Shown here: positions 1-64,000 of the stretch, one piece after another | Numbering within the stretch: position 1 is the first letter of the stretch | Layout: each line of letters begins with the position of its first letter | DNA from: a phage | Sequence record: OZ346222.1 | Reading direction: 5' to 3' (one strand) | Length of the DNA stretch: 64,000 nucleotides | Made by a program: the position numbers and the translations under genes | Notes under the pieces: generated by a model | The model's input: only the letters and a program-made list of their open reading frames with translations | Told to the model about the DNA's origin: nothing | Databases searched by the model: none

Positions 1-1
1 G

Positions 2-166
2 CCAGTTAGTGCAGAAGGTGGTCCAAACTGGATATACAGCGCATGGAGAAAGGTTGACATTCTCCCAAACCCAGGTAAAGATATGGTAGTTTGGCAGCTT
101 ATCAACAACATCGGGATTCCAATCTTTGATGAAGCTGTTAAAATCTATTTTGAACTTGACGATTAA
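2..166 (+). CDS. 3' end of an upstream gene (partial, hypothetical)
   Basis: Open frame from window edge to TAA at about 164-166, directly before the RBS of the next gene. Confidence 0.35.
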   Translation, partial: PVSAEGGPNWIYSAWRKVDILPNPGKDMVVWQLINNIGIPIFDEAVKIYFELDD

Positions 167-183
167 TATCAGGAGACCTTAAG

Positions 184-429
184 ATGACTGAAGCAGTTGC
201 TCGCGCAGGACAGAAAGTACGTTGTGTTGAAGTAGGTTTTGGTGGCAAAGGGTGTCAAAACTTGACTCAAGGCAAGGAATATGCTGTTATCTCTGGTGGT
301 GGCGACGAAAGTATTGTGTTCGAGGGTCACATCCTGGATGCTGAAAACTTTGAAATCTTTGACGACGATGGGGATCCGATCACCTGCCTGCTGGACGGGA
401 ATTGGGGAACTTTCGAAGTGATTGGCTAA
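184..429 (+). CDS. hypothetical protein (81 aa)
   Basis: Track ORF; AGGAGA RBS upstream of ATG. Confidence 0.6.
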   Translation: MTEAVARAGQKVRCVEVGFGGKGCQNLTQGKEYAVISGGGDESIVFEGHILDAENFEIFDDDGDPITCLLDGNWGTFEVIG

Positions 430-512
430 CAAATACCTATTGTAATTTACAGAAGGGGATGCTAAAATAGTGTCTCCTTCTATGTTGTTCAAATAAAATC
501 GGAGATTCCATA

Positions 513-881
513 ATGGAACAAATGAACGATCAAGAGTCGGTTGCGATGAACGAGCAAGAACAACCTCAAGAATTTTTCTTAGGGTTAAGTAAAGATCAAG
601 TGTCTCTTTTGCTAGTGCTTTCTTCTTTCATGGGAAGACTTCAGGAGCTCACACAACAACCGGAGGCTGAACAATTATTTCAGGCTCTGCGTGAAGAAGA
701 AAAATATCGTCGTTTGGACTATGCCTTAGGTTGGGTAGCTCAACAACGAGATATGCTGATGGCCCTCTCTGGGACCACAAGTTTTGCAATGGGCCTGTTG
801 GCTCAAGTTCAGGACAAATTAATTCAAGCAGGGTTTGCACACACGGCAAACACTAACGAAGAACAAGGAGACAAAGAATGA
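513..881 (+). CDS. hypothetical acidic protein (122 aa)
   Basis: Track ORF; GGAG RBS; stop overlaps next start (ATGA). Confidence 0.6.
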   Translation: MEQMNDQESVAMNEQEQPQEFFLGLSKDQVSLLLVLSSFMGRLQELTQQPEAEQLFQALREEEKYRRLDYALGWVAQQRDMLMALSGTTSFAMGLLAQVQDKLIQAGFAHTANTNEEQGDKE

Positions 882-2092
882 GCGTTATTCAACAATTCGC
901 TAACCCGATGAATCCGCGTGAAACTGTTTTACTGGCTCACGGCATGATTAAACGCGTCAGCATCAAGCCTATCAAAGGTGCTGATCCTACAACAGGTATT
1001 AAAACCACTGTGTGGCAAGGTAAGAAAATTGAATCCAGCCACACCATCTCTTTACTGATTTCTGAACTGGATTCCTCTGATAACCTACTTCAAGGTGGTG
1101 AAGAAGTTTGGATCAGTATGGGCGATAAGCTGCTTAAACCGGGTCATCAAGACTCTGTCTCTGTTAAAATTGATGACAAGTGGGAAACCGTAACGCCAGG
1201 ATGGATCGTAAATATTCCTTTGAAGGCAAACGAGCATAACGGTAAGACCTATTACAAAGGCTCACTGGCTAAGATGGTTAAGCTGGGTGTAGGAGAGGCT
1301 CCAGCAGCGACTCAGCAGCAAAAACAGCAACAAGGTGTACAATCACAAGGCCAGAAGCAGAATGCCAATCAGGACGTTTTACGCATCTATGGCGATGTGA
1401 CTCAGATTGTTGGCAACGTGGTTACTGTCAATGACCACAAGATTGGCGAAGGTGCTATGGTTGTCACCGATGAGCAGCTTAAAGATCTGGTGGTAGGTGG
1501 TCGTGTTGCAGCCATTGTTGACAAAGACACCGGAAACATTATCAGTGGTTTCAAAGCCTACCCCCCTAAGGCAGAGAACGGCACTCAAGGCTCCGGTGGC
1601 AAGCGTAAATCCTCTTACGACCCTATCGGTGTGGAAACGGGGCATAGCATCAATGCGTTGCAGATCATCCTGGATCGCGGGTTTAAGGTAGACGACCCAC
1701 TGGGCGTGGCTAAAACACTGCACGTAGTCACCATTGAGCTTAAGAAAGAGTATGCTCAGGCCACCAACCGAACTGAAGATGAAGTAGGTGCCAGTGTCGG
1801 TAATGCGGTGTTGAACGCTTGTCGCCGTATTGACAAGAAAACGAAAGTTGATGATTTTGCAGCGGCAATTACTGCAGAAGCAAAAGATGTCTTGACTAAT
1901 CTGGCTGAGCCGTTGTACGATTGGATCAAGAACGGTGCTGGGTCAACTGACCATCAAGAACCTCAGGCTACCAAACAGGAAGCAGCTCCACAGCAAAACA
2001 CTGTAGACGCTCCTCCTGTAAATGATGAGGAAGATGACCCAATGGATCAGAATCCAGCACAGTACTCCTTTGATGATGACATCCCTTTTTAA
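878..2092 (+). CDS. SSB-like protein with bacterial SSB-type C-terminal tip (DDDIPF)
   Basis: 404-aa track ORF, translationally coupled to upstream gene; Q-rich linker and acidic tail ending DDDIPF, the hallmark C-terminus of E. coli SSB; OB fold not verifiable by eye. Confidence 0.55.
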   Translation: MSVIQQFANPMNPRETVLLAHGMIKRVSIKPIKGADPTTGIKTTVWQGKKIESSHTISLLISELDSSDNLLQGGEEVWISMGDKLLKPGHQDSVSVKIDDKWETVTPGWIVNIPLKANEHNGKTYYKGSLAKMVKLGVGEAPAATQQQKQQQGVQSQGQKQNANQDVLRIYGDVTQIVGNVVTVNDHKIGEGAMVVTDEQLKDLVVGGRVAAIVDKDTGNIISGFKAYPPKAENGTQGSGGKRKSSYDPIGVETGHSINALQIILDRGFKVDDPLGVAKTLHVVTIELKKEYAQATNRTEDEVGASVGNAVLNACRRIDKKTKVDDFAAAITAEAKDVLTNLAEPLYDWIKNGAGSTDHQEPQATKQEAAPQQNTVDAPPVNDEEDDPMDQNPAQYSFDDDIPF

Positions 2093-2107
2093 CAATTAGT
2101 TAACATA

Positions 2108-2137
2108 GCCCTGCCCGAAAGGGTGGGGCATTTTTAT
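2108..2137 (+). terminator. intrinsic terminator
   Basis: GC stem (CCCTGCCC / GGGTGGGG) followed by TTTTT. Confidence 0.6.
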
Positions 2138-2154
2138 ATAAGGAGATCTGAAAA

Positions 2155-2571
2155 ATGACATTAGAAGATATCATTGTTAAACCTGAGAACTATGACCAAT
2201 ACAACCTGTCAACTCAATCTGTAGACCTTGGATGCGCCACGGTCAGTGCGTGGCCGGTTAACGGAAAAGAGCTAGATAAATGCTTAGAAGCTCACATGTC
2301 TATTAACAAGTTTCTGGATGAAAATACTCACTGGCTTGAGGGTGCAGGAGTATATGCTTCATGGTTGGAGAGTATGGGATTCGACTACCAATCTGAAGAA
2401 GGGTGGTGGAGCTATTTAGCTATCTGTCCAGAGACGCTACAATGCTTCATGAAATACTCTGAAGATTTAGAGTACCGGGCGGTGGTTGATAGTGCTATTG
2501 CCCGTTATAGCCGTAAACCTTTTTCCCACGACATTAAAACTGTGGAAGAGTTTGTTGAAGTTTTCTGTTGA
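2155..2571 (+). CDS. hypothetical protein (138 aa)
   Basis: Track ORF; AAGGAGA RBS. Confidence 0.6.
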   Translation: MTLEDIIVKPENYDQYNLSTQSVDLGCATVSAWPVNGKELDKCLEAHMSINKFLDENTHWLEGAGVYASWLESMGFDYQSEEGWWSYLAICPETLQCFMKYSEDLEYRAVVDSAIARYSRKPFSHDIKTVEEFVEVFC

Positions 2572-2596
2572 CACAGGTTGAAAGGTGTGCAATTAT
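2568..2596 (+). promoter_or_regulatory. sigma70-like promoter
   Basis: TTGACA, 17-nt spacer, AATTAT; overlaps stop of upstream gene. Confidence 0.4.
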
Positions 2597-2667
2597 AACT
2601 TCATATGACTGGAGGACGTGATGAACGAAGAAAACTGGGATGTATAACTAACAGGAGGCCACTGCCC

Positions 2668-2865
2668 ATGATTTATCGAATCCGTGTAAGAGAAGATGCA
2701 CCAGGCTGTTACTTTGACTGGCGTGGGTGGTGGTTTCTCCACCCAATGGATGGACTCACAGATAGAATGCTGGATGCTGCCCTTTATACAGATACCGACA
2801 TAGAGTATAATCTCTATCTGAAGGACGGTATAGATAACGGCCTGTTTGAAGCAATTCCTGTGTAA
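2668..2865 (+). CDS. hypothetical protein (65 aa)
   Basis: Track ORF 2605..2865 trimmed to the ATG that follows an AGGAGG RBS. Confidence 0.5.
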   Translation: MIYRIRVREDAPGCYFDWRGWWFLHPMDGLTDRMLDAALYTDTDIEYNLYLKDGIDNGLFEAIPV

Positions 2866-2933
2866 GAGACTGTGATAGCTATGTTTTATGATCTTCCTGT
2901 AGCGCCACCACCTGTTGAACCCGGAGAACTAAG

Positions 2934-3359
2934 ATGATCTATGAAATGCCAAAACTGATTCGTGACGATGCCCAAAACGCTCACACCATTATTATGGGCA
3001 AACGCATGGATATTATTTGTCATAAAGATTTCTGGGAAGGAAGTTACTTCACAGAGTATTTTGGTAAACTGGATAATGGTCTGCTGATCCAGTTCTACAC
3101 CGATGCGGAAAACAACATTCCCTGGGAGTTCGAAACTGAAGATATTCATAAACTTTTCACCTTCCTCGATATTAAGGTTAAGGCCAAGTTTGAAGAGGGT
3201 GAGTGCGACGATTGTGGATTTTATGAGGTAACAGATTTCTATCTTCCAAGTGGTAAGAACCTTTACTATGAAAGCCACTTCGGTAACTCAAATATGCCAC
3301 AGTGCTGGACTGAGTTTTTTGAAATTGTGGAAGAGGAGCTGGCATATCGTGATTATTGA
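2934..3359 (+). CDS. hypothetical protein (141 aa)
   Basis: Track ORF; GGAGA RBS. Confidence 0.55.
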   Translation: MIYEMPKLIRDDAQNAHTIIMGKRMDIICHKDFWEGSYFTEYFGKLDNGLLIQFYTDAENNIPWEFETEDIHKLFTFLDIKVKAKFEEGECDDCGFYEVTDFYLPSGKNLYYESHFGNSNMPQCWTEFFEIVEEELAYRDY

Positions 3360-3807
3360 TACTGTAGAGGGAGATTTAATCTCCCTTTTTAAGAGCGGTG
3401 CTGGTCACCTGATCCACGGTTGTAACTGCTTCCACACAATGGGTAAGGGTGTAGCAAAACAGATTGCCCGTGAGTTCCCTCAAGCATTGGAAGCTGATAA
3501 AATGACTATGCACGGTTGCCTAAGTAAACTGGGCGCGTTCTCCCGCTGGGAGCACTTATCTCCGAGAGGTATTGTCTACGGAATAAATCTGTATACTCAG
3601 TTCTACCCAGGGCCTAATGCTGAATATTTCTCAATACTGAAAGGCTTTGAGCGAGTCAATGAAGTATTTGAGGGGTCGATTTTACCATTCTACATCCCTA
3701 AGATCGGGTGCGGCATAGGTGGTTTGAAGTGGGAACATGTAGAGGACATTATTAACCTTGCCACTTTTGATATAGATATTATCGTGGTGGAGTACAAAGA
3801 GTGTTGA
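3250..3807 (+). CDS. macro-domain-like protein (putative ADP-ribose binding/processing)
   Basis: Track ORF; glycine-rich segments HGCNCFHTMGKGVAKQIA and KIGCGIGG resemble macro domain loops; start uncertain because the 5' end overlaps the upstream ORF. Confidence 0.5.
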   Translation: MVRTFTMKATSVTQICHSAGLSFLKLWKRSWHIVIIDTVEGDLISLFKSGAGHLIHGCNCFHTMGKGVAKQIAREFPQALEADKMTMHGCLSKLGAFSRWEHLSPRGIVYGINLYTQFYPGPNAEYFSILKGFERVNEVFEGSILPFYIPKIGCGIGGLKWEHVEDIINLATFDIDIIVVEYKEC

Positions 3808-3832
3808 CAGCTATATTTTAAGATGGTATAGT
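3804..3832 (+). promoter_or_regulatory. sigma70-like promoter
   Basis: TTGACA, 17-nt spacer, TATAGT. Confidence 0.5.
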
Positions 3833-3861
3833 CGCCACAACGATTAAGACAGAGGAGCACT

Positions 3862-4056
3862 ATGGAGACTAAAATCTTAATTCTAGCTGTGATAGATACA
3901 ACAGAAGGAGCCATGTTTGAATCTGCAGGAGGGTATTTCTACCTGCCCTATGGAAAAAGAACTTCCGAGCCGAGTAAAGATTCAATCCTTAAAGTGTTCC
4001 CGTGTGCTTTCTGGCTGGAGATCTTGGTAGAAGATTGCAGAGGACTAGGGAGATAA
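3862..4056 (+). CDS. hypothetical protein (64 aa)
   Basis: Track ORF; GAGGAG RBS. Confidence 0.5.
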   Translation: METKILILAVIDTTEGAMFESAGGYFYLPYGKRTSEPSKDSILKVFPCAFWLEILVEDCRGLGR

Positions 4057-4058
4057 TT

Positions 4059-4253
4059 ATGAGAAACAAGAAAGAGCTTTACTCTGGTGAGTGGATAAAC
4101 GATCAACAGGTAGGAGAGGTAACCTGCTTCCGGTGCTTTACTAGGTACAATCTTAAAACTGCACCAAAAAGTGTTCCAAAGACTGACGGTTATTACATAA
4201 AAGAACCTCATTGCCCAAAATGCAAATGCCGATTATACTGGAGTAACCTGTAA
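4059..4253 (+). CDS. small zinc-ribbon protein (64 aa)
   Basis: Track ORF 4002..4253 trimmed to internal ATG; CxxC...CPKCKC pairs. Confidence 0.5.
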   Translation: MRNKKELYSGEWINDQQVGEVTCFRCFTRYNLKTAPKSVPKTDGYYIKEPHCPKCKCRLYWSNL

Positions 4254-4257
4254 AAGA

Positions 4258-4285
4258 TTGACATCTGAAAACTGCGGTGTATAAT
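4258..4285 (+). promoter_or_regulatory. sigma70-like promoter
   Basis: TTGACA, 16-nt spacer, TATAAT. Confidence 0.6.
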
Positions 4286-4316
4286 ATAAACATAAACTAG
4301 CAGAGAGTGATATATT

Positions 4317-4508
4317 ATGGTAATTTTTAATCGAGACGGTATCATAGTTAGACAGCACCCATTCCTTGAATACTATCAAATTGAGCAATGGTGCTACGGG
4401 GATTGCAGTCACTCCTATGGGCAAAGTTGGGGATATCGCACAGTTTTTGAATCAACAGATCTTGATAAGGTAAGACAGAAAGTTTTAGAACTTATTAACA
4501 ACAAGTGA
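4317..4508 (+). CDS. hypothetical protein (63 aa)
   Basis: Track ORF downstream of consensus promoter. Confidence 0.55.
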   Translation: MVIFNRDGIIVRQHPFLEYYQIEQWCYGDCSHSYGQSWGYRTVFESTDLDKVRQKVLELINNK

Positions 4509-4515
4509 GTATGAT

Positions 4516-4851
4516 ATGGTAACATTAGAAAGACGTAAAGCTATCGCCGCCACACTGGCAGACATCTTTTGGGAGTGCAATTTAAAAGATACCCGATATT
4601 GTGGCGCATCTGTAGATGCATTATTCCCACGGCCCACTATTGTTGCAATGGGAAACCTGTCAAACGTGGTGTATGGAGCATGGGACAAAGAAGGTGGATT
4701 TTATATCTGGCAACCTGACTACGGGACCTGGAAAGAGGTAAGGGGTGCGGATGACTTTGGGCCTGCAGTTGCCAAAACGATGGATGGCTGGAAAATCTAT
4801 GTCGGTAACGACATGAAGCTGAAAGGCGAGATTGTTTACTGGTTACCTTAA
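4516..4851 (+). CDS. hypothetical protein (111 aa)
   Basis: Track ORF in co-oriented array. Confidence 0.55.
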   Translation: MVTLERRKAIAATLADIFWECNLKDTRYCGASVDALFPRPTIVAMGNLSNVVYGAWDKEGGFYIWQPDYGTWKEVRGADDFGPAVAKTMDGWKIYVGNDMKLKGEIVYWLP

Positions 4852-4872
4852 TAAAACGCAGGAGATAAAGTT

Positions 4873-5118
4873 ATGAACAAAGGGTGGACATTTGTAGACG
4901 GCGTTAAAAACATGCCTCTAGGAAAGTATATTGTAGCCATGGCAGATGAGAATGGCAAGGTGGATTTCGGAGTTTGCGAGGTTGTTCTTGCAGGATCTGG
5001 TGACTATGCTCACAAAACTGGGATAATTAACGGTCATTTCTACTTTGATTACAACCCTGTTGTGGCGTATATGGCTATGCCAGAGTTCGAGCTCCCAAAG
5101 GAGGGTGCGGATGTTTAA
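4873..5118 (+). CDS. hypothetical protein (81 aa)
   Basis: Track ORF; GGAGA RBS. Confidence 0.55.
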   Translation: MNKGWTFVDGVKNMPLGKYIVAMADENGKVDFGVCEVVLAGSGDYAHKTGIINGHFYFDYNPVVAYMAMPEFELPKEGADV

Positions 5119-5308
5119 GCTTAAATCTGCATGGAACATCGCTGTGGGGGACGAGATCCGCATCCCAGGTGGAAAGACCATTATGAAGATATCTCGTATC
5201 GAGTACGAAGGTGATCGTGTATTTCATATCTTTGCAGAAGATGGTCGAGAAATTTATATACAGGCAGGCTCTCACATCTATATTCGTAAGAAAGGGGACG
5301 ACAAATGA
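5111..5308 (+). CDS. hypothetical protein (65 aa)
   Basis: Track ORF 5045..5308 trimmed to ATG after AAGGAGGG RBS. Confidence 0.45.
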   Translation: MFKLKSAWNIAVGDEIRIPGGKTIMKISRIEYEGDRVFHIFAEDGREIYIQAGSHIYIRKKGDDK

Positions 5309-5634
5309 CAGAGATCATCATTTCAACTGCAGGGTATGTGTTCCTGACAATCATTGCACTGACCATTCTGGTGGTGGTATATGGAATTGTTATTCTCCCT
5401 ATTCTTGAGACAATTAGTTTGTGTCGGTGTTGGAGAAAGGCTTACGGTCCACAGCCGTGGAAGGACTGGCCCCACCTGGTGCACATAGCGTTCTCTTATG
5501 CTTATGATCACGCCAGCAGTGCATGCATAACCGGGTATCACGCCCACAACTGGAGCTGGGAAGGGTTGAGGAAATGGAATGTTACAAAGACCATACCTCT
5601 GCGCATGTACAAACCTAAAAACAAAGACAGCTGA
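5305..5634 (+). CDS. membrane protein (109 aa)
   Basis: Track ORF; ATGA coupling; hydrophobic N-terminal helix. Confidence 0.55.
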   Translation: MTEIIISTAGYVFLTIIALTILVVVYGIVILPILETISLCRCWRKAYGPQPWKDWPHLVHIAFSYAYDHASSACITGYHAHNWSWEGLRKWNVTKTIPLRMYKPKNKDS

Positions 5635-5947
5635 TACTTGAAAATCCCTGGCATATCAAGTGTAAGGAGGATTTCTAAAATGGATTTCCTCCTTTTGATA
5701 TTTCACCGGGCCAGATATTTTAAAATTCTTAGAAAATCAGAAAATGGATCGAAAACTAAAATGGATTTTTCAAGACAGGCACGATAAGATGTGCTGCTCA
5801 TTCTATCGTTCGCACCGTACTTTAAGTCACTATTCCAGATTTTTCCGCACATACTCTCACCCTTCTACCAGAACTTTCCCAGCTTACCTCTGACCTTTTA
5901 TAACAATAAGTCCATTATTATCAGAAAGTTTCGGCACATCTCTTTCG

Positions 5948-6140
5948 GTACTCGATCTGTTTTTCATTTCAAAGACCTGATTTTCTGAAAATTTTTCTCG
6001 ATAAATTTCTTAGTACTCGATCTGTTTTTCATTTCAAAGACCTGATTTTCTGAAAATTTTTCTCGATAAATTTCTTAGTACTCGATCTGTTTTTCGTTTT
6101 CTGAATCGGATTTTCTGGAAATCGTTCCAGCTCTCGACCT
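5948..6140. repeat. tandem direct repeat, about 64-bp unit, two full copies plus a diverged third
   Basis: Unit GTACTCGATCTGTTTTTCATTTCAAAGACCTGATTTTCTGAAAATTTTTCTCGATAAATTTCTTA repeated exactly twice, third copy diverges. Confidence 0.8.
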
Positions 6141-6305
6141 GAAATTTTTGGGGACGAAATCGATTTTTCGTTTTCAGAAATGGATTTTTAAAATTTCTAT
6201 ATGGGAATATTTTATGGGATACTGTTTTATAGGAAATTGTTACGGAGGGTAATTAGCATGCTAATTAAATTTATTAAATGCGAGGAGTTCTCATTTAGAA
6301 TTTTG

Positions 6306-6495
6306 AATGATAATCATTCTCGTTTGCAGAATAACGGGCAGGCCCGGTGATTGTCTCCCGGCCCCTACTGCCCCGGCTTGTTATTATAGTATCACACAGG
6401 ACAAAGAAAGCAAGGATTTTTTGCATAAATTTTTAAATGATAATGATAACCGTTCTCATTTTATGCAGCGCCCATCCCCGGTGGTTGTCTCCCCC
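6306..6495. repeat. two about 60-bp direct repeats ending in GC-rich core CCGGTG(A/G)TTGTCTCCC
   Basis: AATGATAAT...TTGCAG...CCGGTGATTGTCTCCCGG at about 6306-6365 and a variant at about 6436-6495; third inverted copy of the core at about 16115-16139. Confidence 0.7.
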
Positions 6496-6716
6496 GTCAC
6501 CGGTGCCTGCCGTCCTTTCGATAGGTATATCGTGCCACCTGGCGGGGCCGCTGTCAACACTTTTCAAAAAATTTTTCTAACCTGATGCGCTAACCGCTGC
6601 AACCTGGCGGGGTCAGCCTGGCAGGACCTAACTGACCGGGTAGGAGAGAATGAAGGCTTGTAAACCTGGTGGGCCTATGCTACAGGATAGGTAACAATTG
6701 AAGAGGAGGTACAAAA

Positions 6717-6884
6717 ATGAAAGGTAATATGATCCCCCTAGAAAATGTAGCTATTAATGACGCTGAGGCTATCGCCCTGGTTGAAAAGGCTATGGCGGGA
6801 GCGTTGGAACATAAAGAAGAGTACGAAAAATGGTGGTTAACCTGGCGGGGGCGGCAGGTGGATTCTATCATAAAAATAATTTAA
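6717..6884 (+). CDS. hypothetical small protein (55 aa)
   Basis: Below track cutoff; GAAGAGGAGG RBS then ATG; open frame to TAA. Confidence 0.4.
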   Translation: MKGNMIPLENVAINDAEAIALVEKAMAGALEHKEEYEKWWLTWRGRQVDSIIKII

Positions 6885-6892
6885 AATAGTCG

Positions 6893-6922
6893 TTGACAAC
6901 AAGGTTAATCATGGTATTATTA
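6893..6922 (+). promoter_or_regulatory. sigma70-like promoter
   Basis: TTGACA, 17/18-nt spacer, TATTAT-like. Confidence 0.5.
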
Positions 6923-6970
6923 CCCTACAAGGTGAACAACACCGCACTAACCAGTAAAGAGGATAAATTT

Positions 6971-7168
6971 ATGAACGCATACGGGATCAAAGTACGTCGC
7001 AACACTCGCCAGGTGGTCACCAATCAAGTGATTTGCCGGGTGGATGTAACCATCAACAACGGGCAAGGCCTTTATAAATTTCGTCGCGGTCATAGCTATA
7101 CCCTGCAACAGCTTAATCGTTGCGCCCTGACAAAAGGTCAGATCAACCATTGGTTTAATAAAAAATAA
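6971..7168 (+). CDS. hypothetical protein (65 aa)
   Basis: Track ORF 6893..7168 trimmed to ATG after AAGAGGA RBS (upstream part is the promoter). Confidence 0.5.
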   Translation: MNAYGIKVRRNTRQVVTNQVICRVDVTINNGQGLYKFRRGHSYTLQQLNRCALTKGQINHWFNKK

Positions 7169-7171
7169 GTA

Positions 7172-7200
7172 TTGACATACAGTCCGACACCAAATACACT
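7172..7200 (+). promoter_or_regulatory. sigma70-like promoter
   Basis: TTGACA, 17-nt spacer, TACACT. Confidence 0.55.
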
Positions 7201-7232
7201 AAAAGCACAAAAGACACTAAGAGGATAAAATC

Positions 7233-7631
7233 ATGAAAACCACTACCTTTAATTTTGATAATGCAGACTTTTCTTTTTCTGATGTCAAGAACTGCCGCCG
7301 TGATCGTGGATTTTACAAGGCTTATAATCTGGTGGGCCTGGACGATGACAATAATTTGCACGAAGTAGCTGAGATCCGGTATTATGCCGCCGCCAGCGGT
7401 AACACTAACTACTGCGTTTTTTGGATACACGACAACAAGAACAATAAGTACGGTTATACTGGTGGCAAGGCGAGCGGTCACGGTTACGATAAAGCTAATG
7501 CAGCACTTGAGAGCGCATTAAATGCTATGGGGATCACTGCCAACGGCTGGATCTATGAAGAAGAGTTTTTGTCGGCACTTGCTGACCACCTGGGCTATAA
7601 AAAGCACATTGTAACATGCGCCCACGAATAA
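7233..7631 (+). CDS. hypothetical protein (132 aa)
   Basis: Track ORF; AAGAGGA RBS. Confidence 0.6.
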   Translation: MKTTTFNFDNADFSFSDVKNCRRDRGFYKAYNLVGLDDDNNLHEVAEIRYYAAASGNTNYCVFWIHDNKNNKYGYTGGKASGHGYDKANAALESALNAMGITANGWIYEEEFLSALADHLGYKKHIVTCAHE

Positions 7632-7637
7632 AAATTG

Positions 7638-7665
7638 TTGACACGCTGCAAAATTCAAGTAAACT
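7638..7665 (+). promoter_or_regulatory. sigma70-like promoter with 5' UTR hairpin
   Basis: TTGACA, 16-nt spacer, TAAACT; followed by hairpin GGCGGGAATGTTTCCCGCC and AAAGGA RBS. Confidence 0.45.
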
Positions 7666-7713
7666 AGTCACAAAAGGCGGGAATGTTTCCCGCCAACACA
7701 AAGGAAAAAGATC

Positions 7714-8118
7714 ATGAATAAGAACGTACGCCGCATCATGAACGAACTGGCAAACGATGAAAAAATTATTGACATGCATTTGATCAACATTTGCCGCCGT
7801 TGTGTAACATACAACAACCGCGCCGCAAAAGCGCGTGAGATGAACGCAAAAGGCACCTTAAAGCCATTCCAGGTGGTGGTAAAGGCCATTAAAGATGTAA
7901 CTAATACGGCAAACCAGGTACAGGGGAACACCAACGAGAGTACCAATATTGATCCGGCTTACATCATGAAACGGATCCGGACCTGCAAGAACAAAGAGCA
8001 AGTGTATAATGTCATAGACTGGTTGGATTCTATGGGCGATGTGGTGTACAATAGATTCTCGGCAGCTATTGAGATCCAGCTTGACAGGTTAGACGGTAAA
8101 GTACTTAAAACTTACTAA
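7714..8118 (+). CDS. hypothetical protein (134 aa)
   Basis: Track ORF. Confidence 0.6.
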   Translation: MNKNVRRIMNELANDEKIIDMHLINICRRCVTYNNRAAKAREMNAKGTLKPFQVVVKAIKDVTNTANQVQGNTNESTNIDPAYIMKRIRTCKNKEQVYNVIDWLDSMGDVVYNRFSAAIEIQLDRLDGKVLKTY

Positions 8119-8124
8119 ATTTAT

Positions 8125-8164
8125 TTTTAGATGGCCTTGACTCCAGGGCCATCAATAAAGTAAA
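8125..8164 (+). repeat. conserved intergenic element, copy 1
   Basis: TTTTTAGATGGCCTTGACTCCAGGGCCATCAATAAAGTAAA; palindromic arms GATGGCC/GGCCATC around an embedded TTGACT. Confidence 0.8.
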
Positions 8165-8208
8165 TTAATCTCAGCTAAGCGAAAAAGGGGGCTTTAAGAT
8201 GAGCACTA

Positions 8209-8318
8209 CACGCCAATACACAAAGGTAACTATTATCGCCTGCGTTGTCGGTTACATCCTGGCGCAAATGTTAATGAGTAGCGCTAACAGTTTTGCAAAA
8301 TTTTTCTTAAATTTTTAA
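8209..8318 (+). CDS. hypothetical hydrophobic micro-protein (36 aa)
   Basis: Below track cutoff; purine-rich RBS then ATG; hydrophobic core. Confidence 0.3.
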
Positions 8319-8346
8319 TTGACAAGCTAACTTAGATTGATATACT
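8319..8346 (+). promoter_or_regulatory. sigma70-like promoter
   Basis: TTGACA, 16-nt spacer, TATACT. Confidence 0.5.
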
Positions 8347-8397
8347 TAAACACGTAAACGGGAAAACTTCCCAGAACACACAAAAGGAGAAAACACC

Positions 8398-8739
8398 ATG
8401 ACTACTATGGCCGCCGCAGAAAAAGCTATTCAGATCGCCGCACTGAAAAAACAGATCGCAGACCTTGAGAACAAGATCGATAACTTTGAAATCGACGAGG
8501 ACAAGTACGACGAAAACTATGATGAATGGTTAGACGAGATCTACGGCGAAATTATGATCGGAAACATTTCTTTTCTTCCGTCGCGTATCCTCAAGGAGCT
8601 AGATCCTATCGCTTACCGCTGCGGATTTAGCGACTACATCGACAGCCTGGATATTGAGGACGATGAAGAATACCAGGAATTACAGACAGAGTTAGAAGAA
8701 GCAAAAGAAGAGCTTGCAGAACTGGAAGAAAACGAGTAA
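8398..8739 (+). CDS. hypothetical acidic coiled-coil protein (113 aa)
   Basis: Track ORF; AAAGGAGAA RBS. Confidence 0.6.
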   Translation: MTTMAAAEKAIQIAALKKQIADLENKIDNFEIDEDKYDENYDEWLDEIYGEIMIGNISFLPSRILKELDPIAYRCGFSDYIDSLDIEDDEEYQELQTELEEAKEELAELEENE

Positions 8740-8745
8740 GATTAT

Positions 8746-8785
8746 TTTTAGATGGCCTTGACTCCAGGGCCATCAATAAAGTAAA
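8746..8785 (+). repeat. conserved intergenic element, copy 2
   Basis: Identical 40-mer to copy 1. Confidence 0.8.
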
Positions 8786-8828
8786 CTTTATACTGTTAAC
8801 ACTGAACTAATGCATAGGAGTTAAAACC

Positions 8829-9074
8829 ATGGCAGCACTAATCACCAAATATTATGCCCCTACCAACACCAAAAGCGCCCGTATCATGGTAAAAGGCTTC
8901 GGACGTAAAAAGGTGTACACCTGGGATTATGCCTTAGACACGGAAGACAACTACACCAACGCGATGACCGATTTTATTAATGATCTGAACACGCGGATCT
9001 TGACAAATTATAAAATTACCGATATTGCCTATATAGGGGAAGGCGGGATCTGTTTTGTCGGTATCGTCAAATAA
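8829..9074 (+). CDS. hypothetical protein (81 aa)
   Basis: Track ORF; TAGGAG RBS. Confidence 0.6.
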   Translation: MAALITKYYAPTNTKSARIMVKGFGRKKVYTWDYALDTEDNYTNAMTDFINDLNTRILTNYKITDIAYIGEGGICFVGIVK

Positions 9075-9080
9075 GCTGTT

Positions 9081-9120
9081 TTTTCGGTGGTCCTGGTAGC
9101 AGGGCCATCTATAAAGATAG
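9081..9120 (+). repeat. conserved intergenic element, diverged copy
   Basis: TTTTCGGTGGTCCTGGTAGCAGGGCCATCTATAAAGATAG, same position class after a stop codon. Confidence 0.5.
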
Positions 9121-9149
9121 TTTATCAATACAATGAAAGGAGAAAGTAC

Positions 9150-9503
9150 ATGATCAGCGGGGCAAGTTTTATTATTGGCGCTATTGCTACGGCTTTAATT
9201 GTAAACAAGATCCAATCTAAAAACGAAAAAGATAGCAACGCCCTTACAGAATACCCGTTTTGGGTATTCAACGACAATGAAGACTATATTATCAAGTACA
9301 AGAATGAGAAGGGCGACCAGGTAACACCGCGACCGATCCCGGCTTACAAGATGCAAGAAACACTATACCGCCTAAAGGCTGGAGGCGCAAAAATCGTAGA
9401 CTTTTGGGGATACGATCACACAGATCAGGAAGTTATAAAGCGCCGTATCCGGGCTATTCAGGCCAATATTGAAGTTAGCAAGGGGGGAATATATGAAGAT
9501 TAA
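9150..9503 (+). CDS. membrane protein (117 aa)
   Basis: Track ORF 9087..9503 trimmed to ATG after AAAGGAGAAAG RBS; N-terminal TM helix. Confidence 0.55.
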   Translation: MISGASFIIGAIATALIVNKIQSKNEKDSNALTEYPFWVFNDNEDYIIKYKNEKGDQVTPRPIPAYKMQETLYRLKAGGAKIVDFWGYDHTDQEVIKRRIRAIQANIEVSKGGIYED

Positions 9504-9690
9504 TTTTGAGAAGATTGTAAAGCGATCTCATGCTTCCGAAGAGCTGCCGGAACGCCGCCAGCGCAACAATAAACTGAATAAGCCAAAAAGATTTGGGAAG
9601 ATCTGGCGGAATCATTATGATCGCAAATTACCGGGCCTGCTTTTGGAACGTGAACGACAGGCGGAACGATACCGCCACAAAGGCAAATAA
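9493..9690 (+). CDS. hypothetical basic protein (65 aa)
   Basis: Track ORF 9469..9690 trimmed to ATG after AAGGGGGGA RBS. Confidence 0.45.
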   Translation: MKINFEKIVKRSHASEELPERRQRNNKLNKPKRFGKIWRNHYDRKLPGLLLERERQAERYRHKGK

Positions 9691-9698
9691 CAACCAAC

Positions 9699-9726
9699 GC
9701 CCCGCCATTGTGCGGGGCTTTTTATT
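9699..9726 (+). terminator. intrinsic terminator
   Basis: GCCCCGC cattgt GCGGGGC followed by TTTTTATTT. Confidence 0.7.
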
Positions 9727-9871
9727 TCTATCCTACGAATAGCGCCCCTGGTTGGCCCTGTAAGCGCCAAAAAGGCCCCACCTATGCAATCGCCCACCTT
9801 TAACCTGAAAACATCGCTTAGGGCCGTTTTATGGCGTTAAAAATATCATTGACAGTGATTTTATTTAAAGC

Positions 9872-9899
9872 TTGACATCTTAAACAGGTTAGCTATACT
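9872..9899 (+). promoter_or_regulatory. sigma70-like promoter
   Basis: TTGACA, 16-nt spacer, TATACT. Confidence 0.55.
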
Positions 9900-9933
9900 A
9901 ACCACATCAAAGAGAGAGAAAGGAGTAAACGCC

Positions 9934-10194
9934 ATGCGTAAATTAAAAAATTTTGATAAAGTTGATGTTGTCCTGAATAATTTTTACTACTGCAACAACA
10001 AGGCCATTTGGTGGCGTGATAGTTCCACCGATAAAGTCAAGGCGCGCTTTCTCCAGGGGCACTGGCAAGGCCGCCCAGTGATTAAAATCATGGGGCAATT
10101 GGTAGCGTTTAAAAATTGCCGCCGTGTTGATGACGTTGAAGAGATCTTGAATATTTTACGCCACAATAATTTAAAAAATAGTGTTGACAAGTAA
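9934..10194 (+). CDS. hypothetical protein (86 aa)
   Basis: Track ORF; GAAAGGAG RBS. Confidence 0.6.
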   Translation: MRKLKNFDKVDVVLNNFYYCNNKAIWWRDSSTDKVKARFLQGHWQGRPVIKIMGQLVAFKNCRRVDDVEEILNILRHNNLKNSVDK

Positions 10195-10211
10195 ATCTCA
10201 ATAAGTATACT
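10184..10211 (+). promoter_or_regulatory. sigma70-like promoter with 5' UTR hairpin
   Basis: TTGACA, 16-nt spacer, TATACT; hairpin GGCGGGAAGTTTTCCCGCC follows. Confidence 0.5.
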
Positions 10212-10268
10212 TAAGCACACAGGCGGGAAGTTTTCCCGCCACTAACAAAGAAAATAGGAGAAAATATC

Positions 10269-10892
10269 ATGACCACCGTTAACATTACCACAGGTTGCAA
10301 TTTATCTTTCGACGTGCTGACCGACGAACAAAAAGAAAAAGCTGTTGAAATGGTCCGCGAAAGAGAAGAACACAGCGGGGATAACTTTTTTGCAGAAAGT
10401 GTAATTGAATACTATAAAGAATATGTTTTTCCAGAGTACGGGCTTGAAGATACCAAGGTACAGTGGTCCGGCTTTTGGTGTCAAGGCGACGGCGCATCAA
10501 TTAGCGCTGAAAATGTAAACTTAGAAAAATTCTTGCGTAAGGTTAAAGCGCTTACAAAATTTCGCTCAATTAGACACTTGTTCGGCACAATGCACGATGG
10601 CGAACTATCAGCCAGCGTTGAACGTATCCCGTTTAGCCATTATCATCACGAAAACACAATAGGCGGGTGCATCGATACCAACTGGCTAGACCTGACCACC
10701 AAGCAAGAGGATAAAATTGAAGAGCTGGAAGAGCTGATCACCGAGACGGTACGGGAGCTATCCCGCAAGGTTTACGTAGACCTGGAGCAGGCCTATCTTG
10801 AACAATTCACTACCGAAAACCTGATCGGCCTTATCGAGGCCAATGATTGGCGGTTTGATGTGGATGAGTATGGCGAGATGACTTTTTCATAA
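10269..10892 (+). CDS. hypothetical protein (207 aa)
   Basis: Track ORF; TAGGAGAA RBS. Confidence 0.65.
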   Translation: MTTVNITTGCNLSFDVLTDEQKEKAVEMVREREEHSGDNFFAESVIEYYKEYVFPEYGLEDTKVQWSGFWCQGDGASISAENVNLEKFLRKVKALTKFRSIRHLFGTMHDGELSASVERIPFSHYHHENTIGGCIDTNWLDLTTKQEDKIEELEELITETVRELSRKVYVDLEQAYLEQFTTENLIGLIEANDWRFDVDEYGEMTFS

Positions 10893-10900
10893 ATAAAGTG

Positions 10901-10929
10901 TTGCAATAACCTAAAAACCTGCTATATTA
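10901..10929 (+). promoter_or_regulatory. sigma70-like promoter with 5' UTR hairpin
   Basis: TTGCAA, 17-nt spacer, TATATT; hairpin GGGGCAAGACGTTTGCCCC follows. Confidence 0.45.
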
Positions 10930-10981
10930 AAACTCAAGGGGCAAGACGTTTGCCCCCACACAAAACAAAGAGGAAAACATC

Positions 10982-11362
10982 ATGAAAAACACTACTAAAG
11001 CTATTGACACCGTTATGTTTAACCTGGTTACCTTTCGCGAGGATATGAAAGATCTTCCACGTGAAACAGTGTGCGATCACATTGAAAACTATCGCAAACT
11101 AATCAAAGAGTTGCCTTTAAAACGTGACCAGTATGCGGCTAACGCCATGCTTAATGCCATGATCAAAAAGATGATTCAGTGTGATTTAACTCTGGCCTAT
11201 GACTATGCGGGTGGTCGTTTTGCAGTATACAATCAGCCCGTGCCCGGTATGGGCACCACCGAAGAATTGCACGCGCTCAATCTAAAACAAGACGTATGGG
11301 ATAACATGCCCCGCGTGGTGGTGTGGGCAGAAAGCGGAAAGATTTACGGCGATAATTTTTAA
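10982..11362 (+). CDS. hypothetical protein (126 aa)
   Basis: Track ORF; AAGAGGAAA RBS. Confidence 0.6.
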   Translation: MKNTTKAIDTVMFNLVTFREDMKDLPRETVCDHIENYRKLIKELPLKRDQYAANAMLNAMIKKMIQCDLTLAYDYAGGRFAVYNQPVPGMGTTEELHALNLKQDVWDNMPRVVVWAESGKIYGDNF

Positions 11363-11373
11363 TCAGGTAACAG

Positions 11374-11397
11374 GCGGCATATTTGCCGCCTTATTGT
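11374..11397 (+). terminator. probable intrinsic terminator
   Basis: GGCGGCA tatt TGCCGCC followed by TTATTGTT. Confidence 0.45.
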
Positions 11398-11426
11398 TAA
11401 ACAGAGTTGCAAAAGAGGTACATAGA

Positions 11427-11798
11427 ATGGAATTTATTATTTTGGCTGTAGTAGTTGCCTTGTTCAACGCCTGGATCGCTGGCAAGATGGGTAGATCCGC
11501 CTTTTTATGGTTTATTATATCTATTTTCCTGGGGGTGGTTGCAACTATTGTACTTGTTATCCTTGCAATTGTTGACAAGGGGAATAATAGAAAGGGTAAA
11601 GTATTTTCAGACCTGTACGACGCTCAAACGTTTGTCAACGCCTATTATAGTGATCTTCCAGTCTCCCTACGCTGCAGCCTGGCACAACAAGTTTTCGATG
11701 AGGCTAAAACCAGAGATCAAGCCCATGAGATATGTTTAACTGAGGCGGATCGCCTATTTGAGAGGAATAGAAAATATGTGGGCCAACCGTTTAAATAA
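11427..11798 (+). CDS. membrane protein (123 aa, two predicted TM helices)
   Basis: Track ORF 11394..11798 trimmed to ATG after AAAGAGG RBS. Confidence 0.55.
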   Translation: MEFIILAVVVALFNAWIAGKMGRSAFLWFIISIFLGVVATIVLVILAIVDKGNNRKGKVFSDLYDAQTFVNAYYSDLPVSLRCSLAQQVFDEAKTRDQAHEICLTEADRLFERNRKYVGQPFK

Positions 11799-12021
11799 TG
11801 CCACGTTAATTAATCCCTTTAGTGAAGATTTGAAGCCAGCCGCCTGGCGTGATGGATTCAATAACGAACGCTTTATTTTCAAGCCTGATCTTGAGGAATT
11901 TTATAACAATGGATCGAACAACAGCGGAGATAATTTTTCTTGGGATGTGCGTGGTGATGGTACTCCTGGGGGCCATTGTAAACCACGTCACTACTACCAG
12001 GAGGAAAGAGGGAGACGATGA
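11776..12021 (+). CDS. hypothetical protein (81 aa)
   Basis: Track ORF 11758..12021 trimmed to ATG after GAGAGGA RBS. Confidence 0.45.
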   Translation: MWANRLNNATLINPFSEDLKPAAWRDGFNNERFIFKPDLEEFYNNGSNNSGDNFSWDVRGDGTPGGHCKPRHYYQEERGRR

Positions 12022-12137
12022 CAACCAAGGATAAGCCCCGTACCGATAAGGCGCGCCGGGTTATGGTATGGCTTGAGATCATCGCCCTTGAAATATTGCT
12101 AGGCGTAGGGATGTACTTTATCGCTGTAAGTAACTAA
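12018..12137 (+). CDS. hypothetical membrane micro-protein (39 aa)
   Basis: Below track cutoff; ATGA overlap with upstream stop; hydrophobic C-terminus. Confidence 0.3.
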   Translation: MTTKDKPRTDKARRVMVWLEIIALEILLGVGMYFIAVSN

Positions 12138-12141
12138 GAGC

Positions 12142-12170
12142 GGCCCCCGATCATGGGGGCCTATCTTTTA
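12142..12170 (+). terminator. intrinsic terminator
   Basis: GGCCCCC gatcat GGGGGCC followed by TATCTTTT. Confidence 0.7.
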
Positions 12171-12191
12171 AAAAATTTTTCTTCCGGGGTG

Positions 12192-12219
12192 TTGCAATCC
12201 GGTCCGGAATGTGGATAAT
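12192..12219 (+). promoter_or_regulatory. sigma70-like promoter with 5' UTR hairpin
   Basis: TTGCAA, 16-nt spacer, GATAAT; the -10 region contains TGTGGATAA (DnaA-box-like); hairpin GGGGAGCTAATCCCC follows. Confidence 0.5.
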
Positions 12220-12275
12220 AACAATCAACGGGGAGCTAATCCCCACCACCACAAAAACCAGAAAGGAGAAACAAA

Positions 12276-12476
12276 ATGAGCAACAATATCCGCGTTATTA
12301 ACTTCAAAAAAGAAGAAAAAATTGCCGTGCTGATTGACGGTCAAGAAATCTTCAAGGGCGACTATGAAGATCATCAAACGGCGATTAGTATCACTCGCGT
12401 GATTGGTTATCATAATTTCTACCCCCAAGGCGCTGAGGCAGCAGTTAAACGAATCAAAGAGATTGTAGGCCTGTAA
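12276..12476 (+). CDS. hypothetical protein (66 aa)
   Basis: Track ORF; AAAGGAGAA RBS. Confidence 0.55.
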   Translation: MSNNIRVINFKKEEKIAVLIDGQEIFKGDYEDHQTAISITRVIGYHNFYPQGAEAAVKRIKEIVGL

Positions 12477-12483
12477 AATTTAT

Positions 12484-12524
12484 TTTTAGATGGCCTTGAC
12501 TTCAGGGCCATCGATAAAGTAAAT
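12484..12524 (+). repeat. conserved intergenic element, copy 3
   Basis: TTTTTAGATGGCCTTGACTTCAGGGCCATCGATAAAGTAAA, two mismatches to copies 1 and 2. Confidence 0.8.
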
Positions 12525-12560
12525 TTAAACCCTGTTAAAATACCACGCAGTTAACAAGGA

Positions 12561-12869
12561 GTGATAGACATGTTTATCCAGGCTAATAATCTTTATTTCT
12601 TTGATGGTCAGATCGTAGATGGTGTGGAAGTGGAGATCACCGGGTGCCCTGGCGGTCAGGCTATGACTTTTCGGAATAATGCCTTTGATGATTCTCATAT
12701 CGTTATGAGAATGGAAGTTACGAAGCTGGACGACAAGAAAACACTTATTGACTATTCTGTGAAAGATCATCCAGACTACCGCATGATCCATGGTGATTTG
12801 TGCATTGTTGACCGTGACAAGGTGGGCGGCATTGTGATCGCTATTGTGAACGATGTTTTCTCAAACTAA
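12561..12869 (+). CDS. hypothetical protein (102 aa)
   Basis: Track ORF; AAGGAG RBS. Confidence 0.6.
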   Translation: MIDMFIQANNLYFFDGQIVDGVEVEITGCPGGQAMTFRNNAFDDSHIVMRMEVTKLDDKKTLIDYSVKDHPDYRMIHGDLCIVDRDKVGGIVIAIVNDVFSN

Positions 12870-12886
12870 TTTCAGCAGGCGATTTT

Positions 12887-13237
12887 ATGAAAGTCAAACT
12901 ATATTACCTTAATGAGCTTAACCCCCTTGCCCAGGTCCGCGCCCTAGCTAATACCTTGATTTGTGAGAAATCTGTATATTGTGTTGAGCTTAACGCCATG
13001 CGTGAACGTCTCAAAGGTGGTTACTTTGACATCCATGCTGCAATCAACGGCCTGAATATGGAATTTATACGCTTACGTAACAGCCGCCGGAATCTGGCAA
13101 GAATGGAACAAGATCCGGCCCACCTTCGTAAGCTGGTTATTGAAAATCATCTGATGTTTAATGCCGAGGGTGATTATTACCATTTTCACCGCAAACGCTG
13201 GTACCGTGGCGGCAATACAGGCAAGAATGCAAAATAA
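12887..13237 (+). CDS. hypothetical protein (116 aa)
   Basis: Track ORF. Confidence 0.55.
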   Translation: MKVKLYYLNELNPLAQVRALANTLICEKSVYCVELNAMRERLKGGYFDIHAAINGLNMEFIRLRNSRRNLARMEQDPAHLRKLVIENHLMFNAEGDYYHFHRKRWYRGGNTGKNAK

Positions 13238-13272
13238 GGCCCCTAGCAGGGCCTGCAGCAATATAATCACAT

Positions 13273-13306
13273 AAAGGCCATGCGGTTGCATGGCCTTTAT
13301 TATTTT
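13273..13306 (+). terminator. intrinsic terminator
   Basis: AAAGGCCATGC ggtt GCATGGCCTTT followed by ATTATTTT. Confidence 0.7.
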
Positions 13307-13354
13307 GGCGTTACAACGGCATACGGGGCGCTTAAAAAATTTTTAAAGAAGTAC

Positions 13355-13382
13355 TTGCATCATTCCCGACAATATGGATAAT
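13355..13382 (+). promoter_or_regulatory. sigma70-like promoter with 5' UTR hairpin
   Basis: TTGCAT, 16-nt spacer, GATAAT; hairpin GGGGGAGGCCCCC follows. Confidence 0.5.
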
Positions 13383-13439
13383 AAGAGTTGTCGAGGGGGA
13401 GGCCCCCAATCGTTGACCAGATAGATAGGAGTTAAAATC

Positions 13440-13724
13440 ATGGCTATTGTTACCGCTGGCGATGTAGTAGAAATGGAAGCAAAATACTTAAAAGCGGGTA
13501 TGCACATCCTACGGAATGATCAAGAGCTATTATTAACGATGGTTGACTATAATCACGGCCAGGATTATCCAAGCATCGACTACTTTTTTGAGTATGTTGA
13601 TGAAGAGTTGAAAGAGGATGAGGCCTATTGCGGTGAGTTCTGCAACTTCTTTTGTCCTGATGAGGTTGTAAAGGTTATTTATCAACCTGGCGTAGCTTTC
13701 CCGCTGCACGCTATCAATAAATAA
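13440..13724 (+). CDS. hypothetical protein (94 aa)
   Basis: Track ORF; TAGGAG RBS. Confidence 0.6.
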   Translation: MAIVTAGDVVEMEAKYLKAGMHILRNDQELLLTMVDYNHGQDYPSIDYFFEYVDEELKEDEAYCGEFCNFFCPDEVVKVIYQPGVAFPLHAINK

Positions 13725-13779
13725 ACCTGGCGGGGCCGAAAAGGCCCCCAATTATGAAAATAAAGAGAGGCAAATCATC

Positions 13780-14013
13780 ATGATGGAACAAATTAAACGC
13801 GCCGAGGCTATTAATGGCAACGTGATCTATTTTGTCAGCAAAAACGAAAAAGGCGTACCATATGCGGCAGTAATAGTACAACCTGACGGCGATTATTGGT
13901 TTACTGTGTACGGCGCTTATTCTTTTGGGCGTCCAGTGCATGATAAAATTTTGAAAGTAGCGAACCCTACCGGGAAGAATATCACAGCAGAAAAATTTTT
14001 TGAAAATAGTTGA
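13780..14013 (+). CDS. hypothetical protein (77 aa)
   Basis: Track ORF; AAGAGAGG RBS; preceded by hairpin GGGGCCGAAAAGGCCCC. Confidence 0.55.
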   Translation: MMEQIKRAEAINGNVIYFVSKNEKGVPYAAVIVQPDGDYWFTVYGAYSFGRPVHDKILKVANPTGKNITAEKFFENS

Positions 14014-14038
14014 CATGACCATATAAGACTGTAATATA
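14010..14038 (+). promoter_or_regulatory. sigma70-like promoter with 5' UTR hairpin
   Basis: TTGACA, 17-nt spacer, TAATAT; hairpin GGGGGCAACGAACCCC follows. Confidence 0.5.
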
Positions 14039-14088
14039 TAAATCAAAGGGGGCAACGAACCCCACCAACTACAAAGAGGATAAAAATC

Positions 14089-14268
14089 ATGGCTATTATT
14101 GCAAAGACTGAGATCATAGGCTTAGATTCTATTCTCCTCGCATATGAGGAAGCTATAGAAATGTATGTGGTTTCCTATGGTGAGTATATCCGTGAATATA
14201 AATCTATTGATCTGGCTTTTGAATGTTATATCCGCCAGGTTAATAAAGCGTACGATGATTATCGTTAA
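14089..14268 (+). CDS. hypothetical protein (59 aa)
   Basis: Below track cutoff; AAAGAGGATAAAAATC then ATG; open to TAA. Confidence 0.45.
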   Translation: MAIIAKTEIIGLDSILLAYEEAIEMYVVSYGEYIREYKSIDLAFECYIRQVNKAYDDYR

Positions 14269-14274
14269 AATAGT

Positions 14275-14303
14275 TTGACAACAGCCATCTTACAAAGCAT
14301 AAT
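14275..14303 (+). promoter_or_regulatory. sigma70-like promoter with 5' UTR hairpin
   Basis: TTGACA, 17-nt spacer, CATAAT; hairpin GGCGGTGGAATGGTCCGCCACC follows. Confidence 0.5.
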
Positions 14304-14355
14304 ACATAAGGCGGTGGAATGGTCCGCCACCTGGAACAAAGAAGAGGTAAACACC

Positions 14356-14601
14356 ATGAAAAGCAATAAAGGTTATAACGGTTACAAAAACAAAACTCAT
14401 TGGAATGTAAGCCTTTGGATTAATAACGATGAGTCATTGTACCGGTTGGCCCAAGGCTTTATTAACGCCAATGCTAATCGTAATGATGCGGCGCGGGATA
14501 TGATGCTTTTTCTGGAGCTAACCGGACAAGATAAGACCCTGGACGGCTTCAAGTACAGCACTACGGCGATCCGTGCCGCGATGGTTGGAATGAAACACTA
14601 A
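14356..14601 (+). CDS. hypothetical protein (81 aa)
   Basis: Track ORF 14275..14601 trimmed to ATG after AAGAAGAGG RBS. Confidence 0.55.
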   Translation: MKSNKGYNGYKNKTHWNVSLWINNDESLYRLAQGFINANANRNDAARDMMLFLELTGQDKTLDGFKYSTTAIRAAMVGMKH

Positions 14602-14792
14602 AAGCACATAGCTGCCTTACCCTGGGGCTGTGGTAGCGGCCCCATGAATAAGGTTACTAACAGAAGAGAATAAACACCATGAAACAGAAATTAATCGATG
14701 CAGTGATCTTGGTTATTGCCCTGGGTATTGGCCTGATTGCAACCATGTCTAATATGATCTTGTCTTCCAACGGTATCGGGTGAGGTTGGCAA

Positions 14793-15008
14793 ATGATCAC
14801 TAACAAAACAGGCAAAACGGAATTTTTACGCAACTTACAGATCGGCAAGCCTGAGATCTGGTACTGCACTAAAACACCGCGTGACGAAATGAAAGACTTC
14901 ACCGCCACGCTGCAACGGGTAAAGATATCTATCACGCAGAAAAAGGCCTTACTAGTGGTGGAAGGGGAGATCCCCCAAACCGTTGTTATAGTTGATCGTA
15001 CAGCATAG
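14793..15008 (+). CDS. hypothetical protein (71 aa)
   Basis: Track ORF. Confidence 0.5.
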   Translation: MITNKTGKTEFLRNLQIGKPEIWYCTKTPRDEMKDFTATLQRVKISITQKKALLVVEGEIPQTVVIVDRTA

Positions 15009-15099
15009 TTTAATTTATACAGATACCTGAAAATTAACCAACAAAGCATAAACAGGCGGTTACCGCCGCCTTAAACGTAGCAGAAAGAGGATAGGCACA

Positions 15100-15384
15100 A
15101 TGAAAAAGATGATCGCAGTGGTTACCCTGGTTGTTGGACTTAATGCGCCTGTAATGGCTAAAGAGCTGGCAAAAGAGGTTAATCTAACGGATATTCATGC
15201 CGTCAATCAAATCGGGGTTACTTATCGCTTATGCCTTGCCGCTAAAACTTTTAAGGACGGCACAACAGAGTACTACGGATTCGAGGGTATCCGGTGCGGT
15301 GAGCTTGCTCGCGACCTTAAGGAAGATCCAGACCTGGAGGATCTGCCCATAACCGTGAACGGGAAAACTTACGTGAACCGTTAA
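15100..15384 (+). CDS. secreted protein with N-terminal signal peptide (94 aa)
   Basis: Track ORF; AAAGAGGATAGG RBS; MKKMIAVVTLVVGLNAPVMA signal-like N-terminus. Confidence 0.6.
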   Translation: MKKMIAVVTLVVGLNAPVMAKELAKEVNLTDIHAVNQIGVTYRLCLAAKTFKDGTTEYYGFEGIRCGELARDLKEDPDLEDLPITVNGKTYVNR

Positions 15385-15529
15385 CCATGAGAAAGATAAT
15401 TATTACCATGGGGATCGTGGCGGCAATGTTGGCGATCTTTCCCTTTATGGTTAGGTATGTGCTGATTAATGTTGTCCTGGTAGTCAGCGATCTGGTGTTA
15501 TATATTAACTCATTGTTTTAGGCGCGATA

Positions 15530-15721
15530 ATGACAGCGGAAGAAGTTAAAAAAGTACTGGCGGTACTGCGTTATCATAATCATTGCAAGGTGAAGAATGA
15601 TCCTGATTATCTTGATTCATCCCTTGAAGAGGATACACTACAAGCCATAAGCAACATGCAAGAATTGCTTAAGCGTATGACAGAGAAAAACCGACCGGAC
15701 TACATAGGGGGTAAAATATGA
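15530..15721 (+). CDS. hypothetical protein (63 aa)
   Basis: Track ORF. Confidence 0.5.
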   Translation: MTAEEVKKVLAVLRYHNHCKVKNDPDYLDSSLEEDTLQAISNMQELLKRMTEKNRPDYIGGKI

Positions 15722-16029
15722 TCGCTATTACGCCAACCGTTTTAGATTGGTATCGGCAACGCATAGCGCCTCCGCTGGCTATCTTCAAAGATGCGGAAGC
15801 AAAACAACGCCGGATCTCAATACATGAGATCATCAACCTTAACGCTGGAGGCACACCATACCGCCCAGGACCTGGCCGTGAGATGGACAATACATTGGCG
15901 ATCCTGAAGATACGCCGTAAACGGTCCTCCCTTACGCTGGATTCATTACACACAATGCAGTCTCCGTTCCAGGTGACTGGGAAACGGATCGCCAGGTCCT
16001 GGACAAAGGCCAATGACCGGACCGTATAA
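15718..16029 (+). CDS. hypothetical protein (103 aa)
   Basis: Track ORF; ATGA coupling to upstream gene. Confidence 0.5.
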   Translation: MIAITPTVLDWYRQRIAPPLAIFKDAEAKQRRISIHEIINLNAGGTPYRPGPGREMDNTLAILKIRRKRSSLTLDSLHTMQSPFQVTGKRIARSWTKANDRTV

Positions 16030-16165
16030 ATAAAAAGTGTTTTGGTACTGATTTTGGGGTTGACTTGTTCGGCCCCTTTTGCTATTCTTATTAAACGGGC
16101 GGCACTTGGGAACAGGGGGAGACAATCACCAGGCCTGCCTGTCATATAAGAACTATAAAAACCGT

Positions 16166-16195
16166 TGACATCTGCCAGGGGGTGGGGTAACATTT
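16166..16195 (+). promoter_or_regulatory. sigma70-like promoter with 5' UTR hairpin
   Basis: TTGACA, 17-nt spacer, TAACAT; hairpin GGGGCAAAGGTGCCCC follows. Confidence 0.5.
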
Positions 16196-16247
16196 ATCTT
16201 GAAGGGGCAAAGGTGCCCACACAACAACCAGAAGAGAGGAAAACACT

Positions 16248-16520
16248 ATGTCAAGCTGGATTAATCAAGAAGTCGAATCACGTTTTAATGCTATTTGGGA
16301 TCTCATCGAAAAAGAAGACGGCACATCAAGCCCCTACCTCAACAATTTGGAATTCCATTTTGTGGAAGCGATGAACGCAGAACATGATCACGAAGGTGGT
16401 GCGGACGAGTTCGCTAAAGGGTATGGCTTCAACAATGCCAACGAAATGATCGAGGCGGTTGTACTCCAGGCTGAGGAAGATTATCAATTAAAAACGCTTG
16501 AATTCTGCCGCCGCAAGTAA
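16248..16520 (+). CDS. hypothetical acidic protein (90 aa)
   Basis: Track ORF; AGAGAGGAAAA RBS. Confidence 0.55.
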   Translation: MSSWINQEVESRFNAIWDLIEKEDGTSSPYLNNLEFHFVEAMNAEHDHEGGADEFAKGYGFNNANEMIEAVVLQAEEDYQLKTLEFCRRK

Positions 16521-16580
16521 TAAGATAATGACACGGGCCGGGAGGCCCACTAATCAGAACCACACAAAGAGGTAAACATC

Positions 16581-16844
16581 ATGAAACGTCTTGATCAGCT
16601 TAAACTAGTTCAGTACATGGCCTACAAAGTTCTTGAAGTCCAAAAAGGTAGCAAAAAAGAGGTTTGCGAGAAAGCGTACAAGATCTTTACCCGTAAAAAA
16701 GATGATTGGATGTTACGCCAGACCAAAAAAGCCGATATCTTGGGGTACCTGGAAGAAGAGATCCGACTTGAAGAGCAAGAAGAGATCCGCCGCAGTGAGG
16801 CAGATTATCAGGCAGCCTGGGAAAACTGGATGAGCAACAAATAA
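16581..16844 (+). CDS. hypothetical protein (87 aa)
   Basis: Track ORF; AAAGAGG RBS; 5' UTR hairpin GGGCCGGGAGGCCC. Confidence 0.55.
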   Translation: MKRLDQLKLVQYMAYKVLEVQKGSKKEVCEKAYKIFTRKKDDWMLRQTKKADILGYLEEEIRLEEQEEIRRSEADYQAAWENWMSNK

Positions 16845-16910
16845 TACAACAAGTTGCACGATCAGGGGGCAATAAAGCCCCTTGATCACATAAAAATTAT
16901 GCTATCCTTG

Positions 16911-16940
16911 GTTGACAAGGATCGGCAGTTTTGCTATATT
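16911..16940 (+). promoter_or_regulatory. sigma70-like promoter
   Basis: TTGACA, 17-nt spacer, TATATT. Confidence 0.55.
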
Positions 16941-16988
16941 CTTTTTGAAGGGAAGTTGTAAGAAAATTAACTAAGAGGTAAAAACACC

Positions 16989-17408
16989 ATGAACATTAAA
17001 TCTAATAATCCGGCATATAGCTTTGATAACGCTTTTTGTCACGGTCCGGCGGCGAAAGGATTCGAAATCGATGGTAAACTAATTATTGTCAATGTTGACG
17101 GGGAAGAGGTTGCAGTATATCCGGTGGCAGACGTAAAAAGCCGTTTACAATGCCGCATGGATGTTACCGCCTATCAGCTTGATCCGGTCCGCATAGTTGC
17201 CCTGGTCCTGGAAGAAGAAATTAAAGCCATGCACCATAGCAACAGATTTATTGGTGACGCGCAGGATAATATGAAAGTATGCCGCCATAAAGTTAATGAA
17301 GTGCTTAAAGAGTACGGCTATAAAGATCTTATGATCAAACGTGAGGAAAAATTCCGCTACCGTAACGACCTGGCAAATCGGATTTTTGAAATATACGAAT
17401 CATTATAA
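16989..17408 (+). CDS. hypothetical protein (139 aa)
   Basis: Track ORF; TAAGAGG RBS. Confidence 0.6.
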   Translation: MNIKSNNPAYSFDNAFCHGPAAKGFEIDGKLIIVNVDGEEVAVYPVADVKSRLQCRMDVTAYQLDPVRIVALVLEEEIKAMHHSNRFIGDAQDNMKVCRHKVNEVLKEYGYKDLMIKREEKFRYRNDLANRIFEIYESL

Positions 17409-17426
17409 TTTTTTAACTGAATTATC

Positions 17427-17452
17427 AAGGGGCTTAGGCCCCTTTCTTTTTG
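17427..17452 (+). terminator. intrinsic terminator closing the rightward early array
   Basis: AAGGGGC tta GGCCCCTT followed by TCTTTTT. Confidence 0.7.
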
Positions 17453-17889
17453 TCTGCTCTTCCCCCTACCATAAACGGCCCTACCTGGCAAGTGGAATAA
17501 TTGACGAGCCATCAATCCCACACACTGTACAAATATACATGTAAAATAACTATTGCATAACCTTTCATTGTGTGGTAGCGGTGCTATTTTTTACCTGTTT
17601 TCCTTCCAAAATTGCACGTAATGCAGCTATTGCACAAAATTTAACCTGATGCACATCTCCAATATCCTGTCAACAACTAAAAATCTTTATAAGTCATACA
17701 CTTACACAGCATCGAAAGCGTGTTCTACGCGAAAAATCGAGTATAACTATAGCCGCCAGATCTCAGAATTCACGTACGCACGCCATTCTATAGCCTGCAA
17801 AGTATTTATTCCAACCACAGAATAACGGAATAGTCAATACCTGAATAAAATAATTATTCGTTTAAACTGCATAACATAAATCAGCTCAG

Positions 17890-19410
17890 GTGTCAACATT
17901 TTTCGTAAACAGTCTGAAATTGTCACTGTGAGTTATCATAAACAGAGAAATCTTTAGTCGTATAATGTTTACTGTACGTTACTATACTGACTGGAATCAT
18001 TAGATGACTAATAGAAAGATAAGAAATAATTAACAATACAATTATTTTACCTGTAACAATAAGACAACTATGCAAACGAATGGCATGGCGCGACGGAGTC
18101 GCGACATAATATAAAAGCAGTAACCATCACCCCCGTGATGGTTTGTCTGCAATCTATTAATCAGATCATAGTTGCCTTGTATTCAGTTAATCATGACATA
18201 ATAAGCAAGGCAACTATAGATCTGCTAATAGTTGCCCTGCTTTTATATTATGTCATATATTATTAACTTGTTAATTGTTAACTTGCTAATTGTTTTCATG
18301 CAAACGAATGTCATGGCTTATCCTATCTGTGTAAACAGTTAAGGTGTAAACTATCCAGGCGTAAACAGTCTATGCGGGAACAATCTATACGTGAACAGTG
18401 AAACATGAAATAATAACAGTCGTTATTGTGTCGAAAGTGTATAAGGTGTCAGACAAGTTTTTCTCCTCTTTGTCAAGTGCTGCATGAAAAATTTACAAGC
18501 TTGTATGGTAGCATTTTTGCGGCCCTGTTTACATTCAGCGATGTATGTATAATCCTTGTTGTGTGGGCGTTTAGACGTCTAGACGGTCAGAAGTCTGCAG
18601 GTTAATACCTAATCTATCGGCTGCTAACTATATCCCACACAAATAGTAAGAAATATAATTGTTATGTGCGTAAACAGTAACTCATGTTATCAATCCCTGT
18701 ATGTATCGCCAGTGGTGCGCATAATGGGTATTATGTTAAATTGCCCGTAATGATAACTATTCTCACAATGATAGGTATTCTCATTCACTCCCACAAGATA
18801 GGTTGCAAATGTTGTGCCACTGTGTGAACGGCCTAACCTATTAATTTGCCTCACTGCCTCGATATTTGAGAATTGTTATAAGAATGAGAAGTATTCCCAT
18901 TTCGTCCGCCTGGCAGCACTCCAGTCGCTACCGCTCATGACAGGGCAGAACTAGACCCTCTTCAGATATTTCTGGCTGACTCTTCAGGTCTGTGTGGGAA
19001 AAGCCAACCTCTCCGGCGGCGGGGAGGGGGTCAATTAAAAAAAATTACGTGGTGCATGAAGCGCTCTTCAGGTAAGGCATGTGTTATGGGATGAAACCCT
19101 CTTCAGGCAATGATATTTGTGGGTGTGATATTTGCTGGAAAGCCAGATATGACGGGACTCCTGGCGGGGCAGGGGTAGTACAGACAGGGAAAATATGGGG
19201 GATGTAGTTGGGGAAATTGATCAGACAGGTAGAGTATGGAATATGTTACAAGTATGTTAAATAGGGAGGATGAATATCTGCAGGATTTGTGTGTAAAATC
19301 AAAGACTTAAGTGGTGTTGTGGTATTTTCTATAAATAATTCAAGTTTAATAGGTAATATTTGTCTCTATCCACTTTGTGTGGTAAACAGATTCAGATGAA
19401 ATTGGTTTAC
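17890..19410. repeat. iteron field: at least 8 copies of GTAAACAG(T) in both orientations
   Basis: Copies at about 17899, 17969(-), 18332, 18361, 18527(-), 18669, 19381 plus variants GTAAACTA, GTGAACAG; no ORF of 60 aa or more in 17545-19823. Confidence 0.6.
18150..18320. repeat. nested inverted and direct repeats
   Basis: ATAGTTGCCTTG / CAAGGCAACTAT perfect 12-bp inverted repeat, ATGACATAATA / TATTATGTCAT inverted repeat, TAATTGTT direct repeats, flanked by direct repeats ATGCAAACGAATG(G/T)CATGGC at about 18070 and 18298. Confidence 0.7.
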
Positions 19411-19873
19411 AAGTGTATACATAATATACAAATTAAAGATACAAGAAACCCCCCTCCCCCTTCGGCTACCATTCACCTTTTCCTCTGACTGGTACTTAAA
19501 CACTTATTCAGACTCTTCAGGTTATCACCCATATATCATATGGCAGTGACTGGTGTCCTCCGGCCCCTCTTTCGTCACCCGTCCGCTTCGCCATGCTAAT
19601 GCCATAGCCAATGGTTCGGTTGTTCACTCTGTTCACTCAGGTGTATCTCCATACCCCTTCAAACCGAAGAGAACAGAAAACCCGAATTACTCGGTAAAAG
19701 AAAAGAGAAGAACTTAATTTTATCAGGATAGGCAAGAATGTCAAGGCATGACTGCTCACTAAACAAGCAAACAGTCATGTGTGGAAGGTAAGTGATTGTG
19801 GTGGTGGGAAATTTAGTTGAAAGATGTGTTATAGGTGCGCTTCCAGCACTTTGGCCGGGCAGCTAATTGTGTG

Positions 19874-20089
19874 TCAGTCCAGCGGTTCATCCTCTACTTC
19901 ACTGAAATCAATGTTCATGGTCTCCTCCCAACCATCGATCTCAGCACAAGAGTGGAGTTCTTTAGGGTTTACTCCCAAAGCCTCAGCAACAGAGTCTATA
20001 TTTAACACCTCTGGCAGGTATGATTCATCGAATTCAAGGTAAATCAGGCCACGAGTGTTGTCAGCTCCACCAAATATCTCTATCTTCAT
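19874..20089 (-). CDS. hypothetical acidic protein (71 aa)
   Basis: Track ORF; last gene of leftward array. Confidence 0.5.
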   Translation of the reverse strand: MKIEIFGGADNTRGLIYLEFDESYLPEVLNIDSVAEALGVNPKELHSCAEIDGWEETMNIDFSEVEDEPLD

Positions 20090-20210
20090 GAAATCTCCTC
20101 TGGAAATGAGAGTGTGAACAGGGTTTTATACGTTCTAATGCACAGGAATTATACACGTTTGCCTCTTCAGGCCATGCTTTAGCATGAGGAACCTGTGTGG
20201 GCTCGGTGCT

Positions 20211-20423
20211 TCATAGTCTACCACCTCTGAACTCTTCGTGCTCAGGCATAATAGAGAACCAGATATCTACGATGTCCTCCCACGTCAGGTCATCAGCCTC
20301 AGGATCTGTCTGGGACGAAGATGAAGAGTCCTCAGAATCTAAGTTTTCCTCTTTAACTGGCTCATCCAAGGGACATATGGTCACTCCTTCGGATGTCTCT
20401 TCAGATGCATGTGTGTTGATCAT
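20211..20423 (-). CDS. hypothetical acidic protein (70 aa)
   Basis: Track ORF. Confidence 0.5.
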   Translation of the reverse strand: MINTHASEETSEGVTICPLDEPVKEENLDSEDSSSSSQTDPEADDLTWEDIVDIWFSIMPEHEEFRGGRL

Positions 20424-20521
20424 GTTCCCCCCGTGAGTATTCCGGCAACAGCCGCTATGGAAGTAATGATCATCAGGATCACCACTAAAACTTCAGACAA
20501 TGTTCTCATTGTGTATTCCAT
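20420..20521 (-). CDS. hypothetical membrane micro-protein (33 aa)
   Basis: Below track cutoff; GGAGAA RBS; stop overlaps ATG of downstream gene (ATGA). Confidence 0.4.
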   Translation of the reverse strand: MEYTMRTLSEVLVVILMIITSIAAVAGILTGGT

Positions 20522-20783
20522 ATTCTCCAAACTGTGTGTGGATACTATCACGGGAGCGGTAATGTGTCAACAGCAACGCCGCGAGGGTTTGGTTAAAATC
20601 CGAGCGTATGGTGATTTGGGTCAAAACGGACGTGCGTTCTCGCTACGCTCGAAAGAGAGACTTGTTTGTAGAAAGCTCTTAAACGCTCTGTAACGAGATT
20701 ATCTGTCCAAGGTATGCAATCGTGCACCAGATAAAGAAAAGGACGCCACAGAGCGTCCTAGGTGTCTTAAATTTGATATTTTG

Positions 20784-21095
20784 CTATACCCATGAGGGCT
20801 TATCAAGGTTGGAGTAGCTGAAAGGTGTCAAAAGGTGACTGTCAAAATCCCTCAAACTATCCAAATCTTTTTCCTCGTCCTGACACCATCTGTGCCTACA
20901 TTTATTGTTGTAGTGCATAGAATGCATAGCGTTCTGCAACTTAACAGGTACAAGTGATTCAGGAGTAGATAGTATTGTTGGGTATGCCAGAATCACCTCA
21001 AACAGTGGAAACACATCGAAACTAAAGTCTATCTCTGCAGAGGTTGATGGCATATAGGAGTATTTAGCCGCCTTTGTAGACATAATCCACCTCAC
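20784..21095 (-). CDS. hypothetical protein (103 aa)
   Basis: Track ORF in leftward array. Confidence 0.5.
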   Translation of the reverse strand: MRWIMSTKAAKYSYMPSTSAEIDFSFDVFPLFEVILAYPTILSTPESLVPVKLQNAMHSMHYNNKCRHRWCQDEEKDLDSLRDFDSHLLTPFSYSNLDKPSWV

Positions 21096-21209
21096 ACAGG
21101 TTTGATAATACCTTTACCGAATAATTCTTCGTATCTAATCTTATCCGGATCCCACTCTTGGATAATTTCGAAGACAATATCCAACCCAGGGATAATCACT
21201 TCTCCAGTG

Positions 21210-21419
21210 TCAAGTTTGGCAAGAACAAAACCAGAAGGCTGAATGGTTTCCCAGTTGTGCTTCATTGGAATAGAAGACCTCGAAAATATCGCCGACCTTT
21301 ATCTGTTGATCAAGATGTTCAAGATTCTCTTTCATATAGACGCAGCGGATTTTTCGTGCAGGCCAGAGACCACCTGCATCACGTTCATTTAGCTCTTTTA
21401 CAGTAATCGGTATACCCAT
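21210..21419 (-). CDS. hypothetical protein (69 aa)
   Basis: Track ORF in leftward array. Confidence 0.5.
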   Translation of the reverse strand: MGIPITVKELNERDAGGLWPARKIRCVYMKENLEHLDQQIKVGDIFEVFYSNEAQLGNHSAFWFCSCQT

Positions 21420-21436
21420 CTCAAATCTCCTTCATA

Positions 21437-21468
21437 GATAGTAAAAAGAGGGGCCCAAGCCCCCCTCT
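21437..21468 (-). terminator. intrinsic terminator (hairpin symmetric, may act on both strands)
   Basis: AGAGGGGGGCTTGGGCCCCTCTT flanked by T-runs on the minus strand. Confidence 0.5.
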
Positions 21469-21474
21469 TTGTCA

Positions 21475-21780
21475 TTATTCTACAGAGCGTTTGAACAGAA
21501 TGTCTGCCTCAGACATGTGCTCAACCTCTTCTTCGATTTTAGCGCGACGTTTTTCAGCCTCATAGCGAATATCGAACTCGGTAGCCACCAGAGATTTGAT
21601 GAATTTAGGAGAATACAGGTGATCCTGCTTCTCAACGAGAATGATATCCTTAATGGCATCTTTCAGATCTTTAATCTGAAGTTGGAGTTCTACCAGTTCT
21701 TCGATTGTTTTGCGAAGGCGATCACGCTCTGCAGTGTCAGAAGGAAGAGAGGTGAACAGTTCAACTTTAGATTTAGCCAT
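21475..21780 (-). CDS. hypothetical coiled-coil protein (101 aa)
   Basis: Track ORF. Confidence 0.55.
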   Translation of the reverse strand: MAKSKVELFTSLPSDTAERDRLRKTIEELVELQLQIKDLKDAIKDIILVEKQDHLYSPKFIKSLVATEFDIRYEAEKRRAKIEEEVEHMSEADILFKRSVE

Positions 21781-21808
21781 AGTAAGAGTCTCCTTATGTT
21801 GTTTTAAA

Positions 21809-22126
21809 TTAACGTTCTACAAAAATACCGTTCAGTTCAATAACCAGGAATTTCTGGTCTTCACTATCGTCTCGTGCCAGCACCTCACAGACGTATCGGT
21901 CATCCCCATCATCATCGCAGTCAAATACAAGACTGAGGACTTTATCATGGTAAACCTTCGCCACTACCGCCTCGTAAGTATTGCCGATTGTGAATCCAAG
22001 ATAATCTCCGATGCATTTGACAACAACATGGTCTCCAGCATTTAAGTCAATCTTCGTCATTACTGCGCTCCTTGGGTAATAATACTGTATGTAAAACTTT
22101 AACCAGAGATGTGAATAACGCCCCAA
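21809..22126 (-). CDS. hypothetical protein (105 aa)
   Basis: Track ORF. Confidence 0.55.
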   Translation of the reverse strand: MGRYSHLWLKFYIQYYYPRSAVMTKIDLNAGDHVVVKCIGDYLGFTIGNTYEAVVAKVYHDKVLSLVFDCDDDGDDRYVCEVLARDDSEDQKFLVIELNGIFVER

Positions 22127-22215
22127 AACACACCGATAGCGCTAAAACAGACAAGGCCATCATTAAAGCTTCAGTAAAATCAGTCATTCCTCACCTCTTG
22201 TTAGTCACTGTACTA

Positions 22216-22479
22216 TCATTTATCCTTGTCGTCAAGAACTTTTTTAAATCTTTCAGGGATATCTCCCGTTCTTAGATAGTTCATGACCTCGCAAGGTTCC
22301 CACTTGAATTTCTTACAGAGCAGGGCGGCTGAGATTGTTTCATTGCGAAAAGAAAGGATATTAATATCCCACTCTGAGAACCCCAACTTCCGAAGGGTAG
22401 CTACAGAAATCCTCACCGCAACCCAGCAGCAAAAACATGCAACAAACGCCACTGCTACAACCCACATCAGGATGTTCAT
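22216..22479 (-). CDS. membrane protein (87 aa)
   Basis: Track ORF; N-terminal TM helix. Confidence 0.5.
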   Translation of the reverse strand: MNILMWVVAVAFVACFCCWVAVRISVATLRKLGFSEWDINILSFRNETISAALLCKKFKWEPCEVMNYLRTGDIPERFKKVLDDKDK

Positions 22480-22568
22480 ATAAGCACCTTACTGAAATAC
22501 AAGACACAGTGTTAAGGTTACTGACCAGCAAATAATTAACAGTGCCGTTGCAACCTTTGCAAGATTTA

Positions 22569-22856
22569 TCATAGTGCCTCTAAGATTTCATATCCTTCGG
22601 GTCGGAATACAAGCCACTCCGTGGCTCCGTTTGGTCGATACGCTTTATACAGAACAACCTGGTCTCGGCACATGCACATGGCTACATAGTTTTCATCCAC
22701 ACCTGCAGCCTGCATTGCATCTTCTTCTCCGGCAACTGCTTTGCTTACAACTTCCTTGGTAGGCAGGTGTGCGATCAGCTCGTCACCATCATTAATTCCA
22801 AAATGGCTGAGTTCGCCGTTGGTATCTTTAATCTTAATCTTAACCAGATCTTTCAT
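22569..22856 (-). CDS. small acidic protein, paralog family B (95 aa)
   Basis: Track ORF; MK start and C-terminal YE(I/V)(V/L) motif shared with neighbours. Confidence 0.55.
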   Translation of the reverse strand: MKDLVKIKIKDTNGELSHFGINDGDELIAHLPTKEVVSKAVAGEEDAMQAAGVDENYVAMCMCRDQVVLYKAYRPNGATEWLVFRPEGYEILEAL

Positions 22857-23185
22857 TAGTCTTCCCCCAGGTTCAAAGGTCCTAAGATTTCATATGCCAG
22901 ATTAGAAGTTACAAGAGGGTCTTCTGCGTCTTTAGTATTATACCACCCGTGAATAACCAGAGTCCCACTTTGTTTCATGTCCAACTGGAACTCTTCTGCC
23001 GTTTCCTCATCCAGCTCCAAGATTTCCATAAGGTATTTGATGTTAGGGAGGTATGCAGCTGTTACAGTCCCCTCTACCAGACCTTCAGGCCAACCTACAT
23101 CTGGATGACAAGTAGGAACCAGGTTGGTCAGCTTAATGGTGTACGCTTTTTCTGCACGAGCCTTCAGTAACGGGTCAATCTTCAT
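22856..23185 (-). CDS. small acidic protein, paralog family B (109 aa)
   Basis: Track ORF; start/stop overlap with neighbours. Confidence 0.55.
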   Translation of the reverse strand: MKIDPLLKARAEKAYTIKLTNLVPTCHPDVGWPEGLVEGTVTAAYLPNIKYLMEILELDEETAEEFQLDMKQSGTLVIHGWYNTKDAEDPLVTSNLAYEILGPLNLGED

Positions 23186-23535
23186 TATTCGTCCTCCTCT
23201 TCGGTACCTGCTTCCAGTAATAAGTTAAGAATATCTTCTGCACAAGGTTCATAGAACTCTTGGCCTTCATTATCGATGATTTTGTAGTCATCTCCACGAA
23301 TAATCAGGGGATCACTATCAAAATTATCGAGACCTTTAACAACGACAACACGATCGATTGCCATCATTGTAAGAACTTTATCGACATCTTCCTCTGCTAC
23401 ACCATACTGCAGCAGAATGTCTTTGGTAGGAGGAACAGCATCCACCACAACGCCGTTACCAAAACCTTCTGGAAGTTTAGCTAAAATATCTTCCGGAACC
23501 ACATTCACATCAAAACCGGTAATTTCTACTTTCAT
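23185..23535 (-). CDS. small acidic protein, paralog family B (116 aa)
   Basis: Track ORF; MKVEITG start, acidic tail. Confidence 0.55.
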   Translation of the reverse strand: MKVEITGFDVNVVPEDILAKLPEGFGNGVVVDAVPPTKDILLQYGVAEEDVDKVLTMMAIDRVVVVKGLDNFDSDPLIIRGDDYKIIDNEGQEFYEPCAEDILNLLLEAGTEEEDE

Positions 23536-23796
23536 TTACAGCACCTCTTCGTCAACTACTTCATAAAAATGGCCTGGGATTGCAATAGCGTTCTCACCTT
23601 CACCTACAAACACAGTTCCGTCAAGAATCAACATCATAAGAATTTCTGTAATATCCTCTTCCGGAACGTTGCCAAAACCTTTAATCAGCTCGTAGGTTGG
23701 AATATTTACCTCTAAGATGTCACCATCTTTAGAACGGAAATCAACACCGTCCTGAATCTCTGCCGTTTCAAGGTTTTTCAATTTAATCTTCATCAA
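23536..23796 (-). CDS. small acidic protein, paralog family B (86 aa)
   Basis: Track ORF; ends FYEVVDEEVL. Confidence 0.55.
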   Translation of the reverse strand: MMKIKLKNLETAEIQDGVDFRSKDGDILEVNIPTYELIKGFGNVPEEDITEILMMLILDGTVFVGEGENAIAIPGHFYEVVDEEVL

Positions 23797-23872
23797 TCGG
23801 TCCCCTGTCTTGTTAAGATGAAGGTATTATTTCACACAGGGTTGGCGTTGTCAACACCTGTGTGCAAGAAAA

Positions 23873-24268
23873 TTACTGAAACAGTGCGGATAAATTACCT
23901 TCTGGTGGGAACTTATCTGCCAAAAACGGTGTTAGCACAGTAGCCTTCTGAAGATCTGGGGTCCACTCGTTGTTCAGAACATCCCAGTAGTACGCAATGT
24001 TGCTGTGTGGGTGCCGCATTACGAACTTTTTCCCTTCGTAGTCATCTGAAACCTCTACAGAAGAAATAACAACAGAATCTTCAAGGGTTTCTTCATAGAA
24101 AGATCCACCTTCAAATTTCCAACGAGATGCAAGAGCCCCTGCCTTGAACGCTGCAGATAACGGACTGTCGGCAAGAACATACATTTCTTGCACTCTGTCG
24201 CTGCGATCTTTGCTTCTTACGTTGTATACAGTATCTGAGCTATACTCAACACGGTATAGTCTTACCAT
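23873..24268 (-). CDS. hypothetical protein, paralog family C (131 aa)
   Basis: Track ORF; shares HP...YW...W(T)P motif with 26074..26472. Confidence 0.55.
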   Translation of the reverse strand: MVRLYRVEYSSDTVYNVRSKDRSDRVQEMYVLADSPLSAAFKAGALASRWKFEGGSFYEETLEDSVVISSVEVSDDYEGKKFVMRHPHSNIAYYWDVLNNEWTPDLQKATVLTPFLADKFPPEGNLSALFQ

Positions 24269-24627
24269 TACCGCACCTCCTCAATAACTTCCACATCTGA
24301 ACCCACCACAAATGCAAAAGGACAGGTTTCATGAAAGACATCCGGATCTCCGCCAAGCTTGCTAACAATTTCTCCACCACTAATAAACACAAGCTCACCG
24401 ATATTCATCAGATTGCTGAAATAGTATCCATAATGATTAAAGAATGCAGCAGGGTCAGGTAGACTAGTAGCCTCAAGTTCTACATCGGTTGAGATTACTT
24501 TCTTATCATAACCTCTCGCCTTCTGAGATGCAAGATCCGCAGAATCTTCAGGCGACCTGAGATGCACAGGAATTGTTTCACCAATAAAGCGTACTTTCAT
24601 ATTATCACCCAACAACCATAGCTTCAA
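24268..24627 (-). CDS. small acidic protein, paralog family A-like (119 aa)
   Basis: Track ORF; internal MKVRFIGE may be the true start; ends VEVIEEVR. Confidence 0.5.
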   Translation of the reverse strand: MKLWLLGDNMKVRFIGETIPVHLRSPEDSADLASQKARGYDKKVISTDVELEATSLPDPAAFFNHYGYYFSNLMNIGELVFISGGEIVSKLGGDPDVFHETCPFAFVVGSDVEVIEEVR

Positions 24628-24868
24628 AAGGGGTCATGAACGAATAAACGGCATCATCATCTGCTTCAGGGAATGCTCCCAAAGACTTCATGTCTGAGCC
24701 CTTGACAAATACAAGGTTTTGATCAAAAGCTTCTTGGGGATCAATCCGATACATATTTCGTAGAATATCGCTTACCTCCTCATCAAGAGGTGAGTATGCT
24801 GTGCACGTTTTTCCGATCAAGCTTTGAGAATCAGGGTATCCACCTGAAGTTTTAAAATAAACAATCAT
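24605..24868 (-). CDS. hypothetical protein (87 aa)
   Basis: Track ORF. Confidence 0.5.
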   Translation of the reverse strand: MIVYFKTSGGYPDSQSLIGKTCTAYSPLDEEVSDILRNMYRIDPQEAFDQNLVFVKGSDMKSLGAFPEADDDAVYSFMTPFEAMVVG

Positions 24869-24958
24869 ATAGTATCACCTCTGGTAAGAGATGGGATTCC
24901 TTTCCCACAAATAATTACAAACCTTCCTTATCGAGGAAGTATGCTAATCCAAGCAGGA

Positions 24959-25228
24959 TTATTCCTCTACAATCTCATACACATCAGGAGTTACAATCAA
25001 CTCTTCTCCGTTACCCGGTGCAATAAACACCACCAAACCTTCAGGTGTGTGCTTTTTAGCCATCTCGATAACATCTTCCCGCAGGGCTGGCTCCATCAGA
25101 TCAAAACCTTCACCCAGGGCATCACGAACCACCTTCATATAGTCCACTGGTTGTGCTTCAACAATCATGCCTTCAACCAGACCACAATTTTTGTCTGCCA
25201 GCTCAGTTTTGAATAATTTAATTTTCAT
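24959..25228 (-). CDS. small acidic protein, paralog family B (89 aa)
   Basis: Track ORF; MKIKLFK start, ends VYEIVEE. Confidence 0.55.
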   Translation of the reverse strand: MKIKLFKTELADKNCGLVEGMIVEAQPVDYMKVVRDALGEGFDLMEPALREDVIEMAKKHTPEGLVVFIAPGNGEELIVTPDVYEIVEE

Positions 25229-25261
25229 TTAGAGGTCTCCTCAATTATTTGATATTAATAG

Positions 25262-25363
25262 CCGTAACCTAACACATTAACTACAACTGCGATTGCAAAC
25301 ATAATTTCAAAGCATGCAATCTCTACATTTGGGACTAATTTCTTGATCACACCCATTGTAGCA
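25262..25363 (-). CDS. hypothetical hydrophobic micro-protein (33 aa)
   Basis: Below track cutoff; GAGGTG RBS 6 nt before ATG. Confidence 0.3.
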
Positions 25364-25365
25364 CC

Positions 25366-25683
25366 TCATTCTCTAAAGTCAATCTTTACTTTGCCTTTCC
25401 CCTTACCTTTCTTTCCACCGCATTTAGCCAGTTGACGTGCTGCAACATCTACCATACGGTCAGTTGCCTCGTAAGCATCACTGCCTTTAGCTTTGGCAAT
25501 AACTTCTTTTCCAGAATTGTCAAAAATGAACGCCATAACTTCCTGGTGATCATTTTCAACTTTTACACTCACACGTGCATAGTTGGCAGAGGGATGCAAA
25601 CGCTCCAGCTTAGACATTTTGTGGGAAATGAAAGACACCATACCTTCAGTGATTTCTACGTTGCCAGTGATTTCAATTTGCAT
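25366..25683 (-). CDS. hpf: ribosome hibernation promoting factor / RaiA-like protein
   Basis: Track ORF; MQIEITGNVEITEGM...KLERL...SVKVEN...AKAKGSDAYEATDRMVDVAARQLAK follows the bacterial HPF/YfiA pattern. Confidence 0.8.
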   Translation of the reverse strand: MQIEITGNVEITEGMVSFISHKMSKLERLHPSANYARVSVKVENDHQEVMAFIFDNSGKEVIAKAKGSDAYEATDRMVDVAARQLAKCGGKKGKGKGKVKIDFRE

Positions 25684-25765
25684 AACGTGTTCCTTTTAAA
25701 GAAGAGGGAACCAAACCCTCTTTGAAAACAATGATACTAAATCTGAAGCGTTGTGTCAACAGTTT

Positions 25766-26056
25766 TTACAGATTGTTGTCGATAGTTTTTAAAATATCCA
25801 CAGCAAGATCTGCCATTTTTCGAACATACTCTGCAAACTCAACAGGATCCTTGATCAAAGAATTCACAGGGTCGTACCCTAGAGCGTTCAAAATGGCTGC
25901 AGCATCTACAACCTTCTCATCATTTGCGAAGATCTCTCCATCAAACTTGTAGGTCCATTTTGAGTCAATCTTGGCAGGGAATGATTGGTCAACGCTTGTT
26001 ACACCATCCTTTTTAAACGCTCCGGTGTTATCAGTGTCTAGAACTAAATCCATCAT
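25766..26056 (-). CDS. hypothetical protein (96 aa)
   Basis: Track ORF. Confidence 0.5.
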   Translation of the reverse strand: MMDLVLDTDNTGAFKKDGVTSVDQSFPAKIDSKWTYKFDGEIFANDEKVVDAAAILNALGYDPVNSLIKDPVEFAEYVRKMADLAVDILKTIDNNL

Positions 26057-26073
26057 GTTAGTACCTCACCGTT

Positions 26074-26472
26074 TCAGTTTAGCTTTTCTTCAACAACCCC
26101 ATAGCTCGGGACAGAGTCAAGAGCTTTCTGGTTTAAAAGTGGTGTAGCAGAATCTGCAAACGGTGTCCAAGTTTTTGTTCTGGCGTTCCAGTAATGCTTC
26201 ACTCTGGAATCTGGATGCACTATAACAAAAACTTTTTCACTTGTCAACACATTAATTTCTTCCACACCCCTGCTGATAATTTCTCCGTCATATCCCCCGG
26301 TCTGGTATCCTTCGTACCAGGTTCTTGCATAGGCATAGCCAGCCTGCCAGCATGCAGCCTCCTCCGAGGTGGAGACTACGTAGAAGTCTTTCTCAAATTC
26401 TGGGATACGCCCTTGCTTTACGCTCCAAGCTCCGCGAATTTTCATTGTAACTTTGAATAGTTTATTTTTCAC
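26074..26472 (-). CDS. hypothetical protein, paralog family C (132 aa)
   Basis: Track ORF; paralog of 23873..24268. Confidence 0.55.
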   Translation of the reverse strand: MKNKLFKVTMKIRGAWSVKQGRIPEFEKDFYVVSTSEEAACWQAGYAYARTWYEGYQTGGYDGEIISRGVEEINVLTSEKVFVIVHPDSRVKHYWNARTKTWTPFADSATPLLNQKALDSVPSYGVVEEKLN

Positions 26473-26484
26473 AACGGTTACCCA

Positions 26485-26739
26485 TCACAGTTCTACAATA
26501 TCTGCATCTGACCCTGCCCCAAAGGCATAATAGGACTCTTCCCCGAAATAATATTCCGGTGCACCAGCAGCGATCAGGTCTGATCCCAAAATGAATACCA
26601 CGTTGTGGCCTACATAGCTGTGATTTTGCCGCACAGGATCATCCCACGGCAACCCTTCGAAGTATACCGCAGGGACGACCTTTCCTTTCAGGAAGGATTG
26701 CCCCAAGTAGACGTTAGAATCAAGAATTTTAACCTTCAT
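26485..26739 (-). CDS. small protein, paralog family A (84 aa)
   Basis: Track ORF; MKVKILD...GK(V)...LIAAGA motif. Confidence 0.55.
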   Translation of the reverse strand: MKVKILDSNVYLGQSFLKGKVVPAVYFEGLPWDDPVRQNHSYVGHNVVFILGSDLIAAGAPEYYFGEESYYAFGAGSDADIVEL

Positions 26740-26956
26740 GATCGTCCTCCACTATCTCTACATCCTCACCTAGGGCAAAGTTGTAGGTCCACTGACTGTC
26801 AAAGCATTCCTGAGATGCACCAGCGGCAATAAGATCTGCCCCTTTTATTTTTAAAAGGTCAGGGTAATCTTCGTTAGGGACAGCAGTAAACACTTTCCCT
26901 ACTAAAGGCTCCTGACCAATATAGAAGCTTGAATCTAAAACTTTAACTTTCATCAA
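26729..26956 (-). CDS. small acidic protein, paralog family A (75 aa)
   Basis: Track ORF; MKVKVLD...DLIAAGA; ends VEIVEDDHEG. Confidence 0.55.
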   Translation of the reverse strand: MMKVKVLDSSFYIGQEPLVGKVFTAVPNEDYPDLLKIKGADLIAAGASQECFDSQWTYNFALGEDVEIVEDDHEG

Positions 26957-27240
26957 CGGTCTCCATCAGGTGGTTGTGGGACGTAAACACTGTTACGAAT
27001 ATCGTCCGCAGTATAGTAATAAGTGTCTCCAACCCTATCTCTGGCTGCAATGTACTCTGCTATACCAATAAGTGCCATTGATTTGGTGGCGTATCTTCCC
27101 CACTCGTTAGCTCCCCAGTAGAATTTAGACCAGTAGGGAATAATACCGAACAAATATACCTTTTGACGAACTTCCCAGTAAGTGCCTTTTCCGACAAGTT
27201 TAAACTCTACTTCACTACTGTTAATCTTTTTCATTATCAA
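26953..27240 (-). CDS. hypothetical protein (95 aa)
   Basis: Track ORF; ATGA coupling. Confidence 0.5.
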   Translation of the reverse strand: MIMKKINSSEVEFKLVGKGTYWEVRQKVYLFGIIPYWSKFYWGANEWGRYATKSMALIGIAEYIAARDRVGDTYYYTADDIRNSVYVPQPPDGDR

Positions 27241-27533
27241 TCTCCCTCTACCGTGGTCGGATTGTCAGTAAGAAATTGAGCATTGGCTGGAGGCACGCCT
27301 GACATTTTCCACACAACCATAAGTTTGTAACCAGGAACTCTATTAAGTGCAGATCGAGTAGAGTTTGTGCACGTATACTTTCGCTTTCCAAACCCGTTCT
27401 CCATCATAATCCAGTACCCAGTATCTTTGTCACCAGGTATCGGTAGACCACCTTCATCAACCCACTGAATGGACCACGGCACGATGGCTACAGCTTTATA
27501 TTTAAACTTTTTAAACCACTCAAAAAGTTTCAT
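27237..27533 (-). CDS. hypothetical protein (98 aa)
   Basis: Track ORF. Confidence 0.5.
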   Translation of the reverse strand: MKLFEWFKKFKYKAVAIVPWSIQWVDEGGLPIPGDKDTGYWIMMENGFGKRKYTCTNSTRSALNRVPGYKLMVVWKMSGVPPANAQFLTDNPTTVEGD

Positions 27534-27628
27534 AATTCAGCCTCGCATAGACATAATCACTATAAACAGGCAAACAATGAATCCGAATGCCACGCCACCC
27601 ATAAACGTTAATATTGATGCAATCATAG

Positions 27629-27826
27629 TCAATCAGCCTCGCTTGGCAACTCTTCTACCTTAACATGCCGAAAAGTGTTACCGTAATGGTTGATCCATGA
27701 CATCAGCTCGCTTTCTTGCTCTTCCTCTGGGATGAACTCTCGAATGCTGACAAGTTTTAAGAAAACCCAATCACAATCTGCACCCATTCTACCAGACAGG
27801 CAATAGTGCTTCATAAAACCCCCCAC
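27629..27826 (-). CDS. hypothetical protein (65 aa)
   Basis: Track ORF. Confidence 0.5.
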   Translation of the reverse strand: MGGFMKHYCLSGRMGADCDWVFLKLVSIREFIPEEEQESELMSWINHYGNTFRHVKVEELPSEAD

Positions 27827-27831
27827 CTGGT

Positions 27832-28026
27832 TTAGAATATTGCTTCTTCCATTGCACCTGAGAGCAACAAAGAGGTGATCTGGCTAACATTCATCTCAGA
27901 CTCTACTTCCTCCCCTTTGAAAGGTTCGCGGCAGAATAGGACTGTTTCAGGACTTTTACTTCGAACAATATAATACAAATCATTCAATGTGTTGTAGTAA
28001 TAAGTGTTAAAACGTAAGTTTTTCAT
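27832..28026 (-). CDS. hypothetical protein (64 aa)
   Basis: Track ORF. Confidence 0.5.
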   Translation of the reverse strand: MKNLRFNTYYYNTLNDLYYIVRSKSPETVLFCREPFKGEEVESEMNVSQITSLLLSGAMEEAIF

Positions 28027-28310
28027 TTTCTAGTCCCCTTCTTAGATTTTTGTGTAGAAACGCTTTCTGCAATACGAGACAAACGTTCTTCTGAAGCCTT
28101 GCCTATTCCAGGTTTTTTGAGTGGGTTATCTTTATGACCACAATCCAATTGGATATTGGATACCTCTCCAACCTTGTAAGTCAATTCTAGCAAAAGGTTG
28201 TCGTCCTTGTCAAATGTTCTTACGATAAATTTTTTATCGTTCTCCTGAACTTCGTATCGGGTACCCGCAGTATACAGCATGGTGCCATCCGCATAGGATA
28301 TCCAGATCAT
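28023..28310 (-). CDS. hypothetical protein (95 aa)
   Basis: Track ORF; ATGA coupling. Confidence 0.5.
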   Translation of the reverse strand: MIWISYADGTMLYTAGTRYEVQENDKKFIVRTFDKDDNLLLELTYKVGEVSNIQLDCGHKDNPLKKPGIGKASEERLSRIAESVSTQKSKKGTRK

Positions 28311-28654
28311 TGAACCTCCTTCTGCTGCAACAGCATTAACTCTTTGTTGGAGATTTTTACTGCTGTTTTTATTGTTCCATCTTCACGAAACCACGACCAG
28401 AACTCTACAGTGTCACCACTATCAAGTAAAGCATGCCCATGGTAAAAATCTTTGTCCTTAGACAGTTTCTCATCTATATCTGCATCAACACATTCGTGAT
28501 CCATAGCATTTTGCCTGAACGCATCGGTTATGCCAATGCACGCCTTGCTCTCAAGACTGGTATATCCGATATCTTTTAATTCAGTTTCCCAAGTCCAGTA
28601 CCCTATAAAAGCTAAAACAGCTACCCACAGTAATAACGTTTTAATCTTTGGCAT
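28307..28654 (-). CDS. signal-anchored/secreted protein (115 aa)
   Basis: Track ORF; hydrophobic N-terminus LLLWVAVLAFIGYW. Confidence 0.5.
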   Translation of the reverse strand: MPKIKTLLLWVAVLAFIGYWTWETELKDIGYTSLESKACIGITDAFRQNAMDHECVDADIDEKLSKDKDFYHGHALLDSGDTVEFWSWFREDGTIKTAVKISNKELMLLQQKEVQ

Positions 28655-28716
28655 TCTCTCTACCTCTTTCTTAGTTTATTTCACTATGGCACATCCTTTG
28701 TGCCATATCTCAACTA

Positions 28717-28959
28717 CTACTTAAATAGTAGTTCAAAATAGTGCAAAATTAACAGAAGTTGAACTACACCTAGTGCAACGGCGAGTATGTTAATCTTAGA
28801 ATCGAAAAACTTCTTAACTTTTACTCTAAAAGGTTCCTTAATGTCCTTTACGATCCTATCTATAGATGACCTCATATCTCTGATTACCATCCTGAACATT
28901 AAAGACGGATGCTCCCCCCATCTCTGTAACGGAATCAAAAACATACTCTCTTCGGTCAT
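28717..28959 (-). CDS. hypothetical membrane protein (start uncertain)
   Basis: Track ORF overlapping the upstream gene by about 100 nt; true start probably an internal Met; hydrophobic C-terminus. Confidence 0.35.
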   Translation of the reverse strand: MTEESMFLIPLQRWGEHPSLMFRMVIRDMRSSIDRIVKDIKEPFRVKVKKFFDSKINILAVALGVVQLLLILHYFELLFK

Positions 28960-29188
28960 AAGGGCCGCCAGCTCTGCGTATTAACCTCTCCACAGAGACT
29001 TCGAACGTCACACCTGTAACGTAATCATCTATAACAAGTCGTGACGGGTCTTTACCTTTACTATCAAGAGGTATCAAAGTTATCTTTCCAGATTTTGTTA
29101 AAATTTCCCCTTTTTCAAGCAAGGTGTACCAATGCTCTCTGCCAAGACTGTTGAGGCACGTTTTTACATATTTAACAAACATCGTCAC
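28856..29188 (-). CDS. hypothetical protein (110 aa)
   Basis: Track ORF. Confidence 0.5.
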   Translation of the reverse strand: MTMFVKYVKTCLNSLGREHWYTLLEKGEILTKSGKITLIPLDSKGKDPSRLVIDDYVTGVTFEVSVERLIRRAGGPYDRREYVFDSVTEMGGASVFNVQDGNQRYEVIYR

Positions 29189-29388
29189 CCCTCATCGCAC
29201 GTCTGATATAACCACTCTATAAAATCTTGATACCATTCGCCCTCTGAGCGCTCCGTAGGCCAATAATCTTCACCCTCTCGTGCATTAAAATCTGAGTATT
29301 CAACTTTCCACTCCTTTACCAGCTCGTGGAGAAGGTTTTCAGCCTGCTCTAAAGATTTATTTTTTACCATTGCTGTCTCCTTTTTCAA
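29185..29388 (-). CDS. hypothetical protein (67 aa; second ATG with AAGGAGA RBS may be the true start)
   Basis: Track ORF. Confidence 0.5.
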   Translation of the reverse strand: MKKETAMVKNKSLEQAENLLHELVKEWKVEYSDFNAREGEDYWPTERSEGEWYQDFIEWLYQTCDEG

Positions 29389-29589
29389 GATAGTTATACA
29401 TCAGAACTGCACCACCTAAGATGGCTACCAGTAACAATACCCCAGATAGCATCTCAATAAACATGGCTTGAAACACTGGAAGGCCTCCCTAAATTAACGC
29501 ACCATTTTAAATACATGCTCTTTTCCCATAAAGGTGCCTGGCTAAGATCTGCGTAGAACGCAATCTCTTTAAGAACAGTATAAACAGTT

Positions 29590-29826
29590 TTAGGTGCGGT
29601 CTCCATCCCTACCCTCCTTTTTCTCCTTCCTGATATTCTTGTAGTAATCAACTAGGCACATTATTACGATGAAGATAACAACAGGCCAAAAAGGTGCAGC
29701 AGTGATGATGGTGATAAAATCATCAAACTTCACCCTTCGTCTGGACACGATGCATACACCTGTCAAGAATACCGCTGTTATAACGGACATTACCAGGTAA
29801 CCTATTAGCACAACATTTATACTCAT
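29590..29826 (-). CDS. membrane protein (78 aa, two TM helices)
   Basis: Track ORF. Confidence 0.55.
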   Translation of the reverse strand: MSINVVLIGYLVMSVITAVFLTGVCIVSRRRVKFDDFITIITAAPFWPVVIFIVIMCLVDYYKNIRKEKKEGRDGDRT

Positions 29827-29856
29827 TGGTCCTCCCTTTGTAGGTTAAATTGTATA

Positions 29857-30390
29857 CTACAAATGGTCGCTGAGGGTGTCAAGAAAATTATCCCGTTCTT
29901 TCTCAGAGTTTTCATGTGTGTAGCTGAAAAACATATCGAGAATAACCTTATTGATATATTCCAGCTCCTCTGTGTTCAGATGCTTAGCAGGATCTACAAT
30001 GACATCCCAAATATCATACAGACCACACTCATGATACCCATAACGCCACTCAATTGTCAAGCTGAGCGGCAAATCTTTACCTTCACAAACAACCTTCCAT
30101 CTACATATGTTGGTATCTGGTCGTACCTGTGCACGGTACACCTGCACAAAATCCAATTTGAATTTGAGGTACTCGTCATACAATTTAAGCACAAAGCTCT
30201 CGATTTGTGGAGACACTTTTGCAGCAAACTGTGCGTATTTGTACTTGCACTGGATGATCTTTCTGCGTTTTGCAGTTAAATTTTTTGCCGCCAGTTGTTC
30301 TTCAGTGTATCTCCACCTACGATCAACAAACGCAACAGGGTCTTTGTCCCCATAGAGGTCTTCCCAGTTAATCAGAAGCATACCTGTCAC
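29857..30390 (-). CDS. hypothetical protein (177 aa)
   Basis: Track ORF. Confidence 0.55.
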   Translation of the reverse strand: MTGMLLINWEDLYGDKDPVAFVDRRWRYTEEQLAAKNLTAKRRKIIQCKYKYAQFAAKVSPQIESFVLKLYDEYLKFKLDFVQVYRAQVRPDTNICRWKVVCEGKDLPLSLTIEWRYGYHECGLYDIWDVIVDPAKHLNTEELEYINKVILDMFFSYTHENSEKERDNFLDTLSDHL

Positions 30391-30620
30391 TCCTCCACAA
30401 CTTCAAGGCCTTTACCGCCTCGCTCTGGCAGATTACTTAAAGATAGGTAATACATATAATCAGGAGAGATCCTGCCAGACTCTGCACCTGCAGCTAGTAA
30501 ATCCTTCCCTTTAACCAGGACAACATTCTCGTTTGCAGATAGCCGTTTTGCTTCCACAATTTTACCAACACAGTCAACCAAGGAAGGGTACCCTAAATCT
30601 GTAAGAAATTTAACTTTCAT
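30387..30620 (-). CDS. small protein, paralog family A (77 aa)
   Basis: Track ORF; MKVKFLTD...GK(I)VEA...DLLAAGA; ends LEVVEE. Confidence 0.55.
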   Translation of the reverse strand: MKVKFLTDLGYPSLVDCVGKIVEAKRLSANENVVLVKGKDLLAAGAESGRISPDYMYYLSLSNLPERGGKGLEVVEE

Positions 30621-30657
30621 GCTACCTCCTACCTACCGTCCCTGGTAAGATAAATTA

Positions 30658-31056
30658 TTACTGAACAGAGCGCGGTGCTGGGAAGGATAACTCTTCTAAA
30701 GAGAAGATTTCATTTCCTACCACCCAAGTTGCTGGGTCATCTGGATCAACAGGTTGGATAATCATTACCTCATCCGCCTCGCACACACGTTTCCCACCCA
30801 TAGTAGCGTCAGCCACTAACATACGCGGCTCTTCAGAAATGCACAGGTAGCCACCTCGGCCCACTGTTCCTTCCACGGGATCCTGCCCTTTGACCACAAT
30901 GAATACCTTCTCTCCTGTGGAGATATTACTTTTCACACTAACAGTTTGACCAACTTTAGATGTACCGATCTTGGTGGCTTCAAACATTAAATCCCGAATT
31001 ACTGTTGCATAGTTGCCGGACACTTTCTTACCTTCTTTAGTAATCTCAATCTTCAT
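30658..31056 (-). CDS. hypothetical protein (132 aa)
   Basis: Track ORF. Confidence 0.55.
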   Translation of the reverse strand: MKIEITKEGKKVSGNYATVIRDLMFEATKIGTSKVGQTVSVKSNISTGEKVFIVVKGQDPVEGTVGRGGYLCISEEPRMLVADATMGGKRVCEADEVMIIQPVDPDDPATWVVGNEIFSLEELSFPAPRSVQ

Positions 31057-31328
31057 AATCTAGGCTCCTTAAATGAATCTATGTAATCAATTAAATCCCA
31101 AGCATCGCGATGGGCTGTCAGAGGGTATACTTCTCCGAGAGGGATCATAGCAATAAGTCTATCAAAAACCCAGTCTGGACGCAACATTTTATGGTGATAT
31201 TCCCACTCACCTTCCACAGATTTTTTCTGAGTGATCAGGATCTCTGTGTAGTGTTTCGCCTGTCTTGAGTAGATTGAAAATGACTTGTACATAAATGACC
31301 CCCTCTTGTTGAAAACAACAATACACAA
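31053..31328 (-). CDS. hypothetical protein (91 aa)
   Basis: Track ORF. Confidence 0.5.
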   Translation of the reverse strand: MCIVVFNKRGSFMYKSFSIYSRQAKHYTEILITQKKSVEGEWEYHHKMLRPDWVFDRLIAMIPLGEVYPLTAHRDAWDLIDYIDSFKEPRL

Positions 31329-31643
31329 CTACCAGGTTACTGTCAAGTAGGCAACCGTATTATTTTTCTCTGGGGAGATGCCAACAACATCTACCTGCAG
31401 ACCTCCTGCCCTTAAATCTCCAACAATGTGCGGGAAGTAATCTGAGAGATGCGAGGGTAGATTTATCGAAAATCCGCACCCCAGAAAGCCTGCTAACGCT
31501 TTATTTTGTATCTCCCCTACAATCGCATCATAAATGGAGTTAAGCTCGTCAGGGAGTGTTACAGGGCGTTTTAGCGCTAGCTGGTGTAATTTGTCCTTAG
31601 CACTCATTTTCATTTCAGGTCTACCTCTGGGGGTGCCAACCAC
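31329..31643 (-). CDS. hypothetical protein (104 aa)
   Basis: Track ORF. Confidence 0.5.
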   Translation of the reverse strand: MVGTPRGRPEMKMSAKDKLHQLALKRPVTLPDELNSIYDAIVGEIQNKALAGFLGCGFSINLPSHLSDYFPHIVGDLRAGGLQVDVVGISPEKNNTVAYLTVTW

Positions 31644-32143
31644 ATAAACGGCGGCAAGTCTAAACGGTTTTTCTTATCCCACACAAAATATGCATATGCT
31701 TGCCCGTCAGTTCTGCCGTTTGATTGAAATGATGGACGCTTAGATATTGTGATCACAGTAGTAGGTGCATTATCAAGCCACCATTCAAATCTGGCTTTGC
31801 TTTCCAGAAAATTAAGACGCAAAAGCATAATAACTACGTCAGCATCTTTCAACGCCTTGTCTACAAACTCACGAGCCAGGCTGTATGGTGGGTTGGTGAT
31901 AATACAGTCAACATGGTTGTATTCTGTATTCAGATAGTCAACACCTTCTTGTATTTCTCCCCATGCAGATCCTAACGGCATACGGGAGTAGAACACACCT
32001 GAGGCACTATTCCTGCAAGGCTCTAAGTAGGTCCAGTCTTCTGGGAACGGAATAAGGTCATACAGCCCTTCTGCACACCACTCCGGTGTCACATACTCAT
32101 CGTAGGCGTTACGTTGTTCATCAGGTTTTCTAGCACAAGTCAT
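31610..32143 (-). CDS. phage-type DNA N6-adenine methyltransferase (Dam-like)
   Basis: Track ORF; YVTPEWCAEG N-terminal segment and catalytic NPPY motif. Confidence 0.75.
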   Translation of the reverse strand: MTCARKPDEQRNAYDEYVTPEWCAEGLYDLIPFPEDWTYLEPCRNSASGVFYSRMPLGSAWGEIQEGVDYLNTEYNHVDCIITNPPYSLAREFVDKALKDADVVIMLLRLNFLESKARFEWWLDNAPTTVITISKRPSFQSNGRTDGQAYAYFVWDKKNRLDLPPFMWLAPPEVDLK

Positions 32144-32194
32144 GCAAATCTCCAGATCATAAAAGCCCTCCGAAGAGGGCTTTAGAATTAATGT

Positions 32195-33244
32195 TTAAGC
32201 TTCTTCGACAATTCCTGCACCCAGGATTTTTTCATTGAGCTCTTTTGCTGTTTTAATAATATTGTCCACCAGACGCTTGCGAGTCTTATCTTTCACCTTA
32301 ACCTCTTCACCGCCGTTCAGAGTAGTCTTCAATTGAGACAGAATATCCTGAAGTTCAACGACAGAGAATCTCTGCAGATCTTCTGAAGTAATCTCACTCA
32401 GGGCAATTCTGACGGTCTCGCCACTTTCCATCTGCAGATTCAGGAACACAGTGTGAACATCACCTTTCGAACCACCCGCTTTTGCAGATTCAACAGCATG
32501 AACTAACTCATCTAAAGATGTGCACTGGTGAATCTCCGGAAGACCTGCTTCACCTAACACGCCTTCTTCATCACCTTTTGCCAGAAGCTTTTTCGGTTTT
32601 TGTCCGTTCTGGATGCGTTGTATGTTGCCTTCATCCAGAATAATAGCTCCAGTGCGTGCTGCCAGCTCTTCTCCGTCCAACCACACTTCGCCACCAGCTG
32701 TGATGGATGCGATCTCATCTTCTGTCAGCACCCCACCGTAGTATTTTTCGATCAGGCGTTCAAAACGTTTTTTCCAGTAGCTGACCTGAGTATTCATGTT
32801 CACACCGTTACCATAAGTGCCACCTTGATAGTAGTGGAACATAAACTCTGTGTCCGGAGCCACAGTACGTTCTTTACAACCAAGCCATAAGATTGTTCCA
32901 GCAGAGCAGCACATCCCTTCAGCATGTGCAACAACGCTTGCCTGAGACTCTCGGAATGCCTGCAGATAAGCCATTGCAATGTGCACGCAACCCCCAGGGC
33001 TATTGATGATCACCCGAATGCTTTCTTCCGGCTGAGCCATACGGATCGTCTGCAGACGAGACATATGATCTTGTAAGTCTTCCAAATCGTCGATATAAAG
33101 AACGTGGTCAACAACAGGTGTTGGGTAGCTGTATGTTTCCATGATACCGCCCGGCATACCAAACATTTTATTACTCATAGGTTCGAAACCGTTCTGTTTT
33201 TCTTTCATGCCGTGCACCATGGTTCTGCGAGGTGTTAAATTCAT
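32195..33244 (-). CDS. ClpP-family serine peptidase with C-terminal extension
   Basis: Track ORF; VIINSPGGCVHIAMAYL and GMCCSAGTIL match the ClpP active-site region. Confidence 0.7.
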   Translation of the reverse strand: MNLTPRRTMVHGMKEKQNGFEPMSNKMFGMPGGIMETYSYPTPVVDHVLYIDDLEDLQDHMSRLQTIRMAQPEESIRVIINSPGGCVHIAMAYLQAFRESQASVVAHAEGMCCSAGTILWLGCKERTVAPDTEFMFHYYQGGTYGNGVNMNTQVSYWKKRFERLIEKYYGGVLTEDEIASITAGGEVWLDGEELAARTGAIILDEGNIQRIQNGQKPKKLLAKGDEEGVLGEAGLPEIHQCTSLDELVHAVESAKAGGSKGDVHTVFLNLQMESGETVRIALSEITSEDLQRFSVVELQDILSQLKTTLNGGEEVKVKDKTRKRLVDNIIKTAKELNEKILGAGIVEEA

Positions 33245-33304
33245 GAGAAATCCTTAATATTGGAAGTTGAAAGCTATTTATTTAAACCTGATTCACATTT
33301 ACCT

Positions 33305-33616
33305 TTATTTAGCAATCACTATGGAATACTTACGATTGTCAGAAGCATCACAACTCAATGATTGCCAGTCTACCACATACCACGTATCATTGTCAACAAT
33401 TACTTTATCGCCTGTTCTGTAGCAAGTGCTGCTTTCAATAATTCGAGACTCGATAAAGAATCTGTGTCGGCGCTCACGTAGCAACGCTAAGTTAATTATA
33501 TTACCACCGCTGTCCTTGGTCCACACATTCTTGGATCCCTTATTTGCCAAAATTGTCTCGCCGTTATAGACAAACAGGCAGTATATTTTATTCAGTTTCT
33601 CTTGTATTGTAGCCAT
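33305..33616 (-). CDS. hypothetical protein (103 aa)
   Basis: Track ORF. Confidence 0.5.
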   Translation of the reverse strand: MATIQEKLNKIYCLFVYNGETILANKGSKNVWTKDSGGNIINLALLRERRHRFFIESRIIESSTCYRTGDKVIVDNDTWYVVDWQSLSCDASDNRKYSIVIAK

Positions 33617-33717
33617 ACTGTCCTTCTCTCTGTTTTGTCCGATAATAATATCTAAAGCTTACCTATTTGTCAACAACTGTTTTAGATATTTAAGGGTGGA
33701 ATAACCACCCTTCTGTA

Positions 33718-34506
33718 TTACTCGGAAACAGGGGTCCAAATATGATTTGCACGATCCTCAATAAGATTGAGTGCGATCTGACGACCCAACCCAGAACGAA
33801 CGACATCGTCTGGACTATCAAAGCTGATCATTCCAACCTCAGGATCTGGATGACGAGTAAAGAAATCCGTCACCCATGCAAGGCCAGATTTACCAGGGAT
33901 GTCACGTTGGCTATTATCACCCATAATTACAAGGGTGGCTTGATCAGAGATCCTTGTGATAATTGACAACATTTCTTCAGGGTTAGTTTGCTGTGCCTCG
34001 TCAATCAGGACAAAGCATCGCTCATCGAAACTACGACCACGAATGCTTTCAACTTCACAAATCTCGATACGGCTGTTCTGACCGTCTCCCAGCATTGCGG
34101 CAAAAGCACCTTTGCCAACACGACGACAAATCGTGTCCATCATGCTTCGAAGATAGGGCCACAGTTTCTGCATTGCATTTCCAGGTTTAAATCCTGAAGT
34201 CTTTCCTGTCTGAACGTAAGGACGTGCAACAATAATCTTATCAATCTCGTTCTTACGCAGAAGATCACCTGCATATGCAGATGCCATGAATGTCTTACCG
34301 GATCCAAACACACCGTTTACAATAATAATCTTACGTGACCCTAGATAATCAAGATACTTTTGCTGCTTCTTATTCATTGGTCGGAGAGCTGGAGCGGTGT
34401 GCTCTCTTTCGTCAGCAAATTTCTCAGCAGCCTTACGCAGGCGATCAGATTTGCGAGCCTCTCTAGCTTCATCACGCATGCGTTTTGTTTCTTTAGCTCG
34501 ACCCAT
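33718..34506 (-). CDS. phoH: PhoH-like ATPase
   Basis: Track ORF; Walker A GVFGSGKTF and PhoH-like downstream motifs. Confidence 0.85.
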   Translation of the reverse strand: MGRAKETKRMRDEAREARKSDRLRKAAEKFADEREHTAPALRPMNKKQQKYLDYLGSRKIIIVNGVFGSGKTFMASAYAGDLLRKNEIDKIIVARPYVQTGKTSGFKPGNAMQKLWPYLRSMMDTICRRVGKGAFAAMLGDGQNSRIEICEVESIRGRSFDERCFVLIDEAQQTNPEEMLSIITRISDQATLVIMGDNSQRDIPGKSGLAWVTDFFTRHPDPEVGMISFDSPDDVVRSGLGRQIALNLIEDRANHIWTPVSE

Positions 34507-34544
34507 GTTGGGACTCCTTTCAGATTGAGATGTGCCAAGTACTT

Positions 34545-34895
34545 TTACTGCAACAGTTTTTCAATAGCCGCTTCCATGCTGCTTGCAACAGCCTGAACTC
34601 GGATATTCATCTCTTCTTGGTGGATCAGCTCCTTAAGCTCTTTAATGGTAAATTCTTTAGAGAAACCTTCCACCATAATCTTGTGCAAGGCTTCTTGCGT
34701 GTCTACTTGCAAGAACTTTTCCAGTTTGTTGGCAGAGGCTTCTAAATCAGCCCGAATACGAGGGTCATCTGTGCGATTCAGCATTAGGCGTAAGCCATCA
34801 AGATTAGTAGAAATAGCATCTGCATGTTGAGTAACTAACCGTGGCAAAATGAGATCTACAAACTTATTAGCCAAATCGATACGTTCTTGTGTCAC
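34545..34895 (-). CDS. hypothetical protein (116 aa, GTG start)
   Basis: Track ORF. Confidence 0.5.
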   Translation of the reverse strand: MTQERIDLANKFVDLILPRLVTQHADAISTNLDGLRLMLNRTDDPRIRADLEASANKLEKFLQVDTQEALHKIMVEGFSKEFTIKELKELIHQEEMNIRVQAVASSMEAAIEKLLQ

Positions 34896-35005
34896 TGTTG
34901 CACCCCCTCTTCATCTTCATGATGTTTCTTTTCACGCTTGTGTTTTTTCTTAAGCTCAAGCGCAATCTCTTTCTTGTACGCCTTCTTCAAGGCTTTTTTA
35001 GCCAT
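34892..35005 (-). CDS. hypothetical lysine-rich micro-protein (37 aa)
   Basis: Below track cutoff; GGAGGTG RBS; stop overlaps downstream GTG start. Confidence 0.45.
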   Translation of the reverse strand: MAKKALKKAYKKEIALELKKKHKREKKHHEDEEGVQQ

Positions 35006-35067
35006 TTGGCACCTCCTCTGCTTTCATTACGGCAATTATAACCAACTCAACAAAGCTTTGTCAACAA

Positions 35068-35541
35068 CTAGTCTACCTGAACCCAACCGCCTGATACTTT
35101 TTTAAACATTCTTTGGTTATCACTGCCTCGGAACGGTTTCTTGGTTGGTAAATCTTTTACATACTTACCGTCAATGATGATATCAGCCAGTTTAAGAACA
35201 TCACTAGAGATATGGTCAAATGTGAACCCAGTATATACAAGAATAGTTTTCTTGTCACCAAATTTTTCCTTAATTTTCTCCATCAGGCTAATAATATCTG
35301 GCTCATTATAGTATGCTAAGGGTTCTCCACCCAGTAGAGAGATACCGCACACAGACGGGTTATCTAAATCTGACAAGATTTTTTGCAAGTCTTCTTCAGT
35401 GAACTTCCTCCCCTTATCTTTTGACCAAAATGCCTGATTAAAGCAACCAGGGCAATCGTGTGGGCACCCAGATACCCACAAGGCAGTTCTAATACCTGGT
35501 CCTTCGGTGTAAGATATTTCTGTGTATCCAGCAATGTTCAT
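35068..35541 (-). CDS. nrdG: anaerobic ribonucleotide reductase activating protein
   Basis: Track ORF; radical SAM CPHDCPGC motif; directly downstream of nrdD. Confidence 0.9.
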   Translation of the reverse strand: MNIAGYTEISYTEGPGIRTALWVSGCPHDCPGCFNQAFWSKDKGRKFTEEDLQKILSDLDNPSVCGISLLGGEPLAYYNEPDIISLMEKIKEKFGDKKTILVYTGFTFDHISSDVLKLADIIIDGKYVKDLPTKKPFRGSDNQRMFKKVSGGWVQVD

Positions 35542-35654
35542 AGATACTCCGCATCACATTTAGGGCAATGCCAAATAAAATCGTCTAGTGCCTTGCACCA
35601 ACGAAGATTACAACTACAGCCGCACTTGCAAATTTTATAAATACCTGATGACAT
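35538..35654 (-). CDS. Cys-rich zinc-ribbon micro-protein (38 aa)
   Basis: Below track cutoff; GGAGGTG RBS; seven Cys including CKCGCSC and HCPKC; stop overlaps nrdG ATG. Confidence 0.45.
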   Translation of the reverse strand: MSSGIYKICKCGCSCNLRWCKALDDFIWHCPKCDAEYL

Positions 35655-35717
35655 ACTGCACCTCCTAGCTCACTGTGTGTCAATAATATGCCACATCCTT
35701 GTGGCTTTTGTCAAGAA

Positions 35718-37841
35718 TCAGCAACCACAACTTCCGTAGTGCTTAACTCGCTCGATAACTTCCGCTTGCTTACCTTTATTGTAAGGACGGGAGTTAGGAC
35801 TGGAAAGGTATCCAGACACACGTCGAATTACACTGATCGTTCCCTCTTCATGGTTTCCACACTCTGGGCATACAAAGCCTTTAGCTGTTGCACTGAACTC
35901 ACCAGAGAAACCACACTTGAGACATTTATCCACAGGTTGGTTAATACCAAAATACATAATGTGTTTATACCCGAAGTCAACAAGAGCCTCTAAAGCATCC
36001 AGGTTGTTTTTCAGGTTAGGTGTTTCTACGTATCCGATGTTGCCACCAGAGGAGATCATAGCAAAACCTTCCTCATACTCCCACTTATCAAAAGGAGAGC
36101 TATTTATCCATACTGGCTGATGGAAACTGTTGGTGAGATATTCATGCTCGTGCTTCAACACTTCCGGATATTCACGATCCAGACAGGTTGCAGCTTTATA
36201 GCATAGACTCTCAGAAGGAGTGCCGTACAAGCTAAATGCTAGTCTACTTTCCTTCTTGTATCGCTCACAAGCATCTCTCATGTGCTGAAGGATTCCAAGA
36301 GCTAAAGCCTTGTCACCCTCTCTGCCCAAAATCTGACAGGTTTCATACACACCGATATACCCAATACTGATGGAAGCGTACCCGTCATAGAAGAGTTTAT
36401 CAATACTCTCTTCAGGATCCAGGCGAGCAAGAGCGCCTTCACACCACATGATGGGGTTCTGCCCTGCCTTTGTTCCTTTTAGACGATTAACCCTTACAAG
36501 GTGAGCCTCGTATGCAAGATCCAAGTATTCGTCAAGAACTGCAAAGAAATCAACACCTTCCGTCTTAGCTTTTGCCGCAATCATTGGCAGGTTAAGGCTA
36601 ACAACGCCTAAGTTAAATCTGCCAAGGTATTTCTCCTCGCCTGTTTCCAAGTCATTGTATTTGCTAAGAAAACTCCTGCAACCCATGCTAGTTACTTTGC
36701 CATCTGTCGAGCCTGTCACTTTTCTATTTAGTGGTACAGATACGAAGTCAGGATAGATACGTTCTGCACAGCATTCCAGAGCTAATCGTTTCAAATCATA
36801 GTTAGGATCCCCAGGGTTCATGTTGACACCCTCTTCCAGGAAGAACAGCACTTTAGGGAACACAGGTGTGATACGTTCTTCACCAAGACCCATTTTGTGG
36901 ACTTTCAGGTAGTTTTTGGTAATCATTCTACCAAAGACCGAGGTATCCAGTCCTAAACTCAATGTGATGAATGGAGTTTGCCCGTTGACAGAAGTTAACG
37001 TGTTGATTTGATAGAGCAAAGTCTGCATGCTGTCAAATACGTCTTTATCTGTCATTTGCATTGCAACAGTTTCAGCATCCGGCAACCAATGTTCCTGGCA
37101 AAATTTAAGGTTCTTCTCATAGGTTGCTTCAGCATACTGTGCCAGATAATGATCAATATGGCTCATAGTCTGACCACCATATTGAGCACTAGCTACCGCA
37201 CTAGAGATTTGGCTAAGGATTGTTGTTGCAACCCCTATTGACTTCGGCTTACTGACATGGGCGTTACCAATGTTGAATCCGTTTTCCAACATATCTGGAT
37301 AATTTACCAAACAACAGTTTGTTAACGGACTGATCAAGTAGTCAAGATCATGCACATGGATGAATCCTTTATTGTGCTCTTCGGAGACACGGTCTGGCAG
37401 GATCTGTGTTGATGCAAGGTGTTTGCTAAGAATACCTGCAAGCAGGTCGCGATGAGTGTGTACATGATTAGTAGGCTTATTTGCGTTTTCTTTTGTAAAT
37501 TCATCACAAGTTCGATCCAAGAAGCCACTAATATCTGCAAGCAGTTTTCCACCTGCCTCTCTGTTATTATCTCTTGTCTGTCTATACTGGATGTATTCTC
37601 TGGCTGCACATTTTAAACCCATATCCATAAGAGCATCTTCAACAAGGATATGGATATTTTTTACAGAGATCGTGCACTGGTCGGTTGGTAGATTGTTAGC
37701 AACAACTTCATTAACCGCGCAGGCGATCCGGTAAGCTTCTTCTTCAGTATGTCCAGACTCAAGTAAGGCGGACTCTGCCGCCTTGATCACCTTAATTCCG
37801 TTATAGAACTCTTCTCTACCGTCCCGTTTTACAACTTTCAC
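35718..37841 (-). CDS. nrdD: anaerobic ribonucleoside-triphosphate reductase (class III)
   Basis: 707-aa track ORF; C-terminal glycyl-radical-like RRVSGYL and zinc ribbon CLKCGF...CPECG. Confidence 0.9.
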   Translation of the reverse strand: MKVVKRDGREEFYNGIKVIKAAESALLESGHTEEEAYRIACAVNEVVANNLPTDQCTISVKNIHILVEDALMDMGLKCAAREYIQYRQTRDNNREAGGKLLADISGFLDRTCDEFTKENANKPTNHVHTHRDLLAGILSKHLASTQILPDRVSEEHNKGFIHVHDLDYLISPLTNCCLVNYPDMLENGFNIGNAHVSKPKSIGVATTILSQISSAVASAQYGGQTMSHIDHYLAQYAEATYEKNLKFCQEHWLPDAETVAMQMTDKDVFDSMQTLLYQINTLTSVNGQTPFITLSLGLDTSVFGRMITKNYLKVHKMGLGEERITPVFPKVLFFLEEGVNMNPGDPNYDLKRLALECCAERIYPDFVSVPLNRKVTGSTDGKVTSMGCRSFLSKYNDLETGEEKYLGRFNLGVVSLNLPMIAAKAKTEGVDFFAVLDEYLDLAYEAHLVRVNRLKGTKAGQNPIMWCEGALARLDPEESIDKLFYDGYASISIGYIGVYETCQILGREGDKALALGILQHMRDACERYKKESRLAFSLYGTPSESLCYKAATCLDREYPEVLKHEHEYLTNSFHQPVWINSSPFDKWEYEEGFAMISSGGNIGYVETPNLKNNLDALEALVDFGYKHIMYFGINQPVDKCLKCGFSGEFSATAKGFVCPECGNHEEGTISVIRRVSGYLSSPNSRPYNKGKQAEVIERVKHYGSCGC

Positions 37842-38116
37842 TTTTTCTCTCCAAAACCATTCTTAACAAAAGAGATGAAATCGTCGGCACCGCCTATATG
37901 GACACTGTCAAGATCGCTTTCTAAGAAGATCTGTGGCAACGTTCTGGGGACAATTGGACTGCACTTCTCAATAAGCTCTTCTTTTGTGTAGCCCTCGCCA
38001 AGTGTCTTATATACAAAAGGCAGACCTTTGCTGATTGCAAATTCTTTTGCTCTGACACAATGTGGGCAGTTATCCTTACCGTAAATGATGATGAAAAAAG
38101 ATTTTTCGCAGCTCAT
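37838..38116 (-). CDS. glutaredoxin/NrdH-like redoxin
   Basis: Track ORF; CPHC active site; between nrdD and nrdB. Confidence 0.8.
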   Translation of the reverse strand: MSCEKSFFIIIYGKDNCPHCVRAKEFAISKGLPFVYKTLGEGYTKEELIEKCSPIVPRTLPQIFLESDLDSVHIGGADDFISFVKNGFGEKK

Positions 38117-38119
38117 ATA

Positions 38120-39268
38120 TTAAAACTCCCAAATTTCTTCTTCAGCGTCGTTAACAGTTGTGTTGACGCGGTAGTCAGTGTTCGACATTTCTTGGTTCGC
38201 CGTCTGTTGTAATGAAGGTTTCATCCACACCTGCATAAACGGTAGCGGGTCCTTTGTTGGCGGCACAAAGTCTTTGTCGATGTCGTAGTAATCATAAATC
38301 GGTGAGCAGTTATAGTCAACCCACTCTTTAAGCAACGGTGAGTTAAGACCTATAATCGCTCTTCCTTCGCTGAAAATATAGTCACTCCAACCGTACTCTT
38401 TGGTTCGTACTTCATCAAGAATCTCTTTTAACTCCCCCTTTATCTCAAGGAAGCTTTTCTCCCATGCGGGATCATTAAGCAAGATATCAATGATGGCAAA
38501 ATCACCTTTCGAATGTAGCATTTCGTCAAGCATGATTTTTTGAACAAGCTGCGCCACCTGAACAAAGATACCCTGTTCAGCTACTGCGAAAGTGCATGCA
38601 AAACTTGCAATAAACTCAATACTTTCCAGAGCTAAAAGCGCAAAAAGCGCTCTAAGAATGCATTTCCGCACAATATCTTCTTCAACACTAGAAGGATCCA
38701 GGCGGTATTTTGCACCAATAACCTCAAGCTCTTGCATGTATTTGACAATAACGCCGGATCTGCTCAGAACGTTTTGGTTTTCCTGAATCTCTTCTATAAT
38801 CTCACGGGCATTGGGGAGGCATTGTCTAACAATCTCTGAGTAAGTTAGTGCGTGAAGAACTTCAATCTCTGACTGTTTCATCAATAGAGTGAAAAGCTCA
38901 CTATTAGTGATGAATGGTGAAAAGAGGCAGATGATCGATCTTGCCGCAACGCTATCAGCCTCCCATTGCCACATCAAGGTCTGCACCATCACGTCATAAG
39001 TTGACTTTGAGCATGTTACAAAATCTGAAATAGATTGCGACAAATCCACTTCATCCTCTGCCCAATCTTGCTCTTTTTGTTTTTTGTATAGTTCAAACAG
39101 TTGTGGATATTTTTTGTTGATAGAGTCGTACATACCCATTTGCTGTCCCAGAAACAGCGGATAGTCACCAGTTTTATGAGCGGTGTTCTCAGCATTAAAT
39201 ACAGCCATTATTCTACCTCTAAAATGGGGCCGAAGCCCCTTTAAAATTATAGTGCACAGCTTTCGCAA
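38120..39268 (-). CDS. nrdB: ribonucleotide reductase small subunit (class I)
   Basis: 382-aa track ORF immediately downstream of nrdA; ferritin-like composition. Confidence 0.85.
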   Translation of the reverse strand: MRKLCTIILKGLRPHFRGRIMAVFNAENTAHKTGDYPLFLGQQMGMYDSINKKYPQLFELYKKQKEQDWAEDEVDLSQSISDFVTCSKSTYDVMVQTLMWQWEADSVAARSIICLFSPFITNSELFTLLMKQSEIEVLHALTYSEIVRQCLPNAREIIEEIQENQNVLSRSGVIVKYMQELEVIGAKYRLDPSSVEEDIVRKCILRALFALLALESIEFIASFACTFAVAEQGIFVQVAQLVQKIMLDEMLHSKGDFAIIDILLNDPAWEKSFLEIKGELKEILDEVRTKEYGWSDYIFSEGRAIIGLNSPLLKEWVDYNCSPIYDYYDIDKDFVPPTKDPLPFMQVWMKPSLQQTANQEMSNTDYRVNTTVNDAEEEIWEF

Positions 39269-41562
39269 TACGGATCTTCAACTGAACTATCTGCAATCAA
39301 AGGATAGTTCTTTCTGGTTTCATCTTCAGCCTGTTTCTTGGCATGAAGTTCCTCTGCCAAGGAGTCACCAGCACCAACCCTAGAGTTTAAATAATACCAT
39401 GTCTTCATCCCGAATTTAGTGGCACGGATAAGGTACCCTAACTGCTCCTTCATTGAAATTTTACCATCTTTCAACTTGGTGTAGTCTATGTATAAATCCG
39501 CGCTGATTGCCTGACCTGTGAATTTTTGAATCACGGCATACATATCGATCATGTCGTTAGTATCAACGTCCCAAGCCGAGGTGTAATACTCTTTCAACTC
39601 ATCATAGTCAGGAACGATAAACAGCACCTGCCCTTGTGGCGACTTTTTAAAGATAATGTGCTCACGGACAGGATAAACCCCGTTAGTGGTGTTTGTTGCC
39701 AGCGAAGAGCTTTCATTAGGCATATATGCTTCAAGAACGCTATTACGTAGCCCACCATTCTCAATGATTTCTTTACGTAACCCTTCCCAATCCTGTTTAA
39801 GAGAAGGATCTTTCACCACGCTATCGACCTCTTTGTTATAGGTGTCGATTGGTAACCAACCTTCTGGATATTTTGTTTTATGCATCCACTCGCAGACACC
39901 ACGCTCTTTTGCCAACCGTAAACTTGCCTTATGCAAGCTGTAGCTGTGAAGTTCTGCAAGATCGTGAACGAGCTGTTTACTTTCAGGAGACCCGTAAGTA
40001 ACCTTGTGGCTGGCAATAAAATGTGCAACATTGGTAAGGCCAACCCCGATGGATCTGCGTTTTTTAACTGTGCTTTCCATATTTTCATACGGATATGTCA
40101 TGATTTCCATAACATTGTCAATCATAAGCACCGTATAGTATGCAACATCCTCATACTCCTCTGGAGTAACCCTCCCAGCTACAAGAGATGACAGGAAGCA
40201 CAATGCAACCTCTCCATCATCAGCATCGTACTTGAAGATATTACGCATATCTGAATAGCCTTTTGTCGGGAGGGCTATTTCTGCACACAGGTTGCTTGAA
40301 TAGATCACATCTTTAAAAGGTGTATGTCTATTCATCTCATCTGTCCAGTATACGTACAGCCTTCCCACCTCAGTGCGCTGCGTGATCAGTTCAACAGCAA
40401 GATCTCTAGCTCGGATCCATGTTTTAGGAATACTGTCATCTTTAGCAATACGATCAACCTCTGCATCAAACTCCTCCATAGACATGGTGAAGATACCCTC
40501 ATGCAGTTGAGGCGCGTGCTTATAAGAAACAAGCATCCAATCTAAATTCTTAGCCACACGGTTGATAAACGACCTATTAATACCGATGGAGTAGTCCATG
40601 GTGTTGATTCTTTTTGAAGCAACAGTCATAGGGTTTCTCAAACGGATTAGCTCATCAATCTGCGGGTCCAGTGCAAGGAATGATACTGTTGCAGAACCAC
40701 CACGTGATTGTTGTCTGTTCTCCTTAACCCCAGCATCAATACCTCGATAATATGGAATCTTACCCATATGTTTAATAGTGTTACCACGAACACCATCGCC
40801 TGCAGATCTTGAGGATAAGTAGTAGCCGATACCTGCTTGGTTAACCGTCATTGTGTACGCAACTTCACGTGCCACACCAATAGATTTTGCTGTATCGTCA
40901 GCTTTTATTACACAACAAGATGCATACCCTGTCTTACCTGTGCGCAGCCCGTTTAAGTACGGTGTTGGGGCATTGATCTTTAAGTCGGACAGATAAGTGT
41001 ATAATTTTACAACATCGTTGATACGACGTTCTTTCGGCATATTCTTCATGACAGCCATTGCTATCCCCATAAACATCATCTGGGGAGATTCAAACAAGGT
41101 GTCTTTAAGAGTATCCTTGATCCCGTATTTGTCGCGAAACTGTTTAAGGACTGCATAGCCATAACCGAGATCTTTACTGTGGTCAATAACAGCGTCTAAA
41201 GTGTTTAGCTCGGTAAAGCTATAACCCATATCCTCCCAATAACCTTTCTCAACCATGTCATTGTAAAATGATGGTAAGGAAGGGATCTTTGTAAACCCTC
41301 CAAAAGCCTCTTTATAGATCTGACCAATAAGAACACGACCAGCCATACGGGAATGTGCTTCGTCTTTACGGCTAACACAAGAGTCTATAATAGCTTGGTT
41401 AACTTCTTTGGTTGTACATCCATCATACAACCGCTTGTAGGCATCCAGTGCAATATGTGACCAATTGCCGTTACCATCGTCACCGAAAATAGCTGCCTTA
41501 TTTAAACGTTCTGGATCGAATGCCACTTCACATCCGTTGCTTTTAATTACCTTGGTGATCAA
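39247..41562 (-). CDS. nrdA: ribonucleotide reductase large subunit (class I)
   Basis: 771-aa track ORF; N-terminal ATP-cone-like VIKSNGCEVAFDPERL; C-terminal Cys pair. Confidence 0.9.
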   Translation of the reverse strand: MITKVIKSNGCEVAFDPERLNKAAIFGDDGNGNWSHIALDAYKRLYDGCTTKEVNQAIIDSCVSRKDEAHSRMAGRVLIGQIYKEAFGGFTKIPSLPSFYNDMVEKGYWEDMGYSFTELNTLDAVIDHSKDLGYGYAVLKQFRDKYGIKDTLKDTLFESPQMMFMGIAMAVMKNMPKERRINDVVKLYTYLSDLKINAPTPYLNGLRTGKTGYASCCVIKADDTAKSIGVAREVAYTMTVNQAGIGYYLSSRSAGDGVRGNTIKHMGKIPYYRGIDAGVKENRQQSRGGSATVSFLALDPQIDELIRLRNPMTVASKRINTMDYSIGINRSFINRVAKNLDWMLVSYKHAPQLHEGIFTMSMEEFDAEVDRIAKDDSIPKTWIRARDLAVELITQRTEVGRLYVYWTDEMNRHTPFKDVIYSSNLCAEIALPTKGYSDMRNIFKYDADDGEVALCFLSSLVAGRVTPEEYEDVAYYTVLMIDNVMEIMTYPYENMESTVKKRRSIGVGLTNVAHFIASHKVTYGSPESKQLVHDLAELHSYSLHKASLRLAKERGVCEWMHKTKYPEGWLPIDTYNKEVDSVVKDPSLKQDWEGLRKEIIENGGLRNSVLEAYMPNESSSLATNTTNGVYPVREHIIFKKSPQGQVLFIVPDYDELKEYYTSAWDVDTNDMIDMYAVIQKFTGQAISADLYIDYTKLKDGKISMKEQLGYLIRATKFGMKTWYYLNSRVGAGDSLAEELHAKKQAEDETRKNYPLIADSSVEDPYCESCAL

Positions 41563-41867
41563 TTTGCTTCCTCCACTTCACTAACGTATTTATCAAGGCA
41601 GGTATCAGTATCTTGCTGGATAAAAGTATCCTCTTCTACAGAGATATTTATAATTTTACCTGTATACTCGTCATAATAGACATCATCATACATTTTAATA
41701 TCGTTTGTCAGGCCATTGAACCAAAGCCAACCAACATACTCTGCCCGACTTGCAAAACCAAGATCCTTCCACTTGGAGTTATGACTCATCTTCACCACCT
41801 TAGCTTTCAATACCGAATAATTTTTCCAGGCGATGCAGATCTTCAAAATTGAAAGGTTCATCAACAA
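41559..41867 (-). CDS. hypothetical protein (102 aa)
   Basis: Track ORF. Confidence 0.5.
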   Translation of the reverse strand: MLMNLSILKICIAWKNYSVLKAKVVKMSHNSKWKDLGFASRAEYVGWLWFNGLTNDIKMYDDVYYDEYTGKIINISVEEDTFIQQDTDTCLDKYVSEVEEAN

Positions 41868-42300
41868 TATGAATATCTTCAGCCTTTTCAGATTGTTTTG
41901 TATACTTTCTTACATTAACACGATCCTCTACGGGGATATCATACGGGAGATCTTGAACAAGCATTGCCTCACCAGGTGCTTTATCTACATCTAAAATATC
42001 TACACCGTTATACATTTGTGGGTATCTAAAGTCTGCACGCATGACACCAGCAAATACATCTGCCTTTCGATAATGTGTTGGCTTATTTTTGCATCGAACG
42101 TTTTTTCCACGAAGAACATCAATACTTTTTAAATCAAACCCTACGGCAAAGAGTGCAGCTCGGAGACCGTTTCGTGTGCGAACGTTAAACCCGGGGACGG
42201 TAGATAGAAAATCTAAAGTAACTGAAATAAATGTCTTTTTAGGAATCATAACATTACTCATATCTGTCTCCATTTCTGGCTCACCAACAAAGTGAGCCAT
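41800..42300 (-). CDS. hypothetical protein (up to 166 aa; start likely internal)
   Basis: Track ORF; overlaps upstream gene. Confidence 0.5.
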   Translation of the reverse strand: MAHFVGEPEMETDMSNVMIPKKTFISVTLDFLSTVPGFNVRTRNGLRAALFAVGFDLKSIDVLRGKNVRCKNKPTHYRKADVFAGVMRADFRYPQMYNGVDILDVDKAPGEAMLVQDLPYDIPVEDRVNVRKYTKQSEKAEDIHIVDEPFNFEDLHRLEKLFGIES

Positions 42301-42359
42301 TATTATAGATTATCTAATACTATTAGTCAACACAAAAGTTACCTATCGCTGTGATAGGA

Positions 42360-43343
42360 TTAACCTTTCACGAAGTGGTTATTAAGCAGTTGTCTGTGCT
42401 GAACCCACCCACAAAAGTTGGCAGACCAGAATTTACCATCACGGTCTTGATGGGTTACACCTTCCTGCCAAGTACTGATGTCTTGTGTGATTTCACATGA
42501 AGACAGGTAGTAGTTTAAACGTTCCATTGCGTTATCGTGATCCATAGGTGTTGCCTGGTGCTCGTAAGGGCTTGCATGAATACGATCCCCACCAATCAAT
42601 TTTTTAGCCACACTATCTGCCTTTTCAAACGTGCTGTCAATATTTCGATAAGATACTTGTGCACAGCAACTAGCACTGATAGACAGAGCTTCTTTAGTAT
42701 CGAGAATGCAGAGCTTTCCTTCTGTGTCACGTACAGCGTAGTTAAACTCTCCGTCCAAATAAACGTGCTCTACATATGGGGTGTGCCATTGACCCGGTTT
42801 AAGGATTTCAGGAGTGCTATTCTCAAGAGCCTCCCACATACAATTAGCTAACATCTGAATCGTAGGATCCGCATCGTGCCAGCAACGGAGGTGGAAAAAA
42901 TTATTCCACTCGGTGCTTGTTACAACTGTTTTCATGCGCTGGAACGGCTCCACTAAGCGGTTACATACTTGCTTATGGTAACCAGCAAGGGCGAACTTCT
43001 CTGCATGCCAAGCGGCGTTTTTTGCAGCTTCTTTCCAAAACTCTTCAGGAGTTAGCTCCATGTCAGTGTACTCTACACGGATCTTTTGATCGTGTTCCCC
43101 ACCATCTTCCATTCCTCGCTTATTTACACCGAAGCGAACTGGCATTGCCGGATTCTCCACAATCTGTTGCAGCATCTTGCCGACAGGTACTGCACGGGAA
43201 GACATGGCGTTTCGGCTGAACACTCGGTGCGTCATAAGCTCTGAGTGAATAATTCGAGGATACTCTAGTTCAAAAGTGGTGATACGCTTACCTTTCTCGG
43301 AAATGCTGTCAGCAATAATCTTTGCAGTGCACAGTTTTAGCAT
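42360..43343 (-). CDS. thyX: flavin-dependent thymidylate synthase
   Basis: Track ORF; ThyX-like MTHRVFSRNAMSSRA motif region. Confidence 0.8.
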   Translation of the reverse strand: MLKLCTAKIIADSISEKGKRITTFELEYPRIIHSELMTHRVFSRNAMSSRAVPVGKMLQQIVENPAMPVRFGVNKRGMEDGGEHDQKIRVEYTDMELTPEEFWKEAAKNAAWHAEKFALAGYHKQVCNRLVEPFQRMKTVVTSTEWNNFFHLRCWHDADPTIQMLANCMWEALENSTPEILKPGQWHTPYVEHVYLDGEFNYAVRDTEGKLCILDTKEALSISASCCAQVSYRNIDSTFEKADSVAKKLIGGDRIHASPYEHQATPMDHDNAMERLNYYLSSCEITQDISTWQEGVTHQDRDGKFWSANFCGWVQHRQLLNNHFVKG

Positions 43344-43543
43344 TATTTAGCTCTCCTTGTTTTAATTTTGGAAATTTCGTCTGGGTTTATGTTGGCCTTA
43401 AATGCAAGGTATCTGTTGAACATGTCAGAGCACATATCTTGGGTGATCCTAGAGGCATACACTAGCTTACCTCCTAGATCATACACCTCTAGCCAGTCAC
43501 CGTATCTGACTACAGGATCGCCACCTTTAGAACATCTGCCCAT
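43343..43543 (-). CDS. hypothetical protein (66 aa)
   Basis: Track ORF. Confidence 0.5.
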   Translation of the reverse strand: MGRCSKGGDPVVRYGDWLEVYDLGGKLVYASRITQDMCSDMFNRYLAFKANINPDEISKIKTRRAK

Positions 43544-43544
43544 T

Positions 43545-44138
43545 TCAAATACCTTCTAAAAATTTTCCTATTTTATACCAGCTATTAGCGGTATAGTCAA
43601 CACTGACCTTTAACTCCTCGAATTGCTCATAAGGCGTATCTTTTAGGATTTTAATAACTTCAGGTCGTGAAGCGAATTGGTTCAGGTATTCATGCCTGTC
43701 GTCAATTATAACATCTACAGCCACATTCCCTTTGAAATGTGTGGCGTAGAAGCCGTGGCCCTGGGTGTGATCGTCCAGATCCATAAAATCACTGGTCCAA
43801 CGCTTTAAGAACCTTGATTTAGATGCAAGGTGACCTTTCTTGCATACCGAGATAAATGCAAGCTTGTGACCACGAGCCACCAAATCTTTCATAACCTCAA
43901 TAGCCCCCTCTTCAGGCTTAAGGAAGTCGTAGAGGAACGGATCACTCCAGAAATCAAAAGGTCCTATGATGTTTTCTTTGGGACGATCAGGCCAATACTT
44001 TGACAGATCGTAATACATTAGCCCATTAGAAGGTTTAGCTACTGTCTTACTGGCTGGACCATACAAACGCTCCAACCACTCCCACCATGCTGTTCCTGAA
44101 TCTACCAGTGTCAAATCTACATCAATTCCGATTAACAT
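43545..44138 (-). CDS. HAD-family nucleotidase/phosphatase (putative 5'-deoxyribonucleotidase)
   Basis: Track ORF; N-terminal IGIDVDLTL (DxD) motif and C-terminal IIDD. Confidence 0.65.
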   Translation of the reverse strand: MLIGIDVDLTLVDSGTAWWEWLERLYGPASKTVAKPSNGLMYYDLSKYWPDRPKENIIGPFDFWSDPFLYDFLKPEEGAIEVMKDLVARGHKLAFISVCKKGHLASKSRFLKRWTSDFMDLDDHTQGHGFYATHFKGNVAVDVIIDDRHEYLNQFASRPEVIKILKDTPYEQFEELKVSVDYTANSWYKIGKFLEGI

Positions 44139-44749
44139 TCTTCTTGGGCCTCTTTAGCATCAATATACTTGAACACAATCTCCGATGCACACTCCCAAGG
44201 TGCACCTTCAGGGTTTACAACATCAAACTCAACCCCTTTTATTCCGTTCTTTTCCAGACTTAGATAGGTTCTGGAATCATTTCCCCAGTCATATCCTACA
44301 CGGTGAATACGGAACAACAACAGATCTCCACCTGTGCTGTATGCGTACTCGCTAAGGCATGCCAGCTCCTCTTTGAATCCACCATCGGAGTAAACAACAG
44401 CCCCTTTACCTTCAGGGAAATCTTTCTTCAAAGATGCGACTGCGGCTTTACCGAAAGCATCTTCACCAAAGATAGGTTTAATCAGATTTTCACTACAATG
44501 GATCATCCATTCTCGCGGAGAAACATGCTTGCCGTCTATCATTAAGAAAGGGCAAGGCTCTTCTTTGTAGTGGCGGTCATAAAGTGCATTCCAGAGTTGA
44601 GGAGTTACACCAGCTGCCTTAATTGCCACACTGAAGAGCATCTCCTTAACCTCACGGTGGTGTGAGTTAGGAATAGCTTCCAACAAGAGATCTGCAATGT
44701 GATCCTTACCACTGCTAGGTGGGGCGTTAAGAACAATAATATCCATCAA
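44132..44749 (-). CDS. deoxynucleoside monophosphate kinase
   Basis: Track ORF; P-loop NAPPSSGKD resembles T4 gp1 dNMP kinase. Confidence 0.65.
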   Translation of the reverse strand: MMDIIVLNAPPSSGKDHIADLLLEAIPNSHHREVKEMLFSVAIKAAGVTPQLWNALYDRHYKEEPCPFLMIDGKHVSPREWMIHCSENLIKPIFGEDAFGKAAVASLKKDFPEGKGAVVYSDGGFKEELACLSEYAYSTGGDLLLFRIHRVGYDWGNDSRTYLSLEKNGIKGVEFDVVNPEGAPWECASEIVFKYIDAKEAQEEC

Positions 44750-44949
44750 AAACCTCCGTGGTATTCTTCAACTGCATCAATAATACTTTTACACTTATCT
44801 ACCAGCTCGTTAGCCACTACAGCATCGTCTTCCCAAACAGCTTCCTCAATCTGATCAAGCAATGATCGCATCTTACCCATCATTTCTGGGATAAAGTTTT
44901 CTGAAAAGCTGTCTGGAATTGTTAACTTTAGTGTCATTGTGGTCTCCAA
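44746..44949 (-). CDS. hypothetical protein (67 aa)
   Basis: Track ORF. Confidence 0.5.
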   Translation of the reverse strand: METTMTLKLTIPDSFSENFIPEMMGKMRSLLDQIEEAVWEDDAVVANELVDKCKSIIDAVEEYHGGF

Positions 44950-44964
44950 TCATACTATGCGTTA

Positions 44965-45423
44965 TTAGAAGTTTGTTTTTACACGTCCCTTCTCATCAAC
45001 CTCGTTGTTAGCTAAAAGCGTTACAAAGTCTGTGAAACGAACATGAAGAACCCTTTTCTTATCAAGGTATCCTAAAGCCACCCCTGAGAAATTTAGCATC
45101 AAAGGGGCTAAAGAAGCTCTGGCACTGAAATGCTGTTGTTCTACCCTTCCAACACCCTTAGTGTAGGATGGGTTAAGATTGTAAGTTCTGAATCCCAGTT
45201 TTGTTGGAGCTTTAGAATTAAAAACGACTTTATAGCGTTTCTTACTCAACTTATGCTCCAGGATAAGCATTCCCTTATCACCTTTGATAAGTTGAAAATC
45301 TGTAAAGTGCTCTTTTAAGACGAAAGGTAGTGCCAGTCCCATCGCCTGTCCTCTTTGTACCGCTGTCTCACCAAAAGCTTTTGCATCAGTAAGTTCTTTG
45401 GTCAAGTCTATGCTTTTGATCAT
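44965..45423 (-). CDS. hypothetical protein (152 aa)
   Basis: Track ORF. Confidence 0.55.
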   Translation of the reverse strand: MIKSIDLTKELTDAKAFGETAVQRGQAMGLALPFVLKEHFTDFQLIKGDKGMLILEHKLSKKRYKVVFNSKAPTKLGFRTYNLNPSYTKGVGRVEQQHFSARASLAPLMLNFSGVALGYLDKKRVLHVRFTDFVTLLANNEVDEKGRVKTNF

Positions 45424-46234
45424 ACCTGGTCTCCAAAATGTATTGTAGTTCTTTCTTACCTATACTCTTCATTCCAGCAGTCTTACCTGCTTCTTCTTGA
45501 AAAGAAGAATAGCATTCAGCAAACACTCTGTCAACACCGTTAACTAAAGATTTTATGAAATATGTTGATTCTTCAGATTTTGGGTCATCATCCCCCAATA
45601 CTTTTCCAGCATTATACCCAACACGTCTTACACAGAAGTCGTAGTCATCTGGTGTGCTAAAAGAAAATAACTTATTCTCTCCAATCTCTACAGGATCCCT
45701 ATTGCACGCCTTTTTCTCCCAAATTTGGAAAACACATGGCACGTCATAAGGTTTGCCATTAAGTAAAAACGAATTCTTAGGGCACCTTTCGCTGTAGACA
45801 AGGTGCATCGACATGTCCAGTTTGTTTGCAAAAAATATTTTTTCAAATGTCCGTGGCAAGATGAAGGCTATAGCCCCTCCAAGCTCTAGCAATGATGCAC
45901 AATGGTTAAAGAATTTGCAAGCTAAGGATGAATTCTTGCCAAATGGTGGGTTACCTATGAAGACATCTGCCTTGGGATGCACCTCCAAGAAGTTTGCCTG
46001 AATGCACGGTGTTGGTCCTTCAAATTCAGGATCTGGTACTAAATCGTACGACAGTATCTCTGAAAATAGTTTTGAAAAAGAACCCCTTCCAGCAGAAGGC
46101 TCAACGTATGCACAATTCCCATACTTATCTTTTACTTTACCAACAAGATATTCTGCATACTCAGGGTTTGTGTAGTATTTGTCGTTGGACTCTTTCTTGC
46201 TCAAAGTGCCTCCAAAAGGAAAAGGGAGGCGCAA
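45386..46234 (-). CDS. DNA N6-adenine methyltransferase (second, distinct family)
   Basis: Track ORF; SAM motif VEPSAGRGSF then catalytic NPPF. Confidence 0.75.
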   Translation of the reverse strand: MRLPFPFGGTLSKKESNDKYYTNPEYAEYLVGKVKDKYGNCAYVEPSAGRGSFSKLFSEILSYDLVPDPEFEGPTPCIQANFLEVHPKADVFIGNPPFGKNSSLACKFFNHCASLLELGGAIAFILPRTFEKIFFANKLDMSMHLVYSERCPKNSFLLNGKPYDVPCVFQIWEKKACNRDPVEIGENKLFSFSTPDDYDFCVRRVGYNAGKVLGDDDPKSEESTYFIKSLVNGVDRVFAECYSSFQEEAGKTAGMKSIGKKELQYILETRYDQKHRLDQRTY

Positions 46235-46249
46235 GCCTCCCTATAATTG

Positions 46250-47233
46250 TTAGATTATCTGAATCAGGGTATTTTTCATTTCTTCTCTGGTGCGGATGTT
46301 GTTACGGTCACGAACAACAGATCCACAACCTTCGCAGCGGTATGTTTTAAATGCACTCAGTTGAGTATACGCCAAAGCTTCTTCCTCGTGAAGGTGTTCT
46401 CCACCACAGCGTGGGCAACGAACTTTTGGCTCCTCATCCTGGTAGTACAATGACATGTTGGGGTGCTGCTTAGCAAACGGGCGAGCCAGCAAATACAGGC
46501 CTTCCAGAGATAGGATATCGCCAACATTGTACTCCCGCATCTGTTTAAACGCCTCAAGATCACCGTGAACACACTTGATCCACATTTCAAATGTGTGGTC
46601 AATCAGTTTCTGTCGGGCAAGTTGGAAGTATTTGCATGCATACTCCAAAGTGTTTGCATTCAAACGGAATGCCTTCTTGATCATTTTAAGGGTGTCAACC
46701 TCTTTGTAGGGGCTTGTTGGAGGCAATCCGTGAAATGCAAATCGTTGGTTGGCCCACCCACAGTCAAAACCTGAATTGTGGGCTACTGCGACATCACATT
46801 TATCCAGATAATACCACAAATCCTGAATCAATTCGAGATCATTGTGAATATCCTCATCCCACATTTTGTAATCAGGAAGAGCGCAGTCAACCACACTAGG
46901 ACTGTCTAACCACTTACCTGCGAAAGTTAGCATGTAGGGCATAATTTCAATACCGCAGGTTTGAATGTTGGTCTTATAGTGCCCAAAGAACCAGCCGTTT
47001 GTTGGAGATGTCTCTGTATCATACACCCAAACTTTAGCACCTTTGTGCTCTTCAAGGAAGCGCTCCGTTGCTTCTCCTACAATCTCTGACATATTCTCTT
47101 GTGCACGTTTAAGCTGTAGTCGGATCCAGCTCTCACGTGACTCACGGCCTAAAAATTCACGAGCAATTTGTCTATTAGTGTATCCCTGTTGCTTTAGTGT
47201 TAAAATTTGCTCAAGAGTTAACTTTGTCATCAT
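46250..47233 (-). CDS. DnaQ-like 3'-5' exonuclease (DEDD family)
   Basis: Track ORF; Exo motifs VYDTETS, HNSGFD, YNVGD; C-terminal Cys cluster. Confidence 0.7.
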   Translation of the reverse strand: MMTKLTLEQILTLKQQGYTNRQIAREFLGRESRESWIRLQLKRAQENMSEIVGEATERFLEEHKGAKVWVYDTETSPTNGWFFGHYKTNIQTCGIEIMPYMLTFAGKWLDSPSVVDCALPDYKMWDEDIHNDLELIQDLWYYLDKCDVAVAHNSGFDCGWANQRFAFHGLPPTSPYKEVDTLKMIKKAFRLNANTLEYACKYFQLARQKLIDHTFEMWIKCVHGDLEAFKQMREYNVGDILSLEGLYLLARPFAKQHPNMSLYYQDEEPKVRCPRCGGEHLHEEEALAYTQLSAFKTYRCEGCGSVVRDRNNIRTREEMKNTLIQII

Positions 47234-47245
47234 CGTTAAGATTCC

Positions 47246-47467
47246 TTAGTAAAACTGAAGAATGTCTTTTAAAGCGAAGTCACGATATTCGCCCTTGTCT
47301 ACATCGAAGGCACGCATCAACCACTGCTCTTCTTTATGATACTCTGTAGAGCCAAACCATAAATTAGGCTCAGTAACGCAGCGATCTGCAACAACACCTT
47401 TCCAGTTACGGTATTTCATCCTGATCAGAACTGAATCGCAAGGATTGAATACCTTTTTCATCCCCAT
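47246..47467 (-). CDS. hypothetical protein (73 aa)
   Basis: Track ORF. Confidence 0.45.
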   Translation of the reverse strand: MGMKKVFNPCDSVLIRMKYRNWKGVVADRCVTEPNLWFGSTEYHKEEQWLMRAFDVDKGEYRDFALKDILQFY

Positions 47468-48011
47468 AGAAATCTCTCTCCTCAGTTTTCTTTATAAACT
47501 CCTGCATGTAGAACTCAATAGCCTCATGCTTGGTGCACTCCGGATTAATGACAAGATTGAGATCTGATTCTGCTCGTGCAATGATCGTAGCTTTAGAGCA
47601 TCTCCTCAAGAACTTTGTCATATCATCTCTGTAGTTTTTGTGGAGCGGGAAGTCGCTGTAGTCTTTCTCCAAATAGTCAGCCATCCGGCGCAACGCCTCT
47701 GATAAACTGCAATCTGTATACTCGTTACAGTATTTCATCCAGTATTTAAGCACATACCCCTCAAAGGTATTAGTGCATTGGGACAAAACACCCCTGCAAC
47801 GACCAGTCAGATGGTCATGATCCAAACAAGGCTTACGAAGTGGCTCGCACAAGATAGGATCAAGACCATCCTGCTCCTCTGACAATTCTTTTCGAAAGTT
47901 GGCTATGTCCTTAGAATCTTTTAACCACCCGTTATGAACGGGGGCTTTGACAGCTTTCTTTCTTATTTTACGCTTTGCGATAATCCCTCCAGATGCGCCC
48001 TGCCTATCCAA
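47406..48011 (-). CDS. endonuclease VII-like (HNH) nuclease
   Basis: Track ORF; CLDHDHLTGRCRGVL...CTN matches Endo VII core. Confidence 0.6.
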   Translation of the reverse strand: MDRQGASGGIIAKRKIRKKAVKAPVHNGWLKDSKDIANFRKELSEEQDGLDPILCEPLRKPCLDHDHLTGRCRGVLSQCTNTFEGYVLKYWMKYCNEYTDCSLSEALRRMADYLEKDYSDFPLHKNYRDDMTKFLRRCSKATIIARAESDLNLVINPECTKHEAIEFYMQEFIKKTEERDFYGDEKGIQSLRFSSDQDEIP

Positions 48012-48592
48012 TAAGCATCTGCGAGATCGGCCTTACCTTGTACCAAATTGATCCCATCTAGGAACCCAGGTTCAGATACTTCGCAGGCCTTAACCATCAA
48101 CTTTTTATCCATCGTAACAGGTTTCTTCACAGTATGCTCTTTACCTGTCTTTTTGTCAAGCTTTTTCTTCTCCTCGAAAGCAAGTTCCTCAGGAAGATGA
48201 CCACGAGCAAACTTTTTGGCAGTTGTTGGTGTCACTGTGTGGACCTTAAACAGGCCGTCATTTTCACAATCCGCTAAGGCATCCCAAAGCATAACTTCAA
48301 GACCGTAAAACAACCCAGCCAGTTCACGTGTGGCATCCCCGCGTGATCCAAAGGAAAGCCCTTCCATAACTACAGTGTCAACGCCGTGCGTGTGGATATA
48401 ATATCTGACCTGTTTGCAGATCCAGTCAATACGCTCAGCAGCTGTTGCAAAAGAAACCGTCCCTGGTTTCTTCTCTTTTGCAGATGAGCTTTGAGTTCGT
48501 AACACAACCTTATGAACAGGCTTTCCATCGTCCCATACAACGCAAGCTGTGTGTGTCAACGACTGGTCTATGGATAATAGACGCTCTCTCAT
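47963..48592 (-). CDS. RuvC-like Holliday junction resolvase
   Basis: Track ORF; LSIDQS (Asp), MEGLSFG (Glu), KADLADAYWIGRAH (Asp pair) in RuvC order. Confidence 0.6.
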   Translation of the reverse strand: MRERLLSIDQSLTHTACVVWDDGKPVHKVVLRTQSSSAKEKKPGTVSFATAAERIDWICKQVRYYIHTHGVDTVVMEGLSFGSRGDATRELAGLFYGLEVMLWDALADCENDGLFKVHTVTPTTAKKFARGHLPEELAFEEKKKLDKKTGKEHTVKKPVTMDKKLMVKACEVSEPGFLDGINLVQGKADLADAYWIGRAHLEGLSQSVK

Positions 48593-48924
48593 GCTTCCTC
48601 ATCCTCCTCTCCTTCATCAGGAGCATAAGCCTTATCTTTGAACAATACGAGAGAGCAAAGCTTAACATCTGTTTCCACACTGGTGAACATGCATAACCGC
48701 TCGCCCTCAATCAGCTCACAATCCTCTTTTAAAACAGCAGACCATACACGGTCATCTGCGTAATCATCCGTGTACAGGATGTATGAAATGGTGTCATCTT
48801 CATACAACCGCCACATACCTGTGGCAACAACGAATGTATTTTTTGTTTTAAGTGTCCCTGTTGTGTGATCATCCTCAAAAACAGCTTCCATAATTGCGTT
48901 ATCTACAGAATTTTTAGTCATCAA
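48589..48924 (-). CDS. hypothetical protein (111 aa)
   Basis: Track ORF. Confidence 0.5.
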   Translation of the reverse strand: MMTKNSVDNAIMEAVFEDDHTTGTLKTKNTFVVATGMWRLYEDDTISYILYTDDYADDRVWSAVLKEDCELIEGERLCMFTSVETDVKLCSLVLFKDKAYAPDEGEEDEEA

Positions 48925-50060
48925 ATTGCTCCAACATTTCTAAGAACGTTAACAAGTTTTGTTTGATCATTGAATGTTCGCTTCATATACAAACAGTCAA
49001 AAATTATACTCATCCATTGACCTACGGAGATTCTACGATCAATACCATTGAAGTCAGTATACTTAACAACACCTTTCGGGAACCACTTCTTGTACTGATC
49101 AATAATAGCCACCCACATCTCCTTTGGAGTGCTGCACTGAGACAGTAGGTAGAATGCTGAGGCATCTCCGAACTTACCCTTACCGATAAGTCCTTGATAC
49201 GGCTTGATGTTGTCAGCAGAGTCACCACACAGCATTTGGTATCCGAAGAACAGCATTCCGTAACCACCAACCTCTCCATTAGGCTTCATGAAGATGTTCC
49301 CCATACCGTTATCGATCAGCATAGGGGTTTCCCTTACAAAATCTCCCTTATCGTTTCGCATGGGATCGAACACAAGCCCCGGTAGTGTTCTTTGGTCCTT
49401 ATCAATAGAGATAATAAACTTGTTGAACTTACCTGTTTTTTGGTAGTGGTTCCAACCTTCAAATTGCTGGATAGCTAACCAGTCATCAGCCTCGATACCG
49501 TTGATCACTTGAGCATTATACTGCTTTTGGAGATACTGTCTTGCATCTCCAAGCAGCAGTGGTCGAAGAGTATTGTTACGGTTGGCTTTGTATCTTTCCG
49601 GCATTGGAAGATCTAGTCTGAAGTTACCTGTGCCTCCCAACACCCCGACACATCGCTCTTCCGGAATACCAAGATAGTTAAGAACTGCATTTGCCTTACA
49701 TTTTATTGTGTGCAAGCAGTTCTCTACAGGGTCAGGTGTTTGGATATCCAAGACATCAAAATCTTCACGTGTCCACGGAATAAACTCCTTACCAGACTTT
49801 TTACATGCGGCTTCACGGTTGGTATTCTCAGCTTTTAGCCAACCACCAACGGTGTTCTTCTGCCGCCCCCAGAACTCTGTTCGTGTTTTAAACATCTTCT
49901 TACGTCCGGAGGCTTTGTGTGTTACCTCAATTGTCCTTTTTTCACAACTTGCTGCAGCTTGATATGCAACCTGATCGAAGTCATAATAAACTATAGCGTC
50001 AGGTTCAAGAAGATCAGCCAGACAATCTATGGACTCAATAAGTGGATATTCTCTACTCAA
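48921..50060 (-). CDS. 5'-3' exonuclease / flap endonuclease (RNase H-like)
   Basis: Track ORF; GIEADDWLA, ISIDKDQ and helix-hairpin-helix CGDSADNIKPYQGLIGKG motifs. Confidence 0.75.
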   Translation of the reverse strand: MSREYPLIESIDCLADLLEPDAIVYYDFDQVAYQAAASCEKRTIEVTHKASGRKKMFKTRTEFWGRQKNTVGGWLKAENTNREAACKKSGKEFIPWTREDFDVLDIQTPDPVENCLHTIKCKANAVLNYLGIPEERCVGVLGGTGNFRLDLPMPERYKANRNNTLRPLLLGDARQYLQKQYNAQVINGIEADDWLAIQQFEGWNHYQKTGKFNKFIISIDKDQRTLPGLVFDPMRNDKGDFVRETPMLIDNGMGNIFMKPNGEVGGYGMLFFGYQMLCGDSADNIKPYQGLIGKGKFGDASAFYLLSQCSTPKEMWVAIIDQYKKWFPKGVVKYTDFNGIDRRISVGQWMSIIFDCLYMKRTFNDQTKLVNVLRNVGAI

Positions 50061-50361
50061 AGACCCTCCTGTTAGTTATTCTGCAAGATGGTTGGATGCT
50101 GTAATGGAATGCATCATCACTCTCTGCAATAAGTGACTCAACATCCCAATACTTTTCAAAAAGGAACGGATTAGACCCCCAGTGGTGGGTTATTTTCATC
50201 AAGGAGTCTGGTATCATATAACCACAGATCTTAATTACATCGCCAGGTTGAATTGTGTTTTCATGAAGGTTGCTTGCCTTCTTCAGAATCATACCTTTAT
50301 GATTCTCGTTTGCATACAACTGGACAATATCTTTATCTTCAACAATAAAAATTTTAAGCAT
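50053..50361 (-). CDS. hypothetical protein (102 aa)
   Basis: Track ORF. Confidence 0.5.
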   Translation of the reverse strand: MLKIFIVEDKDIVQLYANENHKGMILKKASNLHENTIQPGDVIKICGYMIPDSLMKITHHWGSNPFLFEKYWDVESLIAESDDAFHYSIQPSCRITNRRVFE

Positions 50362-50420
50362 ACCTAGTTCTCCTAGTTTATAGATATCTGACCGATAATA
50401 TCAGATTAATAACACTTTTG

Positions 50421-50714
50421 TCAAGACTTTTTAGTCTTTCTTGGAGAGCTTTTTGTTGATCTTTTCCTTTTGTGGTAGATTCCAAGTGCAGCGTTTTCTT
50501 GGGCGCACGTTTTAACAGTTCTCAGACAAGAGCTTTCAGCTTTAGGCAGGTTTAACTCCCACCAACCAAGCCAGTAAAGTTCTGATTCAGACAACTGCTC
50601 AGATTCAGCCTTCCGATACAAGGCTTGCATACCCCTGATGATATCGTCCAGAGGTGTATCGAATACAAAAGCTGTCTTATCGAATTTCTCTTTTACAGAT
50701 CTCTTAGCCATCAA
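50421..50714 (-). CDS. hypothetical protein (97 aa)
   Basis: Track ORF. Confidence 0.5.
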   Translation of the reverse strand: MMAKRSVKEKFDKTAFVFDTPLDDIIRGMQALYRKAESEQLSESELYWLGWWELNLPKAESSCLRTVKTCAQENAALGIYHKRKRSTKSSPRKTKKS

Positions 50715-51168
50715 GGTAACCCTCTATCCACGAAAAGTCAGTCTTCCATTCTGGAACTTTACTAAGCTCGCGCCACTCTGCAAAGCAGTCTCGGTAATAC
50801 GCCTCTGCCATACCTCTGGTGATCTTATTCACCTTAGCCAACTGATTAACTGCCTGAGCATACTTTCCACGGATATTTGCTAATCCAGGATGTACCGATG
50901 TGTGACAATCTGGGCACAACGCTATCAGTCCGACAAGCCGGATCACTCCCTCTTCGAAAGTGTAAAGTTCATGACACTCCACTGGATGTTTGCTGCCTTT
51001 ACCGCCGCACACCTCGCAAGTGTAGTTTGCCTCTCTGTAGCACTTCTTACGGATCTTATCCCACTCACTCTTCTTCACAGCGTTTCGGAGGTTATTATAC
51101 CAAGCTGTTTCTGGGATCAGTTGCACAATAAGCCTGCGTTCAGACCTCATTAAACGTCCGTCTTCCAC
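50704..51168 (-). CDS. HNH-like zinc-binding nuclease (putative)
   Basis: Track ORF; CEVCGG...H...CH and CPDCH motifs. Confidence 0.45.
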   Translation of the reverse strand: MEDGRLMRSERRLIVQLIPETAWYNNLRNAVKKSEWDKIRKKCYREANYTCEVCGGKGSKHPVECHELYTFEEGVIRLVGLIALCPDCHTSVHPGLANIRGKYAQAVNQLAKVNKITRGMAEAYYRDCFAEWRELSKVPEWKTDFSWIEGYLDG

Positions 51169-51177
51169 GTATCCCCC

Positions 51178-51399
51178 TTATTCAAAGAAATGGGTGCGAG
51201 GGCAGGAACCTGCCTCGCCTTGTTTCACAAGCTCGTAGAGCTCACCTTGGCTTGTCTCATAAAGGCAAATACGTTTACCATTGTCCCGATACACATCGAC
51301 AAGATACGCTGTTTCACCTGCAAACACGACACCACAGGCCAGACATGCTGCCATGAACAAAATTGCCAACAGAAAATCTTTCATGGTTAAACACTCCAT
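51178..51399 (-). CDS. small secreted protein with signal peptide (73 aa)
   Basis: Track ORF; N-terminal LAILFMAACLACGVVFA. Confidence 0.5.
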   Translation of the reverse strand: MECLTMKDFLLAILFMAACLACGVVFAGETAYLVDVYRDNGKRICLYETSQGELYELVKQGEAGSCPRTHFFE

Positions 51400-51447
51400 A
51401 ACATTTTATGAGGTAACAATACCACGTCCGTGTGGTTATGTCAATGA

Positions 51448-51963
51448 TCAATCCAGGACAATGCCGCCTGCCTTTTTAAACACCTCGATCAACTTCTCGA
51501 TCTTCTGTTCATGCTGACCATATCCAGCGCCGGGTAACGAAGCCCAGCGGGAACGGCATTTGCGGATAGCTTCGTGGATACGCCCTTCGTCAATGTCGGC
51601 GAGAGCCTTGCACTCACGGATCAGTTGCAACGCAATCTTGTCCTGACTGGCAGGGCCAAAATCTGGTAATCCTAGCTGTTTCATGTAGTGTTTAGCAAAC
51701 TTCTCCAAAACCTGGTAACGACCAGCAGCGGAGGAGGTAAGTTTAGCATTTAGCTTAACGTAAACACCTGGATGCTTGCTGTAATCGCTGAACAGCTTGC
51801 CGCCGACTATGACATCGTACCCCCGATCCTTGGTAGGTTGTCTACCATTATCTGTTCCTTCCGAATATGCGATCATATCCAAGAAAGCTTTTCGTTGAAC
51901 ATTTTTATCAAGTTTCATTTTCATACTCTCCAGTTTGCTCATAACTAACCCGATCAACAACAC
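51448..51963 (-). CDS. endolysin, lambda R-type lytic transglycosylase
   Basis: Track ORF; AFLDMIAYSEGTDNGRQPTKDRGYDVIVGG...WASLPGAGYGQ near-colinear with lambda R; true start probably the internal MKMKLDK. Confidence 0.9.
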   Translation of the reverse strand: MLLIGLVMSKLESMKMKLDKNVQRKAFLDMIAYSEGTDNGRQPTKDRGYDVIVGGKLFSDYSKHPGVYVKLNAKLTSSAAGRYQVLEKFAKHYMKQLGLPDFGPASQDKIALQLIRECKALADIDEGRIHEAIRKCRSRWASLPGAGYGQHEQKIEKLIEVFKKAGGIVLD

Positions 51964-52041
51964 TGCATAGTGTGGTTATGTAGGTGCCAATTGAAAAACC
52001 ATCATTCAATTGGCTACCGTTACCTACTAAACCATCCTACA

Positions 52042-53325
52042 TCATTCCAGAACCTCCCAAGTATCTGGGTTAACATTTCGGACGCAGATACCGACAGGGA
52101 ATTGGTAGTTGTTGTCTTCTGTCCTTGCTTGATATTTGAAGGTGACAAACTTGCCGATCATTTCCTGCATCCTGTCATAGCTACGCTCCTCGTGCGTGCC
52201 TTTCATCTTCATTTTAACAACAACACCTTCCTTGTCAACACAGATAAGAACACCTTCATCATTCTTATCTTTCTCAACGTCAATAACTTTCACCTCTGCG
52301 TCGTTGAACTTTTTCCATTTCAATGCTTCAGATGTTCGCTGACCATACTCATATTTACCACAGAAGTTACGCATAATGGTACCTTCATATCCTTCAGACA
52401 TAAATATACCAACAGACTCTTCGCACCGATCAACCGTATATGCAAGCTCTGCATCAACAACCTTAATATGATCAAGCATCAAAGAAGTAATAGCACCGTT
52501 TGCCTCCATAAGATCCTTACAGCGACCAGACTCTGTTTCAGGATCCCACCACACCTTATCGCTAGGAATATCGAAAATATGATACTCTAAGTCGTAGCTG
52601 CAGTACCCTTCGTAACGCAAATCATCACGAACAGGCTCAACATCAACAGGAATGTCCACCTTGTTGAAGTTTTTGTATGTTGCTAAACCTGCTTTAATCG
52701 CAGCCTGACGGCGTTTTTTATCTGCCTTGTAGTCTTTATCGATCTCGGCCTGAATTTCTTCCTGTGTGCGCCACCGTTTAGCAAGAGACACTATTTTCTG
52801 CAGAGGTAGACCATGAATATAGAGCTCTCCGTCGAGCTGTTTAATCCCGGTGGTTAGGTGGAAAGAGCGAAGTTGCTCCAGAAGCTTTCCTTGAATAGGG
52901 TAGGACTTATTACCACGGGAAATAAATTTAGGCTCACCATTCTGGAAAACAACAAGTAGACGAAGGCCATCTAACTTACGCAAGATCCAGCAAGGTAATT
53001 TAAGTGCCTTGCCACGCTTCAGGTAGTCATGCACCAACATGGGTAAAAGATCAACACCTTGCTCACAATCTTCCATACTCTCCACGTACCCGAGTCGGAC
53101 CTGTTTTTCCCACTTACTGATCGCTTCCAGCTCGGCCTGTTGCTCAGCTGTAGTTTCATTGGCGCGACCCACGTTCTTAGGTGTGCAGATCGTCTCTTTG
53201 TATTGCAGTTTACCATCAAGCTTGCCAAACTCTACGATAACCTTATCACCATCCGTGAATACTTTCCACTGTTGGTAGCTGCCATCTTTGTTCAGTGCGT
53301 ACAGTGTTGTTTTGATTTGATGCAT
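52042..53325 (-). CDS. DNA ligase (probably ATP-dependent)
   Basis: 427-aa track ORF; adenylation motif KLDGLR (KxDGxR). Confidence 0.7.
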   Translation of the reverse strand: MHQIKTTLYALNKDGSYQQWKVFTDGDKVIVEFGKLDGKLQYKETICTPKNVGRANETTAEQQAELEAISKWEKQVRLGYVESMEDCEQGVDLLPMLVHDYLKRGKALKLPCWILRKLDGLRLLVVFQNGEPKFISRGNKSYPIQGKLLEQLRSFHLTTGIKQLDGELYIHGLPLQKIVSLAKRWRTQEEIQAEIDKDYKADKKRRQAAIKAGLATYKNFNKVDIPVDVEPVRDDLRYEGYCSYDLEYHIFDIPSDKVWWDPETESGRCKDLMEANGAITSLMLDHIKVVDAELAYTVDRCEESVGIFMSEGYEGTIMRNFCGKYEYGQRTSEALKWKKFNDAEVKVIDVEKDKNDEGVLICVDKEGVVVKMKMKGTHEERSYDRMQEMIGKFVTFKYQARTEDNNYQFPVGICVRNVNPDTWEVLE

Positions 53326-53594
53326 TACTCGGCCTCTTCCTTAAAAATTTTAAACATCTCTTCTTTACTCATTACCAACCAGTCCCCCATAAAATCAACA
53401 AGCCAATCACCCTGGTACAAGACTAGGTTACCAAACGGCTCTACAAGCTCACACATGCGACGAAGATCTCTGGTCCGAACAGGTGACGATGTAAACACAC
53501 CTGTATCAATCCACCGTTGCAGATCAGATACTGATGAAGAGCTTCCGTCAAACTGGTGTGCTTCTACAGGTTTAGCAAGATTAAATAACGGCAT
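53325..53594 (-). CDS. hypothetical protein (89 aa)
   Basis: Track ORF. Confidence 0.5.
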   Translation of the reverse strand: MPLFNLAKPVEAHQFDGSSSSVSDLQRWIDTGVFTSSPVRTRDLRRMCELVEPFGNLVLYQGDWLVDFMGDWLVMSKEEMFKIFKEEAE

Positions 53595-53919
53595 TGCAGT
53601 CCTCCTTATCTAATAGATCTTTTATTGGGTAAACAAGCAGGTGTGGATCGTAATAATTTATAGTTTTATTCTGCCACACTATGAACTTAATTACAACTAA
53701 ATTTACCACATCTTTATCTCCATGTAGTCCAACACACAGATTTGTCCATATTTTGTGGTTGAATACTTTGCTGTCGATGTAGATCTTAGTGTCAAACTTA
53801 TCCTCTATCCTGCCTATAAGTTTAACCAACTCTTTCATCTGATCCCCAAACACAGCATCGTTTTCAAGATCTCTAGAGTGCTTGTACATAACTATCTGCC
53901 TCACTTGCATACTTTCCAC
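53581..53919 (-). CDS. hypothetical protein (112 aa)
   Basis: Track ORF. Confidence 0.5.
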   Translation of the reverse strand: MESMQVRQIVMYKHSRDLENDAVFGDQMKELVKLIGRIEDKFDTKIYIDSKVFNHKIWTNLCVGLHGDKDVVNLVVIKFIVWQNKTINYYDPHLLVYPIKDLLDKEDCNAVI

Positions 53920-53952
53920 AACAAGTAAAGCCGGGTAATCCCGGCCATGTTG

Positions 53953-54666
53953 TTAAATATACTCTGCTACATCCTTGAAGCTCGAAGGCTTCATGATCTT
54001 ACCTTTACTGTCAAGGAATATGATAACTTTATTACCGTTGTAGAATTCTTCCTTAGCAACAAAACCTTCATATCGACCATCAAAGCGTCGCTCAAGATCT
54101 TTAATCTCCAACTCTATGAGTTGTTCAGCAGGCATATCTGCACTGGCACCGTGTGAATACCGTAGATGGTTGACCCGTGCAAACTTGCTGTCATTCGATT
54201 TGAGAACCTTACGCATCATCCCGCACACATCGCCGCGAAGCTGGAACAGCAAAGCTGTTGACAACTCCGCTAAACGGTAAGCTGACGCTCTTTGCTTGGA
54301 TGTGTTTTTCGCAGCGATCAGTGTGTCATAGAACTCACCGATCTTGAACTTAAGACCTCGTGGATTATCAAACAGGTTTGACCACTTTTCGTGATTGTCA
54401 TTAACAAGATAAGCTGCATAACTTGTGACAACGTGAAGATCGCAGGCCTCCTTTAGCAGGTGATCTCCACCATCACCTTTCTCCAGCTCTTCCAAAACTT
54501 CATTGAACTCTTCCTCAATGAAGCTAAGCTGTAATTCGAATGGTGTGTATGATTTTTTCACTTTAGCTGCCACACGGTTCCAGTTTTCCACCCAGTTGGC
54601 AGACCAAAGGTAGTTTTCAGGTTGGGATAGTTTTTCCAGGTTGTCAATTAATTTAGTATTCAGCAT
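53953..54666 (-). CDS. hypothetical protein (237 aa), possible MazG-like nucleotide pyrophosphohydrolase
   Basis: Track ORF; EEEFNEVLEELE...D acidic helix reminiscent of MazG; weak. Confidence 0.3.
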   Translation of the reverse strand: MLNTKLIDNLEKLSQPENYLWSANWVENWNRVAAKVKKSYTPFELQLSFIEEEFNEVLEELEKGDGGDHLLKEACDLHVVTSYAAYLVNDNHEKWSNLFDNPRGLKFKIGEFYDTLIAAKNTSKQRASAYRLAELSTALLFQLRGDVCGMMRKVLKSNDSKFARVNHLRYSHGASADMPAEQLIELEIKDLERRFDGRYEGFVAKEEFYNGNKVIIFLDSKGKIMKPSSFKDVAEYI

Positions 54667-54679
54667 TAAAGGTCTCCTT

Positions 54680-55441
54680 TTAAAGTTCCATAAAGTTTTC
54701 TACAGTCTCAATGAATGTTTTATCAGAGAAGGCATCAACCGCACCGTTAAACCAAACTGGGATGCCACGATCCTCATACTGGTAAATATCACTACGTGAA
54801 ATGCCATTCTCCTCTAGATGCTGTGAGTCGTATTTATTAACGATCAGTAGTTTGGTTCCCTTATTGCAGGCAGGGAATAGCTCCCAGTTAAAATTGATAA
54901 CTGTGTTGGAGCACCCTACAAGGATAACCATATCATTGCTCGTAAGAGAAGTCAACAGGTCATACATGTCTGTATACTTCGGAGCTACTTCTCCGAAGAA
55001 CACCACATTAGGCTTAACCCAGGTATACTTTCCTGCGTCTACCTCAGAGTATCCAATGTCCTTAATGACGTCACTTCCTTCATCGTCCTCATAGACTATT
55101 TCTGGCAAATACCCGTGGACATGTAAAATATCTTCATGTTTTACACCAGCACGCTCCAGCAAATCATCTACATTGGTGGTAAGGTTGATCACACGACCAG
55201 ACCAGCGGGAATACCACTCAGCGATCCGAAGATGTGCAAGGTTAGGCTCAACACTGCCTAAAGCTACACGACGTGCATTGTAAAAGTCATGCACCTTATA
55301 GTAGTTCTTGGCAAAGGTGTGGATGTTGCACACCTCATCGATGCTGAAATTCTCCCACATTGCAGTGCTACCAGATCGGAAAGTGGGAATACCAGATTCA
55401 GCGCTCAAACCAGCACCGGAGATAATAATCAGTCGTCGCAT
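54680..55441 (-). CDS. Sir2-family NAD-dependent deacylase-like protein
   Basis: Track ORF; GAGLSAESGIPTFR NAD-binding signature, HG and FFGE motifs. Confidence 0.8.
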   Translation of the reverse strand: MRRLIIISGAGLSAESGIPTFRSGSTAMWENFSIDEVCNIHTFAKNYYKVHDFYNARRVALGSVEPNLAHLRIAEWYSRWSGRVINLTTNVDDLLERAGVKHEDILHVHGYLPEIVYEDDEGSDVIKDIGYSEVDAGKYTWVKPNVVFFGEVAPKYTDMYDLLTSLTSNDMVILVGCSNTVINFNWELFPACNKGTKLLIVNKYDSQHLEENGISRSDIYQYEDRGIPVWFNGAVDAFSDKTFIETVENFMEL

Positions 55442-55449
55442 AAGTGTCC

Positions 55450-55800
55450 TCAGTAGATGTTTTGTTTAATCTCTATTCCAAACTTTTTAAACGAGTCAGC
55501 TGCAAGCATGAATTTACGAGCCGCTGATGGGTTAGAAGTATGCACGAAAATCTTCACGTTGTCAACTACAGGAGGCTTACCAAATACAAATTTTTCCTCC
55601 AACATAGATAGGCAATCGTACCCTTCGAATACCTCTCCAAGGTCGTTGTCCATATGCCACTCAGAAACGCGTCTGTAGAGCTTTCTATTATCGTTAATAA
55701 AATCTATAAACTCGGAGGAATTCTTTAGCCAAACAGCGTCTTGGAGCCCGTACTTTGACGGATCTCTCAAGTCATCTAGCCACACAATCAACTTCTTCAT
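55450..55800 (-). CDS. hypothetical protein (116 aa)
   Basis: Track ORF; ATGA coupling to rnlA. Confidence 0.5.
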   Translation of the reverse strand: MKKLIVWLDDLRDPSKYGLQDAVWLKNSSEFIDFINDNRKLYRRVSEWHMDNDLGEVFEGYDCLSMLEEKFVFGKPPVVDNVKIFVHTSNPSAARKFMLAADSFKKFGIEIKQNIY

Positions 55801-56732
55801 TGCATATAGTTCTCGTTGTGGAAATAGTAATCGAGTATCTCACGGCGTTCCTGCTCCAGGAGGCAGTTCCATACATCCTCTGTGTAGTTGTTACGAATGA
55901 AGTTTACCATGCCGTAAAACTCTTCGTCAACACGTTTAAAGATATCATCATCCCAAATCTTCCAAGCTTTACCCCTCATTACGGCCTTCCGTGCCAGATA
56001 GTATGGAGACTTAATCTTCAGCTGCAGATCATAAGGGTAGTAAGGCTTACGAATCATATACCCTTCACCTCTTGTTTCTGCAGCTAATTCTTTTGCATAA
56101 CTGAACGGAATTTCACGCACAGTGTGAGGACGTTTTGCACCAAGGTATTTGGCAATCCCATCTAAAGCTGCTTCTGGTAGCATTATTCCAGAATCATTAT
56201 ATCTGCAACCTATCAAATATGCGCCACGATCTTCCTGAACAATATGCGGATCTGAGGGGTGACAAATTTCAAACATGAATGTCATATTTTCATTGCCCAT
56301 AACCTTCTTGATAAGATCTAAATTACCACATTGCTCCTGGATGGTTTCCTTTGCAAGGTTACAATATGGAGAATCAAGAGACCCGGTTGTTGAGAACAAT
56401 AGTTCACCTTTATGAGATGACACCACACCAAGGAATCCGTTCTTTTTCTCTACCGCCGTCACAAGCTTATTGTCAGGCAGGTTGGTGGAGTTTTCTCCCA
56501 AGTTAAACACTTTTGTAAAGGGCCATGCCACAACATTTCCTTCATTACCGACAACAATGCCTCGGCACTCCAGTAATCGAGGAGACAAATGCCATAAGTT
56601 GTTGTAGAATACTTTTCTGGCATATTTATAGATCTTTAACCCAAGGTCTGGGTGATATCTGCTGGTTACAAGACCTTTGTCAACTAGGTCGTCTGCATTA
56701 AAATACTTCATCATACGTTCCTCATTTGTCAT
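55797..56732 (-). CDS. rnlA: RNA ligase 1 (T4 RnlA-like)
   Basis: Track ORF; LLECRGIVV, VFNLGEN and lysine motif VEKKNGFLGVVS align with T4 RnlA LLECRGIMF, FFNLNEN, LTKEDGSLVSTY. Confidence 0.75.
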   Translation of the reverse strand: MTNEERMMKYFNADDLVDKGLVTSRYHPDLGLKIYKYARKVFYNNLWHLSPRLLECRGIVVGNEGNVVAWPFTKVFNLGENSTNLPDNKLVTAVEKKNGFLGVVSSHKGELLFSTTGSLDSPYCNLAKETIQEQCGNLDLIKKVMGNENMTFMFEICHPSDPHIVQEDRGAYLIGCRYNDSGIMLPEAALDGIAKYLGAKRPHTVREIPFSYAKELAAETRGEGYMIRKPYYPYDLQLKIKSPYYLARKAVMRGKAWKIWDDDIFKRVDEEFYGMVNFIRNNYTEDVWNCLLEQERREILDYYFHNENYMQ

Positions 56733-56775
56733 TTTGTCAGTCTATCCTGCCACACAAATAACCTAGTGTCAACAC

Positions 56776-56804
56776 TTGAAATTAACAAAACAGTTAGGTA
56801 TACT
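56776..56804 (+). promoter_or_regulatory. sigma70-like promoter in divergent intergenic region
   Basis: TTGAAA, 17-nt spacer, TATACT. Confidence 0.5.
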
Positions 56805-56832
56805 ATCGTTGAAATTAAAACGGAGGATTACT

Positions 56833-57243
56833 ATGTCTAAAATGCTATATATCGTGCGTGGTCTACCAGGGTCTGGCAAATCAACACTGGCAAGTGCGCT
56901 ATCTTTAGAAGGTCTGTATCCACATTTTGAGAACGACATGTTCTGGTACGACGATGATGGAAATTACAACTGGGATGCAAGTAAAGTAACACTTGCAGCA
57001 AAATGGTGCAAAGATAACGTAGAAGATATGATGCGTATGGGATACGACCGTATCGTGGTAAGTAATACATTTACAAAAGAAAAATATGTGCAAGAATATA
57101 TTGACATGGCGATCAGTCATGGGTATAGTTATACCGTAATCGTGGTTGAAAACCGCCATGGTAGTAAAAGCATTCATGATGTTCCAGACAGGGTTGTGGA
57201 TCGTATGGAACGCCAGCTTAAAAACTGCATTAAACTTAAATGA
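56833..57243 (+). CDS. polynucleotide 5'-kinase domain protein (T4 Pnk kinase-like)
   Basis: Track ORF 56776..57243 trimmed to ATG after ACGGAGGA RBS; P-loop GLPGSGKST as in T4 Pnkp. Confidence 0.65.
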   Translation: MSKMLYIVRGLPGSGKSTLASALSLEGLYPHFENDMFWYDDDGNYNWDASKVTLAAKWCKDNVEDMMRMGYDRIVVSNTFTKEKYVQEYIDMAISHGYSYTVIVVENRHGSKSIHDVPDRVVDRMERQLKNCIKLK

Positions 57244-57250
57244 GGAATGT

Positions 57251-57805
57251 ATGAAATACTTTGTAACAAGCGACACACACTTTCTCCACCAGCGGGTCAT
57301 GGAGTTTGACTCATGTCAAAAACACAGATCTCAGTATGATCACAATCTTGACAGTATGAATGCGGGGATCATCACCAAGTGGAACTCTGTTGTGTCACCT
57401 GCAGACACTGTGTTTCACTTAGGAGATATTGCGTGCACTAATGATAAGAATATTAACAAATTGCTCCCAGATGTTCTAAATATGTTGAACGGACATATTA
57501 TTCTTGTTCGTGGTAACCATGACACAAGGACGACTGTCAGAATTATGAAAGAGTTCGGTCATGAGGTTGTAGATTATTACGAGCTTCGCCACAACAAGAA
57601 TTTGATCTGTATGAGCCATTACCAGTTTGCAAAGTGGAACAGAAAGCCTCACGGATCGGTCCAACTGTTCGGTCATGCTCACGGAACCACACAGCAGTTG
57701 TTTGGCAGGCAGTTTGATGTCGGTTGGGATGTGTGGGGGAGACTCTTACCATTAGAAGAGGCATACCGTATTGCAATGAGTCTTGCTATTGACAGCGTGG
57801 AGTAA
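57251..57805 (+). CDS. calcineurin-like metallophosphoesterase
   Basis: Track ORF 57146..57805 trimmed to ATG after GAGGAA RBS; motifs DTHF, GDIA, GNHD, GHAHG. Confidence 0.7.
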   Translation: MKYFVTSDTHFLHQRVMEFDSCQKHRSQYDHNLDSMNAGIITKWNSVVSPADTVFHLGDIACTNDKNINKLLPDVLNMLNGHIILVRGNHDTRTTVRIMKEFGHEVVDYYELRHNKNLICMSHYQFAKWNRKPHGSVQLFGHAHGTTQQLFGRQFDVGWDVWGRLLPLEEAYRIAMSLAIDSVE

Positions 57806-57852
57806 TCCCTGCTATTTTAAAGAAAATTGCCACACAAGGAGAATCAGGAGAT

Positions 57853-58203
57853 ATGAAAGATGGGGATAAGCTGCTATATCTTAAAGTCCCCCTTGAAATA
57901 CTGTCTATGTCAAAAGTTTTGAATGACACAACTGGTGAGGTTGTTGTTCTTGACTTATATGACAAGATCGTATACTGCTACCTGCACAACTGGTATAAGC
58001 TTGGAGGAAATTCACGCTTCACGCCCAGCACAAGGAAAATTGCAGCAGATATTGGGATAAAGAAAACAAAAGCAGCAGCGTGCGTTAAAACTTTAGAATG
58101 TGCAGGAGTGGTTGAAATATCCACGCAAGGGAGAGGTAAAAGATGCACATTTTCCAAAGTTTTGCCACCAGAAGAAGTTATTCGAATGTCAACAACTGGT
58201 TAG
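57853..58203 (+). CDS. hypothetical protein (116 aa)
   Basis: Track ORF; AAGGAGAA RBS. Confidence 0.55.
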   Translation: MKDGDKLLYLKVPLEILSMSKVLNDTTGEVVVLDLYDKIVYCYLHNWYKLGGNSRFTPSTRKIAADIGIKKTKAAACVKTLECAGVVEISTQGRGKRCTFSKVLPPEEVIRMSTTG

Positions 58204-58278
58204 ACCAGTAAAAACTTAAATATCTGTACTATAAGGATTCGTATGTTTTATGTTCACTCTGGAACAGAGGTTAGTAAC

Positions 58279-58361
58279 TGTCCGTGATACGGACACTACT
58301 GTCCGTCACGCGGACACATCTGTCCGTAATACGGACACTAACTGTCCGTGATACGGACACA
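58279..58361. repeat. tandem array of four palindromic sites (C)TGTCCGT-N4/5-ACGGACA(C)
   Basis: Copies at about 58279, 58299, 58320, 58343; period 20-23 bp. Confidence 0.85.
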
Positions 58362-58499
58362 TAAAGAATATAACTAAAATAACTAAATAATAAAAAAAAT
58401 AAAAGATCTAGTACTTATGGTACTAAGTACATATACTTAACTTATGTAGAATATACTAGATCCTAAGTACCATGTTTTAAATTTATTACTTACTATAGG

Positions 58500-58860
58500 T
58501 AGTGTCGGCCCTTCATTGGCACTCGCCTACGAGGGGGCGAGATGCCGGGCCTCCTTGGTGCACACAATAACAGAAGTGCATACATGAAGGTCTGTTAACA
58601 TGTGTGGGAGCGAAGCGATAGCGCAGGCCAAAGGCCGAGCACTGATGTGGACCACCGACGAAAGCTTGCCAGCGCCGTAAGGAGTCGGTTGAGAGTCTCC
58701 CGCGCGAGCTTGGATGAAGTTTATGTGTGGAAACGGACAAGAAGGCCCCTAAATCGCTCCACAGCTATATAAACTATACCAGGTAAGGCAATCGCACCAG
58801 TTTGATAGAAAAGCTCGTTACAAAGCGATACAGTGAGTTTTTCTATAACTTGAAGAGGAG
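58500..58860 (+). other. GC-rich structured non-coding segment (candidate ncRNA; strand unknown)
   Basis: No rightward ORF; many short inverted repeats (GGCCC...GGGCC, CTCGCC...GGCGAG, TGCAC...GTGCA); GC content visibly above flanks. Confidence 0.3.
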
Positions 58861-58866
58861 GCAGCT

Positions 58867-59445
58867 ATGAGTCCACGCAAAGATGACCGTGAAAAGATTG
58901 CAAAACGTTATCAGAATGAAGAACAGATGGAGAAAACTTTCAAGTGGAAGCCAGGTTTCCAGCGTAATCATTCTAACGCTCGTGATCGTAAGCATCCGGA
59001 TAAGTGGTTAACACCGCCAAATGATGGCATGCAGGTTGGGGATGAGAAGGAGCTGTCACCTGGAAAAGATGGCAACTACATTCGCACTAAGGAAGCAGGT
59101 CCAAAGGATGACAGCTATCTTGTAGATAAGGTTCTTGACGGTGTTGATGTAGGTGTTGACACTGTACGAAACCTTTTTCTTGGTTGGTATCGCACAGGGT
59201 TTTTCGACATCAAGGCTATTCGTCGTGTTTGTGATATTAAAAAGTCTGCCTACGATGATGATTCCCTACATCGCACTCTGAGACAATACTCAGAGAGGTA
59301 CGGTCATCCAGTTATCACTCTTGACGATATTAACGAAGTTATGTATCATGTAGAGGTTGTTGCAGGTAGGTTCGGTGATGCATATCTCGGTATTCTTTCT
59401 GCAAAGGATGAGGTAATGTTAAATAAGATTTACTATGAACGCTGA
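58867..59445 (+). CDS. hypothetical protein (192 aa)
   Basis: Track ORF; GAGGAGG RBS. Confidence 0.6.
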   Translation: MSPRKDDREKIAKRYQNEEQMEKTFKWKPGFQRNHSNARDRKHPDKWLTPPNDGMQVGDEKELSPGKDGNYIRTKEAGPKDDSYLVDKVLDGVDVGVDTVRNLFLGWYRTGFFDIKAIRRVCDIKKSAYDDDSLHRTLRQYSERYGHPVITLDDINEVMYHVEVVAGRFGDAYLGILSAKDEVMLNKIYYER

Positions 59446-59455
59446 GGGGCGATTA

Positions 59456-59644
59456 ATGAACAATCCGGTAGCAAAGAACTGTAATAAATTCAACAAGTCT
59501 GCGATTCACACTGACAGGAAAAAGAGTTGGTTTCCTGACATTGACGAGGAGCTTGAGAGTTACTTTGAAGATTTAGTCACCAATGCAGATGAGGTTGCGA
59601 TTAAAGAATACGCAGACAGGAGGGATAAGGCCGGAATCTGTTGA
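59456..59644 (+). CDS. hypothetical protein (62 aa)
   Basis: Track ORF 59435..59644 trimmed to ATG after GAGGGG RBS. Confidence 0.45.
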   Translation: MNNPVAKNCNKFNKSAIHTDRKKSWFPDIDEELESYFEDLVTNADEVAIKEYADRRDKAGIC

Positions 59645-59669
59645 CAAAAATAATGTTACCTGATAAGAT
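59641..59669 (+). promoter_or_regulatory. sigma70-like promoter
   Basis: TTGACA, 17-nt spacer, TAAGAT. Confidence 0.45.
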
Positions 59670-59720
59670 CTGCAATATGATGTGATACAATTTTAACTTA
59701 CGAGGTCTACAGGTAATGCT

Positions 59721-59963
59721 ATGTTTAAGGTTAAGCTCGTTTTTCGTTCCATGAATGAGGATTATTTAGAAGATGAAGGTGAATTTCGTGCACTGGATGA
59801 TGCAATAGATTTTGCCAACGACTTAGCTTGTATGAATACGGGTTATGGGCTATGCTGTTGGGATGGTGGTGTTCAGATCGGTGATAGCAAGATCTTCTAC
59901 TTCTACCCTGAGCCTGATAACAAACAAATTAAGTATGTTTTATTTATTTGTGCTTTACAATGA
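59721..59963 (+). CDS. hypothetical protein (80 aa)
   Basis: Track ORF. Confidence 0.5.
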   Translation: MFKVKLVFRSMNEDYLEDEGEFRALDDAIDFANDLACMNTGYGLCCWDGGVQIGDSKIFYFYPEPDNKQIKYVLFICALQ

Positions 59964-60251
59964 GGTTGTTTTCGTGTATCATGATGAATATCCAATTTAA
60001 AGATGAATTTGATGGCTTTATCTCCGGATGCTTTGAAACAGGGTTCGGAGAAGGCTGAGTTCCCCTTAGAGGGCTTGATAGTGCACCACACTTAAAATGG
60101 TAGGGGCAGCCAGCACATGACGATGTGACCCCAGCCAACCTGTAATAAGGTCGAGCCAAAGTGCGGTAATGGGCTCTGGTAACCCACTTGTTGGGTCTTG
60201 CTGGTCCAGGACGCTGGACAAGTCGCAGGGAATACCACCCTGCGGCGAACT

Positions 60252-60281
60252 TGACAATCAGTATTTGCTATGATAAAATCC
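60252..60281 (+). promoter_or_regulatory. sigma70-like promoter
   Basis: TTGACA, 17-nt spacer, TAAAAT. Confidence 0.5.
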
Positions 60282-60307
60282 ACCTATCACGTGATAATGG
60301 AGGAAAC

Positions 60308-60646
60308 ATGGCGGATACAACTAAAAAGCGTCGCCGTAGAGGCAGACCTCTGAAAGAGGAGTCCAACGCCATTCAGCTAGAGAAGAACATCCTTGATATG
60401 AAGGAATCTTTTATAGCGATGGTTCCAGAAGCTCACAAAGTTTTAAGAGAGCTGATGTTGGACCCGAAAACCAAACAAAATATTCGTCAAAGCATTGCAG
60501 AGTATGTTCTTGATAAGGCAGACCGAATGCAGGAAGAATATGATGAGATGTTTGGTGAAGAGGAAGAGGTGGTAGTGGAAGAGGCTGAAAAACCAGCACC
60601 TTTTATGCCATTTACTACAGAAATACAGCCTGTTAGCAATAGCTAA
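60308..60646 (+). CDS. hypothetical basic/acidic protein (112 aa)
   Basis: Track ORF 60188..60646 trimmed to ATG after TGGAGGAAAC RBS, downstream of promoter. Confidence 0.55.
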   Translation: MADTTKKRRRRGRPLKEESNAIQLEKNILDMKESFIAMVPEAHKVLRELMLDPKTKQNIRQSIAEYVLDKADRMQEEYDEMFGEEEEVVVEEAEKPAPFMPFTTEIQPVSNS

Positions 60647-60742
60647 AATATTTTCTTGACAAACTTTGCTTAACAGTGTAATATTGTAAACATGGTCTCC
60701 CACCTTTTCTGGCGGCTAAGGTGTAAAAGAAAGCCACCCAGT

Positions 60743-60817
60743 GCCCTGTTAGCTTAGTGGATAAAGCAGCGGCCTTCTAAGCCGTTGACACTGGTTCGAG
60801 TCCAGTACGGGGTGCCA
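60743..60817 (+). tRNA. tRNA-Arg (anticodon TCT)
   Basis: Manual fold: 7-bp acceptor with G-U pairs, anticodon loop CTTCTAA, T-loop TTCGAGT, 3' CCA encoded. Confidence 0.7.
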
Positions 60818-60821
60818 AATT

Positions 60822-60908
60822 GGGGAGTTATCCCGTAGAGGTAGCGGTGTAGACTGTAAATCTATTGTCATTGCGACTCGGGTGGTTCGACTCCACCACT
60901 CCCCACCA
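60822..60908 (+). tRNA. tRNA-Tyr (anticodon GTA), long variable arm
   Basis: Acceptor GGGGAGT/ACTCCCC, anticodon loop CTGTAAA, long extra arm, T-loop TTCGACT, CCA encoded. Confidence 0.75.
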
Positions 60909-61022
60909 AATTTATATTTTTAGATGCATAAATAATACAGATAATGGCATTGATATTTATCGTCGTTTATACTAGTCACTAACTGCTCGAAAATCAGTGT
61001 CATTATCAGTATAATTTATAAA

Positions 61023-61113
61023 GGAGGGTAGGGAGCAATGGTGCTCAAGCGGTATTGAAAACCGTCCCGTTGAGGATGACTCGATGATGGTTCGATTCCA
61101 TTACTCTCCGCCA
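61023..61113 (+). tRNA. tRNA-Ser (anticodon TGA), long variable arm
   Basis: Acceptor GGAGGGT/ACTCTCC, anticodon loop ATTGAAA, about 20-nt extra arm, T-loop TTCGATT, CCA encoded. Confidence 0.7.
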
Positions 61114-61211
61114 CATTGTTGACCTTGTAATTAAGCGAAAGCCGGAAGCAGAACCGGATTATCAAATGTTACAGTCGTCATCGCCGACTAGCAACATGGT
61201 CAACATACTGA

Positions 61212-61308
61212 GCTAGGTAAGCCCTTTGGCAAGGGCGAGGATTTTTAATCCTGAAAATAGACGAGGTAGTCGTTGAATACATAGGTGGTTCGATTCCATC
61301 ACCTAGCA
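61212..61308 (+). tRNA. atypical tRNA-like gene (possible anticodon TTT) with about 30-nt extra arm
   Basis: Acceptor GCTAGGT/ACCTAGC, D-arm GCCC/GGGC, 4-bp anticodon stem with loop TTTTTAA, T-arm GGTGG TTCGATT CCATC; no CCA; extra region too long for a canonical tRNA. Confidence 0.35.
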
Positions 61309-61315
61309 CCTTTTT

Positions 61316-61391
61316 GCTGATGTAGCACAATCGGTAGTGCAATTGATTTGTAATCAATAGGTTGTAGGTTCAAGTCCTGCCATCAGCACCA
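61316..61391 (+). tRNA. tRNA-Thr (anticodon TGT)
   Basis: Acceptor GCTGATG/CATCAGC, anticodon stem ATTGA/TCAAT with loop TTTGTAA, T-loop TTCAAGT, CCA encoded. Confidence 0.75.
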
Positions 61392-61392
61392 A

Positions 61393-61467
61393 GGCCCTGT
61401 AGCTGGAAGGTTCAAGCAAGCGACTCATAATCGCCAGACGGTGGTTCAATTCCACCCAGGGCCACCA
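61393..61467 (+). tRNA. tRNA-Met or Ile2 (anticodon CAT), elongator type
   Basis: Acceptor GGCCCTG/CAGGGCC (G1-C72 paired), anticodon loop CTCATAA, T-loop TTCAATT, CCA encoded. Confidence 0.7.
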
Positions 61468-61478
61468 AATAGTAAATA

Positions 61479-61555
61479 CTCCGCGTAGCTCAGCTTGGTA
61501 GAGCGCCTGATTTGGGATCAGGAGGTCGAGTGTTCGAATCACTCCGTGGAGACCA
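61479..61555 (+). tRNA. tRNA-Pro (anticodon TGG)
   Basis: Acceptor CTCCGCG/CGTGGAG, anticodon stem CCTGA/TCAGG with loop TTTGGGA, T-loop TTCGAAT, CCA encoded. Confidence 0.75.
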
Positions 61556-61601
61556 CTTTCAGTTATACTTTAAACATATATAAACAAAAGGAACCTTTAA
61601 A

Positions 61602-61871
61602 ATGTATACACTTAAAATTGTAGAGCGTGTAAATCCAACTCATACCGTAGATTTTCGTGACGATTTCAATCCTCTGGCTGTAAATCTTCGAGAGTCATAT
61701 CATGAACTCAGCTGCGATGCAGTGGTGGTCTTTTTTGAAGACAACTCTGAAGGGGCGGTAGCTTGTGTTGTTGATAGTGAGCAGAAGTTTTATATTTACA
61801 GAGATGTAGATGCATACTTGATGAATGAAAATGCAGTTACTGTTAGAATCATCCACCGAGTGCCTCGATAA
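61602..61871 (+). CDS. hypothetical protein (89 aa)
   Basis: Track ORF; AAAGGAAC RBS. Confidence 0.55.
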   Translation: MYTLKIVERVNPTHTVDFRDDFNPLAVNLRESYHELSCDAVVVFFEDNSEGAVACVVDSEQKFYIYRDVDAYLMNENAVTVRIIHRVPR

Positions 61872-61924
61872 GTATTAGTCTCCTTTTAGTTAGTTTCGAT
61901 CTATTTAGGTTACTCAATTTTAAC

Positions 61925-61958
61925 CCGCCCCGTTAGCTGTATAGCTGCGGGGTTTTTT
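61925..61958 (+). terminator. intrinsic terminator
   Basis: CCCCG ... CGGGG stem with internal AGCTGTATAGCT hairpin, followed by TTTTTTCG. Confidence 0.65.
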
Positions 61959-61976
61959 CGTTTCTGGAGCCTTAAA

Positions 61977-62375
61977 ATGATTTCAGTTTTAACATGGCTG
62001 AGCAGGTATAAAGGGATCATAAAAGGTTTAGTTTTTGCAGCTGCGATAGGTACAGCTTATCTTGGGGCCGTGTATTGGTTTAACTCTAAGCTTAATGATG
62101 CCTACCAAGAAGGTGTGTCAGCAACAGAGTTAAAGTGGGAACGGATCCTTGATCAGCAACAAAAGCAGGCCGACAAAATTAAAATGGGCCACGCAGAGGA
62201 GGTTAAAAACCTTGAAAAATCCCTTTCTGATCTGCAGGATAAATTAAATATAGCTGAGAAGGCAGGTAAAGAAAAGCAGATTATCTACCTCCAGTCACCT
62301 GAAGGCAAGAAGTCAACACTTCCTGATCAGCTTATAGATATTTATAATGAGAGTATCAATCAGGAGGATCAATGA
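61977..62375 (+). CDS. i-spanin (Rz-like): N-terminal TM anchor plus periplasmic coiled coil
   Basis: Track ORF; TM helix LVFAAAIGTAYLGAVYWF then charged helical region; stop overlaps next start. Confidence 0.55.
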   Translation: MISVLTWLSRYKGIIKGLVFAAAIGTAYLGAVYWFNSKLNDAYQEGVSATELKWERILDQQQKQADKIKMGHAEEVKNLEKSLSDLQDKLNIAEKAGKEKQIIYLQSPEGKKSTLPDQLIDIYNESINQEDQ

Positions 62376-62659
62376 GAGTTGCTACACTGTTTATTGTGTG
62401 CTTGTTATTATGTGGGTGTGCAACCAGCGTTGAGAGAGAATACAAGATTGACCCTCCTGATGTAGGAAGGTTGATTGTTAAACCCCCGGAAGGTGCCATG
62501 AAACCACCTGCTAAAGCTATGCCTTTGAAGAAAGGTGCGCCAGATGCAGTGAATTCTGGCATTATGAGGGATAATAATCTGTCTTGTAGCAATGATAGAG
62601 CTAAATTGATCATTTTGCAAGACTATATTAGAACACTTTTTCCAAAGGAGAGAGGTTAA
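62372..62659 (+). CDS. o-spanin (Rz1-like) outer-membrane lipoprotein
   Basis: Track ORF; signal peptide with Cys cluster LLLCGCAT (non-canonical lipobox) and proline-rich mature region PPDVGRLIVKPPEGAMKPPAKAMP. Confidence 0.5.
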   Translation: MRVATLFIVCLLLCGCATSVEREYKIDPPDVGRLIVKPPEGAMKPPAKAMPLKKGAPDAVNSGIMRDNNLSCSNDRAKLIILQDYIRTLFPKERG

Positions 62660-63087
62660 TGTCTAAGATTTACGGACCGTGTTCTGAAAAGCAGAAGATG
62701 ATCCTAGAAAACGATGCAGATATTTTGGTAATCGGCGGTGCCGCAGGGTCTGGCAAGTCGTTCCTCTTGCAATTGATGCCACTTAAAATTATTGATGACC
62801 CCCACAGCTCTGTGGTTATGTTCCGAAGAACAACCCCACAGTTGGAAGGTGAGGGTGGATTATGGCCTAAAGCAGTAGCTATTTATAGTGATCTGCCTGA
62901 AAACATTAAGCCAAAGTTTAGAGAGAAGGATCATAAGTTCATTTTTCCACGGTTTGATCCGAACACTGGCAAGTGGGATAGAAGCAAAAAGGGAGCTGTT
63001 GTAAAATACTGCCACATGGAGTATGTACAAGATAAGCTTAACCATCAGGGGCTTGAGTACACCATGGTTTGCTTCGATGAGGGTTAA
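62659..63087 (+). CDS. terminase large subunit, 5' exon (ATPase domain through Walker B)
   Basis: Track ORF; Walker A ILVIGGAAGSGKSFL and Walker B TMVCFDE, frame closes immediately after Walker B where intron sequence begins. Confidence 0.65.
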   Translation: MSKIYGPCSEKQKMILENDADILVIGGAAGSGKSFLLQLMPLKIIDDPHSSVVMFRRTTPQLEGEGGLWPKAVAIYSDLPENIKPKFREKDHKFIFPRFDPNTGKWDRSKKGAVVKYCHMEYVQDKLNHQGLEYTMVCFDEG

Positions 63088-63985
63088 TTTGTAGCTCTCG
63101 TAAAACCTCCCTAATTGCGGGGAAATCTTTATTATTGACACCACCAACCTGTCATGGTAACATGACAGAGGCTTCGAAGAGAGATCGAAGGTATGGTAAC
63201 AGTGTGTTAATTTAGATAATCCGCAGCGAAGCATCCGAGAGGATGAACGTTCAACGACTAGTCGAAAGACGTAGAATCAAGCGATTCGAAACGGGAGGGT
63301 GAATGTGTAATACTAAGAAATGTATGGATTGCCAAAGAGTTCTACCTATTGATGATTTCTTTTTATCATCTAAGAGCAAGGATGGATACTCAGGTACATG
63401 CAAGGAATGCTATATGTACTACAGGAAGGGTGGATCTCGTAAAAACAAAAATATGGTTAAGAGAGATGATGCAGCATTGTTTATTCAAGACTTGCTGAAG
63501 AAAGGTGAACTTTTTGAATGCAAATCTTGTCATGAAAGTATGCTCGCTGATAGTTTTTACACAAAACGTGACTATGGTAAAGTATATCTGGTTACGAACA
63601 GGTGTAAGATGTGTGAAAAGTTTTATCAGATTGAGAAGAAATTTCACATAACAAAAGATGAATACTATCGTCTACTCTCAGATCAAGATCATAAGTGTGC
63701 CATTTGTAGAATATCCCTTGATGAGTATAGGACGCAAGGGTATAGAGATTTCTTTTGTGTTGATCATGACCATAAAACTGGTGCTGTAAGAGGGTTGCTT
63801 TGTGATAAATGCAACAGAGCTTTAGGTTTCTTCCAAGAGGATGAGGAAACTATTCTTAGAGCGGCAGAGTATTTACACATTCATAAGATATAGTCTGGTC
63901 TGCATGGAGACATGCAGCTGCCTGAAAATGGCGGGGCAAGACTAGCGACCTTGCCCGAACATAAACGACACAATTCGAATGGGAG
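63088..63985 (+). mobile_element. group I self-splicing intron with internal homing endonuclease ORF (boundaries approximate, 3' end not resolved)
   Basis: Core elements P AATTGCGGGGAAA (about 63113), Q AATCCGCAGC (about 63218), R GTTCAACGACTAGTC (about 63249), S-like AAGACTAGCGACC (about 63938). Confidence 0.6.
63303..63893 (+). CDS. HNH / endonuclease VII-type homing endonuclease (intron-encoded)
   Basis: Track ORF; GGAGGG RBS; CVDHDHKTGAVRGLLCDKCNRALGFF core motif plus N-terminal Cys-rich zinc-binding segments. Confidence 0.75.
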   Translation: MCNTKKCMDCQRVLPIDDFFLSSKSKDGYSGTCKECYMYYRKGGSRKNKNMVKRDDAALFIQDLLKKGELFECKSCHESMLADSFYTKRDYGKVYLVTNRCKMCEKFYQIEKKFHITKDEYYRLLSDQDHKCAICRISLDEYRTQGYRDFFCVDHDHKTGAVRGLLCDKCNRALGFFQEDEETILRAAEYLHIHKI

Positions 63986-64000
63986 CAGATAGACTACCTG

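Follow-up and report, generated by a model that had tools for sequence, protein, structure and literature searches.

A Repeated Intercistronic RNA Hairpin of rV5-like Phages and Its Likeness to the RNase III Signals of T7

The Element and Its Surroundings

In the early region of the genome of an rV5-like Escherichia coli phage, deposited as OZ346222.1, of which a stretch of 64,000 nucleotides (the window) was analyzed, a short sequence recurs between neighboring genes. A 41-nt string was found exactly at 8124-8164 and 8745-8785 and with two mismatches at 12483-12523, in each case one base upstream of the position given in an earlier note on this DNA; no copy of the string was expected from 100 dinucleotide shuffles. 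A repeat search extended the unit to 50 nt and added a diverged copy at 9073-9122 (68% identical), which the same note had placed near 9081. With a covariance model of the unit, run with filters off over all 64 kb, just these four copies (c1 to c4) were recovered where at least three had been claimed. All are on the + (sense) strand within 4.4 kb, and the repeat was detected in the genus Vequintavirus (rV5-like phages) alone. As had been remarked, each copy directly follows a gene, beginning at the final two bases of the preceding stop codon; the next start codons (8199, 8829, 9150, and 12570) are 31-43 nt past the copy ends, and all four copies lie between the stop codon and the following ribosome-binding site (Table 1).

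Similarity among the copies starts and stops exactly at the hairpin boundaries described below, and c1, c2, and c4 scarcely differ along their approximately 50 bp. In all copies the 3' arm is unchanged, as is the AUAAAG that follows it, and the motif CAGGGCCAUC-N-AUAAAG on the 3' side is invariant both in the four copies and in their orthologues. No Rfam family matched the element at or near its gathering score; the sole overlap, between c4 and the rhtB sRNA, was at the level of chance (E 1.7), its 23.1 bits falling below the gathering score of 55.

A sigma-70-type promoter is predicted upstream of each copy or group of copies, and a terminator scan detected no terminator between any of these promoters and its element. 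The copies would be transcribed in the sense orientation, as intercistronic segments of polycistronic units that are themselves predicted. No transcript-end or cleavage data for any rV5-like phage were found in the searchable literature.

Table 1. Coordinates of the four copies, their parts, and neighboring features in the window
Feature	Position	Strand	Description
c1	8117-8167	+	Extended hairpin; -22.7 kcal/mol, z -6.05
c1 lower stem	8118-8127/8157-8166		
c1 upper stem	8130-8139/8144-8153		
c1 internal loop	8128-8129 and 8154-8156		
c1 tetraloop	8140-8143		ACTC
c2	8738-8788	+	Hairpin as c1, core identical to c1; -20.7 kcal/mol
c3	9073-9123	+	Diverged copy, 68% identity; -25.8 kcal/mol, z -6.06; lower stem compensated, upper stem G-U-compatible, loop GTAG
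c4	12476-12526	+	Hairpin as c1; -24.4 kcal/mol, z -6.87; loop ACTT, 3' internal loop GAT
Stop codon before c1	8116-8118		
Stop codon before c2	8737-8739		
Stop codon before c3	9072-9074		
Stop codon before c4	12474-12476		
Promoter-like hexamers, c1	8137-8166	+	TTGACT 8137-8142, TAAATT 8161-8166, spacer 18; consensus scan
Promoter-like hexamers, c2	8758-8787	+	
Promoter-like hexamers, c4	12496-12525	+	None in c3
Predicted promoter of c1 unit	7638-7665	+	Sigma-70-type, TTGACA-16-TAAACT; scan; rV5 Table S4 P194, P192
Predicted promoter serving c2/c3	8319-8346		Same role
Predicted promoter serving c4	12192-12219		Same role
Predicted RNase III cut, c1	8156/8157	+	After U8156, the U ending the 3-nt 3' internal loop; inferred
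Predicted RNase III cut, c2	8777/8778		After U8777
Predicted RNase III cut, c3	9112/9113		After U9112
Predicted RNase III cut, c4	12515/12516		After U12515
c1-c2 cassette	8168-8737	+	39-aa gene 8199-8318, promoter 8319-8346, 113-aa gene 8398-8739
c2-c3 cassette	8789-9072	+	81-aa gene 8829-9074

The RNA Fold and Its Conservation

The T-run upstream pairs with the downstream AAAGTAAATT, and therefore RNA of the + strand forms a hairpin of approximately 50 nt, composed of a lower stem of 10-11 bp, an internal loop of 2 nt on the 5' side and 3 nt on the 3' side (AAU, UAU, or GAU), an upper stem of 10 bp closed next to the loop by a G-C pair, and a tetraloop. The palindrome of the earlier note is real, as is the TTGACT within it, which begins in the uppermost part of the 5' arm and runs into the loop; only the top half of the structure had been noticed, however, and the helix is an interrupted one of about 21 bp rather than of 7-10 bp. 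Likewise, the T-run before and the A-run after the palindrome are present, but they constitute the lower stem of the hairpin and not its flanks. Each copy has 20-21 predicted pairs of a 21-pair model, with folding energies of about -21 to -26 kcal/mol and z about -6 on the + strand; the folding of the - strand is weaker (-9 to -15 kcal/mol).

Across 35 distinct versions from 16 rV5-like sources, 96.7% of the pair cells were paired, a count made on closely related sequences in an alignment fitted to the model; when the partners were slid by 1-3 columns as a control, no more than 57% of the cells were paired. Four lower-stem pairs were changed on both sides (GC/AU/GU, UA/CG, UA/AU/GU/GC, and AU/UA), and the upper stem was 99.7% paired, every change in it being wobble-compatible on the + strand. 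The G-U pairs of this strand would be C-A mismatches on the opposite strand or in a symmetric DNA operator. The loops vary freely (ACTC, ACAC, ACCC, ACGC, ACTT, GTAG, GTAA, GCTG, GTTG, and one 5-nt loop). These compensatory changes indicate that the fold itself is under selection.

Likeness to the RNase III Sites of T7

The early RNase III sites of T7 (R0.3, R0.5, R1, R1.1, and R1.3) are also sense-strand, intercistronic hairpins of a polycistronic early transcript that start at or beside the upstream stop codon, extend over approximately two helical turns with a 9-10-bp upper stem and a small loop, and are interrupted by an asymmetric internal loop, the 3' side of which has 3 nt with a terminal U. 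Folding of R0.3, R0.5, R1, R1.1, R4.7, and R18.5 with the same tool gave upper stems of 9-10 bp, loops of 3-5 nt, and a 3-nt 3' internal loop (UAU, AAU, or CAU), directly after which the cut is made. The 2x3 topology of the copies recurs exactly in R1, as does the AAU, and the internal loops of R1.1, R4.7, and R18.5 are close in topology to those of the copies. The T7 sites were placed after Dunn and Studier (1983); of the ten positions tried, eight coincided with a hairpin on folding, and seven went into a covariance model. The two positions that gave no hairpin were left out. With this model of T7 sites only, the four copies ranked third to sixth in 128 kb of strand and were aligned in the expected register with no non-canonical pair. 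Their individual scores were weak (13.5-15.6 bits; E 0.16-0.7), and the control phage PVP-SE1 yielded four equally strong matches in 200 kb of strand, of which at least two were terminator hairpins.

The likeness is one of anatomy. Unlike the T7 sites, with which it has no detectable sequence homology, the element lacks the T7 consensus AAGGUC...GGCCUUUAUGAU, its lower stem, at 10-11 bp, is both longer and more regular, and it belongs to a Vequintavirus myovirus of a separate lineage, in which cleavage is predicted. The T7 sites are also only loosely alike among themselves, whereas three of the copies here are near-identical.

The 20-21 pairs of each copy, together with the 2x3 internal loop, provide the two helical turns of double-stranded RNA (approximately 20-22 bp) of an RNase III substrate; the asymmetric internal loop separates an upper stem of about 10 bp from the lower stem, and the structure is intercistronic, on the sense strand, and maintained in evolution. 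For RNase III, the scissile bond has been reported to lie at least 11 bp from the tetraloop (PMC1540722). In the copies there are 10 Watson-Crick or wobble pairs and up to 3 loop nucleotides, and 11 bp are reached only if loop nucleotides stack, as is equally the case for T7 R1.1 itself. Counting downward from the tetraloop, c1, c2, and c4 have U-A as the second pair and U-G as the third, like R1.1, a combination identified by Pertzev and Nicholson as the optimal "distal box" (PMC1540722); in c3 these positions are U-A and C-G. Internal loops limit cleavage to one strand and leave stabilizing 3' hairpins (PMC1540722, PMC3867540), and the RNase III sites of Escherichia coli are enriched in intergenic regions within transcripts (PMC6212723).

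The best reading, to which we give an even chance, is that the copies are processing and stabilizing signals for host RNase III that double as recombination substrates. The element would then act as RNA within polycistronic early messages, not as a DNA site, forming a hairpin of about 50 nt and two helical turns with the anatomy of a T7 early signal. Host RNase III would bind the helix and make a single cut in the 3' strand of the internal loop, at a position predicted by analogy with R1 and R1.1, folded with the same tool, and by the register of the T7-model alignment. Such a cut would part the upstream from the downstream cistrons, and the upstream message would keep a protective 3'-terminal stem-loop. 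The analysis itself establishes the repeat, the fold and its strand specificity, its preservation through compensatory change, its place between cistrons, and the recombination junctions described below; we infer RNase III as the enzyme, the cut position, and the stabilizing effect. The invariant 3' arm and AUAAAG tell against this assignment, representing more sequence constraint than is known for RNase III alone.

The rV5-like phages are widely used, in the typing of E. coli O157 and in phage-therapy collections, and their early transcription units have so far been annotated with predicted promoters and terminators only. If the hairpins are RNase III sites, the early messages of this group would be processed as in T7. 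This would alter the reading of operons and of mRNA stability, and also that of promoter annotations, since one deposited genome labels two copies as promoters. Specialists in phage RNA processing would find none of this surprising.

Promoter, Terminator, and Other Explanations

As the earlier note had concluded, neither strand of the element encodes a canonical terminator: what follows the hairpin is AAUAAAGUAAAU on the + strand and UAAAAAUAAA on the - strand, neither a U-tract, and the element was found neither by the terminator scan nor in the rV5 terminator list. That note had instead proposed a promoter whose -35 is occluded by a stem-loop or operator. The resemblance holds in part: TTGACT-18-TAAATT/TAAACT matches the consensus at 9 of 12 positions in c1, c2, and c4, TTGACA is perfect in orthologues with the loop ACAC, TAAACT also serves as the -10 of rV5 promoter P194, two copies in the Gotham record (MT682716) were called by the PhagePromoter software, and T7 promoters and RNase III sites occupy the same intergenic spaces. 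However, matches of 9/12 are close to chance in the region (40 found against 26.7 expected), and c3, with CTGGTA...ATAGTT at the hexamer positions, is called no promoter yet is conserved as a hairpin. Where orthologues have 1-nt insertions the hairpin is kept, but the spacer becomes 20 (c1 of source L011) or 19 (c4 of L025), and the -10 positions covary with the 5' strand, preserving pairing rather than TATAAT. The element also lacks the GC-rich 5' stem-loop and CA-rich leader found after most strong local promoters, and is missing from the curated rV5 promoter list. In duplex DNA, a stem-loop would not be expected to occlude a -35, and an operator at the palindrome is disfavored because symmetry between the two arms, which an operator would need, is not maintained. 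An internal sigma-70 promoter for the downstream gene, possibly with a palindrome-binding regulator, is accordingly judged unlikely as the function of the element, though three copies may contain a weak one.

The same structural and covariation evidence would apply to a hairpin acting without RNase III, as a barrier to 3' exonucleases once the RNA has been cut elsewhere, a site for an RNA-binding protein of phage or host, or a substrate of some other endonuclease, and the invariant CAGGGCCAUC-N-AUAAAG suggests sequence-specific recognition beyond the shape of the helix. Nothing, however, indicates a particular protein, and the match to T7 in the 2x3 loop, the U-ending 3' loop, the 10-bp upper stem, and the U-A/U-G pairs below the loop would have to be a coincidence; this explanation is considered possible but doubtful. 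Another candidate is a selfish, MITE-like palindromic insertion that spread within the early region, as the similarity of the copies is bounded exactly by the hairpin ends. The Correia/NEMIS elements of Neisseria and the ERIC elements of enterobacteria are comparably palindromic, intergenic, and co-transcribed with flanking genes, and the hairpin RNAs of Correia/NEMIS are cleaved by RNase III, with consequences for mRNA levels, and putative promoters occur in these repeats (PMC2229807). Those elements, however, are 100-200 bp long, number tens to hundreds of scattered copies, and show terminal inverted repeats, TA duplications, and filled and empty sites, whereas the present unit is 50 bp and forms a cluster of only four copies within 4.4 kb, in one orientation and one phage genus, with no empty site between intact flanking genes in 16 sources. 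Such an origin is regarded as highly improbable.

Recombination at the Copies

Deletion junctions were located inside copies in four GenBank phages and one metagenomic contig. ECP32, ECP26, phiWec189, and one IMG/VR contig lack the c1-c2 cassette and have one hybrid copy where the flanks join, and 241Ecol014PP lacks the c2-c3 cassette, with a c2/c3 hybrid at the join. With their near-identity along some 50 bp, three of the copies are also substrates for homologous recombination, through which the intervening gene cassettes have been deleted or introduced. The junctions show concretely how small early genes swap between close relatives, and are useful for engineering and for interpreting differences in gene content.

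A precedent is provided by the PeSLs (promoter-early stem-loops) of T4-like phages (Arbiol et al., 2010; Comeau et al., 2014, PMC4122927), which are also short, conserved intergenic regulatory repeats with a stem-loop and sigma-70-like hexamers, clustered among small early ORFs, and within which the indels of close relatives join. In a PeSL, however, a good promoter comes immediately after the stem-loop and leads directly into the Shine-Dalgarno sequence and start codon (PMC4122927), whereas here the hexamers are part of the hairpin, the match to a promoter is weak where present and missing from one copy, the fold and not the promoter is conserved, and the phage is not T4-like. A tentative proposal, thought rather improbable, is that the element is a portable punctuation cassette with three overlapping codes, namely an RNase III hairpin in read-through RNA, a sigma-70 promoter in the DNA, whose -35 would fall in the apical loop region and whose -10 would fall in the 3' lower strand, and a crossover site at which early-gene cassettes are gained and lost; if so, it would represent modular shuffling of the PeSL type outside the T4 group, by a different element design.

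That the repeat is kept chiefly for the shuffling of cassettes between related phages, its role as RNA being secondary, would accord with the PeSL precedent, with junctions exactly within copies (c1xc2 and c2xc3), and with the clustering of copies in a variable region of small early ORFs without known function. We nonetheless hold it to be quite unlikely: the variants are rare (c1xc2 in three and c2xc3 in one of about 121 records), any 50-bp repeat is expected to recombine without selection, and the compensatory changes point to selection on the fold. Nor is the junction effect specific to the element, because a neighboring indel joins in a ribosome-binding-site repeat.

A repeated intergenic element of the early region

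The 4.8 kb around the element is 94-97% identical to DNA of more than 100 Vequintavirus (rV5-like) phages of E. coli. The plus strand of the window is the counterpart of the rV5 minus strand, and the segment belongs to the early region, with small ORFs equivalent to rV5 genes about 181-195; PHROGs and Pfam searches of the flanking genes returned no function for any of them. Promoters and terminators of rV5 were predicted in its genome paper (Table S4, PMC3606486), and P185, P186, P192, P194, t181 and t184 are recognisable in the window; the element is missing from both the promoter and the terminator list (PMC3606486, Table S4).

The copies described in an earlier note were recovered, one base off the positions first reported, as a 41-nt string that is exact at 8124-8164 and 8745-8785 and carries two mismatches at 12483-12523; the chance expectation for such a string is none. 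With a repeat search the unit grew to some 50 nt and a further copy (68% identical) appeared at 9073-9122; when both strands of the 64 kb were scanned, filters off, with a covariance model built on the unit, these four copies alone were found. Their placement directly after stop codons also held, the 5' start of every copy being the AA of the upstream TAA, and the distance from the 3' end to the next start codon is 31-43 nt.

Coordinates of the element copies and of other features of the region
Feature	Position in window	Strand	Predicted cut, by analogy
Element copy c1	8117-8167	+	after U8156
Element copy c2	8738-8788	+	after U8777
Element copy c3	9073-9123	+	after U9112
Element copy c4	12476-12526	+	after U12515
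Hairpin of element-like architecture	14614-14654	+	
Hairpin, rV5 t177	13259-13309		
Early promoter module	8319-8395		
Early promoter module	10184-10268		
Early promoter module	10901-10981		
Early promoter module	12192-12275		
Segment absent in Gotham and A12a	14368-14658		
Ribosome-binding-site leader, first copy	14334-14361		
Ribosome-binding-site leader, second copy	14652-14682		
Segment absent in rV5_ev146	7705-8210		
65-bp tandem repeat	5938-6188		
21-22-bp tandem array	58275-58360		

Blastn with the 54-nt unit returned Vequintavirus records only. Scanning IMG/VR for the pattern CAGGGCCATCNATAAAG gave 18 loci, of which three, from two rV5-like contigs, carried the element, the rest being chance matches; the full element was found within IMG/VR in rV5-like contigs only. 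The element model had no match in 100 kb of PVP-SE1, a Salmonella phage of the sister genus Seunavirus, whose early intergenic spaces carry promoter-plus-5'-hairpin modules instead. An Rfam scan of 7500-13500 gave no meaningful family, and the literature searched contained no paper linking rV5-like phages with RNase III or with the promoter-early stem-loops (PeSLs) of T4-like phages. Seventeen GenBank records (MG0656xx) named 'Campylobacter phage' match this E. coli rV5-like region at about 94% identity; those inspected are unannotated, A12a is flagged UNVERIFIED, and their assignment to a Campylobacter host looks doubtful.

The fold and its conservation

The plus-strand RNA of the element was predicted to form one long hairpin, in which a lower stem of 10-11 bp, made by a U-run 5' of the GGCC palindrome and AAAGUAAAUU 3' of it, is surmounted by a 2-nt/3-nt internal loop, a 10-bp upper stem and a tetraloop. 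Folding energies were -22.7 to -25.8 kcal/mol for c1, c3 and c4 (z about -6) and -20.7 for c2; the minus strand folds much more weakly (-9 to -15 kcal/mol) because several of the pairs are G-U on the plus strand. The palindrome noticed earlier is therefore present, but its lower stem had been overlooked: the 'T-run before, A-run after' of that description is, by this pairing, the lower half of the helix. When the entire 64 kb was folded in sliding 60-nt segments, coding-region folds were too numerous for the result to be useful; a stricter architecture descriptor gave five plus-strand matches against about one in shuffles, namely the four copies and the hairpin at 14614-14654.

Conservation of the fold was assessed in an alignment of 49 plus-strand instances, 35 of them distinct, taken from the window, two IMG/VR contigs and 13 GenBank relatives. 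Standard pairs occupied 96.7% of pair cells, compared with 35-57% when the 3' partners were slid by 1-3 columns, in sequences that are closely related, with many changes inherited among c3 orthologues, and in an alignment fitted to the model. Four lower-stem pairs showed double-sided change (GC/AU/GU, UA/CG, UA/AU/GU/GC and AU/UA), and the upper stem was 99.7% paired, every change in it being wobble-compatible on the plus strand. The loops are free to vary: each of the four bases occurs at loop position 3, and a single loop is 5 nt long. In the c1 orthologue of phage Gotham, 5 nt of the 3' arm are deleted and the fold is lost, so that single copies can decay. On this comparison of sequences the fold appears to be under selection, and the element is very probably a selected RNA structure of some kind.

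Likeness to the RNase III sites of phage T7

Early and late RNase III sites of T7 were folded with the same tool, at coordinates that we take to be those of Dunn and Studier (1983) and on which both the T7 folds and the model built from them rest; R6.5 and R13 were dropped because the positions so assumed did not fold as hairpins. The folds of R0.3, R0.5, R1, R1.1, R4.7 and R18.5 have an upper stem of 9-10 bp, a loop of 3-5 nt and a 3-nt 3' internal loop (UAU, AAU or CAU), directly after which the cut falls. R1 reproduces the element's 2x3 topology exactly, with the same AAU, and R1.1, like the element, has U-A as the second and U-G as the third pair below the tetraloop; in c3 these pairs are U-A/C-G. 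RNase III substrates span about two helical turns, with a minimum of 11 bp from cut to tetraloop and an optimal distal box of U-A/U-G, and internal loops allow cleavage at one phosphodiester only and leave 3' hairpins that are protective (Pertzev and Nicholson, PMC1540722). Five RNase III signals lie in the T7 early precursor (PMC3867540), and intergenic regions within E. coli transcripts are enriched for RNase III sites (PMC6212723).

A covariance model of seven T7 sites, run on the window without filters, ranked a terminator-like hairpin (rV5 t177) at the top and the four copies next, in the expected register and with weak scores (13.5-15.6 bits, E 0.16-0.7 each). In PVP-SE1 it gave four matches of that strength per 200 kb of strand, at least two of them terminator hairpins, so that the result is a formal statement of architectural likeness and not proof. 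For the top-ranking hairpin, AAAGGCCAUGC...GCAUGGCCUUUAU, the minus strand gave 24.2 bits and the plus strand 16.3; since a U-tract follows it on the gene strand, it is probably no more than a terminator.

By its anatomy and conservation the element is best classed with the RNase III-type processing hairpins that lie between phage cistrons, with cleavage itself as a prediction. Single cuts at the tabulated positions would separate the cistrons and leave the upstream message with a 3' stem-loop. The best explanation, to which we give an even chance, is that the element is an RNA processing and stabilising hairpin for the host RNase III that also serves as a recombination substrate. Predicted cleavage had no consistent effect on the downstream ribosome-binding site across the four copies, its mean unpaired probability being 0.60/0.59, 0.63/0.61 and 0.40/0.38 in three and rising from 0.47 to 0.69 in c3; with accessibility hardly changed, translational unmasking is not proposed.

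Promoter, terminator and operator readings

The earlier note had likened the element to a promoter whose -35 is occluded by a stem-loop or operator. TTGACT does occur in c1, c2 and c4, where a consensus scan found TTGACT-18-TAAATT (or TAAACT), 9/12, and PhagePromoter annotates two copies in one deposited genome; however, 9/12 sites are near chance density in the region (40 found, 26.7 expected), and c3, with CTGGTA and ATAGTT, was not called. Two orthologues keep the hairpin despite 1-nt insertions that lengthen the spacer to 19-20, the '-10' positions show covariation with the 5' strand, and most strong promoters of the region are followed by a GC-rich 5' stem-loop and a CA-rich leader, neither of which the element has. 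These observations speak against promoter activity as what is conserved, and a weak internal promoter in c1, c2 and c4 is at most a secondary possibility.

That the element is not a canonical terminator, as first noted, agrees with the absence of a U-tract after the hairpin on either strand, for which reason intrinsic termination was rejected. A DNA operator or cruciform was likewise rejected because changes in the arms are asymmetric and G-U-only, which also counts against the operator suggested for the palindrome.

Strong early promoters followed by a short GC-rich 5' stem-loop, a CA-rich leader and a Shine-Dalgarno sequence occur at four places in the region (Table), and a like layout, with stems GGCCGGGG...CCCCGGCC, fills the early intergenic spaces of PVP-SE1 at 24000-29750.

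Cassette variants with junctions in the copies

The 621 bp that run from c1 to c2, with a 39-aa gene, a promoter and a 113-aa gene, are missing from ECP32, ECP26, phiWec189 and one IMG/VR contig; one hybrid copy takes their place, its left flank that of c1 and its right flank that of c2. Phage 241Ecol014PP lacks the 81-aa gene between c2 and c3 and has a c2/c3 hybrid at the junction. Such variants are rare (3 of ~121 records for the c1/c2 type, 1 of ~121 for c2/c3), and loss is not distinguishable from gain. Recombination at repeats likewise occurs with the PeSLs of T4-like phages, but their layout, a stem-loop upstream of a good promoter (PMC4122927), is not that of the element, and a neighbouring indel has its junction outside the element, in a ribosome-binding-site repeat; on these two grounds recombination is taken to follow from the repeats and not to be their selected function.

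Phages Gotham and A12a lack about 290 bp in which the hairpin at 14614 lies, and the junction falls in a leader with a ribosome-binding site, AGAAGAGnTAAACACCATGAAA, that is repeated; it seems that indels in the region are generally mediated by short conserved regulatory repeats. The genome of rV5_ev146, of the rV5_ev series, lacks a segment with a 134-aa gene and c1 and diverges after 9640, the junctions lying outside the element.

Other hairpins and repeats

The hairpin at 14614 has a 6-bp lower stem, an internal loop, a 9-10-bp upper stem and the tetraloop GGUA, and lies 13 nt past a stop codon (14599-14601) and 25 nt ahead of the next start codon. Neither the element model nor the T7-only model detected it; its 3' side, CAUGAAUAAGGU, is similar to the CAUCAAUAAAGU of the element, and it could be either a fifth copy that has diverged strongly or an independent site of like kind. 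The 65-bp tandem repeat has three to four units, two of them identical, in a stretch where convincing ORFs are absent, and may correspond to the 'non-coding' box on the rV5 map. The 21-22-bp array consists of four tandem units, each an inverted repeat TGTCCGTnnnnACGGACA, in a region that folds at about -35 kcal/mol, and looks like an operator or iteron array.

Follow-up and report, generated by a model that had tools for sequence, protein, structure and literature searches.

A gene-free region of a Vequintavirus genome as the probable junction of its two chromosome ends

Phage T7, a 40-kb podovirus, carries a short, exact direct terminal repeat of 160 bp, which is followed by an array of CCTAAAG units with a 13-bp period (positions 175-341), with copies inside the repeat too. 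An outward-reading, host-type promoter that serves no gene, A0 (at 224), lies just inside the left end, an inverted repeat lies about 200 bp outside one repeat edge, and a hairpin intermediate was reportedly described by Chung, Nardone and Hinkle in 1990. T7 also has phiOL and phiOR, and its secondary origins lie near the genome ends. Phased copies of short elements beside the cleavage point are known from the cosB R sites of lambda, the pac hexamers of P1, and pacL/pacR of SPP1. Among the Vequintavirinae and Stephanstirmvirinae, terminal repeats have been published for HdK5 and EdH4 ('terminal redundancies of 458 bp'; Korf 2019, PMC6563267), for Schickermooser (328 bp), and for KPP-1 of the sister genus Mydovirus, where a 514-bp repeat showed doubled read coverage and was called 'T7 type' by PhageTerm (PMC9862379). 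These represent the same feature as the one described below, so that the terminus is largely of a known kind and what is new is its anatomical detail; the published papers on these termini give lengths only, and no published descriptions of the cut motif, variable arrays, palindrome, conserved promoter or Fur-box-like sites were found.

The window analysed here is a stretch of 64,000 nucleotides (64 kb) of sequence record OZ346222.1, and its phage is a Vequintavirus (rV5-like myovirus of E. coli), as it matched 122 phage records at 92-96%, all of them Vequintavirus. The rV5 paper draws the corresponding ORF-free region as a "non-coding" box, and going by its gene map the large-terminase gene should lie beyond the window (PMC3606486). 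In the window, plus-strand genes stop at 17408 and minus-strand genes at 19874, confirming the convergent gene arrays proposed in an earlier note on this DNA, and the rightward array ends in an intrinsic terminator (17427-17444, plus strand; stem-loop AAGGGGCTTAGGCCCCTT and then a T run) that is also annotated in the Murica, Alma and HdK5 records. The same note's statement that the region has no ORF of 60 aa or more holds for all ORFs lying wholly within 17450-19820; a 67-aa ORF with a GTG start (17341-17544) straddles the left edge, running over the terminator and the final part of the last real gene. Of 18 ORFs of at least 30 aa in the region, 14 were scored for conservation and codon bias, the other four being set aside because their alignment contained long insertion columns. 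None of the 14 was both conserved and codon-biased, and substitutions lacked the third-codon bias of the flanking genes (12/17/98 and 12/9/72 in two controls), so hidden small genes were rejected. The best-looking candidate, a 39-aa ORF on the minus strand (19517-19636) with a mild bias (10/6/23), was rejected because it is not conserved in a divergent second clade, hereafter clade B. A tRNA or tmRNA was also rejected, as ARAGORN placed tRNAs only at 60.7-61.6 kb. Against Pfam the flanking proteins gave no match that reached the curated cut-off, and the PHROG families to which they belong are labelled 'unknown function'.

Clade B was defined from a small number of loci: searching with conserved patterns gave no more than five from IMG/VR and five from metagenome contigs, and protein-anchored retrieval gave three, which sufficed to define the clade and were too few for strong covariation statistics. 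Only four stretches of the region can still be aligned between the clades, one of which is a conserved island at 17668-17756 (73% identity to clade B); another island, at 19091-19189, is 77-81% identical to clade-B relatives.

The gene-free 2.4 kb is, in all probability, where the two physical ends of a linear chromosome meet, brought together in a collapsed assembly. The ends of the present phage would be those of relatives that are 90-96% identical, from which they are inferred. The HdK5 record starts and finishes with one and the same 459-bp sequence (100% identity), which corresponds to window positions 18910 to 18452; this repeat is 90-96% identical to that of the window and lies in the same non-coding gap. 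The window holds the 459-bp direct terminal repeat (18452-18910) as a single copy, the left end starting at 18452 and the right end stopping at 18910. At least ten records from several submitters begin at either of these same two nucleotides, with Pr121LW, ECP2309, Aya and YN3 opening at 18452, and HdK5, EdH4 and four 'bov' phages opening at 18910, while in the CM1 assembly the terminal repeat is duplicated and the break falls precisely on its right edge (...CGTCCGCC). The repeat is well conserved (0.87-0.97), with hypervariable DNA immediately beyond both edges, and the 514-bp repeat of KPP-1 sits in the same convergent non-coding gap. Close relatives thus have an identical sequence at both ends, as in T7-type phages, and these comparisons demonstrate the end positions and the extent of the repeat. 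The ends are also fixed and non-permuted, with one conflicting call, a Vequintavirus from a phage-cocktail assembly that PhageTerm classed as headful with partial permutation (PMC13211470). The convergence of the two gene arrays is explained by transcription running outward to the two physical ends. The earlier interpretation of this region was right in viewing it as non-coding, cis-acting DNA with iteron-like, putatively protein-binding repeats between converging arrays, but missed what organises it, namely the genome ends.

Both edges of the repeat carry the motif TGYYW|RRC, on opposite strands, an arrangement that fits staggered nicks followed by fill-in. At the left boundary, TGTCA|GACAAG (TGTCA|GACAAGTTT; TGTCAGACAAGTTT) was invariant in 16 of 16 relatives, while the DNA upstream of it was hypervariable; that the boundaries are conserved is demonstrated. 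The right cut site reads TGCTGCCA|GGCGGAC on the bottom strand and adjoins a hypervariable sub-terminal segment (18911-18957) with one or two GGCAGCACTCC(A/T)GT units, where identity drops to 0.53 (18925-18950). The same pattern was found at both edges in KPP-1 (TGCTA|GAC and TGCTA|AAC) and in Schickermooser (TGTTGA|AGC and TGCTT|AAC). The motif is short, with an estimated chance of about 5e-4 per independent boundary, and the left boundaries of these phages are homologous rather than independent.

Short repeats lead up to the left cut. The 8-mer GTAAACAG had been counted at least eight times in both orientations; its enrichment and its presence on both strands were upheld, but the region contains six exact copies (17905, 18331, 18361, 18670 and 19382 on the plus strand, 18525 on the minus strand). 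The whole window has seven, against 2.06 expected, a number reached in none of 100 shuffles, and 9 of the 11 window copies of the relaxed form GTRAACAG fall within 17905-20121. Conservation in relatives, named beforehand as a check, was found: dispersed GTAAACAG copies are 0.96-0.99 identical. The copy at 17905 is unchanged in 15 of 16 relatives (site 0.99, flanks 0.85) and belongs to a group of elements at 17905-17973 in which an inverted ATAAACAG/CAGTAAAC pair surrounds a promoter-like TAAACA-16-TATAAT (17939-17966, 10/12). Two more lie within the terminal repeat (18525-18532, minus strand, and 18670-18677, plus strand; site identity 0.98 and 0.96). A sub-terminal array of five GTRAAYAGT units, one of them degenerate, runs on the plus strand at 18331-18398 with a period of 15-16 bp. 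No other part of the region varies as much (identity 0.38-0.6): among 16 close relatives the number of units ranges from 1 (CM1, WM) to 10 (rV5), the 9-nt core being kept while the spacers change. Between this array and the cut, phased TGTCA-type units about 9-11 bp apart occupy 18426-18451 (plus strand); relatives have two to six, and the final one is always at the cut, where it forms the 5' half of the left cut site. The anatomy of these arrays and their variability are direct observations. As a motif enriched across the window, TRTGTCA was rejected (23 found, 21 expected); its significance lies solely in the phased clustering at the cut.

Further out on the same side, at 18070-18317, lies a palindrome cassette between 20-bp direct repeats (ATGCAAACGAATGKCATGGC at 18070-18089 and 18298-18317). 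Its composite palindrome (18103-18254) has perfect outer arms of 18 nt, within which inverted repeats of 12 nt and 15 nt are nested; the perfect inverted repeat of 12 bp noted earlier is indeed present (18168-18179 / 18206-18217), inside the perfect 18-bp repeat (18103-18120 / 18237-18254). Folded as single-stranded DNA it reaches -56.4 kcal/mol (z = -9.5), and its arms are identical in 15 of 16 relatives. The FV3 record is without exactly the sequence between the two 20-bp repeats. Since the unit number varies from 1 to 10 and FV3 does without the cassette, neither the array nor the cassette is strictly required in full form. Comparable perfect inverted repeats occur in Phapecoctavirus and Mydovirus, 200-500 bp outside the same repeat edge.

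The likeness to T7 extends beyond the short, exact direct terminal repeat. In both phages the repeat is bordered by a regular short-period array whose unit has a core of 7-9 nt, and further copies of the unit occur within the repeat (here GTRAAYAGT at 15-16 bp), and at the present locus the repeat is directly flanked by the 18331-18398 array and the TGTCA units that continue to the cut. In both, too, an inverted repeat is found some 200 bp beyond one edge of the terminal repeat, and an outward, geneless, host-type promoter just inside the left end, here at 19744-19717. The differences are considerable: the present phage is a myovirus of 135-140 kb without its own RNA polymerase, its repeat is three times longer, its motifs are unrelated to those of T7, and its non-coding span (2.4 kb) is far larger. 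The regular array here precedes the right-end copy of the repeat, whereas that of T7 follows the left-end copy, and the flanking genes point to the ends, unlike the early genes of T7, which read inward from the left end. The region would provide a second, myovirus-scale example of a T7-type junction. By analogy, the TGTCA units, which are 9-11 bp apart and end at the cut, may be likened to the recognition regions of lambda, P1 and SPP1, although those phages have cohesive ends or package by headful, whereas exact terminal repeats occur here and the recognition role is putative.

A Watson/T7-type scheme would account for these features, and in it we infer both the nicking chemistry and the pairing of proteins with repeats. 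During packaging, terminase would nick the top strand at TGTCA|GAC (18451/18452) and the bottom strand at TGCCA|GGC (18911/18910). These nicks, 459 bp apart on opposite strands, would leave 5' overhangs, and their filling by a polymerase would give each packaged genome a full copy of the repeat. Our best guess is that the TGTCA half-sites serve the packaging machinery (the small terminase or a partner) as sites of loading or recognition, and the GTRAAYAGT units probably have the same role; together they would, again as a best guess, designate the cut at the right end. The palindrome, the CTCTTCAGG copies to the right of the repeat and the gene-less leftward promoter could be accessory elements of the junction, analogous to the processing hairpin, A0, phiOL and phiOR of T7.

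Knowledge of the ends has practical uses. About 120 Vequintavirus genomes are available, many of them from phages proposed for therapy or biocontrol, and most records begin at an arbitrary position; in some of them spurious small genes have been annotated here. With the ends (18452/18910) and the cut motif known, genomes can be consistently oriented and false ORFs removed, and rational engineering is helped by indicating where DNA may be inserted and which sequences should be left intact for packaging. The natural copy-number variants of the array and the palindrome deletion of FV3 are ready material for asking what the array does.

The earlier note offered the region as a candidate origin; in such a reading the 15-bp GTAAACAG units would act as initiator iterons, and the AT-rich DNA and palindrome as an unwinding or priming site. 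The support is of a generic kind: a regularly spaced tandem array whose units share a conserved core of 9 nt, patches of 24-29% GC (17950-18050 and 18200-18350) and a strongly structured palindrome, to which may be added a T7-like replisome, phiOL and phiOR being annotated in T7. Tandem direct repeats with a conserved core and adjoining AT-rich DNA do recall the iteron origins of lambda (ori), P1 (oriR) and R6K, but the AT-rich patches are not specific to origins and form no defined unwinding element, the units here are spaced 15-16 bp apart, as against about 19-22 bp in those origins, and the copy number is unconstrained, at 1-10 among phages about 95% identical elsewhere. No DnaA box (with up to one mismatch) occurs within about 13381-20537, and no recognisable initiator or DNA-binding domain is encoded by the flanking genes. 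The array also abuts the DNA end, stopping within about 50 bp of the mapped position. The cumulative GC skew has its maximum in this region, the polarity expected of a terminus; the rV5 authors credit the skew switch to transcription direction (PMC3606486), and the same cause explains the polarity at this region. Nothing specific was found in the literature on the region as an origin or on its transcription. An origin is therefore improbable, though it is compatible with a terminus, and the two readings are not exclusive. A pause in DNA injection was likewise suggested in the earlier note; a stop or pause signal of this kind, comparable to first-step transfer in T5, is highly improbable: only the end-adjacent position and the repeats and palindromes speak for it, while genes on both sides point outward, leaving no inward-reading genes or promoters beside either end for a paused entry to serve, and no two-step transfer is reported for this group in the literature found. 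Alternatively, most of the region could be non-functional spacer, in which end-adjacent DNA gathers minisatellites by slippage, palindromes and insertions, and only the repeat edges matter. The hypervariable, indel-rich DNA just outside both edges, the absence of the cassette from FV3, and an HNH-AP2 homing-endonuclease gene inserted within the region in clade B, which evidently tolerates it, would all agree with this. It is nevertheless quite unlikely, as most of the 2.4 kb is conserved at the level of the neighbouring genes or higher (0.88-0.98), array cores are kept while spacers drift, dispersed motif copies are conserved above their own flanks, and the layout of inverted repeat, arrays, terminal repeat and promoter recurs in other genera with unrelated sequence.

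The third function offered in the earlier note, a regulatory hub, is loosely defined, and the region does contain a conserved promoter and sites resembling Fur boxes. A regulatory or non-coding RNA locus, in which the leftward promoter makes a functional RNA and the GTRAACAG and Fur-like sites are operators, is rather unlikely. The promoter is of sigma-70 type (TTGACA-16-TAAAAT, 19744-19717, 11/12), and with its leader occupies 19600-19744 on the minus strand. Clade B retains a version of it (TTGCAA-17-TATAAT) despite a diverged spacer, demonstrating its conservation, and no block is better conserved between the two clades than the leader. In addition, GTAAACAG-type half-sites bracket the second promoter-like site (17939-17973), and the Fur-box-like palindromes are conserved across genera. 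Against this, the promoter has no gene and no conserved ORF downstream, the region has no Rfam match at the gathering threshold or even at E <= 1, and the predicted fold of the leader is no more stable than that of shuffled sequence (z = -0.78), with an RNAalifold covariation term that is a penalty (+0.92) and one of 27 pairs compensated. The leader therefore showed neither a covarying structure nor membership of a known family of structured RNAs. Its conserved core is a tandem DNA motif, GTGAACAGnGTGAACA (19620-19636), suggesting a protein site rather than an RNA. By eye, an apparently compensatory leader hairpin can be drawn (CCGAG/TTCGG versus CCAGAA/TTCTGG), which the automatic alignment did not recover.

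Returning to the terminal repeat as part of a chromosome end, three Fur-box-like palindromes (AATGAKAAnnnTTCYCA, at 18749, 18767 and 18883) and a conserved 16-mer (GATATTTGAGAATTGT, 18861-18876) lie within 18746-18899. Compared with the 19-bp E. coli Fur consensus GATAATGATAATCATTATC, used as a plain consensus string rather than a curated matrix, window copies matched at 14/19 and 13/19, and at 12/14 and 11/14 to the 7-1-7 core TGATAATnATTATCA; across the window there were five matches of at least 15/19 to this same consensus, against 0.35 expected. The motif is also found in other terminal repeats, reaching 17/19 in both Phapecoctavirus L005 and Justusliebigvirus VEcB, and occurring in Schickermooser and KPP-1. 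Judged by sequence, putative near-consensus Fur-box palindromes within the terminal repeat, near one edge, in four genera and two subfamilies (rV5-like and phi92/phAPEC8-like), appear to be a new observation, as no paper linking Fur boxes with lytic-phage termini was found in the literature. IHF acts at lambda cos, and provides a model for Fur as an architectural co-factor. It is a tentative possibility that Fur may be recruited to the phage ends, either as such a co-factor in cutting or packaging, or as an iron-sensing transcription switch. If so, these boxes would tie genome maturation or expression to the iron status of the host. Two more Fur-like copies head a second non-coding repeat unit (6306 and 6442), and if these count too, Fur would be a wider regulator of the present phage.

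The right flank, between the terminal repeat and the leftward array, has elements of its own. Four same-strand copies of CTCTTCAG(G), each then followed by TGTG(T/G)GG, lie on the plus strand at 18958-19107, with more at 19513 and 20163. Of 16 relatives, 15-16 carry the CTCTTCAGG copies unchanged, and clade B retains them too; copies outside the region fall in coding sequence, where CCT GAA GAG reads Pro-Glu-Glu. A role for CTCTTCAGG as a phage promoter element was rejected on this ground and because its spacing to -10-like hexamers is inconsistent. Between 19100 and 19350 there is a tract that is G-rich on the plus strand and C-rich and G-poor on the minus strand (GC skew +0.44 to +0.72), and which, from its composition, might possibly serve as a Rho-loading tract for leftward transcripts. 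Just upstream of the leftward promoter lies a hairpin, CATGACTG...CAGTCATG (19747-19779), preceded in the leftward direction by CCACACA; at the corresponding place in clade B there is likewise a hairpin, ACCTACC...GGTAGGT, whose sequence is unrelated.

The region at 17450-19820, singled out by the earlier note as ORF-free and repeat-rich, is a real feature but one ordinary in kind, being the terminal-repeat junction of this phage group. At 92-96% identity, the interval 17400-19900 has counterparts in 122 phage records, every one of them Vequintavirus (rV5-like E. coli myoviruses), and its full length was covered by 98 of these. Both the repeat length and the non-coding box are already published for the group: the rV5 genome paper has a grey "non-coding" box without ORFs between genes 163 and 164, and its authors ascribed the GC-skew switch at this box to the change in transcription direction (PMC3606486). 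New here is the finer anatomy: a motif at the cuts, arrays that vary between relatives, the palindrome cassette, a conserved promoter without a gene, and Fur-box-like sites. The absence of ORFs was borne out, with none of the 14 scorable small ORFs both conserved and codon-biased; for contrast, 98/127 and 72/93 substitutions in the flanking genes fell at third codon positions.

Database records that start or stop inside the region always do so at the same two places. Pr121LW, ECP2309, EcoIv14a_Aya and YN3 open at 18452, whereas 18910 is the starting point of HdK5, EdH4 and four 'bov' phages; the HdK5 record, which on the window runs leftwards from 18910 and stops at 18452, has an identical 459 bp at both ends. 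For KPP-1, of the sister genus Mydovirus, a 514-bp terminal repeat was reported from twofold coverage and a PhageTerm "T7 type" call (PMC9862379), and we located it in the same convergent non-coding gap. The shared record ends, the identical ends of HdK5 and the KPP-1 repeat identify 18452-18910 as a direct terminal repeat. A PhageTerm headful call, made in one paper for a phage from a cocktail (PMC13211470), was given less weight than these concordant records. The repeat is single in the window because the assembly collapsed, and the gene arrays, correctly described earlier as convergent, "converge" because both run out to two physical ends. The CM1 record (locus L013, 1728-2709) contains the 459-bp repeat twice, has 64 bp of the left flank repeated in between, and breaks exactly at ...CGTCCGCC (18910); this doubling is an artefact of assembly of the sort that terminal-repeat genomes typically give.

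Conservation and anatomy were taken from an alignment of 16 close relatives. Conservation of the terminal repeat was 0.87-0.97, and the most variable DNA of the region, with many indels, lay just outside both repeat edges (0.38-0.6 left, 0.53 right). From the left, an intrinsic terminator (17427-17444) is followed by some 600 bp of conserved DNA, in which lie the segment 17668-17756 and, at 17905, a conserved GTAAACAG, and then by a palindrome cassette (18103-18254) flanked by 20-bp direct repeats at 18070 and 18298, which as single-stranded DNA folds at -56.4 kcal/mol (z = -9.5). The perfect 12-bp inverted repeat noted before is present, nested in a perfect 18-bp one. In FV3 (locus L011) the whole cassette (equivalent to window 18090-18297) is absent, precisely between the 20-bp direct repeats, either by natural deletion through repeat recombination or by loss in cloning or assembly; unless the latter occurred, the deletion argues that the inverted repeat is dispensable. 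Left of the terminal repeat lies an array of GTRAAYAGT units, one every 15-16 bp, numbering from one (CM1, WM) up to 10 (rV5), and comparison with relatives showed the 9-nt core to be kept and the spacers to drift. The count of at least eight copies of GTAAACAG given earlier was too high: the region has six and the window seven (about two expected), and 9 of the 11 window copies of the relaxed GTRAACAG fall within 17905-20121. The terminal repeat itself holds two further GTAAACAG, three Fur-box-like palindromes and the 16-mer GATATTTGAGAATTGT.

Upstream of the left edge are two to six TRTGTCA units, 9-11 bp apart, the last of which is the cut site, and the boundary TGTCA/GACAAGTTT was invariant in all 16 relatives. 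One short pattern marks both edges, with the strand switched between them: TGTCA/GAC on the top strand at the left and TGCCA/GGC on the bottom strand at the right, where the boundary reads TGCTGCCA/GGCGGAC. The KPP-1 edges are TGCTA/GAC and TGCTA/AAC, and those of Schickermooser (Phapecoctavirus, 329-bp repeat) are TGTTGA/AGC and TGCTT/AAC. What the records establish is the position of the ends, from which we infer nicking: if each strand were nicked just after TGYYW, with 459 bp between the two nicks, both daughter ends would have 5' overhangs, and polymerase fill-in would then duplicate the repeat. For T7 concatemers, staggered nicking and fill-in has long been the standard proposal. Immediately before the cut, the TGTCA half-site recurs with a spacing of roughly one helical turn, an arrangement resembling a terminase recognition array. 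In clade B, a set of divergent relatives (loci L003, L026, L028, L030 and L033), the unit changes to TATGCCTA in step with the boundary sequence, which can be read as co-variation of site and enzyme.

T7 has a 160-bp repeat followed by about 12 CCTAAAG units with a 13-bp period (175-341), further copies of which lie inside the repeat and before its right-end copy, and its record annotates a leftward E. coli promoter without a gene (A0, at 224) as well as phiOL and phiOR close to the ends. The same set of elements makes up the rV5-type junction, on a larger scale. Phapecoctavirus (15 nt; z = -7.9) and KPP-1 (21 nt) likewise have a large perfect inverted repeat 200-500 bp beyond the corresponding edge of the terminal repeat, which recalls the hairpin intermediate known from the processing of T7 concatemers. 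The final gene ahead of the terminal region (16989-17408) encodes a 139-aa protein of unknown function. Phapecoctavirus, which belongs to a different subfamily, has a protein about 89% identical to it, likewise encoded by the final gene ahead of the terminal non-coding region; since the surrounding DNA is otherwise unrelated, a module adjoining the chromosome end seems to have been swapped.

Directly right of the repeat are one or two GGCAGCACTCC units, then four same-strand copies of CTCTTCAG(G), each followed by TGTGKGG, a G-rich tract, and a leftward promoter, TTGACA-16-TAAAAT (19744-19717, minus strand). The CTCTTCAGG copies were identical in 15-16 of the 16 relatives, and two more occur at 19513 and 20163. 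Clade B and the window share only four alignable islands: 17668-17756, 18853-18911 (the right end of the terminal repeat), 19091-19189, and 19588-19728, which contains the promoter, kept in clade B as TTGCAA-17-TATAAT with a diverged spacer. No conserved ORF was found downstream of this promoter. Clade B has an HNH-AP2 homing-endonuclease gene inserted on the opposite strand to it; in L003 the ORF (8716-9486; motif EIDHIDRDPSNNHLDNLR...YWRASI) lies in the non-coding region between the third and fourth islands. The invariant core of the promoter leader is a tandem GTGAACAGnGTGAACA, the array motif inverted, and the leader RNA gave no sign of structure (fold z = -0.78, no covariation, no Rfam match), from which a GTRAACAG-recognising protein seems to have sites on either side of the repeat and within it. 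Both terminal flanks are C-rich and G-poor on the strand copied by incoming transcripts (17450-17850, plus; 19100-19350, minus), with GC skew reaching -0.47 on the left and +0.72 on the right, and would be suitable for Rho-dependent termination before transcripts reach the repeat. TGTGTGG forms a second cluster (seven copies) at 55780-58730, in the divergent promoter region at which the GC skew reverts; it may belong to a phage promoter or operator motif that the terminal region shares.

An origin of replication, as proposed earlier, is conceivable as a secondary role and has only generic support: no DnaA boxes were found in the region and no initiator in the adjacent genes, the array copy number is free to vary, and the polarity of the skew matches convergent transcription. 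Nothing was found in support of a DNA-injection pause, and a non-functional spacer is contradicted both by conservation equal to or above that of neighbouring genes across most of the 2.4 kb and by the recurrence of the layout in other genera.

Within the terminal-repeat junction, the palindrome AATGATAAyNATTCTCATT fits the E. coli Fur box, both as a 19-mer and as a 7-1-7 core. Three copies lie in the terminal repeat (18746-18899; 14/19, 13/19 and one weaker), and others in the repeats of a Phapecoctavirus (17/19), Schickermooser and KPP-1, and near the record start of Justusliebigvirus VEcB (17/19). These near-consensus sites, which in Vequintavirus, Phapecoctavirus and Mydovirus fall within or beside the terminal repeat, map in the relatives to L005 7445-7660, L021 72-270, L024 75-300 and L023 2400-3160 and scored up to 17/19 against the consensus GATAATGATAATCATTATC, and GATATTTGRG adjoins the palindrome in three of the four genera, KPP-1 being the exception. 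Matches of at least 15/19 to the 19-mer numbered five in the window versus 0.35 expected. We found no literature linking Fur boxes to the ends of lytic phages, and Fur and a phage protein would be candidates alike for the binder. A second gene-free stretch (5990-6680), conserved across Vequintavirus, has two repeat units of about 135 bp, each beginning with a perfect phage-variant motif AATGATAAYNNTTCTC (6306-6321 and 6442-6457) followed by gcag...cccggtgRttgtctccc. The 92-aa ORF called in this stretch looks spurious, and the units could be Fur-controlled small transcripts.

Elsewhere in the window, ARAGORN called a 99-nt tRNA (61212-61310) with a four-base anticodon (atcc), no assigned amino acid and an Rfam tRNA score of only 35.5 bits, which may be intron-containing, frameshift-suppressor-like or degenerate. 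Nineteen 'Campylobacter phage' records (MG0656xx; stated host C. jejuni) match this E. coli phage region at 87-92% identity, and the record examined, C7, is flagged UNVERIFIED and classified in Vequintavirus; probably the host labels are wrong or the preparations were contaminated.

Follow-up and report, generated by a model that had tools for sequence, protein, structure and literature searches.

The non-coding region and its physical ends

The DNA analyzed here, referred to below as the window, is a 64,000-nucleotide stretch of sequence record OZ346222.1. About 120 Vequintavirus genomes match the window at 93-96% identity, and judged by this match it is a Vequintavirus, an rV5-like myovirus of E. 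coli; the phage is a virulent myovirus of 137 kb. In curated records, the interval bounded by the homologues of window positions 17408 and 19874 has no annotated CDS, and the paper describing rV5 calls the region 'non-coding' (PMC3606486). An earlier note on this DNA had pointed to five short repeats and a pair of G- and C-tracts in an ORF-free region, and the curated records agree that no coding sequence lies there. This 2.5-kb gap has been unexplained since the rV5 genome paper, and the physical ends of the genome can now be placed inside it. Phages of the rV5 type are isolated widely and used as candidates for therapy and biocontrol.

The ORF-free stretch is the terminal-repeat, or concatemer-junction, region, where the genome ends meet, a context that the earlier note had not recognised. 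We placed the direct terminal repeat (DTR) using two relatives that were sequenced independently, Gotham and HdK5. The 459-bp terminal repeat annotated for Gotham (PMC7471380) falls exactly on the interval given in Table 1, and the two ends of the HdK5 record (PMC6563267) are identical over 459 nt, with position 1 of that record corresponding to window 18910. The records of Pr121LW and ECP2303 likewise start or end at window 18452. The repeat begins with GACAAGTTTTTCTCC and ends with CATTTCGTCCGCC/TGGCAG, where the slash marks the cut. The right boundary, GTCCGYC/T, is conserved across three genera and is adjoined by the arrays described below, and the left start of the DTR has a similar T-rich sequence across the genera compared. 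The conservation of both boundary sequences argues for a homologous cutting system. In the T7-type model, each concatemer junction contains one repeat, the terminase cuts site-specifically and the second repeat is resynthesised (PMC10438801). Headful packaging has been inferred for a Vequintavirus by applying PhageTerm to a phage cocktail (PMC13211470, published in 2026).

Table 1. Features in and around the DTR, in window coordinates.
Feature	Start	End	Strand	Remarks
DTR left-flank arrays: 15-bp GTRAACAGT iterons, then GTGTC(A) repeats	18330	18451	+	2-11 copies among relatives
DTR, 459 bp	18452	18910	.	physical ends of virion DNA, from records of relatives
dif-like XerC/XerD site, GGTGCGCATAA-TGGGTA-TTATGTTAAAT	18714	18741	+	inside DTR; 26/28 bases as in E. 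coli dif
Unit of about 33 nt starting GGCAGCACTCC	18911	18947	+	directly after DTR edge; one or two units in relatives, in differing combinations (alignment)
Repeat copy 1, degenerate long form CTCTTCAGATATTTCTGG	18958	18975	+	starts 48 bp inside the right edge of the DTR
Repeat copy 2, CTCTTCAGG	18980	18988	+	kept in 19/20 genomes; next base varies in 5/20
G-tract, GGGGAGGGGG at 19021-19030	19008	19030	+	KOPS match (GGGNAGGG); hotspot for variation and insertions
Repeat copy 3, CTCTTCAGG	19064	19072	+	kept in 19/20 genomes
Repeat copy 4, CTCTTCAGG	19099	19107	+	35 bp after copy 3; CTCTTCAG kept in 20/20 genomes
Second KOPS-consensus match, GGGCAGGG	19167	19174	+	consensus match
Ultra-conserved non-coding block, genus-wide	19447	19780	.	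99-100% identity in 20 genomes
C-tract, CCCCCTCCCC, reading GGGGAGGGGG on the minus strand	19450	19459	-	KOPS match; left edge of the ultra-conserved block
Repeat copy 5, CTCTTCAGG at 19513-19521, preceded in tandem by degenerate CTTATTCAGA	19503	19521	+	kept in 20/20 genomes
Near-consensus sigma-70 promoter, TTGACA-16-TG-n-TAAAAT	19717	19744	-	11/12 matches plus TG extension; points toward the DTR
Repeat copy 6, CTCTTCAGG	20163	20171	+	gap between two minus-strand genes; kept in 18-19/20 genomes

Different elements flank the two sides of the DTR. The GTGTC(A) repeats on the left end exactly at the cut (GGTGTCA/GACAAG). To the right, the identity of the ultra-conserved block is 96.7-100% when measured over 119 records. 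A BLAST search of 18911-19800 against 5,426 complete E. coli genomes returned no match, which indicates that the region is not derived from the host and has no integrated copies there. Searches of the small flanking ORFs with Pfam and PHROGs gave no DNA-binding, FtsK, TerS or initiator-like domains. Some GenBank records carry the label 'DNA translocase FtsK' for such ORFs, and we discarded this label as having no Pfam or PHROGs support.

A single-orientation repeat array beside the right end of the DTR

All five CTCTTCAGG sites listed in the earlier note were found within 4 nt of where it had put them. Four are exact (copies 2-5) and the first is a variant that reads CTCTTCAGA at 18958; a sixth non-coding copy, at 20163, had been overlooked. 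The motif is enriched, with eight exact copies in 64 kb against 0.60 expected, a number reached in none of 100 shuffles, and all eight are on the plus strand. The interval 18958-20171 holds five exact non-coding copies and the variant, on a single strand. We set aside as unrelated the copies at 36408, 43041 and 43908, which are in-frame Pro-Glu-Glu codons in minus-strand genes. In the complete rV5 genome, five of the nine CTCTTCAGG copies lie inside the corresponding 1.2-kb non-coding stretch.

The relatives compared here were taken singly from GenBank records. In 20 related genomes the 9-mer core was kept in 18-20 and the adjoining bases varied, bearing out the conservation that the earlier note had proposed as a check. 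For copies 2-4, three of the 27 core columns vary, each in a single genome, compared with 41% of columns in the non-coding DNA around them (permutation P ~0.01-0.03). The base directly 3' of the core GG is variable in 5-7 of the 20 genomes, and the two bases that follow the core of copy 4 vary in seven. At copy 1, conservation across the 20 genomes is limited to TTCAGATATT; the site reads CTCTTCAG in two of them, and its usual form is CTGTTCAGATATT.

Copies 1-4 lie between +48 and +197 bp from the right cut of the DTR, and no copy falls inside the DTR. They are unevenly spaced, at intervals of 22, 84 and 35 bp, and the distance between copies 2 and 3 shifts with insertions in the aligned relatives. 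Copies 5 and 6 are 600 and 1250 bp from the cut, and copy 5 falls within the ultra-conserved block.

Two further genera, Avunavirus and Henunavirus, have their own YTCAGRG arrays (Y = C/T, R = A/G) in the same place and orientation, 6-63 bp from GTCCGYC/T. In Av-05, CCCTTCAGAGAT occurs three times, at +6, +21 and +49 from CGTCCGTC/TAAC, and TH18 retains CTTCAGR in all three copies despite changed flanks. Hena1, with a DTR annotated at 1-519, carries three YTCAGGG copies, which lie at +63, +93 and +183. Copy 1 of the window resembles both CCTTCAGAGATTTATCTGG of Av-05 and CACTCAGGGATATTTTCTCGG of Hena1. The non-coding DNA between these genera has diverged past BLAST detection, with the exception of dif. 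The arrays of the Vequintavirinae thus share a location in unique sequence, immediately inward of the right boundary of a DTR of ~460-520 bp, and what is constant across genera is the position of the array relative to that boundary, not relative to promoters or genes. From these sequence comparisons we conclude that the CTCTTCAGG array is this genus's version of the YTCAGRG array of the Vequintavirinae. After its 329-bp DTR, Phapecoctavirus Schickermooser carries four copies of another short repeat, TTGCCAT, and it lacks the TTCAG motif.

Searches beyond these genera added little. Scanning IMG/VR for two CTCTTCAGG copies 10-40 nt apart returned ~120 unrelated contigs, in which most pairs were spaced by a multiple of three, as expected of coding Pro-Glu-Glu repeats, and the scan is therefore uninformative. 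A search of IMG/VR with the neighboring 71-aa gene product gave three loci. Literature searches found neither these repeats nor dif described for Vequintavirinae.

The earlier note had suggested that the repeats and tracts might be protein-binding sites or structure-forming elements. For CTCTTCAGG, the first of these is the best-supported reading: the single orientation and the sharply bounded 9-mer core make the copies candidate binding sites, and the adjoining physical genome end and the equivalent arrays in other genera fit the same reading. Structure formation by the tracts did not hold up (see below).

Candidate roles in packaging and transcription

We tentatively favor, with confidence that falls somewhat short of calling it probable, the view that the CTCTTCAGG array is a recognition array for the machinery that cuts the termini and packages the DNA. 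After replication, the phage DNA would be present as concatemers with one repeat copy per junction. A phage protein involved in generating the termini or in packaging, most plausibly a small-terminase-like recognition subunit, would bind the same-orientation repeats and position a nuclease to cut at the adjoining GTCCGYC/T. The outlying copies at 19513 and 20163 could serve as extra, low-density sites for the same protein. Several of the results computed here support this model, namely the position of the array relative to the mapped ends, its enrichment, its single orientation, the core-specific conservation, and the arrays found in two other genera and in T7. Other points weigh against it, among them the irregular spacing, the distance of copies 5 and 6 from the cut, the headful packaging inferred for a Vequintavirus and the different repeat of Schickermooser. 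We know of no protein that binds the CTCTTCAGG motif. Beside TerL we found no recognisable small terminase gene; PHROGs assigns the upstream ORFs to Rz-like spanins and gave no TerS match. The two cut sites share no marking motif, since other motifs occupy the left side of the DTR. A conserved array beside the cut site in three genera is a concrete candidate packaging signal, which would be useful for choosing where to open and annotate genomes, for phage engineering and for packageable vectors.

Known phages offer two comparisons for this model. In T7 (NC_001604), we located ~12 CCTAAAG-type repeats at 175-340, the first of them 15 bp inside from the 160-bp terminal repeat. These correspond to the SRL/SRR short-repeat arrays beside the 160-bp terminal repeat, reportedly described by Dunn and Studier in 1983. 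Both phages thus have short direct repeats of one orientation in unique DNA near the terminal repeat of a fixed-end genome, and the arrays begin within tens of bp of it (+15 in T7, +48 to +197 for the four copies in the window, and from +6 in Av-05). The T7 array differs in having ~12 copies with a regular 13-bp period and more copies inside the repeat, whereas the window has 4-6 irregular copies and none in the DTR; the motifs are unrelated, as are the phages, one a podovirus and the other a large myovirus. To our knowledge, no function has ever been firmly assigned to the T7 arrays, which makes this an analogy of architecture rather than of mechanism.

The second comparison is to terminase recognition repeats, such as the R sites of lambda cosB, the pac hexamers of P1 and the pacL/pacR boxes of SPP1, which position the terminase. 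For the cosB and pac sites, binding of the small terminase or IHF and a genetic requirement have been demonstrated. The window resembles these systems in having clustered, short repeated motifs, here candidate binding sites, beside a site of sequence-specific cleavage, and in that the motifs diverge between related phages along with the packaging proteins. It differs from lambda, P1 and SPP1, which use cos or headful packaging, in its short, exact DTR and in that the small terminase gene was not identified.

The repeats could instead have no part in packaging and be operators through which a phage or host regulator controls the early promoters that point leftward near the genome end. We consider this unlikely, and the evidence differs among the copies. 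On the minus strand, copy 6 is followed by a 9-nt gap ending in TG and then by TATAAT upstream of the 71-aa gene, so that it would occupy about -30 to -22 of a likely promoter, and because it abuts this promoter a regulator fits copy 6 equally well. The strong promoter at 19744-19717 has copy 5 ~190 nt downstream, and a conserved 9-mer with variable flanks would suit any sequence-specific binding protein. Copy 6 is, however, the exception: around copies 1-5, no -10 or -35 element recurs at a fixed place on either strand, no gene starts near copies 1-4, and the position conserved across genera follows the DTR boundary.

The dif-like site, KOPS matches and remaining readings

The dif-like site inside the DTR matches the reference E. 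coli dif (PMC2731167) at 11 of 11 positions in both 11-bp arms, which are separated by 6 bp; its two mismatches are both central (TGGGTA versus TGTATA in the host), and no such site is expected by chance. The arms are invariant in all 20 genomes, and the site is the sole segment conserved across the three genera. A second 11-mer resembling a XerD arm, at 19252, is within chance expectation. The G- and C-tracts match GGGNAGGG, the KOPS consensus at which FtsK loads (PMC3130261). Matches to this consensus occur at 19021 and 19167 on the plus strand and at 19459 on the minus strand, giving three in 571 bp compared with 0.16 expected, a count reached in none of 2000 local shuffles. Each of the 20 Vequintavirus genomes has at least one plus-strand match together with the minus-strand match. 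Three KOPS matches lie near dif in Av-05, and Hena1 has none in the 4 kb around its DTR.

It is conceivable, though rather improbable, that the tracts are functional KOPS and, with the DTR dif and the repeat array, make up a module through which the host FtsK-XerCD system serves virulent Vequintavirinae. Recombination between the two terminal dif copies could then circularise the incoming linear genome, or the module could act ahead of packaging, to process or resolve replicative multimers. Recombination of the phage with the chromosome would be prevented by the non-host central region. As an alternative to packaging, in which the repeats and tracts are a host Xer/FtsK module around the DTR dif that circularises incoming DNA or resolves multimers, with the tracts as KOPS that load FtsK and the repeats as accessory sites, we find the idea quite unlikely. 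The proximity of dif to copy 1 (217 bp), its exact arms and its conservation in three genera favor the idea, as do the local enrichment of KOPS matches, their conservation in the 20 genomes and the three matches near the Av-05 dif. Yet the orientation is the reverse of that on the chromosome: two of the window's three KOPS matches, like the full set of three in Av-05, face away from the neighboring dif. The lack of a match around the Hena1 DTR also counts against it, as do the lack of genome-wide KOPS polarity in rV5 and of Pfam support for the flanking ORFs named 'FtsK', and CTCTTCAGG is like no Xer accessory-factor site that we know of.

Phage P1 circularises its incoming linear DNA by Cre-loxP cyclisation within the terminal redundancy. 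The dif-like site resembles loxP in being a recombination-type site inside the terminal redundancy, and we propose that the dif module could be a host-enzyme counterpart of Cre-loxP; the analogy of P1 and Xer for a virulent DTR phage has been discussed (PMC3556154). Like Xer-using phages such as CTXphi and the filamentous UPphi (PMC7307601), the present phage has a dif-type site, and the two 11-bp arms of its site equal those of E. coli dif. The Xer-using phages that we found in the literature are small temperate elements of filamentous, microvirus or non-tailed type, which integrate at the host dif. The present phage is instead a virulent 137-kb myovirus, with a non-host central region and with KOPS-like motifs that mostly point away from dif. 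A host-type dif kept in the terminal repeat of virulent myoviruses is unexpected and deserves follow-up; if functional, it would extend the exploitation of Xer beyond small integrating elements.

The motif might also act as RNA: CCUGAAGAG would appear in the 5' leader of the 71-aa gene and in a non-coding minus-strand transcript that starts at the 19744 promoter. We regard this reading, in which an RNA-binding protein or a nuclease would act on CCUGAAGAG, as quite unlikely. All six copies are oriented to give CCUGAAGAG in minus-strand RNA, the strand of the neighboring genes and of the strong promoter, and minus-strand RNA over 19110-19260 would be C-rich and G-poor (plus-strand GC skew +0.48), a composition that we take to resemble a Rho loading region. 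Against this, Rfam searches over 17400-20300, at the gathering threshold and at E <= 10, returned nothing relevant. Folding of the ultra-conserved block on both strands gave no stability signal (z = -0.8 and -0.4), and its variation is too low for covariation tests. No common local hairpin surrounds the copies, and copies 1 and 2 lie past a terminator-like hairpin on the minus strand. In Av-05, moreover, 6 nt separate the start of the array from the place where the DNA is cut, which indicates a role at the level of DNA.

That the repeats are the iterons of a replication origin is very unlikely. The primary origin of T7 consists of a promoter and AT-rich DNA, and the region here similarly has a strong promoter, an AT-rich stretch (19300-19446) and several families of direct repeats in non-coding DNA; the phage is annotated as encoding a T7-like DNA polymerase and a primase-helicase. 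Unlike origin iterons, however, the copies are neither regularly spaced nor tandem, no initiator gene is adjacent, and their position is tied to a DNA end. The 15-bp GTRAACAGT repeats across the DTR are better iteron candidates, and the GC skew in the rV5 paper (PMC3606486) marks no origin here apart from the point at which transcription changes direction.

The structural reading of the earlier note would have the G- and C-tracts pair across 430 nt as a long-range stem in DNA or RNA. The inverted pair exists, with exact complementarity (10/10 bases) and 419 nt between the arms, but not beyond chance: exact inverted repeats of 10 nt or longer were found in 17% of dinucleotide shuffles of 18950-19520 and in 95% of shuffles of the whole non-coding region. 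We rejected the stem as highly implausible because the pair is within chance and because the G-tract, which is altered or interrupted by insertions of 12-70 nt in ~6 of the 20 genomes, changes without compensation in the C-tract, which is invariant in all 20 apart from run length; in addition, the Av-05 tracts sit on opposite sides of the DTR, and the minimum free energy fold, itself not significant, gives the complement of the C-tract another partner. The interval 19008-19030 contains a possible local hairpin, CCTCTCC-N8-GGAGGGG, and Av-05 and Hena1 likewise have a G-rich tract after their repeats.

The non-coding gap and the physical genome ends

The repeats and tracts lie where gene blocks converge, in a gap of roughly 2.5 kb; the plus-strand genes end at 17408, and the minus-strand genes begin at 20089 and end at 19874. 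The full length of 17800-20200 is 93-96% identical to about 120 genomes of Vequintavirus (rV5-like) myoviruses. The rV5 genome paper described the gap as 'non-coding', assumed circular permutation and offered no function (PMC3606486). For Gotham, a 459-bp terminal repeat was annotated because coverage was doubled and packaging starts were identical (PMC7471380), and when placed on the window it coincided exactly with the direct terminal repeat (DTR) listed in the table. Another laboratory reported a 458-bp terminal redundancy for HdK5 (PMC6563267); the HdK5 record carries an exact 459-nt repeat at each end, the record's first base mapping to window 18910 and its last to 18452. Position 18452 is the start or end of further GenBank records too. 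Because the Gotham and HdK5 ends map to 18452 and 18910, we conclude that the gap is where the physical ends of the genome join. A 2026 paper inferred headful packaging using PhageTerm on a phage cocktail, to which we give less weight than to these two concordant end determinations.

On the left DTR flank, GTRAACAGT iterons number 2-11 copies among relatives, and the GTGTC(A) repeats follow a 10-11-bp phase, the last one stopping exactly at the cut (GGTGTCA/GACAAG; a slash marks the cut). GTGTC is identical to a recognition sequence of T7-type primases. The phage encodes a T7 gp4-like primase-helicase. Between the right DTR edge and the first repeat copy are one or two units of roughly 33 nt starting GGCAGCACTCC; relatives carry unit A, unit B or both.

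Features of the gap, of the wider window and of related phages (window coordinates unless a relative is named)
Feature	Position	Strand	Detail
Direct terminal repeat	18452-18910		459 bp
Left DTR flank	18330-18451		GTRAACAGT iterons (15 bp, variable number) followed by GTGTC(A) repeats
33-nt unit	18911-18947		GGCAGCACTCC..., directly at right DTR edge, copy number varies
Repeat copy 1	start 18958	+	CTCTTCAGA
Repeat copies 2-5	starts 18980, 19064, 19099, 19513	+	CTCTTCAGG, exact
Repeat copy 6	start 20163	+	CTCTTCAGG, intergenic
dif-like XerC/XerD site	18714-18741	+	GGTGCGCATAATGGGTATTATGTTAAAT, inside DTR
dif-like site, Hena1	289-316 (L196)		centre GGTGTA, within annotated DTR
dif-like site, Av-05	3447-3474 (L197)		centre CGTGTA
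dif-like site, TH18	2432-2459 (L198)		centre CGTGTA
G-tract	19021-19030	+
C-tract	19450-19459
Further FtsK-motif match	19167		GGGCAGGG
Conserved non-coding block	19447-19780		334 bp
Sigma-70 promoter	19744-19717	-	TTGACA-16-TG-n-TAAAAT, directed at DTR
Three palindromic boxes	18749-18783, 18883-18899		TGATAA-N3-TTCTCA, in DTR after dif
18-nt inverted repeat	18103-18120, 18237-18254		GACATAATATAAAAGCAG, CTGCTTTTATATTATGTC, 116 nt apart, left of DTR
G-rich stretch	19110-19260	+	C-poor, GC skew +0.48, several G-runs
139-aa ORF	16989-17408	+	function unknown
tRNA-like gene	61212-61310	+	99 nt, four-base anticodon atcc (ARAGORN), in tRNA cluster
Split large terminase gene	62659-63890	+	exon-like ORF 62659-63084, then endonuclease VII/HNH-type ORF 63303-63890

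A conserved repeat array next to the terminal repeat

The short repeats described in the earlier note, which overlooked copy 6, are real, non-random and conserved. The window holds eight exact copies of CTCTTCAGG against 0.60 expected, all on the plus strand, and 5 of the 9 copies in the complete rV5 genome fall within the homologous 1.2 kb. Three distant copies in the window are unrelated, being Pro-Glu-Glu codons of minus-strand genes. Alignment of 20 distinct genomes showed that CTCTTCAGG is retained at copies 2-6 in 18-20 of them; copy 1 is degenerate, with CTGTTCAGATATT as its usual form. Of the 27 core columns in copies 2-4, variation is confined to 3, each with a singleton change, whereas 41% of columns vary in the non-coding DNA around them (permutation P about 0.01-0.03). 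Because the base directly 3' of the core differs in 5-7 of the 20 genomes, constraint acts on the 9-mer itself. The distance from copy 2 to copy 3 varies, since relatives carry insertions of 12-70 nt at the G-tract.

A scan prompted by the dif observation (see below) turned up three further phages: Av-05 of Escherichia (Avunavirus), TH18, which is related to Av-05, and Hena1 of Erwinia (Henunavirus; annotated DTR, 1-519). All share with the window the layout of converging gene blocks and a non-coding gap. By BLAST, these gaps have no similarity to the window beyond 30-33 nt at dif. The genera nevertheless agree at the right DTR boundary (CGTCCGCC/TGGCAG for the window, GTCCGTC/TAACAG for Hena1 and CGTCCGTC/TAACCC for Av-05, where it was placed by similarity), and the DTRs of the window and Hena1 begin similarly (GACAAGTTTTTCTCCTCTTTGTCAAG and AACACTTTTCTATCTTCCTGTCAAG, respectively). 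Just inside this boundary, each genus has three or four repeats in the same orientation; the window array begins 48 bp inside. Av-05 carries CCCTTCAGAGAT three times (+6, +21 and +49 bp from the edge), TH18 keeps CTTCAGR intact in 3 of 3 copies with different flanks, and Hena1 has CGTTCAGGGATAT, CACTCAGGGATAT and AATTCAGGGG at +63, +93 and +183. The genera have in common the core YTCAGRG (Y stands for C or T, R for A or G), and a longer form, TTCAG..GATATTTCTGG, connects window copy 1 with the repeat units of Av-05 and Hena1. In all three genera the array is succeeded by a G-rich tract. Av-05 and TH18 also share with the window GATATTTGTG(T)GGG, located at about +200 from the boundary.

Schickermooser (Phapecoctavirus) shares with the window the neighbouring 139-aa gene (89% identical), and its DTR, 329 bp long, begins similarly (AGCAAGTTCTCTT), but it carries TTGCCAT four times after the DTR instead of YTCAGRG repeats. 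Phapecoctavirus belongs to a different subfamily; its versions of the 139-aa ORF are 85-90% identical to the window's and likewise lie 1.2-1.6 kb from the record ends.

The repeats belong to a known architectural class, the short arrays that flank phage terminal repeats. T7 (NC_001604) has a 160-bp terminal repeat and CCTAAAG-type repeats at 175-340 with a 13-bp period, beginning 15 bp inside the terminal repeat, with fewer copies on the right flank. The architecture is alike, whereas copy number, regularity and motif differ. In T7-type phages each concatemer junction holds one repeat, with terminase cutting at fixed sites and resynthesis restoring the second repeat (PMC10438801). A packaging role for the window array is plausible, and judging only from position and evolution the leading explanation, quite possible if somewhat short of probable, is that YTCAGRG is a packaging signal. 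A recognition component of a terminase-type cutting and packaging machinery would bind the array, and the bound array would position cleavage at the adjacent conserved boundary. Counting against a packaging signal are the absence of a recognisable small terminase gene, the irregular spacing, and two copies 0.6 and 1.25 kb from the cut.

Sites for a regulator are an unlikely explanation of the repeats but a live rival, because copy 6 occupies about -30 to -22 relative to a TATAAT element that has TG in front of it. An RNA-level motif is improbable, as is membership of the repeats and tracts in an Xer/FtsK module, and origin iterons are more improbable still.

A dif-like site and the G- and C-tracts

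The most surprising feature of the region is the dif-like site in the DTR. It matches E. coli dif (reference from PMC2731167) at 26 of 28 positions, including 11 of 11 in both Xer arms; the two mismatches fall in the 6-bp centre, and no such match is expected by chance. The arms are unchanged in all 20 Vequintavirus genomes, with the centre reading TGGGTA in 18 and TAGGTA in 2. This site is the sole gap sequence conserved across three genera of virulent Vequintavirinae, and it looks to be under selection. No copy of the region was found in 5,426 E. coli genomes. Given no E. coli copy and a centre that differs from the host's, the sequence argues against integration and for phage copies recombining with each other, in cyclisation or multimer resolution. 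We found no report of dif in Vequintavirinae in the searchable literature.

Four large viral IMG/VR contigs (L148, L156, L193 and L160; 31-262 kb), with no match among GenBank phages, also have exact-arm dif sites with non-host centres, adjoining repeats of TGTGGATAA (DnaA-box-like) and another dif-like half-site in inverted orientation. The palindromic DTR boxes are Fur-box-like, with conserved half-sites and variable centres; a similar box occurs in the Schickermooser DTR, and TGAGAAGCGTTCTCA in that of Hena1.

The FtsK loading motif (KOPS), GGGNAGGG (PMC3130261), is matched by the G-tract, the C-tract and GGGCAGGG, giving three matches in 571 bp where 0.16 would be expected, a count that 0 of 2000 shuffles attained. 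All 20 genomes retain the minus-strand match and at least one on the plus strand. However, 2 of 3 matches in the window and 3 of 3 in Av-05 are directed away from dif, Hena1 has none within the 4 kb surrounding its DTR, and rV5 lacks genome-wide KOPS polarity. Because of this orientation, the Hena1 absence and the missing polarity, a KOPS function is attractive but of low probability.

The two tracts are exact reverse complements, as the earlier note had it. Its suggestion that they may form a structure did not hold. Dinucleotide shuffling of 18950-19520 produces a perfect inverted repeat of at least 10 nt 17% of the time, and shuffling of the whole gap 95% of the time, so the pair is not beyond chance. 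About 6 of 20 genomes have a changed or interrupted G-tract and the C-tract differs in run length only, which means that the tracts do not compensate. A long-range stem is therefore very improbable, and we conclude that the two tracts do not form a structure.

Other features of the gap and window

The 334-bp block, which includes copy 5, the C-tract and the near-consensus sigma-70 promoter, shows 99-100% identity among 20 genomes and 96.7-100% across 119 records, exceeding the conservation of the adjacent gene. It gave no Rfam match, folding signal or homology in other genera. The perfect 18-nt inverted repeat, between whose arms lie smaller ATAGTTGCC dyads, greatly exceeds chance expectation (0 of 300 shuffles). 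The G-rich stretch could be quadruplex-prone, or could form a C-rich, Rho-loading-like stretch on minus-strand RNA.

Elsewhere, the split large terminase gene fits the description of an intron-containing TerL in rV5. Under the name 'Campylobacter phage' (UNVERIFIED, MG0656xx), GenBank has about 19 records of Vequintavirus genomes that share 85-95% identity with the window's E. coli phage; these are probably mislabelled or contaminant isolates. The tRNA-like gene, which is absent from the rV5 annotation, scores 35.5 bits against the Rfam tRNA model.
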